A stretch of DNA of 64,000 bases from Cenococcum geophilum. Taxonomy: Eukaryota. The notes beneath the pieces are model-generated. The model saw nothing but the letters and a program-made list of their open reading frames with translations, was not told the origin of the DNA and ran no database searches. The stretch lies in contig CP158635.1 of NCBI GenBank assembly GCA_050273025.1, positions 4,464,001 to 4,528,000 of the forward strand, given 5' to 3'. This document shows, piece by piece, positions 1 through 64,000 of this stretch (the first letter of the stretch is position 1; the number at the start of each line of letters is the position of its first letter). The translations under genes and the position numbers were made by a program.

Positions 1-588
1 ACTGACCCTCCGCCAACGGCTAAAAGGGCATCAGGCTGGTATGGTTTCGCGGCGGCAATTGCAGTTTTAATTCTACAATCCTATCAGCATAATTTCCTTG
101 GAACATAAATGTCACTTTCTCTTCTCCTAAAATAATATAATTACAGTGCCCTACTGTAAGAAACCCACTCACGAGCTGTCCTTCGGTTCCACCCGCACGC
201 CGTCGAATACCTCAAACGCAATTCCCTCAGCTTCCAAGGCCTGCACTACCTGCTTCATAGCATTCAGCTTCTTCACAGTGCTATCTGTAACCACCATGAC
301 CTTCTTCGCTCCCATGTTTTTGAAATCCATTCCCACCTCTTTTGTACATCCCGGACCGAACCTTATACTTGATGCTGCCATTTCAAAGGCATATTCCTTC
401 TGCTGAGAAGCATCAATTGGTGTAGCGAGAGACCGCCGAGCTTGATTTACTAAGGAAGGTGTTGCATGGTGGTGGTGGCCCGGGTTAGAGTGGCACGGGC
501 AAGACGGCGGGTGTGTATACTGGACGGTGCGGAGGAGATTGATGGCGCGTGCTGCGTGAGTGGGGGAGACGCGAATTGCTGTAGGCAT
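1..588 (-). CDS. ADHFE1: Hydroxyacid-oxoacid transhydrogenase (iron-containing ADH family), 5' part; exons 588-173 and 72-1, continues beyond the window
   Basis: Exon 1 has a presequence-like N-terminus, the CPCH motif and KEYAFEMAASSIRFGPG...FDGVRVEPKDSS. A GTGAG..TAG intron (172-73) follows. Exon 2 reads IKTAIAAAKPYQPDALLAVGGGSV, containing the Fe-ADH GGGS motif. Confidence 0.88.
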
Positions 589-1157
589 CTTGCGTTGCTA
601 CCGGTGCTAGAGGCCAAGTGGGATCAGCAAAGAAGTGCGATGGCTTGGAGAGGGGAGTAGCAACTTCGTCGAGAAATAAAGAGTAATTAATTAATCATAG
701 CGGAGACAAGTGCGGAGTGGTGGTGATCACATTCGAGGGGCCGAGGTCGCTTAATTGCCATTCTAGGGATCCCGAAAATAACAGTCCCAATTGTAGGAAT
801 AAAACGTCAGCCGAAATGATCGATGCAGGGGACGAAAGCTTAAGAGTCTTGAGGGTTCTCCCATAAAAAGAAATATAGAGGCGAGTTAATGCTACAAGGA
901 ACTCAGACTAAGCGCCGTTTTCAATCCAACACCAAAAAGCACTCCGCAAGCCTCGTAAATACAATTCGCAATCTTAATCAGGCATTTGAGAGCCCCTCAC
1001 CACTTCAATTGAGTTTGTGTGCACCGAATTTGTTCCGCCACACTGTTGGAAAGACAAAACCACCATCATAAAGATGATTAAGCAAAAAAATACGTTTAAA
1101 GGCTTGGAACCGAACACCAACCGGTGGGCTTATATGTAGTATAGGAGGCGACCCGTC

Positions 1158-3010
1158 CGGCGTGTCCGAGAGTCAGCGTCGCTGACAGCGTCGCTGCCAA
1201 GAGGCTGATAACGTACCTAGGTAAGCAGTCAGCGAGCTTATAGAGTTGTGGCAATCAGCTATAAGACTGCAGCTAACTAACAGCACGCTGCCTTAGTGGT
1301 AAGATTTAGTAATAAGCTAAAACTTTTGGTAGAAGTTAAGAAACCTATAGGAATCTCTTACTTAGCTACGATAAATAAAACATTCTCTCCAATATCTCTA
1401 TTATGCACCGTAAACCCATTCTCCTATACTAAAATTTACCATTTTATTACCTATATAAAATGCAACATATATTATATTTTACGCATTAGCTAGGTAGTAG
1501 AGCTTCTTCCTCTACTTCTTTCCTATTAGATTTATAATCTAACACTTACTAAGATTACTTTTAATATATTCTCTATACCGGCGATAAGCTCTATATATAA
1601 ATAAGACTTAGTTAAGTTAAAAAGATTATTACCGATAAGCGTTATAGACTATTAGCTAATATAATTAAAGCAGATTAGTATTAGAGGTAGTAGTTAATTA
1701 AAGGCCATTTATTAAGTAGTTTAATTAACTATATTAACTTTAATAGAGCTTTAACTATACATTAGTTAACGAACTTAAATCTTAATTTTGTTAGCTATAA
1801 GCTAACTAGAAAAGTAGAAAAGCTGGCTTAGTAAGGTATATTTAATAGAGCTTTATATTTTAATTAAATCTAATATAGAAATAGAGCCTCTAGAGCCCTT
1901 ATTACTAACTATTCTACCTACCTTTTTAAGTCTCTACGGGTACATAGGACGAATTTAACTATATTTAAATACTATATTAGATAAATTAGGGCTAATTTTT
2001 AATTAGGTAATATTAATATTTATATATAAAGAGTTACTGCCAAAAATCTGCAATAAAATACCACAAAGTCTATACAACTTTCCTAATTGGGACAGCTAGC
2101 TGACAGCGTGACAGCCCGCGTAAGTTATCCAACAGTCAGCGGACAGCGAGCGATCCAATCAGTGATGTCACTGGTTAGGTTACTTCATTGGATCGGTTCG
2201 GTTAAACCAAAATTCAAAGCCTAACCGGTTAGACGATTTTATTGGCTTAATCTGGATCGGTTCTGAAGTTTTAGCGATAACCAGGTAACCAGGAACCAGT
2301 AAGGCCTTAGTGGTAAGGATTTGGGTAAGGGCGAACGTCACCTAAGGGAGCCAAGCCTCGTCTATTGGCTTAAAATTGCCGTGTAGCAACGCCCTAGTTA
2401 ATCCGTTCGAGGCTTTGTAGATAACCAGATCCATTAGATGTAGTTAATTTAATGGAGTTAATAAAGTTACGGTGGTTATTCCTAACCGCGTTATCCCCAT
2501 CGCGTCGCCTATATCACGTCGCCCATAACGCGTCGCCTTTATTATTACTACCCTTATTACTGCCCTCATCGCGTTACCCTTATTACTGCCCATATACTGC
2601 CCTCATTGTTTTATAATTAATAACTAATTGTCGTTTAACACCATGCCAAGACTCGCGATAGTAAGTACGACGTTCTAATTTGCTCATTGATCGCTAATAT
2701 CACTGCTGACGTCCTGCAAGCTTTATAGGACCTCTATATACTATTTCATTACTTTATACAACTCCTCCGTACCTTCCTTAAGCACCTTTACCGCTTTATA
2801 CACTATATTACTCCAAAATCTATATATTTTATCCGGTTGATCTGGTTTAACCGGTTACATAACCGGTTAGTAGCCTAAATCCGAATTTTGGATCGGTTTT
2901 GGCCTCATTTTTGTAACCTAACCTAACCGCTGACATCACTGGATCCAATTGACGCGGTCAGTCAGCTGTGAGGCTCAAGCTCGCAGCTAGGCTGACTGTT
3001 GGGCACATTG
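1158..3010 (+). mobile_element. Internally deleted, RIP-mutated hAT transposon
   Basis: Imperfect TIRs: CGGCGTGTCCGAGAGTCAGC at the left and, reverse-complemented, CAATGTGCCCAACAGTCAGC at the right. 8-bp TSD GACCCGTC (1150-1157) / AACCCGTC (3011-3018). Relic of the hAT C-terminal dimerisation domain (FSIPAISS...KKIITDKRYRLLANII) at about 1565-1675. Confidence 0.8.
2160..2941. mobile_element. Non-autonomous hAT element (782 bp) nested in the right arm of the 1158-3010 element
   Basis: TIRs CAGTGATGTCA-nn-GGTTAGGTTA at both ends. Perfect 8-bp TSD GATCCAAT (2152-2159, 2942-2949). Subterminal CCGGTT/GGATCGGTT repeats. An empty-site version of the host sequence lies at 59040-59136. Confidence 0.9.
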
Positions 3011-3040
3011 AACCCGTCAATCCAACCTCAGACGACCGGA

Positions 3041-5302
3041 TTAGTGGCGGCGAAGATACATAACCAACCAACCGAAAAGTCTATATCCCAGGGTTATTAG
3101 CAACATATAACCGACATATTTGCCAGTATTCTGCGTGTCGAAGTTATATGTGGCCAAAACGCCTTTGCCATCAATCTTACACTGGTCTGCAAGATCTGTG
3201 ACATACATGCAGTGGCACTTGCTGTCACACTCATACGTTCTATAGCCAAACTCATTGACCATCATGCCTCGGAAGACGTAGGCTTGATAATCAATGTAGT
3301 GGAAGACGTATCGCCAGAAGACGTTCAAGGTTTCGGGAGCTACCATGAAACCATTGACGCTCATCCATAAACCGTTTGCAAACGCTGTAGCTGCAAGAGC
3401 AATTACAAAGATTGGCACAAGGCTGGACAAGAACACGACTAGGGACTCAGCGGCGACGAGATCAAGGAAGAGCCACATAACCCAGATCCAGAACCCTTCA
3501 GCTGATGGTCGGAAGTTGGAGAGCCAGTAGGTTACAACGGAGAAGAGAAGCGAAATGATGACTAAACTTCTATTAGCAGCTGTAGTTCCAGAGGTGATGA
3601 AGGCTTCTACATAGATATGGGAGGCCGACCATGAAGTTAGCGACCATGAAAGCAGTTGGGCCATAAAGGCCATTCGCTCTTTCCTTAATGTAAAGTTGTC
3701 GGTCTTCCAAGAAAGCTGGGATATAAGCAACCTAGTACATCCGATCAGCATTAGTACCTTAAACCATCATACGTAGGAAATACTCACCGCCATGAAAGAC
3801 ATGAAGGCGCCGCCGAAGAACTATAAACTTGTTAGCAATGCCAGAAAACACTGAGAGCAAGGGAGAGCTCACAATTGCGTTAATAAAAGATTCGATATTC
3901 TCTTGACCCGTTCCAAGACGTAGCCATACTGTCCCCATCATGATCGCGAGTCCCATATACATTGCAATACGAATTCCGTAGGCGACGACGTCCCGATAAC
4001 TCTTAATAAAGGAACGGTGTATCAGCGTGAGAGGAAGCATAAATTTATTGGCCGACCCATGTTCATCCTCCCATTTGGTCTCCGCAGAACCTGAAGTCTC
4101 TCCTTCTATCTCCCGGACGACTGTCAATGCATTCTCTGACTTGCTCCATAAGCCCTGAATGTTATCCAACTGCTCAGTTGCCTTTTCCTGATTCCGAGAA
4201 AAATCCGTGTTCACTAGCTCGATGACGAACTCTGCCGGGTTCATGTACAAGGGCATCTTATATCCCATTGAGTCGAAATATTCCTTGACATCAGAGACTG
4301 GACCATTGTAGGCGGTTCTGCCGCGCGACAGCAGGAGGAGCTTGTCGAAAAGCTCAAACGTCGTGGTAGAAGGTTGATGGATGCTAGCGATCACGAGAAG
4401 CTAAAAAGAATTAGTCTAAAGAAACAGCAAAGTATGATCCAACAATCGCGTACATTGTGCTTCTTAGCAATATTTCTCACAAAGGAGATGACTTCGAAGC
4501 TTGCAGCTGAATCCAAGCCACTTGTCGGCTCGTCGAGGAACAGAAGTTTTGGACTGGTGATAAGTTGGCTAGCTACGCTTATTCGCCGCTTCTGTCCGCC
4601 ACTGAGACCCTTGCGGATCGGTGTGCCGATAAGTGTACCTGCTTGCCCTTGAAGACCAAATGCTGCAACAAGGGCGTCGATTCTTGCAACTCTCTCCGAT
4701 TTGCCAATAGAGCTTGTGCATGATTAGCCTCCGTATCATTTCCAACAGAACTGCTCCACCGACCTGGGTAACGATAATCTTGCCGCAAAATATAGGGTTT
4801 CTTTCACGGTCAAAGATCCAATTAGGGCATCCTCTTGCTCAACATATGAGCTGATCTTGCGAAAGTCCTTCAAAGATGTTTCCTTCCCATTAAGGTAAAG
4901 AGATTTCTGTACAGAAGCACTTGGAGTCGCTTCTCGATGAGCAAGTACGTTGAGTAATGTAGTCTTGCCGGAACCGCTGAATGGTACGGGTTAGCTTGAT
5001 TTCCGAGTCTTTTGCGTAGACACCCACCTTGGGCCCATTAGAGCAAGTAGCTCACCTAGGAGACAAAAGGATTTAGTTTTCGTCCCAAAATCTGGTAAAT
5101 GTAGTCGAATAGTGTAAAAAGATGTCTTACCAGCTTTAATCATTCCATTAACGCTCGACAAAATATCTTTGGGTTGTTTTGTTTGACGGTCCTTCACAGT
5201 GACACTAATCCCCTCCCACCCGAAACTCTTGATAGACGTGTTAGTTAAATGGGCGTAATCTCCACCATTCTTCTCAACATCTGAGGCCACAGGCGATTCC
5301 AT
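3041..5302 (-). CDS. ABCG-family half ABC transporter (NBD-TMD), multi-exon, apparently intact
   Basis: The spliced reading gives Walker A GPSGSGKTT, Q-loop YVEQED, signature LSGGQKRR, Walker [14 protein letters not shown]-loop IHQPS, and a TMD including [21 protein letters not shown] introns keep the frame. ATG at 5302, stop at 3041-3043. Confidence 0.92.
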
Positions 5303-6403
5303 AGCGTTTCGTAAGTAGTTTGACGAAAGAATTGTATTCCAATAGATATTTTTGTAAAGATGTGTAATAGTGCTCACAAGTTAATTTGACAGGGATGGGG
5401 AAGCACAAAGCAAATAAATTACAATACTAGCAACATGTTTTGACAACTAGAAGACAGAAGGGAGACAGCTAGATATAAGTGCAAATGCAACCAAAGGACG
5501 CAGCTGCATCCTACGAAGGATTAATCGTTTGAACGGCGAGGTACATCCCTCGAAGGATTACGTTACATTTCATGGACAGCTAGCCAAACCATTGAGAGGG
5601 AGGTTATGCATGCCAAGGATGTAAGCATCTGGACCACGTCTCGCTACCATTGGTCCAATAAATGCGTTGTAAGGCTGAGGCTACATTCGGGTAACTTTCA
5701 GCCGCTGCCAGCTCGCCGACCTCCGAGGGCAGGGGGTCCACGTCACCGAAAACCTCAGATAATGCCCAGGCGCTGGCAGCATCATAACCAATGAAAGTAC
5801 GGTGTAGGTGAGCTTCATTACCACGAAAAAGTATTCCAACGGTTTCCTTATTCCTTTCAGCCCAATGCAAGCATTCCTTCAGTCAGCCAACTCTCCATAT
5901 CCCTGCATGATCTAACCACGAACCCCAAATTCGAACCGATCTTAGTACATTGCGCCTGGGCCTTGTGGTATTGTGACGAGTCAATGCGAGTAATGTAGAG
6001 CCCCAAGGCATCCACGGCCATCCGCATGGACGATAGCATCACGAAATAGGCCAGCTCTCGTCTGATTTTTAGCGAATTCTCACGGGGCAGCAACTTCAGC
6101 TTCCAATAGTACCAAAGCCACAGCGCGATTAAAACGGTAAGTGTGGAGGGTATCCTACTAGCATGGATATTCGGATGCATGCTTTCAAAATCCCTGAATC
6201 TCATCTATTGAGAAGGAATTTGGCAGGGTTTTATGCTGTTGGTATGCTGTATACAAGTGCTTTGATGCCATGTATTTTCGGCATCTGTGACTCTCCCAAC
6301 TAGCCGCCAACAATCTCTAAAATTTCAAACTTCTTACGGCACGTATTATCTATCCTTTATTAAAGTTCGGTCTTTATTCGCCAAGCCCCTCGTAGTTCCT
6401 AGG

Positions 6404-7076
6404 ATGAATTCTTCATCTGCCTCTCCCGGTGAAGATGCTGGTGACAGACTACCAACGGCCTACAACAAGTATGTTGAGGAGATTAGAGACGATGAATATC
6501 CTATGCTTAAAGGTTGAACCTACGGTTGCTAGCTCTAAATCGCCTAAACTAATTAATTTATCTAGGAAAAACGTACCTCGACCACGGAGGCACTACCGTA
6601 AGCTCCATAGAAACCGTGCACACATTGGCGGCCTCTAACTACTTCAGTTGTACGCCAGATCTCTCGTCGAGAAGTTCTCCGAAGACTTAGTTTCGAATCT
6701 ATACGGAAACCCTCATTCGGCTTCAACGCCCTCTACTCTTGCTGGAGACCGAGTAGACGAGGTCAGAATTCGCACACTACAGTTCTTCAACGCCGACCCG
6801 GACCATTTCGATTTGATATTTGCATCCAATGCTACTGCCGCCATCAAACTCGTCGCCGAGTCCTTTAGAGACTATCATGAATCAAGTGAGAGTAATAAAA
6901 GGCAGAAGGGATTTTGGTACGGATACCATCGGGATGCACATACAAGCCTCATTGGGATCCGCGAATTTACTCATGGCAGTCACTTCTGCTTCCGGGATGA
7001 TGAACAAGTCAACCGGTGGGTTGATGGATCTGAGGATGGAGCTAAAGTCAAACTGGGTCCTCTCAAAGGACAAATC
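6404..7076 (+). pseudogene. Molybdenum cofactor sulfurase-like (hxB/ABA3-type PLP, class V aminotransferase) gene, 5' half, interrupted by a hAT insertion
   Basis: Exons encode IRDDEYPMLKG / KTYLDHGGTT / LYARSL...LYGNPHS...IFASNATAAIKLVAESF...YHRDAHTSLIGIRE. The gene ends at TSD GACAAATC (7069-7076); reading on into the TIR stops at TAA 7089-7091. Confidence 0.9.
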
Positions 7077-7439
7077 CAGCGTGGCCAATAAACCGTCGAT
7101 TGGATTAATAAGGCTTCGATTAATTGATTGGATTGTTAATTGAAGCCGTTAAATTAGACGGATTATTAAGATCGGATTGCAAACAATCGCAATCCGATGG
7201 TTAGATTGAACTCGCAATTCTTGGCATGGTGTTAAGGCTTAAGTTGAGGCTCGGCGCCAGATCGTCAATCGCTCACCCAAATCCAGAGCCTAGATCTCGA
7301 CTCACGATCCTTGGCATAGTGTCGCAATTAATATTTATTATAAAATCAGTTATAATAGAAAATAAGAAGCTAAATATTACCGTACTACCTAGCAGAATAA
7401 GTAATAAAATATAGCGAATCTGACACCCAATTAAGCCCC

Positions 7440-8897
7440 AGGAACTCCCATTCTTAACCACTTCCTTAAGCACTCTTCTTCCTTAATTAAAGCAGCTTAA
7501 AAGCGATTACAATTAGGTGTAACCATTCTACCTATGTCGCTAAATATCCTTTCGCATTCGGTACTTATTCTAGGGCAACTATAAAGCTCTAAAGCTAATT
7601 TGTAAAGGATAGGGTACTACTCACGATAATCTACCTACCACTTAATAGGATTTATAATCTTTTCCTTAAAAGGGGAGGCACAGTATCTATTAAATTCGTC
7701 CTCAACTGCTTACTTAGTGTTAGTAAGGCATAGGAAACGACTAAAATCTAATACCTTTTCTTCCTTAGAGTCCTTATTAAGTTCGGGCGATTAGTATAGC
7801 GATTTGGATGCAGCGGCGTGCTCCTCTGCAACAACAGCAATTTAATGCTGCTGTATATATTCTACCTAGTAGCCCTTTACTTCCTTCTTACAGTCATTAA
7901 TCCAGGCCTTATTACTTACCCACTTCTCTTTAAAGTAGTCAAACTTAAGGCCAGGGTAAAGTATAACAGTAGCGCAATAAGCAGGTATAAGATCGGTGCG
8001 CTTATAGTAAGCTCTTATCTTAAGATGGCCGAAGTTAACAGCTATTTTATATTAAGGAGTTAGTGATTAGAGCTTTAACAAGTTAGTAGGCTTCCTACCT
8101 GTTTTAAAATAGCTATTTAGCTTATTCTACAGCTCCTATACAGTAGATTCTAGGTACTCTAGAATATAATCTATTATAGGAAGCACCTCCTATAAGGCGC
8201 CGTGCGTTCCGTCCTGGGCGTTACCTTTAATTTGCTTTATTATTTGCTATATAGGAAGCAGAAGCTTATAGAACTGTTCTAGTTTAGCCCAGTCCTCATT
8301 TAAAAGGCGATCTCGCGATAGAGCTGCATAACGTCCGTAGGTAAGGTCGATGGCGTTATAAAGTAGTAGTACTATAAGAAAATATTAGTCGTTATTTTAT
8401 AAATGGTATCTAATATCTATATATATACGATTTTGGTGTAAAATACACTAAAAGCGTATAAAATCCACACTTAGTAGCATTTTGACGATGACTATATATA
8501 TTTAAGAGGAAAAAAAGGACAGATTTAAGAGAGAGTAGGGTAAGAAAATTCGCAAAATTATAAGCTAAATCGTTAGTCTTAATTTAAGTATTAACAACAC
8601 CAAATATAAAAGTTCTAAATAGCGGAACTGCGCGATATAAGGTTGCTTTAAATGCTCTAAAATAGGGGAATAAAAAAAATAAAGTATGGGGGAGTTATAT
8701 AAGTAATAGGGGAGGTGGTATAATAGGAGCTCTTTTCTAAAGCTCCCTTAGTAAAAGTTTTACTTACCAATATCTACTTATAAGAACGTTAAGTTCCACT
8801 TTACTCCACCGTCGCTTAGTACTATATAAGCTATAAATAGCTAATCTAGCTTTAATTTAGTAGACGGGCAGAATCTTTAAAGCTCCTTAAAGGCCTA
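7440..8897 (-). pseudogene. hAT transposase, C-terminal part (RIP-degraded)
   Basis: DGGVKWNLTF (RWNS-like motif), a probable intron at about 8382-8767, and the dimerisation domain CPRISTECERIFSDIGRMVT...EECLRKW containing the catalytic E. Confidence 0.8.
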
Positions 8898-8902
8898 CAT
8901 AC

Positions 8903-9327
8903 TGTAACGGAACCTTATAGCAAGAACTACAATGGGTTCGTCAATGGGCTAGGTATATAGGAAATGCAAGTACAAAAGTTAACAAGGTAATAACAACTGG
9001 TAGAGTGGTTGCCCAATAGATTAACTCCAATTGTATTCTAAGAATTACTATAAGGAAGGAACTATCTAGGTAGGGACTGAGGGTCCTTAAATACACAACC
9101 GTACTCCTAAGAAAGTTGTTGCTCTATCTTCTCTATCTACTCTACTCGCTCTGCAACAGATCTCACAGATTACACAGATTACATAGATTACATCACGTGA
9201 CTCTGCTTACTATTTCTCGTCACATGGTTCTACGGGTTCTATCCTAGACCGTGCCTATATTAACCAACTAGCTTCTTCTAACTCTTCTCTAAGTAGTTAT
9301 AATATTGTACTTAAAGCGTCTATAACA
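8903..9327 (-). repeat. 3' LTR of element E
   Basis: TG...CA termini. Matches 16429-16853 with mostly transition differences. Contains ACAGATTAC-type tandem repeats followed by TCACGTGA. Confidence 0.93.
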
Positions 9328-9435
9328 CTATCTCCCTTCTTTCTATCTTCGTCCTTAAAGATACCTAGTATCTCTAGGTCGTTTACTAGAGGTATAATAT
9401 CCGTCTAATTAATTTAGTTAACATTGTTACTTATA

Positions 9436-10120
9436 ATGCCTAAAGCATCCTCTCTTTCTTCTATAGCTCGCCGGTCTCGTACTATTGCTACGATATTATC
9501 TCTTGGTAAAATAATGCTATTTCCGTGTTCTTGTTGTGCGAAAGAGGGGTTAGTCTATATTGCGTTAGTAAGTCCTTTATCTTAATAACCTTCCTCTTGC
9601 TTGGAGTGCACTAAAGCGAATATTTATTCGTCCTATGACGTTCGCTCTACTTCTAATGCTAAATATACGCGACCTATTACTCTTAATAGTCGTCTGGTTC
9701 CCTAATTAATTTATCTTAGGGTCTTATATTTAATCTGCTACTACGCGGCTAAATAGTAAACTGTTGCAAGCCCTTGCTAAATTAGAATATTCTTATAATG
9801 CGGAACAGAAGGCTCTAGATGCTTAAATTACGGCGTCTATTCATCTGCTTCGTCTTAAGAAAGTTTATAAAAAGGTTTATTCTAAGGAGTAAAAACTTAT
9901 AGAATAAGGTTTGCAGGAACTAGGTAATAAAAAAACGGATTCTCTTTTAACAGAGAAGGAAACAAATCCAAGTAGTTTAGCAACTGCTCTTCTTAGGTCC
10001 CCCTTAGGTAACTTATTCTTTGGCGATCCTTCTTTATTAATACTACCTAACCTAATCTCTTCTAATACTCCTATACCTTTTCTATAGCGTTCTTTAAATT
10101 CTCTAGTAGCTCCTAGGTAG
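9436..10120 (+). pseudogene. Antisense accessory gene of element E: Cys6 (Zn2Cys6-like) domain, intron and coiled coil, RIP-degraded
   Basis: ATG 9436 is in frame with PCSCCAKEGLVYIALVSPLS**PSSCLECTKANIYSSYD; both Y codons at Cys positions are TAT, one transition from TGT. Probable intron at about 9665-9718. Exon 2 is heptad-like (LLRLKKV..KE*KLIE*GLQEL). 3' end approximate. Confidence 0.6.
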
Positions 10121-13100
10121 TCTCAGTATAGCCTATCTACTTTACTTTATACTATATTTCGTTGTTAATATCCTTATAACTAATAATCCTTAAAACTTGC
10201 CATTTGTCTTCTTCCTGCCCTCTATATATATCTGCTTTATAGACTAATAGCTTAATATTCCTATATACTGGCTCTAGCATTATAATATGCTGTATAGGGT
10301 AGATCTTTATTTTAGCTAGTAGGTTTAACTTAAATATAACTAGTGAAATCCTTTATATAATTTTAAAAGGTCCTAGTCTAATATAGTCTAATTTCTTACT
10401 TGGTCGTTAACTCTTAAAATTTTTATATAGTAGCTACACTTTATCTCCCTCCTTAAGATCTGGTCCCTTAGATCTCTTAGCATTATAGTACTTTTTTATT
10501 CTCTCTTATACTTTCTTTACTAATTCCATAAGGTCTACATAAAGATTTATTAATCTCTTTATTCTCTTTTTAGCTATACTACTCATTTTCTTCGCTTGCT
10601 GTAGTAATAACGATATTCTTAGCTTATATCTATAATTTACCTTAAATAGTAATATGCCTATTCCTTCTTAAGGTGTTATATTATATATAAACTATATAAC
10701 TAGTAATAGCGATACCCAATTATTCTATATATGATTAATATAATACCTTAGATACTGCTTTAGCGTCTAATTTAACCTTTCTATTTAACTATCTGTCTGT
10801 AGATAATATATAGTAGAAGTTACTACTTAAACTCCTTACTCCGCTAAGAACACTTCCTAAAATGCTGCTACAAATCTTAGATCTTTGTCCGATATAATCT
10901 TGCTTAATACTCTATGTCTTATAAACACTTCTTTAACATAGATTCTAGCAATATCTTCTGCTGAGATTTCTTCTATATATGCTATAAAGTATCCCCACTT
11001 TATAAGCTTATCTACTATTACTAAGATTGCGTTATAATCTTATCCGGTAATAGGATCTTTTAATTTTGGCAACTTAATAATAAAGTCCTATAATATAACC
11101 TCCTATAGTTTCTCTGGTATTTTAATAGGTTATAGCCCTCTATATGGCTTATACCTTATTAGTTTATTTCTTTAGCAATCTAGATATTCCTTTATAACCT
11201 TTCTGGCTATCCTTTAGATTCTATTAATAATGTACTCCTCCTAGAGTCTTAACACTAAGCCTGTAGCTCTATTATGTCCTTAGGTTAGTCCCTTATAGAA
11301 GTCTTCTATAAACTCCTCCGCTATACTTCTTAGGATATACTTTACTTCTTAATTTTCGTATATATCCGTTTATAGATCTTCTAGCTATACTTCTAAAATT
11401 CTTTATACCTAAAAGCTTTCTAGCATCTCGTAGACTTTCTCTAGTTTATTGTCTTCTTAAGTTGCTATAATTTTTGGATAATTGTACCTAATTAATCCGT
11501 CTATATCCTTTCGCAATAAAGCCCCTAATAGCTTTTCCTTATTTTATAGTTTAGCTTTACGGCTTAGAGCATCTGCCCGCGTATTGTCTGTACCCTTAGT
11601 ATACTAAATCTTAAAATAGTATTCCGTAAGCATCTCTGCCTATCTAACCTATCTTTAGTTAAGTTCCTTTATTATTAGAAATCCTATTAGGTTCTTATAA
11701 TCCATCTTAACTATAAATGGTTTCTCTATACCTTATAAGAATGCTTTCTATTCCTTTAATACTATAACTATACCTAACAACTCTTTGTTATAGATGTTAT
11801 AGTTTAACTCCGGTGGTGTTATCTTTCGACTATAGTATGCTACTAGGTGCTATCTATTTTAATATCTTTATATAAAGCACGCCCCTAGTATATAGTCTAA
11901 TATATCTGTTTCTACAACCGTCTCTAGTCCTAGTTAATAGATCTTAAGAACTAGCTCTTAGGTAAACAACTCTTTAACTTTTTTAAAGAGTTTTCTTTAC
12001 TCCTCCCCCTATGCCTATAGTTCTTCTTTCTTTATTAACCGCGTAAATGGCTTAGTGTCCTTTAACCACTGCGCTATAAACCTTCTATAGTAATTATAAA
12101 ACCCTAGGAATAATCTTAACTATATAACGTTCTTTAGTTCCTACCAATTTACTATAGCCTTAATCTTCTTTAGATCTATACCAAGTTAGCCTAGTTTAAT
12201 AATAAATCTAATAAAATTAGTCTTCCTAGTAAAGAACTCGCATTTCTTAATTACTACTGGCATTTGTTCTTCTTATAGTCTCTTTAAAACCCATTTAATG
12301 TGTTCCCTATGTTCTTCCTTAGTTATTAAGTAGATAATGATATTATTAAGATACGCTATAACAAATTCATCCAAGTATTCTTCTAATATATTATTAATAC
12401 GCTTCTAGAATGTTACTAATGCGTTTATAAGCCTAAATTGCATAACTAATAGTTTATATAGTCCTTCCTTTAACCTAAAGGCTGCCTTCTATTTATCACC
12501 TTCCTTAATCCTGATTTAATGGTACGCCCATCTTAGATCTATCTTTGTGAAGATTTACGCATTACCTATTCTATCTTAGATTTTGCTAATTAAGGGTAAA
12601 GGATACCTATCCTTCCTAGTAATGCTGTTTAACTATCTATAGTTAATACACAGCCTTAGTTTGCTATTCTTCTTTAGTATAAATAGTACTGGATAACCCG
12701 CCAATAACTATAATGGTCTAATATATCCCTTTTATAGATTTTCCTAAATAAACTCTTTTAACGCTCTACCTTCTTCTTCAGTAAGCTTATAGATTGGGAA
12801 GAACTTTAGACTTATTCCTAGTTCTAACTCTATTTTATAGTCCCATGCTATATATTCTAATAGCTTTTTGCTTTCCGGTGACTATAGTCTCTTACCGTAC
12901 TTATAGTATCTCTTTAGTATATAGCTTAGTCCTTTTTCTGTTTCTTTATAGGTTGCTCCTACTTAGTACTATACCAACTTAGCTTATTATTATATCTTGC
13001 GGCGTTAAGTATTTCTAATATTAACCTAACCTGTAATCTAATTAATTCTTAGATTATATTTCTGTAACCAAGGCATGCCTAATACTGCCTCGTCCTGTCC

Positions 13101-16100
13101 CAATGGTAGGATATTAAAAGACATCTTAATTTGTCTTCCCTTAATAGTTATCTAAATAGGTCCTGTTTTAAGGTTAATAATCCCTTCTCTATAGGTTATT
13201 AGATCTCCTAAAATTGTAACTAATAGGTAAGGTTGCTCCTTTTGTCTGTAAGGTAGTCCTATTCTCTTAACTACTATTAATAAAATATAGTTTCGCGTTA
13301 CTTTACTATCTATTAGCGCTTTAAACTGCTAATCTTACCAATTGATTTATAAATTTAGGTATCGTCCTTAAATTTCTTTAAGGGTCTAAGGCTCTACTAC
13401 TGGCTCCCTCTAATTCTATAGGTCTCTACTTTTCCTAACTATTAGCTGCTTAATCCTAGTGTACTTGGCTTACTCTTTAGCCAATACCTAGTTTACTTTT
13501 TATCTTTAATATGCCATAGACACATGTTTTCTAGGCATTTTTACCACTGTTATCCGTCTAAGCATTCTTCTATAAGGAATTTTCCTGGTTAAAGTACTAA
13601 ACTTCCTTCCTCTTAGGTCTCTATTGGATGCCATCCGTGTATATATTTAGCATTCCTATACTATTACTTGTCCGTTATCTAGTACATCCTTATAAGGTAT
13701 TTTTAATTCTTTTCTTTCGGATTCTTATACATTTCGTATATATTGTCTATATACGCAATCTATAATATTATATAGTGTGCTAGGTGCTTTAGGTTAACTC
13801 TTAGCTCGTCTTCATCCCTAAGTTTAAACCTTTATTATACTAATCTAAACGTTACGACTTCATTTATAGGTACTAAGATACGTCTCTTACTTCTCTAGTC
13901 TTCTAAACGTTCCTCTAGATCCTTTAATATTATAATTAAGGCTCCTTTAATATGCGTTATAGCCTTCTCTATAATCGGGTGGTCCTAAATAACTTTTTTA
14001 TCCAACTATATATAGAAATCTTCCTACTTATTACTATGTCGTTGCCTATACCACTTTTGGTACAGCTGCTAAAGTATATATAATCTGTCCGTAAGGAAAT
14101 ATCTTTTTATTACTGCGTTATAACAGCCCTTTATATGTCGTTCCTTAAACCTAGTAGGAATCCCTAGATTCTCTTCTTGTTCCAGTTTAATAAGCCACTT
14201 AGCTCTTAGTATACCTGCTCTCGGCCTATTAGTAATTCTTTATACTAGTGCTCTATCCTCTATATATCCCAATATACTAAATCTCTTATCTAGTTTCTGT
14301 TCTTGCTATACAATAATTCTTTGCCTAAACTCTTCTATGGTTTCTTTTAGTTTACGCCTTACGCTCTAATCCTTAAAGTCGTCTTGCTTCTTAATCTTAA
14401 TATTAACTTTTTAATCTTTAGGCTAAACACTGTGCTCCCCTAGTAAGTCTTCCGGGTCTATATATTTGTCTCCTAGTCTAATCACTGTTTATGCTGCAGA
14501 TTCTCTGATCTATAAAGAAGCCCCTTACCTCTTATTTGTGGGTGTTCTAATTCGCGCTCTAAATTCTTAGTCCTTTGGATTCTTTAATCCTAAGCTTGCT
14601 TCTGACTTAAGCTTAGCCCCTGCCTTAGTTTAACTAGGCTTGACTAGTGTCCTTATCTTGTCTTAAGAGTCCTAGATCTCACTTATCTCGTCTTGAGAAT
14701 CTTATATTATTAGGAATTCTTGTCCCGAGCTTATTTATATGTCTTTAAACTAAGCTACTGCTCTATTCCATCAGTTTCTGTCCATTATAGGTCCTTAAGC
14801 TTACCTTATCTCATCTTAAGAATCTTAGTTGTTTTTTATCTCATCTTAAGAATCTTAAGCCTTTGGCCTTTTGCCTTTATTAAGTGCCGAAGTAGTTTAC
14901 TATCCTACTTCTCTTGCGTCTTATAAAGCGATAGACATTGTGTCTAGTGGGGTTTCGATCCCTACTAATGTTCCTTATTCTATAACGGAATTATCCTCTA
15001 CCTCTAGTATAATATCTCCGAGGTCTACTCACTCCTAGTAAGCGGCCCTTGTTGCTTTATTGTTACTAAATGTTTCACCTAGGTTAAATTTATTGTCCTT
15101 AATATCCAATCTGCGAATTGGCTCGTTAGTTCCTCTATATTCTACAGGTGCTAGCTCTTATAGCTAATAGCTTACGCCGTACTTAGCGTCCTTATAAATT
15201 TGGCATACGTTGTTGTAACAAAACGCAAAACTTCTAATTAAATATTCTTTTGTTCCTTATAGCATATTGTTGTCCCTTTATACGTATATATCATCTACTA
15301 GTCCCGTGCCCTTTACTATATAGTAACTCTACCCACTTCTATAGTCTCTAATATAATGACCCTGTTTTCCGCAATTTATATAAGCTCCTTCTTTAAACCA
15401 TTTCTCTTATTATAGAGTCCGCCTAAATATCTTCTACTATTAAGATCCCTAATTCGGCCTCTACTCCTTAGACCTTTAATTACTTAATCTTTGTCCTCTA
15501 GGTTTCTATAGTTTGCTTCCTTTTTTATAGGTTTTTTTGGTACCACTTAGGTCCATTAGCTCTACGCCATACTATAGTTTCTAACTTGGCTTTTATTGTT
15601 GCGTACTTTGCGCCTTATACAACTATAGAACTCTGTCCTGGCCTTTCTTAGCCTGTTCCCTTTAGTAGATTTAATTATTAATCTTAATCGCCTAATTTAT
15701 TAGTTCCCTTAGGGTGTCCGTATCTTCTATTAGGATAATTACGTCCTAGACTTTAGCCTTAAGTCCCTGTTTATACTATGCTATAAGCGCCCTATTATTC
15801 CACTTTACTTATATTACTAGTGTCTAGAACTATATTGTATACTTAATTACTAAAGTTCATTACACGAGATTTTGGAGTTTTCTTTCCACTATAATTGTTC
15901 CTTCTGGATCTCCAAACATCTATATAAGTTATTCTACGAATCCTTCCTAGCTTAAAAACATAAACCGCACGTCTTAGTTAGTGGTCGTTATTCCGTTTGC
16001 TTGTATCTCCGTAAGGTAAGGTTTAAACTACTTAAGTGCTTTTCCTGATAAGAATAGTCCTGTGTAGGCTATCCGATCTACAGGTATAGGTAACTTTACT

Positions 16101-16428
16101 CCTTTTTACGAGACCTTAAAGTGCATCTATATAAGGAATCCTTTAAGCCTTAACCTCTCCCCTGTAAATCTCTTAATTAATAGTAGCTTGATCTTTACTA
16201 CTTCTATCCCGTTAAGTCTTTCTTCTAACACTATATTATTAGCTATTAGCTAGTTAACTACCTCCTATAGCTGTCCGACCGTCACAGGTTGCTATAAGTT
16301 AGTATCCGCTATACTGGTATTACCTCCTATTCTTAAAGTAGTTGCTACCGTTAATGGCGTTATGGTGGCTACTTTTAGTAGTATATTATTTGACTTCTTA
16401 TATTAATACCGTAACTAGGTAGTAATTA

Positions 16429-16853
16429 TATAACGGAACCTTATAGCAAGAACTACAATGGGTTTATTAATGGGCTAGGTGTGTAGGAAATGCAAGTATA
16501 AGAGTTAACAAGGTAATAACAACTGGTAGAGTGGTTGCCTAATAGATTAACTCCAATTATATTCTGAGAATTACTATAAGGAAGGAACTATCTAGGTAGG
16601 GACTAAGGGTCCTTAAATACACAACCGTACTCCTAAGAAAGTTGTTACTCTGTCTTCTCTGTCTGCTCTGCTCGCTCTATAACAGATCTTATAGATTACA
16701 CAGATTATATAGATTACATCACGTGACTCTGCTTACCATTCCTTGTTATATGGTTCTATGGGTTCTATCCTAGACCGTGCCTGTATTAACTAACTAGCTT
16801 CTTCCGACTCTTCTCTAAGTAGTTGTAACATCGTACTTAAAGCGTCCGTAACA
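16429..16853 (-). repeat. 5' LTR of element E
   Basis: Direct repeat of 8903-9327, adjacent to gag. Confidence 0.93.
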
Positions 16854-16858
16854 CATAT

Positions 16859-17950
16859 GCTTAGGCGACCCTTATAGCCACCAAACGATATTATACACCT
16901 TACTAATTAAGCTCTTCTTCCTCCACTCCTTATACTAATCCTCCTCGCTTATACTTACAAGGCTCCTCTAAAAGAGGCTTAGCCTATTGCTAAATACAAT
17001 TGCCTTAGTAATAAGGTTAAGGATATAGCTAGAGCACCTAATACGGCGTTCCTTAGCGTCCTATCCGCATTGGATTGCAAGGAGGTTAATAGCTCTATTA
17101 TTTAGGCTAGCATTATCGCCAATAAGGAAGCTAATCTTATAGGTAATATTATATCGTTCTAATACACTAGAAAGCAGAGCTATAATATTCTCTTCGGTCT
17201 TAGAGCTATAGATCTTAGGCAAGCCAATTAGAAGAGTCCATGCATGGCCAATCTTATTAATAAAGTAGGCCACTATAGAGAGGACGCCTACACTACTACG
17301 AGAACTCCAGCCATTAAAGCTTATATAAATCCTACTAATTACGTTCCGTATAAGCTTAGCAACGGCTTTGCAGGCACTAATATAGCGGGCCTTAATCTAG
17401 GCGCGACTACTCTTATATAAGTTAGGGCAGATACCATCTATAGTAGGATTTAAGAGCTTAATAAGGCGTTATAGGTAGGAGCTAGTGCTCTACCGCCTAG
17501 TAATTCCTTCTATAATAATAAACTTAGTAAATAGCCTTCGCGCCTTATCTAAATTAACTGGTGTAACCAGATTATATAACATCGTAGGAGAGAAAGTGGA
17601 GGTGGGTAAGGTAGAGGATTCACTAGGGGGAAGATTAGACCCATTTTGGCCAATTTAGTGGTACCTATAGAGGTATCCAATTATATAAGTCGTACTGGTG
17701 GCAGAGAATATAAAGTTATAGTAAGCTTTTTAAAAGAGGCCTGCTCCTTATAATAGAATTATTAGTATTAGGGTATCTATATTAAGAGCCTAACTTACAA
17801 CGCTCGCAGGCCTAGCAATCACGCCTATTTCGGTTTTTAATTAAATATCTATAAGCCTATATATATAACTTCTAGGTGCGCCTACGGCGTAAAAAGGAAG
17901 GCTTATAACCAGGTAGAAGATCCTTCTAGCTAATTACTTAACGGCCGTCT
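16859..17950 (-). pseudogene. hAT transposase, N-terminal and catalytic part (RIP-degraded)
   Basis: IYISFNGWSS (first catalytic D region), FLIGDNASLN (second D) and RRIRCSSYILNLITKA (CxxH motif). Upstream boundary approximate. Confidence 0.8.
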
Positions 17951-19141
17951 TTTAAGAGCAGTCTTCTGCCTATTACTTCGCCAATATTAGAGTCTTCTAC
18001 ATCAGTATCTTTAGCAGGAGGGTCCATAATTATACAATTAGCAGTCTCCTTAATAGTAGAGACTGTAGCGGGAATGCTCTTAGGGGGAGTACTATAAAGG
18101 TAGCTCCGTACGCCGCTAGAGCTATAGGAGGAAGATATATAGCTACACTAGGTACCCGCAGAGTAGCAGGAAGCAGCCAGAACTTAAGTAATAAAGCGGT
18201 CTATTATAATTAGCAAGGAGAGAAAATAAAGTAGGTAGTTTTATAAAGCAGGAATAATTTAGTAGAGAATTCTAGTAGGGACTTATTAACTTTTATACTA
18301 AGATTCTAATCGCATTACGGTTGCGTTCCTATCGCGACGTATATATAGCCACACGCGGTCTAAACGTGTAGTAAAATTTCTGGCGCTTATAATAATATCA
18401 TTAAAGTAATTTCCAAGCCTTAGAATAAGCAAAAATAATACAATAATAGTAAGGTATTAGTAAGAGAAAGGAGCTAACAATAGAGGGAGTTTAACGTTGT
18501 TTTCCGCGTATAGCCCTAACTCTAATCTAGCTAATCAAATCCATAGAATTAAGGTTATATACACAGGCCTCCCCCTTTAAAAGAACTTTGAACTTCGTAT
18601 AAGACTTTTAGCTACCCCCCCTTCTTACCTCCCTTACCCTTAATCACCACCTTATACAGCTATTTAGATCCTATCACGCTTAAAAAACGTAGTAACGTAT
18701 ATAAAGCGCGTTTTAGGAAACTTTAGGCTAATTCTAACCACAAATTTGCGCCCCCTAAACTTACCACTATACTAACTTTATAATAGCTACTTACATACCT
18801 ACCACGATAGCCCTACTGGAAAGGCTTCTACCCGTACCTCTCTTCCTATGGCTTCTAACGGCGTATATTACCATTAAAATAAGTTAATTTAGGCCTTATA
18901 GAACTACCTCTAGGTTTATCCTAAAGCTCATTTCTATATAAGACTACACCATTATTAGCTACTTCCAATACCGCCACCAATATACACCTCTACCCCCCTT
19001 ATCCGACCTCAATCCGATCCAATCCGGATTAAGACGGATAACCTCACGGACGGATTAGATTAATAGGTTAATTTTTAGATTAGCAATCCGTCGACTAATT
19101 AATTACGGATTGGACGCTTAATTAGCCACGCTAGACAAATC

Positions 19142-20274
19142 GGCCTATTCGCTTTTCCAGGTCAATCGAACATGACGGGTCGGCGGCTGCCTCTAACATG
19201 GTATGTAAACGTGCTTTCTTCTCGCCATATGCAAGCCATTTCGCTAAGCTTCTTAGGCCTGCAAAGCTGCGAAGCAAGAAAGGAGCCAAGATATACACTC
19301 TGCTAGATGCTGCTACACTAGCAACGACATGTTCAATTGATCTACGTGATAAGGGAGCTCCGGACTTCACATGTGTCAGTTTCTACAAAATATTTGGCTT
19401 TCCTAATATTGGTGCTCTGATTGTTCGCAAGGAAGCAGGCCATATGCTCCAACAGCGGAAATATTTTGGCGGTGGAACCGTGGACATAATTATCGCTCTC
19501 GATGACACCTGGCACGCAAAAAAGGATTCCTCACTTCATGATGAGTTAGAAGATGGCACACTGCCATTTCACTCCATCTTCGCCCTTGGCCACGCCCTTG
19601 ACGTTCATCAGCAGTTATTTAAGTCAATGTCCCGGATCTCTGCGCACACAGCCTATCTTGCCAAACGACTTTTCAGGGGCATAAGTACTCTAACTCACTC
19701 TAATGGGCTGTCAGTCTGCCGCATATATAAAGACCCAGAAGCCATATACGGTGATCCCAAGACGCAAGGCGCAACGATCGCGTTCAACGTATTCGACTCC
19801 GTTGGTACGCCTATCCCATTTACCGAAGTCGAGAAGTTGGCCAACATCAACGGAATATATATCCGCGCTGGAGGGCTATGTAACCCTGGAGGTGTAGCCA
19901 ACTTTCTGGAGTTTGATGCCTCCGAAATGAGGGCGGCTTTCGCGGCTGGACACCGCTGTAGCCGGCCATTGGTGGTTATGCAGGGTAGAGCCACTGGAGT
20001 TGTGAGAGTGTCCCTAGGCGCCATGAGTACATTATCGGACGTCAATACATTCTTAACCTTCTTGGAGAATAATTACGCCGTAGGAACAGTCAGCTCAGGG
20101 CTACAGCGGTCGAGCAAGTCTTCCGTCGCTGAATCAGTTATTATGCACAAAACAGCAACTCATACAATTACCATAACGACAAATGGAAAGGCGAAAAGGC
20201 ACTGGATGAAAACCCTAACCAATCTAATTCGAACCAAAAAGGATGTCGACAATTCTCTGCGTGTAAGCGCTTAA
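19142..20274 (+). pseudogene. Molybdenum cofactor sulfurase-like gene, 3' half (no C-terminal MOSC domain visible)
   Basis: Resumes in frame after the TSD with GLFAFPGQSNMTGRRLPLTW, then an intron (GTATGT..TTAG). Continues with LLDAA, SFYKIFGFPNIGALIVRK (PLP lysine), YFGGGTV, LEDGTLPFHSI, IRAGGLCNPGG (catalytic Cys) and GVVRVSLGAMS. Confidence 0.9.
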
Positions 20275-20929
20275 AGGCTATTTGTACGCTTTTTGACCAT
20301 TCCCGAGATGCTAGCATCTGCTTGTACCATCATCTTCCGTCTCATACGAGACAAAATACTCACGGTTTACAACCGATTTTAAACACTGTAATTGTTTTTC
20401 GTTTAATGCACATATATCTTTTCTTTTGTAGCAACCTCTACTCTCATGACGATCTTTCATCCGTGTCTTGTGCTCTTCTTGGTGTGTTATCTCTTATGTA
20501 TCATTTATGTTCCTATCTGCTCTTTTATCGCATGGAGACAGGTTTTTCGGTGTTGGTTCAGGACGGAAAGTCTCACGCGCTGTTAATACCGTTGGTTTCA
20601 GTCCCACATTCCTCAGACGTTTCTCTCCCTTATGATTAAAATATTATGTCAACAGTCGTACAGTCTTTCCTCCATAGGAGTCATATTAATGTATTATTTC
20701 CGAAAAAGTAATATTGAATTCTCGGCTATCACTCGAATATTATCCTTGATCACTTATTACGCCTTAGTTGATGTCTGCAGTGACTATTATAACCTCAGTT
20801 CTTTTTCTAGTCTTTGCGATCATGGGTGTACTAGCAGAGTCTAGAGGCTTAACCGCCAACACTGTGCACTATAACCCTAGAGCTATCCAGGCCCCGACCC
20901 AAAACACGGGTAAGTACTTACTAAGGGTA

Positions 20930-21260
20930 AACGACCGGTGCTAAAGGAGCGCTATACGGATATTAAGCTCTACAAGATTGATGATAATATTAACTAGGTG
21001 TTGAACGTAGAATAAGGTCAGGAAAGGAGGACTCGTGTGTAGATTGATCTACGAAGAAAAGAGACTATATATACATGAGGTAGTACGTAATGACTAGGTT
21101 ATAGAAACAGGTTTGTAAAACATTAGCGGGGTAGTAAGACATAGGGTGGTCCGTTCGACACTAGGGTAGGATTAAACTACACTATACTGGGCGTAGACTA
21201 GCTAGTAGACGGCTTAATAAAGGCTCTACTAAAGGACGTCTATAAGGCGTTTAAAGACGG
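20930..21260 (+). mobile_element. Ty1/copia RNase H relic, interrupted by a solo LTR
   Basis: KERYTDIKLYKI (KHID-like motif) precedes the solo LTR and VD*LVDGLIKAL (ADGLTKAL motif) follows it. Boundaries approximate. Confidence 0.65.
20999..21160. mobile_element. Solo LTR (162 bp)
   Basis: Inverted termini TGTTGAACG...CGTTCGACA. 5-bp TSD CTAGG (20994-20998, 21161-21165). Confidence 0.8.
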
Positions 21261-21436
21261 GTATTAAAGTTACTAAAGTCTCCTAGGTTATCTAGGCCTA
21301 ATTAGAAAATTATACTACGACCGGCAAAACCTCGGAATTAATGACAGTTAACTCGGTTATGATTTTTAAAAGCTTACTAATACTATTTTTTAGTAACGTG
21401 TTTTATCAGTTATCTGGTAAAAAAACCTTTTAATTA

Positions 21437-22111
21437 GGCCACTACTAGTCGCACACCCCCTAATTACTGCGCGCACACCCCCCAATTACTGCTCGCACAT
21501 CCCCCCGAAACAGGCTTAGATCCTTCCACTTTAAGTTAGAATATTACGTGTGTTTGACTTATTTACACCCAAATCGCGAAAATCAAAGTGTTAAAATATA
21601 ATATCTTCAAGATTGTCCTAAGTTAACTGGTAGGACTACGGAGTGCTCTGCGAGACGCTGTAAGAACTAGATTGGGTGCTGCTGTCTCTATTTAAACATC
21701 TGTAGATTGCCTCTGAGCACACCCGCGCCCGCGCCCGCGCCCGCGCCTACACCTGCGCCTACACTTGTGCCCACGTGGCACCCGCGGGTAGTGCAGCCAG
21801 TATTTCGCTCGAATACTAAGAGCTCCCGCTGAGTGGAGTTATTGATGCGATTTGTAGAGCCAGCAGTAGAGCCAGCCAGCCGCGCGACCGCGACCGCGAC
21901 GACGCTCTACAATTGTAGGCTCTTGGTATGGGCGCGTGGTGTTGTTTTCGCGATTTGGGTGTAAACAAGTCAAACACACGTGATATTCTAACTTGAAGTG
22001 GAAGGATCTAAGCCCGTTTCGGGGGGTGTGCGAGCAGTAATTGGGGGGTGTGCGAGCAGTAATTGGGGGGTGTGCGCGCAGTAATTAGGGGGTGTGCGAC
22101 TAGTAGTGGCC
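21437..22111 (-). mobile_element. Non-autonomous Mutator-like element 1 with long TIRs
   Basis: TIRs of about 145-165 bp starting GGCCACTACTAGTCGCACACCCCC, with 22-bp internal repeats. 8-bp TSD TTTAATTA. Minus-strand relic NSTQRELLVFERNT resembles a fungal MULE transposase C-terminus. Confidence 0.85.
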
Positions 22112-22123
22112 TTTAATTATTAA

Positions 22124-22822
22124 GGTCAACGATAATCATACACCCCCTAAATGATACGCGTACACCCCCCAATTGATACGCATACACCCCCTACCTTATT
22201 TGGTTTAGACGCTTCCTCATTAAGTTAGATGTTTCCTCATTAAGTTAGAATATCACGTGCGTTTGACTTGTTTGCGCCTGCATCGCGAAAATCAAAGTGT
22301 GTGCCATGTACGCAACACCACAATCAAGTCTTGATTTTAGTTATAGTATAAGTAGTAGAGTCTAAATTTGGATCGCGACTGAGTCGATTAATTGGATTGC
22401 GCAGTGCTTTATAAGGCGTCGCGCAAACTGATTTAGGTGCTGCCACCTGCTTCGCGCCCCCGCGCCCGCGCCCGGTGGGACCCAAATTAACACCTCTGCT
22501 TCGCATCCAAGGACCTGCAATTGTAGAGCGTCGCGGCGGTCGGCTAACCAACCCTACAACCGGCTCTATAATTGCCAATCGCGTTGACAGATCTACTCGT
22601 AGAGAGCCCTCAGCATTTGAGCGAAATACTGGCTATACCATAGGCTCGCACTTTGAATTTCGTGATGCAGGCGCAAACAAGTCAAACGCACGTGATATTC
22701 TAACTTAATGAGGAAACATCTAACTTAATGAGGAAGCGTCTAAACCAAATAATGTAGGGGGTGTATGCGTATCAATTGGGGGGTGTACGCGTATCATTTA
22801 GGGGGTGTATGATTATCGGACC
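22124..22822 (+). mobile_element. Non-autonomous Mutator-like element 2 with long TIRs
   Basis: TIRs of about 165 bp (GGTC..CGATAATCATACACCCCC). Perfect 8-bp TSD ATTATTAA (22116-22123, 22823-22830). Internal PAIVERRGGR...STRREPSAFERNT. Confidence 0.85.
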
Positions 22823-22869
22823 ATTATTAATTATAATTAGTATTTAATTAACGGACTTTTTTTCTATAC

Positions 22870-23022
22870 ACTGACTAATATTATAACCGTATCACTAGCT
22901 AAAGCGTATTCAGTACGTATTACAGATCTTATACGGTTACGGGTCACGGTATAGTATTAAAGCGTATATTGTATTGTATTTACGGCCGTAATACGGAATA
23001 AGTAATACTATTGACCACACTG
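22870..23022. mobile_element. Probable orphan hAT terminus
   Basis: RIP-like DNA with repeated CGTAT/ATACG motifs ending in TTGACCACACTG (reverse complement CAGTGTGGTCAA), similar to the other hAT TIRs in the window. No partner end was found. Confidence 0.5.
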
Positions 23023-23034
23023 ATCACATGGTTT

Positions 23035-24844
23035 TCATCTTCCTCCGATCTGGCCCTTGGGGATGGGTCTTATCCAAATGACAGATAAATTCATCGCGAT
23101 ATGCAAGATACCACAGATCCAGATGGCCCGAGCATAGTCAGTGCCATTGTAGCGGAAGATAATGGCAAAGATCACACCACCCAAATTGCCTGCTGCGCCA
23201 GTGAGGCCAGAAAGGATGCCTACGCATACGAATTAAATGAAGGGAATTTTAGATGGTCGCTGCAGAAATGGCATTGGAGAACTTACCATTAGCAAAGGGA
23301 TGAACATGAGGCACAAGAGCGAAGTTGGCACCATTCCCAGCCTCATGAAAGAAAGCCATGCCAGCAATTAGCCCAAACATGGTCGGTTGATGGTGAGGGT
23401 CCTTGAGGCCAATCACGATCAAGAAGATGCCAGTAGAGATACCAACAAAGTGTATCCACATCTTCTTTAGCCAGAAGGAATGAGTGTATTTGTAGATCAA
23501 GTCGCCGACGAATCCACCCGATGGCCGAGTAATGACGTTGAGAAGACCGTACATGGACGCCCATCTGCCGCTGAGGGTTTGACCGAGTTTTGGGAAGTTC
23601 TTAAGATAGTATGCCCCGAGAACGGAGTTGAGAGCAAGCTCGCCGCCAAATGAACAAAAGTACGCAGCCGTGAGAGTGAGAGTCTGCAGGGAGAAAATGA
23701 CTGGAAGTGCCTCTGATATGCTAGGGGTTTGAATGATTTCCCCACGAGCGCAAGTGATCGTCTCAATTTCGCCAACTTGGATCTCCTCGTCGCTAGGTTG
23801 TTGCTCCTGAATCTTCAGCTTTCCATCGGATTCAGTTGGCGATTCGTTGGTGTTTGTGGCTTTGTCGGCGATTAAGCCAGGGATGTCAACGGCAGTGGTT
23901 CCTGGAACAGCAAGGTGGCGATTGGACCACGTTCCTATAGGTGTATCTTCGGCGAGTGTAAGCATACCGATGGCGGTTGCGGTGATCAAAATGAAGGGAA
24001 CAATGAATGCGACACGCCAGGCCTGGGTGGGGGTTAAGCCTTGACCGTGGACAAGAGAATCAAAGATTACCGGCATGACGAAACTGTTCACGATGTTACT
24101 GTTTGACATCAAATGTGTCCGACAAGCCGTGAGAGCTTACTACGTAATGCCCCCACCAGCATTACCCCACCCCCCAGCTAACGCGTTGGCTGATCCGACA
24201 ACATTCTTGTCGAAGAAGCCAGTAGTCCAGACCTGGCACGGGACAAAGACTGCACCAAGGATACCGACGAAAAACCGCAATACCATAAGACCCGCTGCGT
24301 TTGTGACTAAGCCAGCCATTGCCGTTGGGAGAGCACCCATCAATAAAAAGCTGGCATACACCTTCCGAGGACCCCATCTATCACAAGCTGGTCCGGCTAG
24401 CGCTCGAGCAACGAGACTGAATCTTCATTAAAACTCCGAATACATGGCTTAAAGGGTGGTGAGGAACATACGTAGCGGTGAGCGCAAGAATGTTCGAATT
24501 CGAAATTTCGTCGGCAGAGAGATTGAGGTCCTTTTTGATCGTGATGGACATCTGGTTGTTCCGTATTAGCCTGTTGGTCGATGACGAGACTCCCATGTCG
24601 GCCATATTTCTGACTTACTAGCGGCGGGAACGTATACCTGCGAATTTTGATTAGCTGATGCACTGGCATGTATGTCCGGATGCCGGACTTACCAACCCCA
24701 AAAGGCGATGAAGAAGCCCCACCAAGAAAAGAAAAACGCCCGGCCATACTTGTCGATGGGGTTGAACACAGGAATCGACCTAGCCTTGTGATTGATTGGA
24801 TTGATCTTTGGGGCCTTGAACAAGATCGCCAAGGTGAAGCCCAT
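23035..24844 (-). CDS. nrtA: High-affinity nitrate/nitrite transporter (NRT2/NNP family, MFS), multi-exon, apparently intact
   Basis: Starts [25 protein letters not shown]...[12 protein letters not shown]. Contains MFS motif [10 protein letters not shown], nitrate signatures [10 protein letters not shown] and [14 protein letters not shown], and [16 protein letters not shown]. Ends [12 protein letters not shown] with TGA at 23035-23037. Confidence 0.93.
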
Positions 24845-25067
24845 CGTGATGCTTTTTCTGTATACAAGGGAACAGAAGCAGCTTGCTTTGCGAGAGAAAA
24901 TGGGCAAGATGCCTATAGTTTTGGGCAGAATTCTGGAGGCCGAGGCAAGTGATTCAGATCAGGGGAACATGAGCATACTCAAGTTTCACCCCAGGGTGTG
25001 CCCTGACCTGTTATAGGATGAGAAAAGGTCATATCCCTAGTCAGTTCAACGACTGTAGAAGAGTTTT

Positions 25068-25075
25068 CTCCGTGG
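25068..25075. promoter_or_regulatory. NirA-type binding site CTCCGTGG upstream of the nitrate transporter
   Basis: Exact match to the NirA consensus CTCCGHGG, about 225 bp upstream of the ATG. Confidence 0.6.
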
Positions 25076-25340
25076 ACAAGTATGATATACAGGATCAGTT
25101 GCCTCCACGAGCAACCAAGGTGGGCTTGGCCGGACTAGGAGTCAGCAAGTCTAAAAGGGTTCAAAAAGCCAAAGCTGTCGAAAACAACTCTAGAAGGCTT
25201 ATCTGAGGGCGGCGGTTCTCTTGGCCTCTTGACCTTATGGATAACAGATCTGGCTGTGCGTATCAGCTTTCAGAAGACAATCAACGCCGAGGAATTACCT
25301 CCCTATGTTCCCATATCTGTCCAGCTGAAATGCCTTCCAT

Positions 25341-25349
25341 CTCCGCGGA
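25341..25349. promoter_or_regulatory. NirA/NIT4 binding site CTCCGCGGA
   Basis: Matches CTCCGHGG and the NIT4 palindrome TCCGCGGA. Flanked by several GATA cores (about 25200, 25240, 25261, 25366-25373, 25541, 25579). Confidence 0.7.
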
Positions 25350-25914
25350 TGTCCTTTGCAAAAAGGATAGATAGCGAAATGAAATTCGATGACTGTCAAA
25401 ATCCGCAATCTCGATCCCCTTTAAGAGGAGATACGCTTGTGGATTAAGCAGCCTCTGGAAAGTGTCGCCTGAGCCTTGGTTTCATTTCTGTGTACTCAAT
25501 ATTAAGTCAAAGAAGATTGGAGTTTCTGAAGGCCTTGCCTTATCATACCCGAAATTGGGCTGATTTGTGGATTGACGTTATCAGGGGCTGAATTATGGCG
25601 ACCCGCCACGCAAGCGAGGTTGGGAGATCCCGTCCTGTCTAATCTAAAATGAGCCTAGTTTTTCGCATATTCGTGGCTTGCTACAAGGGTCTGGCCGGTG
25701 CAGGTCGGCCACCCTCCCTACTAGCATCGGTGGCGTATAAAGAACCTTTTGCGCTGCCCAATGCAGGCTTAACTCACTCATGTGACTTAGCGGGGGTGGC
25801 TATGCCGGTAGTTTAGGCACTTTGATTGCAGACAACACGCCAGGCTCGTTAATACTACCTATTAGAACTATCCAACTCACGCAAGAACAAATTTCTATAT
25901 ATAATTCTTATACT

Positions 25915-26519
25915 ATGTCCCCGTACCGTTATTTTTCGCTTTTACCGGGGCCTAATAGTATCCGCTTGCTTCGCCTAATGCTATATAAAAACAAGACTGC
26001 CCCTATACAATGCTAGCTCGTTAACTACTCTCTATAGGAATTAGATAAAGGGACTTATCTATAGAAGGCTTTATCCTACATATAGGGCGATCTAAAAGAA
26101 ACTTTACCTATCTTAATAGACAAGTATAACCTGCCCATTACGGTGAGCCTTTACGCGGCGCTATCCCGTCTTTAAGATTGCTGTTTTAAACAAATTATAT
26201 AGGTAGATGCCGTTTGCATTAACTAAAAAAATCAAAAAGAGAAAGGATACTAGGTTTAGTCTATAGCGAAAATCTATAGCCAAGTAAATTATATAATCGT
26301 TTGGCTTAGAAAGGCGGCAGATAATAGCGATTAAGCGCTTAAAGACATACGTATTGCTGTAGAAGGTGAATTTATAAACTTATTAAATAATAGAAAGAGT
26401 TAGAAAGCAATTCTTAATCTACTTAAATAACTGTGGTTTCGGCGCATCTGGGTAAGAGAGTAGATACTTAATAATATCCGTAGAGGTTATTAAAAGGTCG
26501 ATTTAGGTACTTTAGGAAG
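25915..26519 (+). pseudogene. HET-domain (HET-6-like) gene, 5' part, heavily RIP-mutated
   Basis: IRLLRL, KALSYI*GD (YEALSYxWG), *VDAVCIN* (WxDAxCINQ), IAKIYSQ...VWL, WFRRIW, an intron, then VL*E. Confidence 0.9.
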
Positions 26520-26751
26520 TGTGACGGCTTACACAAATACCTCTAAACCGAAGCTTGTGGATTGCTATTTAGTAAAGATACTAAGCTAAGGAGAAGAAGA
26601 AGAAGGAGAATCGTTTAGGGGTAGTAGGTAGATATGTCGCGAGGGTCGCCAAGGCGCTAGTGGTAAGTAAGCTAATAGCGATTTTCCATGCCGGGTATGG
26701 AAAATCCTAATTGGTTAAATATGGCAGGTGACGCGCACTAGCACCGTTATA
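26520..26751 (-). repeat. 3' LTR of element A
   Basis: Direct repeat of 57089-57320, followed by a C-run (the PPT on the minus strand). Confidence 0.93.
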
Positions 26752-26862
26752 TTACCCCCCCCTCTTAAAAAAGCCTGCCCTTAGGCGTTATCCGAGTTCC
26801 TTATTATCGTCTAAATTATTATAATTATCTAACCCTTCTTTCTAGCATTTAATCCAGCTATC

Positions 26863-29800
26863 TGTCACGGAACCCCACCGCAGGGGCCTCCATAGGAGAG
26901 CCCCGTGCTCTCGCGCACACCTCGCGTACAGCTTATGTCAGCTACGCGTAGGTATATCACCTCCTTACGCCCTCGACCCTTACGATCGATCGCGCAACGT
27001 CTTGTAGACTCCTCGAATACATACGCTCTGTAGCCACTGCCCTCGTTCCATAACATTACGTTGCGCCTTTTTACCACCGACGCTTAGCCTATAACCAATT
27101 CCACGTCTCTGTAATACTGTAGGCGCTGCTAGAAGCAGCGTGTCTATGAATTACCTCACTTTATACTTCTAAGGAACCTATAATAGTAAGACGATATTCC
27201 TTACTAGCTACTATATTAAACCTAAAGAATAATCTAATACCTATACTTAACCTACGACGCCAATTAATCCCAGGAGAATTTAATTTATTAGCCCTAACCC
27301 CTAAGGAGATAGACACCAATAATGTCTTATCTTTTATTAACTATATAACTACGGATAAGCAAATAGAAGGGCTATTACCCATTAAAATCGAAGTATAAGA
27401 CGCCAAGACGTTTATAAAAATGGTAGCACAAAACCCTAATAAATACTACCGCCTTCTATAAAACTACTACCTAAAGCTTATATAAGCTAAGATGCGTACT
27501 ACCTAAGATCGTGATATTATCTAAGACCTATAAGCTTATAAGGCGCTCGCCGATAACATATATTAAGAAACTAAAGATGACCTCCGCGTATCTAAACGCA
27601 ATATTTAATAGTTAAAGAAGAATAAGATTACACTAATTGCTACAGTCACTAAAAAAGAAGGTATAATTAAATACCTATAATCTTAGCTTAATGAGTACAT
27701 TTATAACAATACTAGACACCTCTCTACTATATATAACGCCACCTAAGTCTCTACGCCCCTGGCAACTTTACCTACTTAACGCTTAACGGAGGGTTAGCGC
27801 TAAGCAGCTTTACCTAATAGGAACCCCTACTAAAGCAGCAATAATAAAAGCCATAATAATCGGACCTAAACTGCTACTATAAAATCTAATACACGCTACC
27901 CTAATCCCCTAGTCTTCTAAGGAGACCGTAAGGAATATAGCTACTAGAAGATACAAATCTATAAAAAACTAACTTAGAGCACCTGCCTTTTTCCTATAGA
28001 AGATACTAAGATTAGCTATATTATCGGGCGAACAAAGGGTATACTATTTAATAGACTCTTTGCCTAATAGGAGACTAGTAGCCCCTAAAAGTAGTAGTCT
28101 TACTAAGAAGTTCTTAATAATCTTAACCTAATATACCGCGACTATAACCTACTAGCTACTAACCGAGCTAAACTATATACCCTAAAGATAAGCCCTACTA
28201 AATTATTTAATAAGTTCTATGTTAAATTCCAGGAATATACTAGAGCCCTCACCTAAGACGATACTAAAGATTAAAAGGATCTCCTTAAAAAAGTTACTTA
28301 TCGCCTTAGTTACGCAGCCGCCAGCTATAACTATAACAATATTTATAAGATAGTAGCAGCCCTATAAAAGATTAAATAACGACTAAATTAGATTACTACT
28401 ACTAATCCTTATTTAAAGACCTCTTTATAAAAGCCCTCTAGGCCTACTAAACCTACACATACTAAGCCACCGACGCCTATTACCTTAGGTGCCACTAGAG
28501 CTAATATTAACCTCTCTATACTAACCTTTCCGCAAAAACTCCTAGACGGAGAGCGCAAGCTACTTCGGAAATTAGGATGCTACTATAGATGCTATTAAGA
28601 AAGCTATTATTGCGATAACCTAAACTACTTAATGGCTAGGTTTAGTACTTACCGCCTAATACCTAACCTAATGCCCTAAACACTAAATATATCGCTATAT
28701 ACCACTACCATATAAAACAAAGACGTAGTAATAGTAGTAGAATTAGATACGGAAACGGAAAACACTAAGTCCTAGCCCTAAGTCGTAGGTTAGGACGCCC
28801 TAATAATAGAGGGATTTATATATCGACCTGCTTAATAGATAACTTAGTAAAGATAAATAGACGGAAATAGATAGTTTTACCTATAATAGGAATTACTGCT
28901 ATAAAACAATATAAAAGCCGTTTTATAATTAACTGTGGAGCTACTAACCAATTTATAGATACCTAACTTGTGCGTACTTATAACCTACCTACCTTACCCC
29001 TTACTAAAGCCTGCGCCCTATAACTTACTAATAGTAGTTATACCGCATAGAAGATTACCTACATAGTATAACTTTATTTAGATATAAACGGGCACCAGAA
29101 AGAGCTCTAGGCCTATATTACACCACTTGCTAACTACCCTATTATCCTTAAAATAAGCTAGCTTAAACAATACAACCCCACTATTAACTAGGAAAAGAGA
29201 AAAGCAACCTTTAACTCTAAATACTGTAGAGAGACTTGCCTAGGACATAGCCTAGCCGCCTTTATTTACTTACTAGGATATTAACCTAAGAAACCCCTTA
29301 TTATCCCACCTATAACTAACTACTACTACGTAAGTGCCGCGGCCTTCTACCGCATAGCACGTAGGAAAGGCTGGACCGTTGCTATAGCTTCCTAATTACG
29401 ACTATATAAGCTTAATAAAGAACAGGACTATGTCCTCTATAGTAATAGAATAGACATAGTTAACCTTCTAGAAGACGACGCCCCTGCGGAACTCTATAGA
29501 CTTTTACCTTTAAACTTTAAGAAGTTTATAAAACTTAAAAAAGGACTTACTAATAAAGAACTCCGCAAGCTTCTCCCTAAGAGGTACCACAACTTTATTA
29601 ACATATGCTTACAAAAGGGCGTAGATATACTCCCCCTATATCGACCTAATAACTATACTATTAATATTAAATAAGGAAAAACGCTACCTTATAAGAGACC
29701 CTACCTAATATTAAAAGACGAACTTCTAGTTATAAAAAAGTATATCAACGAGTACCTTAATAAAGGGTTTATTTATCCTAGCATATTACTAGCAGCTACC

Positions 29801-32800
29801 CCCATCCTTCTTACTAAAAAGCTAGGAGGAGGTATCTAATTCTATATTAACTACAGAGGACTTAACGCTATTATAATTAAAAACTAATACCCAGTACCGC
29901 TTATACGGGAGACCCTTAAGCGGCTTAACCAAGCCAAAATTTATACTAAGCTCAATATTATCGCCGCCTTTAACCATCTCCGAATATAGGAAGGTAATAA
30001 ATAGAAAACCGCATTCGCATCGCGCTTTGGCTAATTTAAATATACTATTATACCCTTTAGCGTATATAACGGCCTAGGTACCTTCTAAAGCTATATTAAT
30101 AACGCCTTACGGGACTACCTTAACGACTTCTACTCCGCGTACCTGGACGATATACTTATTTATAGTAATAACCCTTCTAAGCATACTAAACACGTTTAAA
30201 AGGTCCTACAGCGCCTTAGGGACGCAGGACTTTATATTAACTTAAAGAAATGCAAATTTTTAGTTATAGAAGTAAAATACCTTAGACTAATTGTTACCAC
30301 TAAGGGTGTCCGTATAGACCCTAAGAAGGTACGCACAATTACCGAATAGTAAGCCCCTAACTGTATTAAGGACGTATAAGCCTTTCTTAGTTTCACTAAC
30401 TTCTATCAGAAATTTATATATAACTTCTTAAAGTTTATTATATAGGAAGTTGCATAACACAGGAGCTCTTACTGCACCTAGCCCAAAAAGACCAAAACCA
30501 ACCAAAAGAACCCTGAAAAACACCCAGAGAATCCCCCTAAGATGCATGCATTGCAGGGGAGGCACACGTCAAACGACGGTGGCTCGCACTCGCGCGCGAC
30601 CGCTAGAACTACGCCTAGCAATAGCCCTCCATAATAAAGACGGGCGAATACCACACCATAAAGCGGAAATACCTCTATTAAGAAGGCATCTAACAAAATA
30701 TAAAGCCTATTAGACGTGTCTAGTATCTAAAATTATAGGGAAGTAACCGTTAGCTATAACAAACTAATATAGCTAGCAGAATAGCTCCGCCAGTCTAGTA
30801 AACCTTAGGCGCCCCTCTAGCAAACCCTTAATTAAATCCTCCAACGGCTAAGTAAAATTAAAAATAAGTATAACCCCCCTTTACCGGCGAACCGCACCTA
30901 GGCCGCTATAGCTGCGCTTTTATAGTATAGGGAACCCACCCCCCTTAAGTTAATAACCGGGTATATAATTATAATATAACTAAATATAGAATAAGCAGAG
31001 GGGCTTAGGGAATAATTAGAAATAGAAGTCCTTATAGAGATATGTAAAGAGGTCTATAATGCTATTATAGTCTAACACCTTAAGAGTGGAGATATTAGAG
31101 TTACCCTAAAGGACTAACAGGTAAAGGAACAAGCTGTAAGGGTAGGGGATAGGCTAGGAGAACGTATTAGCATAAAAGTACTCTGTAAGGATTACCTAGT
31201 TAAAGTCTTAGCGGTTCCTATAAGCCTTAGGGTAGAAAAGGGACGCTAGGCGGATAATATAGCAATTATATAGGAGATAGTAAGATAAACGGAACGCCTT
31301 ATACTAGGACTTAAAATCACCTAAATCTAATAGCTTTAACAGGAAAATGTAAACTAAGTATATAATAAGAATAATAAGAGGATATAAAGGTCGCTAAAGA
31401 CTTGCTAGGGAGATGCCGGACAAATATATAGCTCTCTTATTATTAGTATACATATACTAGGAATGTAAAAACTCTTTATCTAAAAAGGAATAATTATAAA
31501 TGGCCTTATATACAACATAAGGCTCTATAACTATAGACTACGCCTAAAACGATGCTATTGCTATATATAATAGGGACATACCTAATCTATATACACAGTA
31601 CAGGTGTGCTACGGCTACTGTACAGGCCCCTATAATACAAGATATTGCTTAAATTAAGACTAAATAAAATGCGTAAACTGCTACCGAAGCATATATAAGG
31701 TGTAGGAAAGAGAAAACTGCATTAAATATAGGAGATGGAAGGTAAGGGCTTAACAGCTGCGGGAATAACTACACGCTAGGTTATATAAATGGAAATAATA
31801 GGCAATAAGCTAGGGGGACATAGGCGCCTTCCTAGCGTTTCCTACCTTTAATACTAAAGGGCTAGGCCAGCTATCCCAAGCCTTAACGGGCTAGAAGCAA
31901 CACCGCGCGATATTACTAGACCGATTAGGGATATAAGGGCTATAGGGGACATAAGGGAGAGGACGCCCCGTAGGAAGACCCCTATAGATAGTAATAGCAG
32001 GCTTAAGACTAGGATAATTAAGAATTAGACTTAATGCGGTAAATATAACATTCGCAGCCGACCTATAAAGGGTATATAGCTAACCAGTAAGAATAGGAGA
32101 AGAACCAGTAATAATAATAGATTTAGATATAGAAGCGCTAACAGGAATATAAGATACGGGAATGGAAAGCTTTATATAAAATAAGTAGTAACTAGGGTAT
32201 AGATATAAGAGACAGAAGCTCTAAATATCCTAAAGAAAGTAGAAATAGAAGAAGCGAGGAACAAAGGAAAGTCAAAGGACCCTTACCAGGGGTCCGCCAC
32301 CTATCCATTATATAGTATAACTGCGGCAATATAAACCACTGCCTTGTAAGGCCCCTATTAGACAGTCTAGACCTAGAGAAATACTATATCCTTGCTATAC
32401 AAGAACTGTATTATAATACCTTTATATAATCAATATACTGCCCCCGAGGATTCCAGCTCCTATATAAACCAAAAGCAGCCATATGCGTGTGCTTTATAAT
32501 TAGTAAGGCTATTAGCCTGTCCTTATAGTTATAGTAGGCAGTTAACCTAGATATTATAGTTATAACAATCTAAATATATAGGGGACCGGTATAAATTATT
32601 AATGTATATAACCCTAGGGTCGAAGGGGTCCTATAAATAGAGAATATTATATCGGTAATAAGCTTACTAGAAACTAAAGGTATAGAGTCTATCCTACTAG
32701 AAGACATAAACCTCCACCACCCGCGGTAGGGGGGTATCCATATTGCTGCAGATTAACAGTTAGAGTGCCTACTAAGAGCTATAGATATCTAGGGCCTTAA

Positions 32801-35800
32801 GCTAGCTACCCCCCTAGGAGCAATTATATGGCAACGAGGCACTACTAGAAGTATAATTAACCTCATATTTATAGACGAAGGCCTATACTAGAGACTCGAA
32901 AGGTATAACCCCGAAGAAAAATGGGCACTTACCCTAGACTATATCCCTATCTAGATACAGCTAGACCTAGATATTAAAGCGTAACTAAATAGAAAAAGAT
33001 ACGCAATAAGGAAGCTTAAGACAAACAGTTTCCTTAATATAGTTAAATAACAACTCTAAGACCTAGAAGAAATCCACCCAATACCAAATAAGTGAGGCTT
33101 ATTGGCTACCCCCGAGGAAATTAACCGAAGACTAGAAAGGATCTAGGCAGCAATTAAAAATAGGCTGGAAGAGCACTACCTGATCTTAAAACTAGGCCCC
33201 TATACGCGACACGCATAGTTTATATAATGCGCAGTTCTGGTTACCAGTTAATAATAAGTAAGAAGGAAATATATAAGCAGCCATAACCCTAAAGATAAGA
33301 GACGATATAAAGATATAAGAAACTAGCTAAAGAATACCCTAAAAAAAGAAGTAAGAAATAACTGGAGACGGTTTATAAATAAGTATACTTTTAACCTAAG
33401 CCTCCCCTATAATAAGGGCCTTTAGGCTATAGCGAAATAGGTAAAAAAAAAGGTAGGGCGCCTAGCAGAAGACCTATACCTACTACCCCTATAAAGAGTA
33501 GGAGAATTACAGGCTATAAACGACAATAATAAGAAGGCAAAGATCCTTATAGAAAGGTTTTTCCCCTAACCAGCTCTAGCAGACCTTAGTAATATTACGG
33601 GCGAAATACTAGTGACTTGCCTACGGGTCGACAGCGACATAATAATAAAGGAAATGGCTAGAACTATTAGCCGCCTTTTAAATAATATAGTACTAGGACC
33701 AAATAGGATTCTAAATAAGGCCCTAAAAACCTGTGGGCCACTTATAGTACCTTGGCTTATAGATATAGCTAAAGCATACTTTGCTATAGGCTACTACCCA
33801 TAACTTAGAAGATTTATAACGACGGTTGTTTTATAAAAAGAAGGTAAAGCAGATTACTTAATCCTAGGAAGCTACCGCCCTATTGCCTTAGAAAACACCC
33901 TTAGCAAGATCTTAGAAAGGGTAATAGCGGAATGCATAGTAGATATAGTAGAGGAACACGCCCTACTACTATAAAGCTAAATGGGGGCAAGAAAGAACCG
34001 CTTAACACTATTAGCACTTACGTTACTCGCTACCACCATTAAATCTACATAGGCGATGCGAAAGGACTTTGTAGTATTAATGCTTAGCCTAAACATTAGT
34101 GGTGCCTACGATAATATACCCTACGAGCGTCTCCTATATATCCTTAAGGTAAAGGGCTTTCTAGAATAGATTATATAATTTGTCTAAGGGTTTATAGGCC
34201 AGAAAGAAACATTACTAGTCTTTAGCGGATACTAAAGCCCCCCTATCGCAGTTGCAACAGGAATACTATAAGGATTACCCCTCTCGCCTATACTCTTCCT
34301 TTTCTTTATAAGCAACCTGCTTAACTCCTTTAAGGAAGGGGCAACCTAGGGGATAGGCTTTATTAATAACACAAACCTAATTATATACGGGCCAATAGCC
34401 GTAGAGAATTGCAGAATACTAGAGAAAGCCTATAATACTTATATAGAATAGGTAAAACGTTATAGAGTTTAATTCTTACCAGAGAAATACCAGCTAATCC
34501 ATTTTATAAGAAAACGTAACTAATCTATAGATCTTTAGCATATAATTTACATCTAAGGCTTTAGGGGTTAACTAGTTTAGGGCCTAAGGGTATTAGGAGT
34601 ATAGGTAGATAGTAAGCTCCGGTAGAGCGTATATGCGGCGCAAGTGGCCCGTAAAGGCCAAGCATAGTTTATTACTTTATCCAGGATTGTTAATTCTATA
34701 TAGGGTCTATGCTTCTAGAGGTCACGCCTACTATATATAGCAGTTGTCCGGCCAACCATAACATATAGATCCAGTATTTGGGCCATTAGAGAAACTAAAA
34801 AGGGCCCCCCTAAATTACTCCTTAAACTACTTTAAAAGGTCTAAATAGCCTGCCTTTAAAGTATTATAGGTGGGTATAAGCGAACGGCCACAGCACTGCT
34901 TAAGAAGGAATCTAATATTCCCCCCCTATAGTTATATATTAAAGCCGCTGTAATATAAAGGATGCAAAATAAACATAACTCTAATATTATAAAGTATATT
35001 AAAACACGCCTAAGTAAACTATGGAGGGACCCTAGGGTGCCCTATAGGAGAATAAACTAACAACCCTAAAGTAGGGAAGAGATATTAGAGAAATAGGTAA
35101 AGAAAGTAGAAGAAAAATGGTGCCGCTTTAGGGCCTAGGCCTATATAGAGGAGAAAGGGAGACGTATAAGAGGTTAGTAAAGATAATAGTAAGATAGAAA
35201 AAGGAGCTAAAGTAGAATATATAAGAATGCCGGGAAACTATCTACCGTAATATAATACTGGTTGGACTAACGCTGGAGAGGTAAATAGGAGTTAAAGGTA
35301 TAGAGGCTGACTTAGGCAAGATGAACCTAAGCTATAGCATGGTTAACGCCATAGGGGGTAAATACTTAAGGGCTCTAAGAAGGCCTAATAAAGGCAGAAA
35401 ATATAATAGCAATACTCTTAAGAATAGGAATAATAGGACTAAAAGATTGGCTTTACTGGGTGGGTGTCCTAGTAGGTAACCTAAGATATAAATGTGGCTA
35501 GCTAAGACAGACACCAAAACACGTAATACTGCTATGCCCCCTACGCACCAATTAAGAAATAATGCTCTTAGTAGCTAGTATAGAGAACTATAATATACTA
35601 CTCTTAACATAAAAAGGCCTTAAGGCGGTTACCCAGTGGCTTATTAGTTAAAATGTGCTAAATTAGTTTTAGGTTATAAGGGAAATAGTAATAGAAGGCA
35701 AGGGGGCGAGTAGTAGGTGCCCCCTAGTAACTCTATAGTAGTAGAGTAATAGTTTATAATACTAGCGCGTCCGTAGGCTTGTTACGGTAGTAGTGGTTCC

Positions 35801-38787
35801 TAAGAAGGTCAAATAGTAAGGTAGTAGAGCACTATAGGCGACTTATAGGCGCTAAGTAGGCGAGTCCTAAAAGGCGGGGAGATGGATTACGGGGTTTTCT
35901 CATTTTTCTTAAATAGAGTTTTCTCCCTATATGTAAATAAGGAGTAGTCTATATAGGCCTAATAGGGATCCGAATCGGACGTTAAGCAATGAATTATTAT
36001 TATATAACTTCTTAGGCGTAGTAGCACTACTTATAGCAATAATACGAACGAAGGGCCTTTTTATAAAAGGAAGAAAAACGTACCTACGCTTTACCTAGAC
36101 GCCTAAATACGAGAAGGCGTTCTAAGACCTTAAAAATGCCTTTACTAAAGCACCTATCCTAGCCCACTTTACACTAGGACGATAACTCTATCTTAAAACC
36201 GACTTCTTAGACTACGTTAATGTAGGCGTCCTCTTCTAGATAGGCAACGACGGTTTCCTTTACCTAGTCGCATTCTACTCGTCTAAGCTTACACTATAAG
36301 AGTATAACTATAAGATCTATAACAAAGAACTCTTTACAATTGTACGAGCGTTCGAAGAATTTTAACTAGAACTCTCCTTAGCAGAGCCCGACTAGCCAAC
36401 TAAAGTCCTTACAGACTATTGTAACCTTAAGTACTTTATAACTATAAAGTAGCTAAACTAACGCTAAGCATGTTAGAACGAGTTCCTCTCTAGTTTTAAC
36501 TTTAAAATTATATATAGACTAGGAGTATAAGGTACTAAACCTAATAGCCTAATACGCCACTCGCAAGACCTTCCTTAGTCTAAAGATAACCCCTATAATT
36601 AGTTTCAACAACAGATAATCCTAAAAGCACGAAATTTAGCCCTAGGTATACTACCTATAATAGAGCCAACTGTACCTTAGCTTTATACTATAGAACTAGA
36701 GTTACCTCCCGAAATTAATAAGCTTATTACCACAGCATATAACACCTCTGTTAACCTATTACTATATTAACTTATTACCGCAAAGACCGTTAGCGCCCAT
36801 ACGCTACCTACTAACCTCTAAAGCTTAGGCCAGATTAATATAGCAGCCTTAGAAGTAAAAGAGAACAGGCTCTATTATAGAGGTTGCCTATTTATCCCTA
36901 ACTTAGAAAATTTACAACAGCAACTAATCTAAATGGCCTATAACCTCCGATTAAGCGGCCACCTAGGTAAAGGAGGAACCTATAAGCTTCTTAGCCGATA
37001 CTACTTCTAGCCAAAAATAATAGACTTAGTTAAACGCTTTATAGGCGCCTGTTACGGCTATAAGCGCGCTAAGGCCTTTAATATAAAGTACTAAGGACTA
37101 CTGTACCCTCTATTAGTACTTATATAATAATAGGCAGATATCGCTATAGATTTCGTTGTTAACCTACCACCTTATAAACGACACGGCCGTACCTATAAGA
37201 ACATCCTTATAATAATATACCGACTTATAAAAGAGCGCCACTACGTTCCAACCAAAGGCGTAGCTATTAGCGACGTTACTAACGCCTTCCTTCGCGAAGT
37301 CTACCGACTATATAGGCTACCTAACTCAATTACGTCCAACCGAGGTATATAATTTAACTCTAATATATAGAGACGAATCTACTAACGCCTTAGCATCTCC
37401 GTTAAGATATCTATATTCTTCTACTATAAAACTACTAGGCAATTAAAAAACGCTAATGCCAGCATAAAAGCGTACCTACGATAAGTAGTCGCCTATAGTT
37501 AAAATAACTGGGTAAATTACCTCCTACTAGGTAAATTCGCAGCGAATAACTACGTCTTAACCACTATAGGACTTACCCCGTTCTTCGCGAATAAGGGCTA
37601 TTACCCCTAATCCGGTATAGAGCCACCAGAACCTATTAATAAGAAACTACCATATAGAAAACGCCTTAAGATGCTACTTACTAACCAGTATACAGACCGT
37701 ATAAAAAATCTACTTAACTACTGCAAGGGAGAAATAGCCTAGGCTTAAGTAAAGTAGGCCTACTTCGCCGACCGCTATAGAACGCCACCACCGGAGATAC
37801 GTGTTAGCGACTGGGTATAGCTAGATATACGCAATATCTCTATATAGAGGCCTATAAAGTCACTCGATTATAAAAACCTTAGCCCCTATCTAATTAAACA
37901 AGTCATTAATAGGGGAGCTGTATATAAGCTAGAACTCCCACCTACCCTAGCTACCCGCGGGATATAGCCTATATTTTACCTATAGCTACTATACCTCTAT
38001 TAGCCTAACCCCTTACCGGGGCAGATATAGCCTAAACCCCTACTAGTACTAATCTGAGATAAGAACGAAGACGAGAACCACGAGGAGTGGACCGTTAAAT
38101 AAATTATTAACTCTAAATACTTTGGCAAAGGCAGAGGACGACGGCTCTACTATAGAGCTATATACACAGGATTCGATATAGATTAGCCAGAATGGTAACT
38201 ATAGGAAGACTTCAAAAATGCAAAGGATCTAATTAGCGACTTTTACTACGCGAACCCACAGAAACCGGGCCTAAGTAGAGATTTTATACTTAATCCTCTA
38301 TAGGAGCCCTTATAGAATTAAACCGTTATACATTACCACGTAAGGGCAAATTGCCGTTAAATTGCGGTAAAGTACGATTACGTAATCGGAATATCGTTGA
38401 GATGTCCAGGAACTTTAACTAGCGGTTAAAGTTATCTAATTGGTCGGATTCTTATATGCCAAGCCTTATTATATAACGTTGTTTCAAACCTTTAGCAATA
38501 CCCCTCTTTCTTTTCTATACCTTAAGTGTCCCTTCTATAATGTATATAGTAACCACAGCGTCGCCGGAGCTCCGCCTCTATAGGAGGGGGGTAGTATTAC
38601 GGAACCCTACCGCAGGGGCCTCCATAGGAGAGCCCCGTGCTCTCGCGCACACCTCGCGTACAGCTTATGTCAGCTACGCGTAGGTATATCACCTCCTTAC
38701 GCCCTCGACCCTTACGATCGATCGCGCAACGTCTTATAGACTCCTTAAATACATACGCTCTATAGCCACTGCCCTCGTTCCGTAACA
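26863..38787 (+). mobile_element. Ty3 chromovirus B (about 6.3 kb of its own sequence) interrupted by a LINE
   Basis: 193-bp LTRs at 26863-27055 and 38595-38787. Perfect [18 protein letters not shown] at about 30140, RNase H, integrase, a chromodomain at about 38080-38270, and PPT AGGAGGGGGG. Confidence 0.93.
30431..36000 (+). mobile_element. Apparently full-length Tad-like LINE (non-LTR retrotransposon), RIP-inactivated
   Basis: TSD up to 14 bp, TATATAACTTCTTA (30417-30430, 36001-36014), and a (TTA)n-type tail. ORF1 has three zinc-knuckle relics at about 31550-31700. ORF2 has an APE domain (YNCG, ILAIQE, NLHHPR), RT (YRPIALENTLSKILE, GLPLSPILF) and a C-terminal CCHC. Confidence 0.92.
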
Positions 38788-39675
38788 CTATCTAACTTAC
38801 TTAGTAGTCTGGGGAGGTCTAGGTAGGCTAGGTAGAAGACTTATAGTTTATAGGGGGAGTACTTAAAATTAGATATAGGATACTATTCTAGGTCCTTATT
38901 GTGGCCAACCTAGCTTATATAGTATTTTAAGACACTACGGACCTTCTTAACTACTAGGATCTCTTTAACTTCCTATTCCTTATCCTCTACAATCTAAATT
39001 AGTGGTGGAGGGTCGTTATACTATTTAGGCAGTAGGTTATTCGCAGCCTTTTATAATCGGTCTAGGGAGAAAATAAGGTAGATCTTTATTAAATCTGGTA
39101 GTTTAACCCTAAAAGAGTGTTCTACCTTCTCTAAAATCTTATATAGACTAGCCATTTAGTGGTCTAACTTGCGGCTTAGCCTCTAGGTTTTCTAGTTCTT
39201 TATTAACACCTATACCTTATCTCCTACTTAGAAGTCTACTTCGCGACAATGCTGATTTACGTTGGCCTCTTTCTTCTCTTACGCCTTTTTTATAATTATT
39301 TAAGCAGTCTCCTAGGCCCTGTACATTCTCTTAGCAAATACCTAGGCCTCTTTATAGCTAAGGCGTTCGCGAGCTATAGTGGGTTTAGTAAGCCTATCCT
39401 AATTAAAGGACGTTTATAGTGTGTACCCGTTAAGTAGTTTAAATAGCGACATCCCTATACTATTATAGGGGAGCGTAAGCTACGCGTAGTCCATTATAGG
39501 CAGTAATTCTAACTAGTTGTCCTAATAGTAGTTTATAAAGGGACGTAGTTGCTAGTTAAGGTACTAGTTTATAATCTTAGTTTAGCTATTAGTCTAAGGG
39601 TAGAATACGGTAGAGAGCTTAATCTTAATCCTAAGGATACGGTAGAATTTATTCTAGAAGTCTAATATAAACTAG

Positions 39676-42600
39676 TGCTACAGTGCTGCAATAAAGTAGA
39701 CTAAATAACTACGTTATAGTATAAAGAGGGGAAGAAGGTGGAAAGGGGGTATTGTATATAAATAGTAGGGCCGGCCGCTAAGTCGCTAGTAGTGGGCCAG
39801 CTAATAGTAGGAAATAGTATAAGATAGTATGAAATAGTATACGTTAGGTTAGTACCATAACAGTACTCCTCTCCCCTAGATGGTTTAGTCCCTAAACTAA
39901 ATAGATAACTTAAAAATAGGCAGTATACGGGGTTGCCTATTTTTTACTATAAAGATATTAGTTCCGCTTACCGCCCTTAACTAAGCTAATAGCGATTTTC
40001 TATACTAGGCATAGAAAATCCTAATTAGTTAGTTTAGTAAGTAAGGTCGGTAGAACTCTATACCACCACCCAAATCAATCCGTATAGCGTTTCTTAGCGA
40101 GAATTTGGCTAATTAGATAACTTTAACCGCTGGTTAAAGTTCTATAACATCTCAACTACTATAAATTTTAATACGGTAGTCGGCCGCGACCTTAGCGTAA
40201 CTTTTCCTTATCTTATGCCTAGTCTAGGGGTCTTAGCTTCTTAGGGTATTGCTTATAAAAGCGCTGTATAGCTTATTTATAACCCTTTAGGTCTTCCTCT
40301 AGCTGCTAGATTATATCCTTATAATATTTCCATTTAATCTTATAAGTTAGGCCCTAGGGGTCTTCGTTATATATATTAAGGATTTTCTTAAACTCCTATT
40401 TATTTTCTATGTTGCCATTATTATCTCTTTCTGCCACTCGTCCTTATATATTACGGCGCTTTATAGTATTAATATTTGCTTAGCTAGGGATCTCTTTAGT
40501 AGCCTAGAGGCGGACCTTAAATATATAAAAGGATTTGTTTACTTAAACATAGTTTAGAAGGTCTACTATAACTACCCCTTAGTATACTACGAGTGTAGGG
40601 TACAGGCCGTCCTATTTATCGTCCTATTTCTTTTTAGGTTTGTTTATCTTTATATTTTCTAAGCTAACTATAACTATATCGCCTTTGTAGAATAACGCGC
40701 TCTCATCCCTACAGGTATTAGTATTATCTTTATAGCGTTATTATAAAATCTAAGCTAGGGCCTTAAGCTATATTAATATCCGCTTAAAGCGGTTGGCCAT
40801 AAAGTCTGCGTAGAAGAACTCCTTCTTTACTTATACTAATAGTATTAGTAAGTAGGGGCCGGCAGGCTTAATTCCGAGGTAAGGGTTAAAGCTATAGTTT
40901 ACAAAAAACGGGGAGATACCTATGCTCTTATTAACTTAGTTATTTATAGCAAACTTAGTAAGCGGTAGGTAGTTAATCTAGTTATTTTATATAAAGCTAA
41001 TAAAAGCACAAAGGTATTTATTTACGGCAGCGTTAATAATTTCGGTTTAGCCGCCTGTTTCTAGGTACTAGGCTAAGCTTAGTTATAAGGTTGTCTTAAG
41101 GCGTTTACTTAGTCGTCGCCAGAAGTTGCTAACAAATTATATACCGCAATTAGAGATAATCATGCTTAGTGCACTATAGAGCTTATATATGTTGTTAATA
41201 AAGCCATTAACTAACTTCTTTATTAAGAGTCCTGTTACTAAAATAAGGTATTATATTTTAGTTAGGCGGTCCATAATAATAAGAATATATTTATATACCT
41301 TACCGTAGCGTTAGTATACTAGTAGCGTTATAATATAGTTAATTAAGATATTAGTCTATAGGTAGGCGGGTAATTTTAGTAGTTTTAAAAAACCGGGTAA
41401 GGTAAAATAGGGGGTCTTAGTGCGAAAGTATAGGGCATAGTCCTTAATAAAGGTAGCCGTAAACTAGGAGATTCCTAGCTACTAGTATATTTGGTTTAAG
41501 AGGTTAAGAGTTTTAACCTAGCTAGGGTAACTAGTAGGGCCGCTGCTATAAGAGTGATAGGTAACTTCTAGGCGGAAGTTTAGGGTATTAGGGATAAAGA
41601 GACGTTAGCGGAAGTAGATCTATCTGTTAACAATACTATATTCTAATTTATCGCAATAGAGTAATTTCCTAATTTTCTTTAGCTAATGGCGAGCTTTTTA
41701 ATTATATAGGGCTGCCACTATATCTCTTCTAAGTTTGTTCTCCTAGTATCTTAGCCAAATTAACTTATTTAGTAACTTTTTAGCTATTTTAGGGTCTAGA
41801 GCGGCTATAAACTTCGCGTTATTAGAGTTACGGGACTTATATAGTAATTCTTTTAAAATTATAGGGTTAACTTTCTAGGGCAGTATAATAACTTAGGCTT
41901 AGTAGCGGAGGCGTTTATTATCGGCGTCCTTAGGCCTTATTCCTAGTAGCTAGCTTAGGGCGTTAGGAAGCGTAGCTTTACTGCTAAGTCTATATATAAT
42001 TATAAAGTTAAACTATAAAAGGAACTCTACCTACTAAACTTAGCGCTAGTTTAGCTGCTTAGTAGTTATAAATATCTATAGGTTTTTATAGTCGGTAATA
42101 ATTTTAAACGGCTCCTTAGTTCCTTACAGCTTAGGACGCTATTCCTTTAAAGCCTTAACAATAGCTAAGAGTTCTTTATTATAGATCTTATAGTTACACT
42201 CTAGCGTAAAGTACTTTGCGGAGAAGAATGCAACCAGTCTTAATTTTCTATTATTATTATACTGGGAAAGGACTCCACTAGAAGCCTAATTTAATGCGTC
42301 TGTCTCTACCACTATTTTCTTTATATAGTTATAGTATGCTAGTACTAGTACTAAAGTAAAGGCTCCCTTAAGGGCCTTAAACGATTTAGCTTATTTTAGT
42401 CTCTATAGCCATCCGATATCCTTTTTTAGGAGTTTTATTATAGGTATAGCAATAGCAGAGTAGCCTTAGATAAATCATTAGTAGAAGTTCGCGAAGCTAA
42501 GAAATTATTATAGTTCTTTAATTAATATCGGGTTCTTCTATTCCTATAAGGCCTATATCTTCTTAGGGTCTATAGTTATACTATTAGTTAAGATAATTAA

Positions 42601-45600
42601 GCCAAGGTATTTTATTTTAGTAGAGTAAAACTTAGACTTATTAATATTAATCTAAAGTCTAGCATTGCCGAGTCTTTAGATAACTTTATTTATATACTTA
42701 GTATACTTAGCGCGTGTTTTAGAAAAGACAAGGATATTATTAAGGTAGGTAGTGTAGTAGTCGTTAAGGGCGTTATATAGAATATGGTTAATATAGTTCT
42801 AAAATATAGTGGGTATATTATAGAGGCTAAATAGTGTAACTAGTATTTTATAAAGTTTAAACTAGGTAATAAATGCTATAAGCTACTTATAGCCCTCCAT
42901 AATCTAGATCCGGTTAAACGCAGTAATTATATTAAGTTTAGTAAAGTACTTAGCACTATAAAGTGCGTTAAGTATCTTACAGATTAGTAGCAGTAGGTAT
43001 TAATTCTTAATAGTAACTATATTTAGGCCTTAGTAGTTATAGTAGATTTATATACCGCCGCCAGGCTTAGTAGCAAGGAGGAGTAATACAGCAGCTAGTA
43101 AGGTCGATTTGCGGATAAAACCCTTATCCAGTATCTTATTAATCCACTTCTTTATACACCTAAGTTTAGCAGGTAAAAGTGGTCTATTTTTATAATACGG
43201 GGCCTAGTTTCTAGGGGTAATCTTAATTTTATAGTCCTATGGTTGGTAAGGGGGCAGCTTATCTACATTTTTAGGGAGGAAGTACTTAATATATTTACTA
43301 AACTCCTTTAATAGGCGTTATAGAATATCTTCGCGGGTCAATCCTGGTTTGCCTTTTAGGAATTTTTTAATATTAGTGTCAACTATCTTCCAATATAAAA
43401 GCTTGGGTTTAGTTTTTAAATTTATCTTAAAAAAGTTATAGAAATAGGGGGAAAGCACTTTACGGGCTTCCTTTATTATATAGTTGCCTTCTACTAGCCA
43501 GCAAAAAGACCTTTTTAATAGGTTTAGTACTTCTATTAGGCCTATAGGCAGCTCTTTAAGCAGCTATTAGTGCTTATTTTATTTAACTAGTTCTACTAGC
43601 TCCACTATATAGATCCTTATTACCTTTACGTCCTTTTATTTATAGAACTGGGTAAAATTAATAGCATAAGTGTATTTAATATTGTCTAGGTTAGGGCGTG
43701 TTTAGTTCTCTAGTGCTACGGCTAAGCTAATATAGCTTAGTCGGCCTAGGGGGGCGAAAACGAGGCGGCGGCCCTATATAGTACGCGCGGGAGATAGGTG
43801 TAAGGTTAGGCGTTACGGTGGCGCGGTTTTTATTATCCGGGTCTTAGTAGTTCTATAGCCAGTCCTTACTATAACGCGAGCTATAGTGTGCGTATATGGC
43901 ATATAGCTTAGTTCTAGGTATTAGGCTAAGCGGTTAAGGTTTAAATAGTACCTAGATTAGGGTTGGATTCTTAGTAGTAGCAGCGTAAAGCGGACCTTCT
44001 TCCTTAGTCTCGGTAGGGCTAGCTAGCCCGTTATTTTAGTCTTAAGTACTAGGGTAGTCCAGTCTTCTACTATCTCGTTTCTTTACAGCTGTATAGGCTC
44101 CCCTTTATTAGGAACGTCTTCTACTATTAGGGCTTTATATATAGTCCTAGGCACTAGGCTTAGTAGTACTAAGTATCCATATAGGGCGTCTCTACTAACA
44201 TCAGCTATCCCCTATAGGAGGTAGTACCTAAAGTAGTAGTCTAAGTTAAAGTAGATCTTAAGTTTTCTAAAGCTAGGATAGGGCTTGTACTTCTAAAGCT
44301 AGGGCATACCTAAGATAATTAGGGTAGTAGGCGAGAGTTTAGTAATAAAAAAGAGTATGGCTTTAGTATAGAGGCCAATTAATATTTAAATAGTAAAGTA
44401 GTTCGTAATAAGCAAAGTTAGGATACTATCTGCGAGGCGCAGTAGCCTAGGTACTAGTAGCTTCTTAATTATAATATTATACTTTCTTATAATAAACTCT
44501 ACGTTAGTAAATACTATTATAGTACTACCGGAGTCTACTAGGCTTACTATATTAATATAAACTTAGGGGTATAGGTTATATAATAAGGAGAGTTAGGTTT
44601 AAATAAGGATTAATTTCTTATTACTATTTACTAATCTAAAATTAAGTAACAGTTTACTAATAGAAAGGACTAATTAATCTAGTAATAGGGACCTAATCTT
44701 CTTGTCTTCCTCCTTATATAGTTTAGACCCTTAGGCGCAACTTAGTCTAAGGGTCTACCTTTTAACGACTAGGGTATAGGGCTGTCTTAATAGGGCGGTC
44801 TAGTGTCCGTTTAGCTAGCGGTATTAGTTTCTATTTTAGTTGGGGTATAGAAAGACAATACCTTACTAACAACGTAGCCGTATTCGTATTCGCTAGCGCG
44901 AAGTCACCAATACTAGGCGTTATTAACGGGTTAGGCTTCTATATAGGGTATAGTTTAAAGTAACTAAGCTATAGGGTTAAAGGGGGGGGGGTTCGTCTGC
45001 TATAGCTATAATAGGCTCTACGGTCGCCGCGTCTATAATAGACTCTACAGTTGCCGCGTCCGTGGTTATTAGTTCGCGTTGTTTAATAGGGTAGTATTAG
45101 GACTAGGTTTACTATCTTAGTAGGGTTATAGGTATCCTTCTAGTAGCTAGGTAGGCTATAGGTAAAGTATAATCTATTATTAACGCGGCGCTTGCGCTCC
45201 GTATCTAAGATTTTATTAAGGTCTATAGGTTCTCTAGTTACTGCTAGGGTTAAGGTTAATATAGAGGCAGGGGCTTAGGTAGGTAGGCGGTAGTTAGCGT
45301 TCTTCTTAAGGTTGGCTTGGTGTATATAGTTCGCGAGGTTTTTAGCAAACATATTTATCTGCTTACTTTAACCTATATAGTCGCTATTATTAATTTTATA
45401 GGCAAGTCTAAGTACCAGCTCTTCCATCTTTAGAGAGATAAACTTTTAGAGTAGGTCCACCTTTTATTTATTTATCTTCTTAGCGCGGACTATTAGCTTA
45501 TTAAGCTCTTCCTTTTAGGACTAGTAATTACACTCGCCTTAGGGGAAATGGTTAAGCTTATTCTTTGCGACCTAGGTTATGTTAAGGACCTTATAGTAGG

Positions 45601-46592
45601 CAGTAAGATCTTTAAGCATATCTTCCTTAGTAGGCCATTTCTACGCAGATATGTTGTTTAGGTTTTTATATATAAGCTCTAGGCCTTACTTAATAAACTT
45701 ATAGGCCTTATCCTTTAGTATATCCGAGATATAAAGGATCTGGAACTAAACTATGTTAAAGTAGTCCTAGTTTTAGTTAAAGACTCCCTTAATCTTAATA
45801 TGCCAGGTCTTAAAATTAGCTTATTATTCTAGTAGGGTGCCTTTTCCGCTAAATATTAGCAGGTCTTTAGATCTCCGTTTTTTCTACTAGGTTACTACCG
45901 TTATTATAGGGGTTAATTGTTTTAGAATGGTAATAGTCTCTATCTAGGAGTTAATAGTTCCTATCTAGAAAGCAATAAGGGCACTAAGGTTTTTATTAGC
46001 TTTTTTATTAGCGGTGTTTATATTATATATACACTATAGTCCTACTTTAATGTTGTTAAGGAACTCGTTAGTATAGTTAATAAGGGTAAGGTAAGCTTTG
46101 CTAGGCTTAAAGGTTTTAAAATACGGTGGGGAGCGGCGGATTATCTACGCGATATTAGGGTATATCTCTATAAATAGGTCTATAAAAACGTCGTAGGGGT
46201 TCTAAGTTTCGGCCATTTTGGCGTTATTAGTGTCGCCTATTTAGGCGCTAAGTAAAAACTAAGGATCGTTCTAGGACTGTACTGGGGACGTATTAGTTTT
46301 AGCAAAGGCGCGTATAGGTTGCGATTACTTTAGGGTAGAGGTTAATTGGCTAGGGTATAGGGAATTAGTAATCGCGATGGGGCGTAAATTAAAGATACCA
46401 CAAACTGCTACAGTGCTGCAATAAAGTAGACTAAATAACTACGTTATAGTATAAAGAGGGGAAGAAGGTGGAAAGGGGGTATTATATATAAATAGTAGGG
46501 CCGGCCGCTAAGTCGCTAGTGGTGGGCTAGCTAACAGTAGGAAACAGTACGAGATAGTATAAAACAGTATGCGTTAGGTCAGTGCCGTAACA
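39676..46592 (-). mobile_element. Ty3 chromovirus C (6.9 kb), inserted in the integrase core of A
   Basis: 187-bp LTRs at 39676-39862 and 46406-46592. Perfect TSD ACTAG. PPT next to 39862. RT YLNNIL (RIP of YLDD) at about 42735. Confidence 0.93.
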
Positions 46593-49500
46593 ACTAGGGA
46601 TTACAGTTAGAGATAATTAATTTAGGAGCGCCGTAGAATTAATAGATATTATTATCGTAAAGGTAAGCTATATCCTTCGCAGTTATAGTCTTAAAGTAAG
46701 GAAGGGAGACGGATTACTTATATAGTTAGTTAATTACTATAAAGGCCGCGTTGTAGCCGTGGGCGTCCTTTAAAAACGACTTAAAGTCTATTATAATATA
46801 TTGCTAAGGGCGTTCTAAAACCGGCAATAGACGTAACTACCTAAAAGTTTAATCCCTAGGGGCATTCGCGCGTTTATGGGCATAGCAGTTTCTAATAAAT
46901 TATTTTATATTAGATAGAAATCCTCGCTAATAGTAATGGGGCGCTAGTAGTTAGTAGGTCTTATCCCAACTAGGGTGCGCTGTTAAGACTTAATAGTGGG
47001 CCTTACGGATTAGCTCTGTCTATAGGTTGTTAATATCTAAAACTATAAGCCGTTTTTAGTATAAGAGCAGTCCTTCTTCTATTTCTAAATTAGGGTTATT
47101 TTTTAAGGCCTAGTTATGGAGGGCCTTTAGGGATTTAACTATATAGTTTATAGTTAAGATGTGGTTAATTAATCCTATTAGCTTATCTAAGAACTCTCCT
47201 TCTATAGGTACTAGCTTATTCTCTTTAGAGCTTAGTTCCTTAAGGATATATAGGTTGAGCTGTTTAGGACGGAGGAGGGCGCGTGTCTAATATTACGCCT
47301 TTAGCTTATCCTAAGGGCCCACGTCCTATTCTCTCTAGGTTAAAGTATTAGCCTTAGAGTTTTATATACCTGGGCGGTATATAATCGTAAAGAAGAATTA
47401 AGAGAGTATTTTAGCCTATTAAGCCTATCGGCTGGTAAGCTGCTTTATTATTATAAAATACTTTAAGGCTTTATAATTAGTATAGACCTTAATCTAAGAG
47501 TTCGTGCCTTTAAGCTCCGCGCGCTATTAAGATAACGATTAAATAATAGCTAGCATTTCTTTATTATATACTTTATAGTTATACTTAACTAGGTCTATTA
47601 TCTTTAAGAAGAAAGTAATAGGGTACTATTTGCCGTCCGAATGTAACTGTAATAGGACTCCCGCTATAACTCCGTTAGAAGCGTCCGTTTTTAGTATTAA
47701 TTTAAGATCTGGGTTATAATAACGTAGAATTAGAGAAAAGATAAGCCAATTCTTTAACTCTTTAAAGGCCTCTATACAGTTATTATTAAATATAAAAGGC
47801 GTATCTTTCTAGGTAAGTTATATAAGAGGCTTTACTATAACTCTATAGTTACGGATAAAGTAGTAATAGAAATTATAAAAGCTAAGGAAGGACTAGATCC
47901 CCTTTATAGTATAAGGGGGCTTTTAGCTATAGATTTCTTTAACCTTCTTAGGGTCAACTTTAATCCTATTTATACTTATAATAAACCCGAGGTACTTTAT
48001 ACGTTTTACCCCAAATTTATATTTCTTAATATTAACTTATAAGCCCGCGTTCTGTAATCTCTCTAGGACCTTCTTAATATAAACTTTATACTTAAGTTCG
48101 TTGTCTAAGTATATAAGGATATTATCTAGGTATGCCGTATAGAACTCGTTAAGGTAGTTAAAAAGGACATCGTTTATATACCTTTGGTATATAGCCGGCC
48201 TATTTATTAACCTAAAAGAAAGGACTTTATATTTATAGGACCTATAATAGGTATAAAACGTTGTTAAATCTTTAAATATAGGGTCTATTTTAATTTAGTA
48301 GAAAGTTTAGCGGATATTAAGTTTGGTAAAGATCTTTACCTAGCTTAGACGTATAAGGGTCTCGTTAATTAACGGAATAGGATACCGATCCTTTTAAGTA
48401 ATAGCGTTTAGCTTTTAATAGTTAATATAAAAAATAAAGGCCTCTATTAGGCTTTTTTATAAATAGGATAGGGGAAGTAGAAGGGGCTTAGCTAGGCTCG
48501 ATAAACCCTTTATTAAGGTTATTAATTAAGTACTACTTTATTACCTTTAGCTTGTCCGTTAATTATTAGTAGAAGGGGCTATATTCTAGCAAGTTATTGG
48601 CTTCTAATAAAATCTTATAATTGTACGTTTAGTAGGGGGGTAGTATATCTAAAGCTGCTTTTAAGAGCGCGTCTTTATGGCTTAAGAGGTAGGTAAAAAG
48701 GAGGCGCTTAACCAGCTCCTCGTTACTTTCCTTAGCTAGCCCTTTTTCCTTCTTGTTAATAATCTAGTTAATTTCATATAAGCTAGTTATAAAAACCTTA
48801 TTATCCTTCTAGTATATATTAAAGTAGAACCCTATAGCACTAATAGCCGTAATATCTAACGTAGGGGGGTTACGTAATAGTAGGGGTGTACGTAATTTCT
48901 AAGGCTTCTAGGGTATTAACCTTCTCGTTCCTCCCTTTAGCTCCTACTGTATCTTTTAGAGGCTATCTTTTGTATTCTATTAGTAGGTCCTCTTCTATAT
49001 AGGTTAGATCTCCGCAACTTAGGCAACTTCTATATTACTATTCGTTCCGCTTTTGTACGTAGAGTTCTCTTTAACCGTAGTACTGTAGGAGAGTATCTTT
49101 ATTAGTATAGGGTTCTTACTAGCTTTATAATGGGCGTCTTCCTATATAAAGGCTAGGTCCTAGTCCCTAATATCCTACTTATAGATAGGATCCGCCTCTA
49201 CGGCTAATATCCTACGGTTAGTTCAGATCTCTTTAATAAAGGAGGATAATTTTGGTTTATCCTTCGGCTAAATAAGCTGCCTTTATTGTATGTTTAGCCA
49301 GATATTAAAATAGAACATCTACTTCTAATTAAGGATTATATTATAGGAACCTAGGTTTAGTATATAGAAGGGTATACTATATAGGCGTTGTTTATTAAGA
49401 GAAATATATAACTTTAATATATAGGTAACCGGCTTACCGGCTTGGCCGTTATAGCCTTTTACTTAGATAGGCTTCTCTAGCTAGGTGGCTTTTATATTTA

Positions 49501-50528
49501 GGAACCTAGCAACGTTAATTATATAGGTAGTATCTATAAAGGCAAAGCTATTTACTCTAGTGTTAATAAGGGCAGTTGTATTAACTCTATATATATTTTA
49601 AGATACTATATATAGAACTATAAAGTATTTTCTACCCATTAACTAACTTAGATTAATCTCTTTAAGATTAATAGGGTACCCTAGGGGGGAGTCTTTCCCT
49701 AGGGTTCTTTTTTTCCTAACTTGTTAGATGTTTCTCCTTCCTCTATCTCCTTAATATCGCCTATATCTTTTAGCTCCGGGTAAGACGAAGTAAAGTATCT
49801 ATCTTTTCCGTAGTTAAAGCACGTGGCTATAGCAGGGTTAATTAGGGTGTTATAGTAGGTATTAGTTGGGGGCGAAGCATATAGTCAATTAGGAGAGGCC
49901 CGCTAAAGGGCAGTTATATCTACCTTAGGTATAGGGGTACTTTCTACTAGTTTTTTAGTGCTAGCCCTAGTAGGTATAATTGTCGGTTTTTAATTACTAT
50001 GGGATTTCTTCTGCTAATTAGTGCGGGTATTAATTCGCCGTAGTTTTAAATCCAATAATAGATATTAGGCTGTAAGTCTTTAGTAGGTTAGTAGGTTGTT
50101 TAGGGCTATTATAATCTTCTCTTATAATTAAACTGTTAGTTTATTATATAGGTCTAATTAGTAGTTTTTAAGGGGGACCTAGCCTTCGCCTGTTAGGTGT
50201 AGGAATTAGGTCTAGAACTTAGCAAAGGATTGATTCGGTCTTATTATTAGGCGATTATAGTTATACCTAGCGTTGCGTACTTTATTCGGGTTTACGTAGA
50301 TAGCCGCTAGGTGCTATAGCATCTTGTTAATAGATGTAAACCGAATAGGTAACTCGTCCTTAAACTTGGCTTGGAGGTGCTTTTAGGCGTCCCTAATAGT
50401 TTAACTAAAGAGGTAAAGTATCTTAGCTTCTTTAGAAAGGAAATGGTTATAGTTAACACGGAGCTTTCCTTATATTTAAATCCTCTAATTCTTAAAGGTA
50501 GGGTCTATCCCGTCAGATAGTGGTTAGG

Positions 50529-53500
50529 TATTAGCGACTTAGTTAATTAAGACATAAGTATGGCAAAAGGGTCGCGCAAGCCTATATGATTGGATTGTTT
50601 ATAAACGAGAATCTAAAGCTAGGGAAAGGAAAGGAGAAGAAGAGCAACGCCGTTCGGTGTTTTATAAGATCTTTAAGTTACGTAATCGCAATATGCGGCA
50701 ATCTATAGTAATCTGTGGTAACTTGCCGGTGCGAAGTTCTGCTAGTGCTGTAACATTACCCCCCCCTCTAAAAAGCCTGCCCTTAGGCTTTGTCGCTAAA
50801 AGTCTTAGTAAGAGAATCTAACTAATTAGACAACTTTAACCGCCGGTTAAAGTTCCTAGATATCTTAACACCTTATATAACTAAGAAATTTCTAGGGCGT
50901 TTTTGTCCTTATATTCTTCTAGTAGCTTATTGTCTTTATTATACTAGTATTCTATCTACTTATCTAGGTACTTTAGCGGTCCGGGTTTGTTGGGGTAACG
51001 GCTATAGAACTCCTAAAGCTTATAGGAACTACCTATAAAGTTCTATATAGGGTACTAAGTAGGGTTTAGGTTATATCCTTTCTAACTAATATAATACTTT
51101 AACGTTCCCTTTACAAGTTTATAGGCTAGCATTTCTTTAATTTCCTATTTATCGTCGCCATTAACTTGAATTGGTAGGGGAGGTTCATTCTTTTATCTGG
51201 GTAGTAGGTTATTTATAGCTTTCCGTAGCTTATCCGGTAAGAAAATAGGGTGAACTTTAATTAAGTCTGGGAGCTTAACCTTATATAAGTTGCCTACTTT
51301 ATTAAGAATCTTATACGGTCCTGCTATTTTATAGTTTAGCTTATAGCTAGGCCGTTCTATCTTCTAGTTCTTTATTATAATCTAGACTATATTACCTACA
51401 GTAAAGTTAGGCTCGCGCCTATGCTTATTTACCTACTATTCTATTAATTTCTAGGCCTTTTTTAGGTTTGTATAGGCTACTTTTTAGGCTTCTTTTAAGC
51501 GCTTAGCGTACTACTAGGCTTCCTTATAAGATAGTTTTTCGCGTACGGTTTGGGGCCCTTCTGGTCTTTCCCAGTTAAAGCTTATATAGGGTAGGTAACC
51601 TATTTCTAGTTAAATAGGGGCAAATCCAGTAGAGTCGTGGGGTAGGGTCGCTTGGGTATAGTCTATTAAGGGTAACAGTTTGGCCTAGTTATCCTAGAAG
51701 TAGTTAATAAAAGGCTAAAGTCTCTAGTCTAAGTATTAATTTACAATTTCCATTTAACTGTTTATTTGGGGGTAATATACTATAGAAAGCTTTAGCTTAA
51801 TGCCTAAGATCCGGGTAAACTTATTCTAAAAGGCTAATATAAACTGCGGCTTGTGGTTGAATACAATAGTGTTTAGTAGTCCGTAAATTTGGTAGACGTA
51901 GTGGATATATAGTTAGGCTGCCTCTTTAGCATTAATATTTTTATAACAGGGAATTAAAAATGGGCGCTTGCTAAAGCGGTTAACTAGGATTATAATTATA
52001 TTATATCCGTTATAGTCTAGAGGTAGCTTATAAAAGTCTATAAAGATATATTGCTAAGGGCGGTTGGGTATTAGAAGGGGTTTTAATAGTCCTAAGGTCT
52101 TATCTTGTGGAATTATGGACCTATGGCAGTTATTATAGTTCCGTATATAGCGGTTAATATCTATAATTATTCCGGGCCAGTAGTAGCGGTTGCCAATAAT
52201 CCTATAGGTCTTATTTTTTCTAGGGTAGGCCGTAGAGACCTAGGTATGTACTTCGGCAATAAGCTAAGTCCGTAAGTTCTATTCCTCTGCTATCACTAGC
52301 CGTTCGCGGTGCTTAAGTAGTCCACTTTTGAGGGACTATAGGCTAGAAACGTTCTTTGCCTTTTTACGGTACTCCTGTAGAGAAGGGGCCGTACAGTTTA
52401 CCTATAGTAGTTTATTAATAAGGTCTAGTTCCATAGAGTTAATAGGGCATATCTCAGTATCTAAAGAGTCTGTATTTAGTTCTGCCCGTATTTAGGAGTT
52501 AAGGTACTCTAGTTATAGTAGCGCTTAGGTCTATAATAAGATCTTTACAACTATCTAGTTATTTATATCCTATTTACGCCTTATAAAAGCGTCTGCACGG
52601 TTAGTAGCACTTAGCCTATATATAATTAGGAAGTTAAACTAAGATAGGGTGTCCGCTTAGCGCGCCTGTCGGGCTATAAGGGCCTTTATTATTATAAAAT
52701 ATTCTAAGGCCTTATAATTAGAAACTACCTAAATAGACTTAGGGGTGCCTTCTAGTTAGGCTCGCTAGTGCTAAAAGCTAGAGATAATAGCTAGTATTTC
52801 TTTATCGTAAATCGGGTAGTTTAGCTTAGCATCTACTATAGTCTTTAAATAGTAAGCAATAGGGTACCATTCTCCGTTTGTCTGCTTTTAGAAGTAAATG
52901 CCAGCTATAATACTATCTAAGGCATTGGTTTCTAGTATTAAGGGCCGTTCTAGGTTAAAGTGGGTAAGTAAGGGAGCAGAGACCAGTCGTTTCTTAAGCT
53001 TATTAAAGGCCTGCCTATATACGGTGTTAAAGTAAAAGGGCCGGTCCTTATAAGTAAGTAGGCTTAGTAGCCGGGTAATTCTGCTGTAGTTTTTAATAAA
53101 GCGTTAGTAGAAGTTATAGAACCTTAAAAATAACTACACCCCCTTTACGGTCCTTAGGGGTACCTATTAGTTAATTACAGCCGTCTTTTTTAGGTCTGCC
53201 TTGATCCCGTTTATACTAATAATAAACCCTAAGTACTTTATACGCTTAATACTAAATTTTAACTTCTTAATATTAGCTTAGAGGCTAGCTTCTTAAAGCC
53301 GTTATAGGACTTTATAGACATACTCTTTATATTCCAGTTCGTTTTTAAAGTAGATTATAATATTATCTAGGTATGCTGTATAGAAGTCATTGAGGTAGTT
53401 AAATAGTACGTTATTTATATATCGTTAGTATGTGGCCGGTCCGTTAGTTAGTCTAAAAGGTAGTACTTTGTATTTATATATTCCGTATCAGGTCCAAAAC

Positions 53501-56500
53501 GTAATAAGGTCTTTTAATTTAGGGTTTATCCTAATTTAGTAAAAAGCCTGGCGGATATTAAGCTTTGTAAAAATCTTAGCTCTACTTATTTAGGCTAAAG
53601 TCTTATTAAGTAAAGGTAGTGGGTAGCGGTCTTTAAGGGTTAAATTATTAAGCTTACGGTAGTTAATACAGAAATAAAGTCCCCTATTTAGCTTTTTAGT
53701 AAAGAGAATAGATAAGTTAAAAGGGGCTTAACTAGGCTTAATAAAGCCCTTATCTAGGTTATTAATAAGATACTACTTTATAGCCTATAATTTGGCAGTA
53801 AATTACTATCGGAGGGGGCTATAGCTAAGGGTAACTACCTTATCCGGCTTAATTTTAATCTTATAGTTATATAGTTAGTGAGGCGGGAGTATATTAGACG
53901 CTGCTTTAGAGAAGGTGTTTTTAAATTTCTGGTATTAACGGGGCAGTTTCTATTCTACTAGCTTCTTATCTATAAGCTCGCCTTTCTCTTAGGCTAGGGC
54001 TTCTTTCTCTTTAATTATTTAATTAATTTCGTATAAGCTAGTTATAAAGGCAACGGTATTAGGCTAAACTAGGTTTTAGTAGAATCCTATAGCGCTAATA
54101 TAGCAGATATCGACTAGTAGGAGGTTTATAGGTTTCTTTACAAATGTTTATTGGGCCGTATTTTGCAGTATAGGGTTTATAGTCTTCCTTAGCTCGCGTT
54201 CTATTTTCTATAAGTTGTCCTTCCGGTTTATTAGTTTGGTATATTGTCTAATATCCCTAGCCTTTCTTTATAGCTGCGTAGGGCCTAAGTTCTCTATTAG
54301 GGACTTAGCTAGGCCACTACTAACTTCCTAAGTCTCTAGTGTGGGTGGTGTAATATAGATAGTCTAGGGGCGGCGTAGTATACAGATCCGTTACGGATTA
54401 AGCTATATATCCTTCTTAAAAGCCTAGTCCCTACGCGTCGCATCAGCCTAGTAAACGGTGTTTATCTACGGCTATATAAGGTTTTCCATTATAATACTAA
54501 TCTCTTTTATAAAGGAAGGTGTTAGGGGCATAGTTTCGGGCTAAATAAGCTACCTATTCCGTATGTTAAGCTATAAGCCTAAATAGGCTAGCTATTTTCT
54601 CCTTAAGATTATATTATAGCTTCTAAGGTCCGTAATAAGGAAGGGGATATTATACTACCTTCGTCCGTTAACGCGGAGGTAGATCTATAAGATAGTTATA
54701 ATAGGTAGTTCTATCCGTCCGTTATAACCGCGAATAGGGACTAGTTTAGGCAGTTCTTTAAGGGGTATATTTAAAAAGTTAGCCAGTTTTACAGCGCACT
54801 TTATATTAATTAAGGTAAAGGTATTTACTTCTAAGTTAGCTAAAGCAGAGGTTAAAATTTAATATCTATTGCGAAATAAAGTATAAGGGATAGTATAGCT
54901 TCTTCTACTAACTAGCCGATCTAGATTAATATATAATATATTAATCCCTTTTAACCCTAAAGAGGAGTCTTCCTCTAAGGTTCCTCTTTTTCCGGCTCTA
55001 TACTATCCTCCTAAATTAATAAGACCTTATTTATCTTTACCTTTATTAGGTAGTTCCTTATAGAGTAGCCTATTTAATCGTACAAGAAGCAAGCTTTTTA
55101 ATCACTAAGGGCCTATATATGGGGGTCGCTATATATAGGCCGGATGTACACTAGGCCTGCAGTAGGGGTAGCTGCGCGGCTAGCTGCTAGGTTAACTATA
55201 GGAGTTACTAATTATATCGGGGCACTATAGGCCGTACTTATAGTACTTATAGCCTAGTTTGCAAGGTTTCTAGTTTTTAGCCAGTTAGTACGTGCCTTAA
55301 TTTAATAAAGGCCTTAGTTAATAGCTAGGCAATAGTCCGTAAGTTCCTTTAACGTCTATACCGTAATATAAGCTAGTAATACGGCCCGCTATAGGTTTAG
55401 GGTAAGCTTATTAAAGAGGTCTAGTAGTAGGTCTTCCTAGGGGATCTAGGCCTATCCTACTAGGTATAGAAAGCGGGTTTAAAAGGCTAAAAAGGTCTCC
55501 GTTATTTTTATTTTTAGGCTTTTATAGCTAAGGCGGGCGTTCTATACTTTAAAAGGGTCTTTATAAATAGAAGATAAGTATTTAATTATTTCTTCTTTAA
55601 AGATAAAGGGGTCTACTAAGTCTTTAGTATATTACGGGCGTAAATACATTTAGGCGTCTCCGCCAGTACGGCCGAAAACGTAGGCTATTCTGGCTTAGGC
55701 GTTAGGGAAGTAGTCTATATTAACTTTAAGCTTATTCTATAATTAAAGCTTTTAATTATTAAATATAGGGTTAGTTCTGTCTGTAAGTAACGGGGGATCC
55801 ACAACCTTTACTAACCGCTTTAGTGCTGTATAGGCCTTAATAGATCCACTAAGGCGCTAGAATAGGGCCTAAAGGACTATAGTAAGTCTTTGGTTATTTA
55901 ATAATGACTTATTATTAGATATAGGGGTATCTCTGGCTTTAAGCAGCTCTTATAGTTGTTTAATTTCGGCATTAGCAGCCGTAAGCTCCGCCTAAGGGGT
56001 TAAAACATTAATTGTTTCTTTGTCTGAAGTATTTAAGGGTCCTATAGCTGCTTTACCTACTACTATAGTTTATGGCATAGTAGTAGGGGTATTAGGTAAT
56101 TCCGGGTAATTTCTTTAGAGGTTCTAGTCTGTGTATATTTTATAGGTTCTTTCCTTAGGGTTCTATTCTTTTTTTTTAGGTCCTATCCTTATGGTCCTAG
56201 TAATGTTCTTAGGATCCTATTCTATGTTCTTATAGATATATTTAAGTTCCTTCTTAGGAAGAAAGAGTAGAGTGAGCTTTAGATAATATTAGCGACTTAG
56301 TTAATTAAGACATAAGCACGGCAAAAGGGTCGCGCAAGCCTATACGATTGGATTGTCTATAAACGAGAATCTAAAGCTAGGGAAAGGAAAGGAGAAGAAG
56401 AGCAGCGCCGTTCGGTATTTTATAAGATCTTCGAGTCACGTGATCGCAATATGCGGCAATCTGTGGCAATCTATGGCAACTTGCCGGTACGAAGTTCTGC

Positions 56501-56513
56501 TAGTGCTGTAACA
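50529..56513 (-). mobile_element. Ty3 chromovirus D (6.0 kb), inserted in gag of A and related to A in gag/pol
   Basis: 227-bp LTRs at 50529-50755 and 56287-56513. Perfect TSD TTAGG. The PPT and adjacent AAGCCTGCCCTTAGGC are shared with A. RT, RNase H, integrase and chromodomain relics. Confidence 0.93.
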
Positions 56514-57088
56514 TTAGGGGTTAAGGAGCTTAACGGACTTTAATTACTTCGTTATTGTTTCTATACTCCTTAGTATATTATCCTTAGTTAAGTGGATAGG
56601 TTAATTAGGACTTTTAGAAGGGGGAGCTAAGCTGCTTTAAAGAGCTATAAGGCTGTTTAGGATCTCTTATAGGGTCTCCTATATACTTTAAGCTTAGAGA
56701 CGGTCGGCTTCTTAATTGGCCGTTAGGGCACGAATCTGCTTATATACGTCTATAATATTATTATTATCTTTAATTTTGGATCCCAATTAAATCTCGTGTT
56801 TTTCTTAGGTTGGGGCAGCTCTTTTAGATAAGCTCGCTTTAGGTGCCATTATTAGCTTTCTAGGGTTTATCGGAATCGTATAATTTGGTTTTAATTCTAG
56901 GGGGTATAGGTCTAGTCCTATCTAGCTCGTAAAGTGGGGTATTATTAAGGCCTTTACAGGTAGTATAGAGTTGTTTTAATGTCTAAGTATAGCGTGTTAA
57001 CGCGTCGTTACAGACGAAGATCTTCTCTTTTTTAGGGGTGGGATATTATTAAGGCCTTCCCAGGCAGTATAAGGAGAGCTTAGTATAA

Positions 57089-57320
57089 TATGACGGCTTA
57101 TATAAATGCCTCTAAACCAAAGCTTGTGGATTGCTATCTAGTAAAGATACTAAGCTAAGGAGAAGAAGAAGAAGGAGAATCGTTTAGGGGTAGTAGGTAG
57201 ACATGTCACGAGGGCCGCTAAGGCGCTAGTGGTAAGCGAGCCAATAGCGATTTTCCATGCCGGGCATGGAAAATCCTAATTGGTTGAATGTGGCAGGTAA
57301 CGCGCACTAGCACCGTCACA
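57089..57320 (-). repeat. 5' LTR of element A
   Basis: Direct repeat of 26520-26751. Ends CCGTCACA, then TSD GGAAG. Confidence 0.93.
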
Positions 57321-57325
57321 GGAAG

Positions 57326-58926
57326 TCGCCGCAGCTTAACGTATTCTAATTATATATGGCCCTATAGAGATAAACGGGTACACCTTTTATAAAGGCTTTA
57401 ATAAATTAAAGCTTTCCTATAAAGCTTACCTAGGCTTATAGGGTCTAATCTATTTGGTAACTTACGTAATAAAAGGAGCAATTTTCTAGCTAAAATATAT
57501 AACAAGCTTATTAGGCGGACTCTCTCTGGGTAAGCTAATAGATATATACTATACCCGCGAGGCTACTAAGCGCTATAATAAGGTATATGCCTTATTTAGC
57601 ATAAGCTTTAATAATCCTAACGTAGCTGGTTTATCGCCTAACTACAAGGTCCTATAGAAGAAACTTTTATAGTAACTTATTAAATTCCTTCTTTATAAAG
57701 AGGCCTATATAGAAACTTAGGACGAAAAGGAGATCGCAGTGATTAAAAGTAAGGGTTGTATTCTTGGCCAGGTGTCCTTAGTAGAAAGTAATAGTGCTTA
57801 GTATAATAGATAGTAAGTGGCTATTACTCTTAAGAATAAACCTAGGTTATTAGAGTATAAGAAAAAATAGGGCGCTTAATAGGTTCTCCAAGCCTTAGTA
57901 AAATCTATTTAGTAGGGCGACCTTATCTGCCTTCTATAAGGGGCTTTAAAGCCGACTATTATTAGAATATATAATAATAATTTTACTATTATCAAGATTG
58001 CAGTTACTCTTTAGTAGGGCGCATAAACGGAGAGTGGATATATTAAGCGTTAAGGACTCTTACCTTTAATAAAAGGCTTCCTATATAACTTTCTACTAGT
58101 ATAGAATTAGGAAGACTTAGTAGGAAATTTATAAGATTGATTAGGATACGAAACTCTAATAGAGGTAAATACTCTAGTACTAGGGTATTTAATAATAAAT
58201 TTAAACAAAGCTGCTAGATTATATAACGTGGCATAATCTTAGGAGATTTAAAAGAGTATAAAGAGGTAAGAGAGAGGCTTTAAGAAGTAGCAGAGAACTA
58301 TAAGGGGACGCTTATAAAAGAGTATCTATATAAACTGGCAGATATAGAAAACCTTATATTAATACTTAAGAAAGATACGTAATAGAAGAAGGTTAAAAAA
58401 AAATTTTTATAAGTAATAGAGATAAGAAAGCAGGTGTATGGGATAGACTATTTACATACTCTAAATAGTATAGCTAACTTAGCGTTAACCTATATAGATT
58501 AAAGGGACCTAAGTATAGTAAAGCTAGAGATAATAAAAGATCTAGTATATTAAATAAGAGATAATATCCAGATTTTAGAAAAAGAGGTAGTCTAGGTTAT
58601 AAGGTTATTTAGTAAAAAAAAACTAATACTTTTACTAGACCTAAGAAGGGATAGCGTCTTAATTATAAAAGGGGTAGTTATGGTAATAGTAGGGAATAGG
58701 GTAAATAGCTAAGAAATAATAACACTTCTACTTAATTAAAGAAGGGGCGACATCCTAATTACTAAAGGGGTAGTTATAGCAGCGGTAAGGAATAGGGTAA
58801 GTGGCTAAGAAATAATAACACTTCTATTTAATTAAAAAGGAGGCGACGTCCTAATTACTAAAGGGGTAGTTATAGTAGTAGTAGGGAATATAGGAAGTAG
58901 CTAAGGAATAATAACACTTCTACTTA
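57326..58926 (+). pseudogene. HET-domain gene, 3' part with a TPR-like segment and 32-aa repeats, RIP-mutated and 3'-truncated
   Basis: Resumes EVAAA*RILIIYG after the TSD. Contains REATKRYNKVYALF, TPR-like HTLNSIANLALTY (about 58455-58495), and ITKGVVIAAVRN-type repeats. Confidence 0.85.
58653..58926 (+). repeat. About three tandem 96-bp coding repeats (DVLITEGVVIAAAGN..G.EIMTLLL-like when de-RIPed)
   Basis: Unit starts at 58749 and 58845 are 96 bp apart and highly similar. Confidence 0.8.
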
Positions 58927-59033
58927 CGAGGCTATTGCCATACTCTTTACCATATCGTCCTCTTCCATCGACTCTCCTGTGACTCATGCTCGGCTTGCCT
59001 GCTCTCTACCGTACACCTGGGCAATATGCCTTA

Positions 59034-59136
59034 CAGTACGTTATCCAACAGTCAACGGACAGCGAGCGATCCAATTGACGCAGTCAGTCAGCTATAAGGG
59101 CCAAGCTCGCAGCTAGGCTGATTGTTGGACACACTG
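59034..59136 (+). mobile_element. Orphan right terminus of the same hAT family as 1158-3010
   Basis: Aligns to 2124-2159 plus 2950-3010 without the nested insertion. Ends GTTGGACACACTG. Confidence 0.8.
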
Positions 59137-59699
59137 AATCCAAGCACTCTCAATGGCATCTGCCGCTCCCTCCGCCACGCCTCCACCATACTAGTTCTAC
59201 GTCATCACGGCTGACGGGTTCAGCATCGCAGCCGTAGACCCGAATGGGGAGCCAGGGCGACGCCAGGAAACTTCCGTTTGCCGCAGTGCCGAATGCACCA
59301 GAACAGACAGCTACGGCAATAGGCGACGAAGACATAGGCGGCCCAGTCCAGATGATTGTTGATAGCGGCACGACATTCATCTACTTGCCTAATAGCGTTG
59401 CCGTCATTGTAAATTCTCTCTTCGACCCCCCGGCCACATTCGATGCCGGTACTGGGCTGTATGTGGTAAACTGCAGCGTGGTGGCACCGAAATTTGGTGT
59501 CTATATTGGCGGCCAGTTGTTCTATATCAACCCGCTGGATATGATGCTGGAAAAAGGACTGGCTGGTATTTGCTTGAGTGCCGTACAGAAGGCGGGTGGG
59601 AGGCTGGCGGTGTTGGGGGAGGTGTTTTTGAAGAATGTACTCGCTGCGTTCGATGTTGGGGCTGGTCAGATGAGATTTGCCGCTAGAGAGGACTATTAG
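59137..59699 (+). pseudogene. Pepsin-like aspartic protease, C-terminal lobe only
   Basis: IVDSGTTFIYLP (second catalytic Asp), YVVNCS and LGEVFLKNVLAAFDVGAGQMRFA. The upstream Y*FYVITADGF is in another frame and has TAG at 59192-59194. The 5' half is absent and replaced by a hAT end. Confidence 0.82.
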
Positions 59700-60002
59700 G
59701 TTGGAGGACGCATCGGCGTAATGTGAGGAGTTTTTTCCTATGCTCATGACTGTGGCAGGCTACGTTCTGTGTTTGGTTGATGTATCGTAACGCGGCGATC
59801 TGAACGTAAAAGATTGAAATTTAACAAGCTTGGCATCCCGTGAAGGTCTATCGACCACTATCAGAACTTTCCAAAATCGTGCTAGATAGGCTCAATCTCA
59901 CCTGGACTACAACCCCATAAATGTAGTATACACATTTTCGTTCCCGTCCTAACGCCACGCTCATAATGCATGAAGAAAGGACCAAGTCCTAGAAATATCT
60001 TC

Positions 60003-60983
60003 CTACCACCGCCCGCCGTAACCCCCCCTCCCTCTATAGCCTCCACGTCCTCCAAATCCGCCTCCGCCTCTGAAACCCCTGCCATAACCGCCCCTGTCAC
60101 CGTAGCCGCCGTCGTATTCGCCCCTAGGCGCATCTGCAGCATGCTCTCGCTGTGGTGGCGCGCGGCCCTTTAATTCCTTCTGTAACTGTTCATATGTCTT
60201 CCGCATCTGAGCGTACCCCAAATGCATCTTTCCATAGAAGTGGTCCGCCAATCGCCTATCATTGTCTAGCCTACTGAGATAAGCGCCACAAACGTCGCAC
60301 ACCTGGAGTTTTTGATGGCCAGAGGGGCCAGAAGTATCTGAAAGTGCCTTGAGTTCGCGCTCGCGGTCCTCTTTCGTCTGCTTGGCTTGCTTCACTTTGA
60401 AAAATTCGGTAACCGCCATGTTGACGGAGCCTTCCTCGCCGAGGATGGAGACTTCGAGTAAGCCATTAGATATAGTTTTGGAGAGATCGCCAATTTGCTT
60501 AAGCTATTGTATTCCAGGTTGTTAGCGCTGTAAGAGGCCTCTGAGGAAGGAGGGGACCTACCAAAAGATTTGTTTGGCGAATCTCATCTGGCGTTTTCTC
60601 TAGCCTACGCTGCGCGCCATCAATGCGCCTGTTGCATTCGTCCACGTATTTCTGCATATCTCTCAGGTAATCGAACTCAAAAGCCCATTTGCGCTTCTGC
60701 TCGGCATCCGCGGCCTCATACTCCGCTTTGAGACCTTCATTGTGCACTTTGGGACAGGGTCCAAAGTCTTGTTTCGTGTTAGTGAAGAGGTCGTGGGGAC
60801 AGGTGCCAATTAGGTAGGAGCGGCAGACTTTGGGGTCTGTGATGGCAAGTTGTGGTGCGCGTGTTCCTTGGGCAGACATGAGCTGCTCGCCCATGAGCTG
60901 CTCTGGGGTGCGTATTAGTAAAGTTTTTTCAGCATGAATGGGGATAGAGGCATACCAAGAAGCTTGCGCTGTTCCGCCGCCAT
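60003..60983 (-). CDS. LUC7: U1 snRNP-associated splicing factor Luc7 (3 exons)
   Basis: MAAEQRKLL/EQLMG. Zinc finger 1 VCRSYLIGTCPHDLFTNTKQDFGPCPKVH; zinc finger 2 QKLQVCDVCGAYLSRLDNDRRLADHFYGKMHLGY; RGG-rich tail. Confidence 0.96.
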
Positions 60984-61201
60984 AATTGTGCAATTTCTGG
61001 AGGCTTGTGAAGGGTGATAGTTTACAGAAGATTTAGCAGAAGTTCGTTGGAAGTGCCTCGAAGGTGGAGCTTTCAAGATGTCTTGGCAGTGTGTCTGCAA
61101 CGTCGATCGCCACCATGTACTGTAGGTGCCCTCTGCAATTATTCGCCATAATTAGTTCTTGAATGTTACCTTTACCTCATAGCTCTGGCTGAAAAGCCGC
61201 G

Positions 61202-63143
61202 ATGCTCTCCTCTCTTATTTTCCTTCTTTCCCTTATTTTCGTAACCTGTGCGCAGGCCGATTCTGATTACCACGAGCGTCTCCTTCTCCGTCCTCTTCCA
61301 CAGTCCGCTCTCCTAGCTTCCTTCAACTTCCGTAGTAACGAGTCCTCCGCCTCATTTGAGCACCGAAATTTCAGATACTTTCCCCGCTCGCTGGGCCAGA
61401 CATTACAACATGCCCACACGAAGGAATTGCACTTGCGTTTCAGTTTAGGGAGGTGGGATGCGGAAAGTTGGGGCGCGAGACCGTGGGATGGGGCAAGGGA
61501 AGGTGGTACAGGTGTGGAGTTATGGGCTTGGGTAGATGCGAGCAGCGATGGAGAGTAGGGCTTTCGCAGCTCATAGCAGTATGGCTTTAGCTAACTGGGA
61601 ATCAGGGCGTTCGCGAGATGGTTAACCCTTACGAATGCACTTTCTGGCTTGTTCTGCGCATCATTGAACTTCATCGATTCTACGAAGACTATACGGCCTG
61701 TCATGTCATTCCAGCCTGAAGGACACCATACCAATTCCTCATTACCGAACCTGCATCTGCTCCACGGCACCCTTCCGCACGAGGTAGTGTGCACCGAGAA
61801 TTTGACACCTTTCTTAAAGTTACTCCCTTGCAAAGGAAAGGCAGGAATATCGAGTTTGCTCGATGGACACAAGCTATTCGATGCGTCATGGCAGACTATG
61901 TCTATTGATGTAAGGCCTGTCTGCAGCGATGATGGCTCTGGATGCGTCCTTGAGATGGAACAGACTGTTGATATGGTTCTCGATATCGAGAGATCAAAAC
62001 GACCTCGAGGTAAGGATCTTTGACCAAGTTTATTCATAGTCATTTGCTAAATTATCACAGATAACCCAATACCCCGCCCTGTTCCAATCGAGGAGCTTCC
62101 TTGCGATACATCGAAACCATACAACTCCGAAGATACATGCTACCCTCTGGACAAAGCCGCGGAGCCATCGTGGAGTCTTACTGAAGTTTTCGGAAGACCC
62201 CTCAAGGGCGCCTGCCCTTTGACTGGTGGGAGCGGCGACGGGTCCGAAACTGTGTGTATTAATGTTCCAATGGAACGCGAGGTGCAGGTGAGCACCTCCA
62301 GCACCTATGTCGAAGTTAGGCATGAGGACGGGTTGCTGAGATGTTACAAGCTTCCAAGTAAGTGTATAATGCTTTAAGTTATTGTTAGGGGAGAGACATT
62401 CTAACCTTCCGCTAGCTGGAACGGACTTCGACCTTATCCTACCCGAACAAATCCCGACAACTAACCTTGCACTTGAACAACCACCGCTTTATGCGGCGCG
62501 CTCCATCAATGGACACGGCCAAGAACGTGGCAGCGTGCAGGCTGTAATTACAAATCCCTCTACAACCTCAGCAGTCCAGCTCGTGTACCTCGAATCTTTG
62601 CCCTGGTTCATGAAACCATATCTTCATACGCTTCGGGCATCTATCTCCGGCTCCTCCTCTTCCAACCCAATCGAGGAAACTTACTACCGCCCTGCTGTTG
62701 ACCGCCATCGCGGCACGCATCTTGAACTGCTCCTGTCCATACCGTCCGCCTCCACCCTCACTTTAACTTATGACTTCGAAAAAGCAATCCTCAGATACAC
62801 AGAATATCCACCCGACGCCAATCGTGGCTTCGATGTCGCTCCCGCAGTCATTCGTCTTTTACCTTCGGATTCCAACTCCAACAATCAACGTGTATATCTG
62901 CGTACCACATCATTGCTCCTTCCACTTCCAACACCTGACTTCAGTATGCCATACAACGTGATTATCCTCACGAGTACCGTCATGGCACTGGGATTCGGCC
63001 ACATCTTCAACTTATTAGTCAGGCGGTTTGTTGGCGCAGATGAAGTGGGAAACTGGAAAGCGGGTGGGCTGAGAGGCATGCTCCAGGGTCGAATCGAGCG
63101 GCTCCGCGCGCGATTCTTGGGGAAAGGGAAGAAGGATGAGTAG
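61202..63143 (+). CDS. GPI16: GPI transamidase subunit Gpi16/PIG-T (4 exons)
   Basis: Signal peptide; GGTGVELWAW; LSGLFCASLNFID; EVVCTENLTPFLKLLPCKGKAGI; YPPDANRGF; LPTPDFSMPYNVII; C-terminal TM segment and KKxx-like tail. Confidence 0.96.
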
Positions 63144-63253
63144 ACTCATAATATACCAATTAGATCACATATCCACCCACCGCGTCTACCCGTGCAAGCT
63201 AGATCATACAACAGGTTGAATAGTACGTGGTTCTACCCAATCTTCATAAACTG

Positions 63254-64000
63254 CTATTTCGCAGGTGCAAAAAACTCTTCAACAGCTGCTGTCTTCTCTG
63301 TCATCCCTTGCTTGAATAGGAACTCCACCAGCGCTTCTAAGGTCTTCCTGTTCGGCTAACTCCATATGGCCACGGATCTCCGCTAAAGACTTCTTCGATC
63401 TCATCAAATTCATTCGCAAGCCATTGCAACATGAATTGCAAAGCTCCGAGAAACAGCATTCGCTTATATGCAATTTCCTGGCTCTCATTCAAGGCATTGA
63501 AGAGACTCGTCGCAGCGAACCGATGTTTTTCGTAATACTCCCTGCGTAGCACAACAAGATGCATGATAGGGAAAATGCCAAATCGCACCAACATTGCTTC
63601 TCGACCTCCTTAAAATCAGGAAACAGGCGCTTCACATGCGGCGCCTATAGTGGCGTCGATCTCGCCGTCCTCGAGCAGCTGGCTCAGCGACTTGCCGCTC
63701 GAGTTCCGAGCGAGCGAGACCGGTTTCGGCATGGGCAAGGCGCTGGGCTGGCTGTAGGCCTGCGGCGTCTCCATCGCGCCTTTGACCCACTGCACGCGCG
63801 ACAGGTCGACGCCTTGCTGCTCCAGCAGCCCGCAGATTCACACCGCGGCCGTCACGGTGTAGAGCTGCACGCCGATCTTTTTGCCGGCTAGGTCTGCGGG
63901 CTTATGCACCATGCGGTCGTTCACGGCGATGAAGCCGTGGCGGAAGGTCCGCGAGGGGAGGGCAGGGATCGCGATGAAGGTGCGGTCGCCGGCGGCGTGG
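63254..64000 (-). pseudogene. 4,5-dihydroxyphthalate decarboxylase-like (PhtD / periplasmic-binding-protein-fold family) pseudogene, 5' end outside the window
   Basis: FIAIPALPSRTFRHGFI, DLAGKKIGV.LYTVTAAV*ICGLL, GEIDA, IFPIMHLVVLRRE and DPWPYGV[fs]PNRKTLEAL. TGA at 63838-63840 where Trp is expected, frameshifts near 63640 and 63358, and no introns. Confidence 0.8.

What the first reader, a model, noticed from the sequence alone, without database searches (positions are those of the whole stretch)
38396..50869. A 48-bp palindromic module is shared by the 3' UTRs of three Ty3 families with unrelated LTRs
Read in each element's sense orientation the three copies are: B 38396-38443 GTTGAGATGTCCAGGAACTTTAACTAGCGGTTAAAGTTATCTAATTGG; C 40109-40156 (rc) GTTGAGATGTTATAGAACTTTAACCAGCGGTTAAAGTTATCTAATTAG; D 50822-50869 (rc) GTTAAGATATCTAGGAACTTTAACCGGCGGTTAAAGTTGTCTAATTAG. 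Nearly all differences are RIP-type transitions. All lie between the pol stop and the PPT, about 65-250 bp from the 3' LTR, in the same orientation. Each has a 10-bp-arm hairpin (AACTTTAACC-nnn-GGTTAAAGTT) followed by a CCAATTGG-like box. The flanking UTRs and the LTRs do not align by eye. Inference: this is a portable cis-element (packaging or dimerisation signal, or host-factor site) that is either exchanged between families by RT template switching or held under strong selection. I do not recognise a described equivalent.
Basis: partly seen in the sequence, partly recalled or inferred. Interest (0 to 1): 0.78.

Follow-up and report, generated by a model that had tools for sequence, protein, structure and literature searches.

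The report
Palindrome cassette shared by fungal retrotransposons
A short hairpin-forming DNA block sits just before the end repeat of many otherwise unrelated jumping genes (retrotransposons) of one fungus and has clearly been swapped among them, which suggests that they all lean on the same still unknown helper.

Summary
The three copies (38396-38452 +, 40100-40156 -, 50813-50869 -) form a 57-nt block. It holds a 23-nt palindrome and a CCAATTGG-type box, and it is the best-conserved 57-nt stretch in every pairwise alignment of three Ty3 elements whose RT is only 37-44% identical. A metagenome scan found 118 more copies in contigs carrying the same RIP-mutated transposon families. The block occurs in five deep Ty3 lineages and in one Ty1/copia lineage, always in the non-coding stretch before the polypurine tract, and once inverted relative to pol. 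Shared sequence between lineages starts 2-15 nt before the palindrome in 48 of 51 between-lineage pairs and usually ends 8-37 nt after it. The copia family shares 100 nt at 94% with a Ty3 family. A second palindromic cassette travels with it, in either orientation and on either side of the tract. The block is therefore a portable cassette exchanged by recombination. It is not common descent and not a free mini-transposon. Its function is inferred only. My best guess (0.4) is a hairpin cis-element at the 3' end of the genomic RNA or cDNA, used for pairing or bound by a host factor. The main rival (0.3) is a binding site in DNA for host transcription factors.

The parts
38396..38452 (+). Module copy B: 15-nt leader, 23-nt palindrome at 38411-38433 (left arm carries one C-to-T change), CCAATTGG box, TCGGATTCT tail
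   Evidence: nhmmer E 8e-19
40100..40156 (-). Module copy C (palindrome 40119-40141)
   Evidence: E 1.8e-17
50813..50869 (-). Module copy D (palindrome 50832-50854, perfect 11-bp arms around one central base)
   Evidence: E 1.1e-17
50802..50812 (-). Tail of the conserved block in D. It holds a GCCAAG-type motif (here changed by transitions to ACTAAG). The equivalent tails lie at about 38453-38465 in B and about 40088-40099 in C
   Evidence: family consensus comparison; coordinates read
39976..40031 (-). Second cassette (pal2) in C's 3' UTR, about 69 nt after the module: CCAAT-type box, 25-27-nt palindrome, inverted CCAAT-type box
26662..26717 (-). pal2 inside the 3' LTR (U3 part) of the outer Ty3 element A
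57231..57285 (-). pal2 inside the 5' LTR of the outer Ty3 element A
26863..38791 (+). Ty3 element B (lineage F1). LTRs at about 26863-27058 and 38595-38791, 5-bp target duplication CTATC, polypurine tract about 38582-38591. It is interrupted at about 30461-36005 by an unrelated 5.5-kb repeat
39676..46592 (-). Ty3 element C (lineage F2). LTRs 39676-39862 and 46406-46592, polypurine tract about 39866-39877
50529..56516 (-). Ty3 element D (lineage F3a). LTRs 50529-50758 and 56287-56516, polypurine tract about 50759-50769
26522..57316 (-). Outer Ty3 element A (related to D), into which B, C and D are nested. LTRs 26522-26747 and 57091-57316. Its module lacks the palindrome through a deletion of roughly 45 nt, and only the box part is left near 26810-26840

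Best explanation
The module is a portable non-coding cassette of about 57-70 nt. It has a short leader, a 23-nt perfect palindrome (11-bp arms around one central G or C), a CCAATTGG-type box and a tail holding GCCAAG. The LTR retrotransposons of this RIP-active fungus carry it between the end of pol and the polypurine tract. Shown: it is the best-conserved stretch of the elements; it occurs in five deep Ty3 lineages and one Ty1/copia lineage; and it has moved between lineages by recombination, together with a second palindromic cassette (pal2). Inferred: it works as a hairpin in the 3'-terminal part of the genomic RNA or of the first cDNA strand. There it either pairs with the same palindrome on a second RNA (a dimer linkage) or is bound by a host factor that both superfamilies need. 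Pairing or RT pausing at the shared hairpin would also make it a preferred site for template switching between co-packaged RNAs. That would explain the mosaic 3' ends and the homogeneity of the block.
For: Conservation: in RIP-aware global alignments the module is the top 57-nt window in all 3 pairs (C-D 46/57 against next best 42; B-D 48 against 37; B-C 48 against 46), while RT identity is 37-44%. Spread: 121 unique copies (3 in the window, 118 in metagenome loci) fall into 6 flank families plus 5 singles and 3 unclassified. Context: 52 of the 70 copies with at least 1300 nt upstream have an LTR-retrotransposon pol within 1200 nt upstream on the same strand. Superfamilies: family F5 is Ty1/copia, since 55 homologues were found and most carry PF07727. 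Depth: the RT tree separates F0-F4 by branches of 0.4-1.1 changes per site. Boundaries: in 48 of the 51 between-lineage pairs the local alignment starts 2-15 nt before the palindrome, and in 45 it ends 8-37 nt after it. Mosaics: F5 and F3a share 100 nt at 94%; F0a and F4 share 64 nt at 97%; F1c carries an F0-type downstream block; L061 has an F0-type RT with an F2-type flank. Hairpin signatures: the central base is G or C in 121 of 121 copies, with both states in 5 of 6 families. In pal2 one symmetric base pair is C..G (45 copies) or G..C (29), counting RIP derivatives, with no G..G or C..C state and 1 T..T copy left unassigned among 75. Position: both cassettes always lie in the part that is present at the 3' end of the transcript, on either side of the polypurine tract and in either orientation, and a hairpin tolerates that. 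The 10-bp hairpin is predicted in 4 of 4 folds. Precedents: palindromes drive genomic RNA dimerisation in Ty3, Ty1 and HIV-1, and Ty3 needs 3' sequences in cis (PMC11381356, passages).
Against: No experiment or expression result bears on function. Predicted folding is not better than shuffles (z -0.4 to -1.3). The arms never vary except by RIP-type transitions, so the main palindrome shows no covariation. Such sequence invariance fits recognition of the sequence by a protein as well as it fits a structure. The non-palindromic flanks are conserved too, yet in F4 they are read as their complement. Known dimerisation sites lie in the 5' leader with the palindrome in a loop, not in a stem at the 3' end. 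All copies are RIP-mutated and dead and probably come from one species or close relatives, so the identity may reflect recent exchange rather than long purifying selection. The metagenome scan required exact arms, so arm invariance there is partly by construction. The inversion in F4 cannot arise by template switching.
Confidence: 0.4

Rival explanations
1. The cassettes are binding sites in double-stranded DNA for host dimeric transcription or chromatin factors. Retrotransposons of both superfamilies have acquired them as an enhancer-like cluster next to or inside U3.
For: The palindromes are invariant in sequence. Order and orientation of the two cassettes are free. pal2 lies inside U3 in element A and in copia family F5, and is flanked by two inverted CCAAT-type boxes. 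A CACGTG or TTACGTAA-type box precedes the module in 4 of 6 family consensuses. In F4 the cassettes are followed by a TATATAGG motif. In plant Sireviruses, palindromic boxes with a CGG-CCG core lie upstream of the TATA box, with extra copies at the start of env, are nearly identical among very divergent elements, and are read as transcription-factor targets (PMC2829016, passages). That CCAAT, CACGTG and GCCARG are fungal factor sites is recalled, not tested.
Against: The main palindrome lies upstream of the polypurine tract in all 6 families. It is therefore never copied to the 5' LTR, where a promoter element would act. A block of 57-70 nt that is nearly identical is more than a cluster of short sites needs. 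Its occurrence in host promoters could not be checked because no genome is held.
Confidence: 0.3
2. The block has no function for the elements. A long palindrome stalls reverse transcriptase or DNA polymerase and provokes template switches, so short patches around it are copied between co-resident families and kept uniform (concerted evolution of a recombination hotspot).
For: Mosaic 3' ends and patch-like sharing. Central-base flips and a coupled double change in pal2, both of which hairpin-templated copying can produce without selection. Loss of the palindrome in element A without loss of the rest of its 3' end.
Against: It does not explain how the block first reached six lineages of two superfamilies at the same relative place. 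It does not explain why the leader, box and tail outside the palindrome are kept with the same boundaries. It also needs heterologous RNAs in one particle, which itself calls for a shared pairing or packaging signal.
Confidence: 0.2
3. The block is an independent miniature mobile element that inserts into retrotransposon 3' ends.
For: Sharp boundaries, palindromic structure, and occurrence in both orientations relative to pol.
Against: No target-site duplications or terminal repeats are visible at the block borders. It was not found outside LTR-retrotransposon 3' regions: 113 of 121 copies fall in six retrotransposon families, and there is no copy elsewhere in the 64-kb window. The position is fixed within each family.
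Confidence: 0.03
4. Simple recent common ancestry of B, C and D.
For: All are chromodomain-type Ty3 elements of one genome.
Against: RT identity is 37-44%. Overall nucleotide identity of C and D is 46%, and the median 57-nt window has 27 matches against 46 in the module. A Ty1/copia family carries the block as well.
Confidence: 0.02

Closest known systems
Palindromic repeated-motif (RM) boxes and PPT-flanking inverted repeat of plant Sireviruses (Ty1/copia). PMC2829016, passages read; PMC4728375, abstract read
   Same: Dyad-symmetric motifs with a CGG/CCG core in non-coding regions near the 3' LTR. They are nearly identical among elements with very low overall similarity, some copies lie outside the LTR, and they can form hairpins.
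   Different: Sirevirus boxes are short, present in many tandem copies, and lie mainly in U3 upstream of the TATA box of one plant copia genus. Here there is a single 57-70-nt block upstream of the polypurine tract, in a fungus, shared between Ty3 and Ty1/copia superfamilies with evidence of exchange.
[quoted passage not shown] PMC5445492, passages read
   Same: A conserved palindrome-based hairpin in a non-coding region of fungal LTR retrotransposons. An 'extended CHS' of 33-62 bp is conserved between different families within one species. The 9-mer CTAATTAGT named there also occurs in module copy D. Family F5 resembles that group in its ADxxTK-type RNase H end, seen by eye.
   Different: The CHS lies directly after the 5' LTR in place of a primer-binding site and is restricted to GalEa. 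The module lies at the 3' end before the polypurine tract and is shared with Ty3 lineages. I could not see the 5' ends of F5 elements, so a link between the two is untested.
3' cis-elements of yeast elements: the 3' half of the bipartite primer-binding site of Ty3, CYC3 of Ty1, and palindromic dimerisation sites (PAL6/DS, PAL1-2, DIS). PMC11381356, passages read
   Same: Short cis-acting RNA sequences, some at the 3' end, needed for reverse transcription. Palindromes mediate RNA-RNA pairing.
   Different: Those 3' elements work by complementarity to tRNAiMet or to the 5' leader. Leader-to-module complementarity is no better than controls here, and tRNA complementarity could not be tested. Known dimerisation palindromes are 6-nt loop sequences in the 5' leader.
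Retroviral 3'-UTR RNA elements (constitutive transport element of Mason-Pfizer monkey virus, direct repeats of Rous sarcoma virus), and the enhancer just upstream of the RSV 3' LTR. Recalled, no paper read
   Same: Position between the last gene and the 3' LTR; twofold-symmetric hairpin; dependence on a host factor.
   Different: No sequence or structural match was tested. Those elements belong to vertebrate retroviruses and are not shared across superfamilies.

Membership tests
Free miniature transposon (MITE-like) | Copies dispersed outside other elements, each with its own target-site duplication and terminal repeats | tested here: not met
   The window has only 3 copies, all in Ty3 3' UTRs. 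113 of 121 copies fall in six retrotransposon families with a fixed position. No duplications are visible at the block borders.
Retroelement dimerisation initiation site (DIS/PAL type) | Short palindrome exposed in a hairpin loop of the 5' leader | tested here: not met
   The palindrome forms the stem and lies in the 3' UTR.
Retroelement dimerisation initiation site (DIS/PAL type) | Mediates RNA-RNA dimer formation | not testable with these tools
   Needs in-vitro dimerisation assays.
5'-3' cyclisation element (Ty1 CYC3 type) | Complementarity to the element's own 5' leader | tested here: not met
   Duplex energies of leader against module are no better than those of random internal windows; the fractions of 300 controls at least as good were 0.11, 0.45 and 0.36 for B, C and D. 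The sequences are RIP-degraded, so the test is weak.
Ty3-type 3' primer-binding site | Complementarity to arms of initiator tRNA-Met | not testable with these tools
   No tRNA gene was found in the window or in the 40 loci scanned, out of 124 metagenome loci, and no genome is held.
Sirevirus RM palindromic boxes | Dyad symmetry with a CGG-CCG core | tested here: inconclusive
   The core here is CCG-G-CGG, i.e. everted triplets.
Sirevirus RM palindromic boxes | Many tandem copies in U3 upstream of the TATA box | tested here: not met
   There is one copy per element, upstream of the polypurine tract, in all 6 families.
GalEa Conserved Hairpin Site | Lies directly after the 5' LTR, with CHSeq1 paired to CHSeq2 | tested here: not met
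   The module lies 17-296 nt before the 3' polypurine tract. The 5' ends of F5 elements were outside the loci held.
Any curated RNA family (Rfam 15) | Covariance-model match | tested here: not met
   0 matches up to E = 1 in 38000-51200, both strands.
Coding sequence (tail of pol) | Open frame continuous with pol | tested here: not met
   The palindrome holds a TAA in the pol frame of C and D. In the consensus of F1, F2 and F0, pol ends about 110, 20 and 40 nt upstream (read).

The most novel reading that the evidence does not exclude
All LTR retrotransposons of this fungus, Ty3/gypsy and Ty1/copia alike, depend on one shared 3' hairpin cassette. The cassette lets RNAs of different superfamilies pair and be packaged together, so that cis-elements, and even whole 3' ends with parts of LTRs, are traded across superfamily borders. 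It would be a common currency of retroelement replication, tuned to one host factor.
Probability: 0.2. Interest if true: 0.85.

Novelty: new variant of a known kind. Interest (0 to 1): 0.66.

Why it matters
Non-coding cis-elements of LTR retrotransposons are usually family-specific and evolve fast. Here one block is better conserved than the reverse transcriptase core, it is shared between the two great superfamilies, and it is embedded in mosaic 3' ends. That is direct sequence evidence for exchange of regulatory or replication modules between unrelated retroelements living in one genome. It gives a concrete bait, a 23-nt palindrome with its box, for finding the host or element factor on which these elements depend. 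It also gives a marker for tracing recombination among transposon families in RIP-affected fungal genomes.

Tried and rejected
No whole genome is held for the window, so no genome-wide census and no promoter check were possible.

Earlier-findings look-ups by sequence and by place gave nothing.

The viral-contig scan gave 0 hits.

As a chance control, the same pattern has 16 scattered hits in the prokaryote genome collection (596 billion bases by the tool's description).

Rfam gave 0 matches.

5'-3' cyclisation: leader-to-module duplexes are no better than controls.

tRNA complementarity was not testable: there are 0 tRNA genes in the window and in the 40 loci scanned, out of 124.

RNA folding energy is not significant.

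A weak nhmmer hit at 55937-55965 (E 0.27) was read and dismissed.

A search for short non-autonomous elements that keep the module, using the same LTR within 4 kb upstream, found none.

No intact copy exists: the longest ORF in any locus is 470 aa, and TpA/ApT ranges from 1.25 to 1.96 in the copies listed.

Sequencing runs:
- In RNA raw-read run X21, 51 of 9.29 million records read were laid. Depth appears in only 3 of 30 bins: the two that hold the LTRs of B and D (38447-38893, 50516-50962) and a trace at 49175-49621. The bin 38000-38446 and C's module bin (39788-40234) have none.
- Contigs from RNA libraries X15 and X18 span the module-to-LTR stretch of a B-like copy (record 17, 38390-38757), but the tool warns that DNA can be present in such libraries. 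This is therefore no proof of transcription.
- The extreme depth at 50767 lies on the G/C run of the polypurine tract and is probably an artefact.

Pfam found nothing in the RIP-mutated copia pol of L070. Its class came from the homologue search.

Papers: five full-text searches and passages of PMC5445492, PMC2829016, PMC11381356 and PMC12910237 showed no description of a 3' palindromic block shared between Ty3 and copia elements in fungi. The supplements of PMC5445492 (extended CHS sequences) were not opened and might bear on this.

Full report
1. THE OBSERVATION

A 23-nt pattern for the palindrome, allowing 3 mismatches, hits only these three sites in 64 kb, each on both strands. The expectation is 0.10 matches, and 0 of 100 shuffles reached 6.

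Repeat finding and self-blastn extend the shared block to 57 nt (38396-38452 +, 40100-40156 -, 50813-50869 -). Pairwise identity is 84%, E 5.9e-10. Of the 57 columns, 43 are invariant, 12 vary by transitions only, and 2 hold transversions, both in C. B and D differ by 9 transitions and no transversion.

A profile of the three copies finds no fourth copy in the window. The next hit has E 0.27 and looked meaningless when read.

2. THE SETTING

Self-comparison shows a nest.
- An outer minus-strand Ty3 element A has LTRs at 26522-26747 and 57091-57316.
- Element B (plus strand, about 26863-38791, target duplication CTATC) is inserted into A.
- Elements C (39676-46592) and D (50529-56516), both minus strand, are inserted into A as well.

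C and D give RVT_1 and RNase H matches in one frame, and D also gives integrase zinc-binding and SH3_Tf2-1 matches. Both were read through RIP stops as X. B, A and a further element G (8905-16854) were mapped by tblastn. No ORF of 150 aa survives in 30000-58000.

RT-region identity is 44% (B-C), 42% (B-D) and 37% (C-D). In C and D the module lies about 30 codons after the chromodomain-like end of pol and contains a TAA in that frame. It is therefore non-coding.

3. IS THE BLOCK EXCEPTIONAL?

I aligned the internal regions globally, with a scoring scheme that forgives transitions. The module is the single best 57-nt window in all three pairs:

| pair | matches in the module | next best window |
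|---|---|---|
| C-D | 46 | 42 (RT core) |
| B-D | 48 | 37 |
| B-C | 48 | 46 (RNase H) |

In purine/pyrimidine space the module scores 55, 57 and 55 of 57. The best values elsewhere are 49, 48 and 52. The median C-D window has 27 matches.

4. MORE COPIES

No genome is held.
- 114 of these loci come from three metagenome handles (Ga0307507, Ga0307515, Ga0193728). They carry RIP-type variants of the same families as the window: L062 resembles D, L065 resembles C, and L068 resembles B.
- A profile search of all 531 kb gave 135 places.
- After removing an unrelated repeat (10 loci), one weak variant and duplicated loci, 121 unique copies remain, window included.
- All the loci examined are heavily mutated: the longest ORF in any locus is 470 aa, and the TpA/ApT values listed run from 1.25 to 1.96.

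As a chance control, the pattern occurs 16 times, scattered, in the prokaryote genome collection (596 billion bases by the tool's description), and 0 times in viral contigs.

One caveat applies. These contigs probably come from the same or a closely related fungus. They therefore add paralogues, not independent species. The scan also required exact arms.

5. WHICH ELEMENTS CARRY IT

Upstream flanks cluster into families F0 (32 copies), F1 (31, includes B), F2 (19, includes C), F3 (11, includes D), F4 (11) and F5 (9). There are also 5 singles and 3 copies with too little flank to classify.

Of the 70 copies with at least 1300 nt upstream:
- 52 have an LTR-retrotransposon pol within 1200 nt upstream on the same strand.
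- 1 has a pol on the opposite strand.
- 17 have none. Five of these are F4, seven are F0 or F1 copies whose upstream is interrupted, and five are singles.

A polypurine run follows at distances of 16-315 nt, specific to each subfamily.

F5 is not Ty3. Its pol ends 57 nt upstream of the module in 7 of 9 copies (an eighth has the pol hit farther upstream, and the ninth has too little upstream sequence). By eye its order is protease, integrase, RT, RNase H. Its 55 database homologues (33-66% identity; Penicillium, Colletotrichum and Chaetomium among the named ones) mostly carry PF07727, the Ty1/copia reverse transcriptase, and some carry PF00665 or PF13976.

F4 is a Ty3 lineage in which the module is inverted. 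In the F4 copies with enough downstream sequence, pol lies on the opposite strand downstream of the module, with the integrase part nearest to it. A polypurine run (seen as a C-run) lies about 135 nt on the other side. Homology among the 11 copies ends 374 nt from the module, where the LTR should end.

An RT tree of 33 sequences separates F0, F1, F2, F3 and F4 by well-supported branches of 0.4-1.1 changes per site. Element G has no module. Element A is sister to the module-bearing L062 and has lost the palindrome by a deletion of roughly 45 nt, while the box part remains.

6. EXCHANGE

I built RIP-aware consensus sequences for 11 subfamilies and compared them by local alignment. In 48 of the 51 between-lineage pairs the alignment starts 2-15 nt before the palindrome. 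In 45 of them it ends 8-37 nt after it. Identity is 81-97%. The few longer alignments are the mosaics listed below.

The exceptions are informative:
- Copia family F5 and Ty3 subfamily F3a (D) share 100 nt at 94%.
- F0a and F4, far apart on the RT tree, share 64 nt at 97%, in opposite orientation to pol.
- F1c has an F1-type upstream and an F0-type downstream block.
- L061 has an F0-type RT with an F2-type flank.
- About 75 nt of the F5 LTR match the LTRs of Ty3 element A at 88-93%.

Convergence cannot give such identities, and the two superfamilies share no alignable non-coding ancestry. Horizontal exchange between co-resident elements is therefore the supported reading.

7. A SECOND CASSETTE

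The block shared by C's UTR and A's LTR is a CCAAT-type box, a 25-27-nt palindrome and an inverted CCAAT-type box. It has 78 unique copies in the data and accompanies the module in most subfamilies. Its place varies:
- 23-75 nt after the module, in the same orientation, in F1b and F2.
- Inverted in F0b, F0c and F1c.
- Before the inverted module in F4.
- Beyond the polypurine tract, inside U3, in A and F5.

A third motif group, ATTGCCG repeats with a CACGTG-type box, lies before the module in B and inside the LTR in D. I saw this only by eye and in the consensus sequences.

8. SIGNS THAT THE PALINDROMES FOLD

The central base of the main palindrome is G or C in 121 of 121 copies, never A or T. 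Both states occur in 5 of 6 families, mostly but not wholly sorted by subfamily. RIP cannot make this transversion. A flip of the loop of a hairpin can.

In pal2 one symmetric pair of positions is either C..G (45 copies) or G..C (29), counting transition derivatives. There is no G..G or C..C state, and 1 T..T copy is left unassigned, among 75. Both patterns fit hairpin-templated copying or selection for self-complementarity. They do not tell RNA from single-stranded DNA.

The 10-bp hairpin is predicted in 4 of 4 RNA folds. Total folding energy is not better than shuffles, with z from -0.4 to -1.3.

9. MECHANISM

Shown: a conserved, portable, recombining cassette in the 3' non-coding region.

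Inferred: its function. I favour an RNA or cDNA-level hairpin (confidence 0.4), for three reasons.
- Both cassettes always lie in the stretch present at the 3' end of the transcript, whichever side of the polypurine tract they are on.
- Orientation is free, as expected for a structure that is its own complement.
- The main palindrome is never inside an LTR, where a promoter element would have to be.

Because Gag and RT differ between the superfamilies, the partner is more likely a host factor or the same palindrome on another RNA. The latter would bring heterologous RNAs together and favour template switches at the block.

The main rival (0.3) is a cluster of DNA sites for host factors, as proposed for Sirevirus boxes (PMC2829016). 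A neutral recombination hotspot (0.2) remains possible.

Tests of specific models failed or could not be run:
- No leader complementarity.
- No Rfam family.
- No tRNA genes to compare.
- No usable expression evidence.

10. COMPARISON WITH PRINT

The closest descriptions are these:
- Sirevirus palindromic boxes (PMC2829016, passages; PMC4728375, abstract).
- The Conserved Hairpin Site of fungal GalEa copia elements, including an 'extended CHS' conserved between families within a species (PMC5445492, passages).
- The 3' cis-elements and palindromic dimerisation sites of Ty3 and Ty1 (PMC11381356, passages).

None of them describes a 3' block shared by Ty3 and copia elements. A recent paper on transposon expansion and RIP in an ectomycorrhizal ascomycete has no occurrence of 'palindrom' or 'hairpin' (PMC12910237, term search). 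Five full-text searches turned up no equivalent. I did not open the supplements.

11. VERDICT

This is a new variant of a known kind, with interest 0.66.

Noticed in passing
window 30461-36005: A 5.5-kb repeat of unknown class interrupts the pol of element B. It matches loci L017, L033, L055 and L005 at 86-87% and has no similarity to the Ty3, copia or pogo queries.
   Followed up: partly
window 8905-16854: A further minus-strand Ty3 element (G) with 424-nt LTRs (91.5% identical). It sits on a long branch in the RT tree and has no module.
   Followed up: partly
L003, L013, L038, L056, L057, L066, L071, L080, L099, L119: A short interspersed repeat of about 150-200 nt, from five other metagenome handles, in DNA of 35-47% GC. 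It contains the identical 23-nt palindrome followed by a second TTAACCGG motif but is otherwise unrelated to the fungal block. This may be chance or a shared protein-binding half-site.
   Followed up: partly
window 38330-38392 and 50690-50720: A third shared motif group (ATTGCCG-type repeats plus a CACGTG or TTACGTAA-type palindrome) lies before the module in B but inside the LTR in D. In another F3 subfamily it lies before the polypurine tract. Seen by eye and in consensus sequences only.
   Followed up: partly
L048 1682-3391: A pogo/Fot1-like transposase (Pfam DDE_1, E 6e-27) lies just outside the LTR end of an F4 element.
   Followed up: no
window 58602-58926: Three tandem copies of a 96-nt unit (74-80% identical) lie about 1.3 kb beyond the 5' LTR of element A, where the G+C content starts to rise.
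   Followed up: no
window 21431-22833: A cluster of direct and inverted repeats (71-193 nt, 81-97% identical) in a region of normal G+C content.
   Followed up: no
window 2120-3015 and 59036-59141: Two short segments (40 nt at 95% and 74 nt at 88%) are repeated between the two G+C-normal ends of the window.
   Followed up: no
window 50759-50769: Contigs of two RNA libraries pile up to word depths of 57,000-78,000 on the G/C run of D's polypurine tract. This is probably a low-complexity artefact.
   Followed up: no
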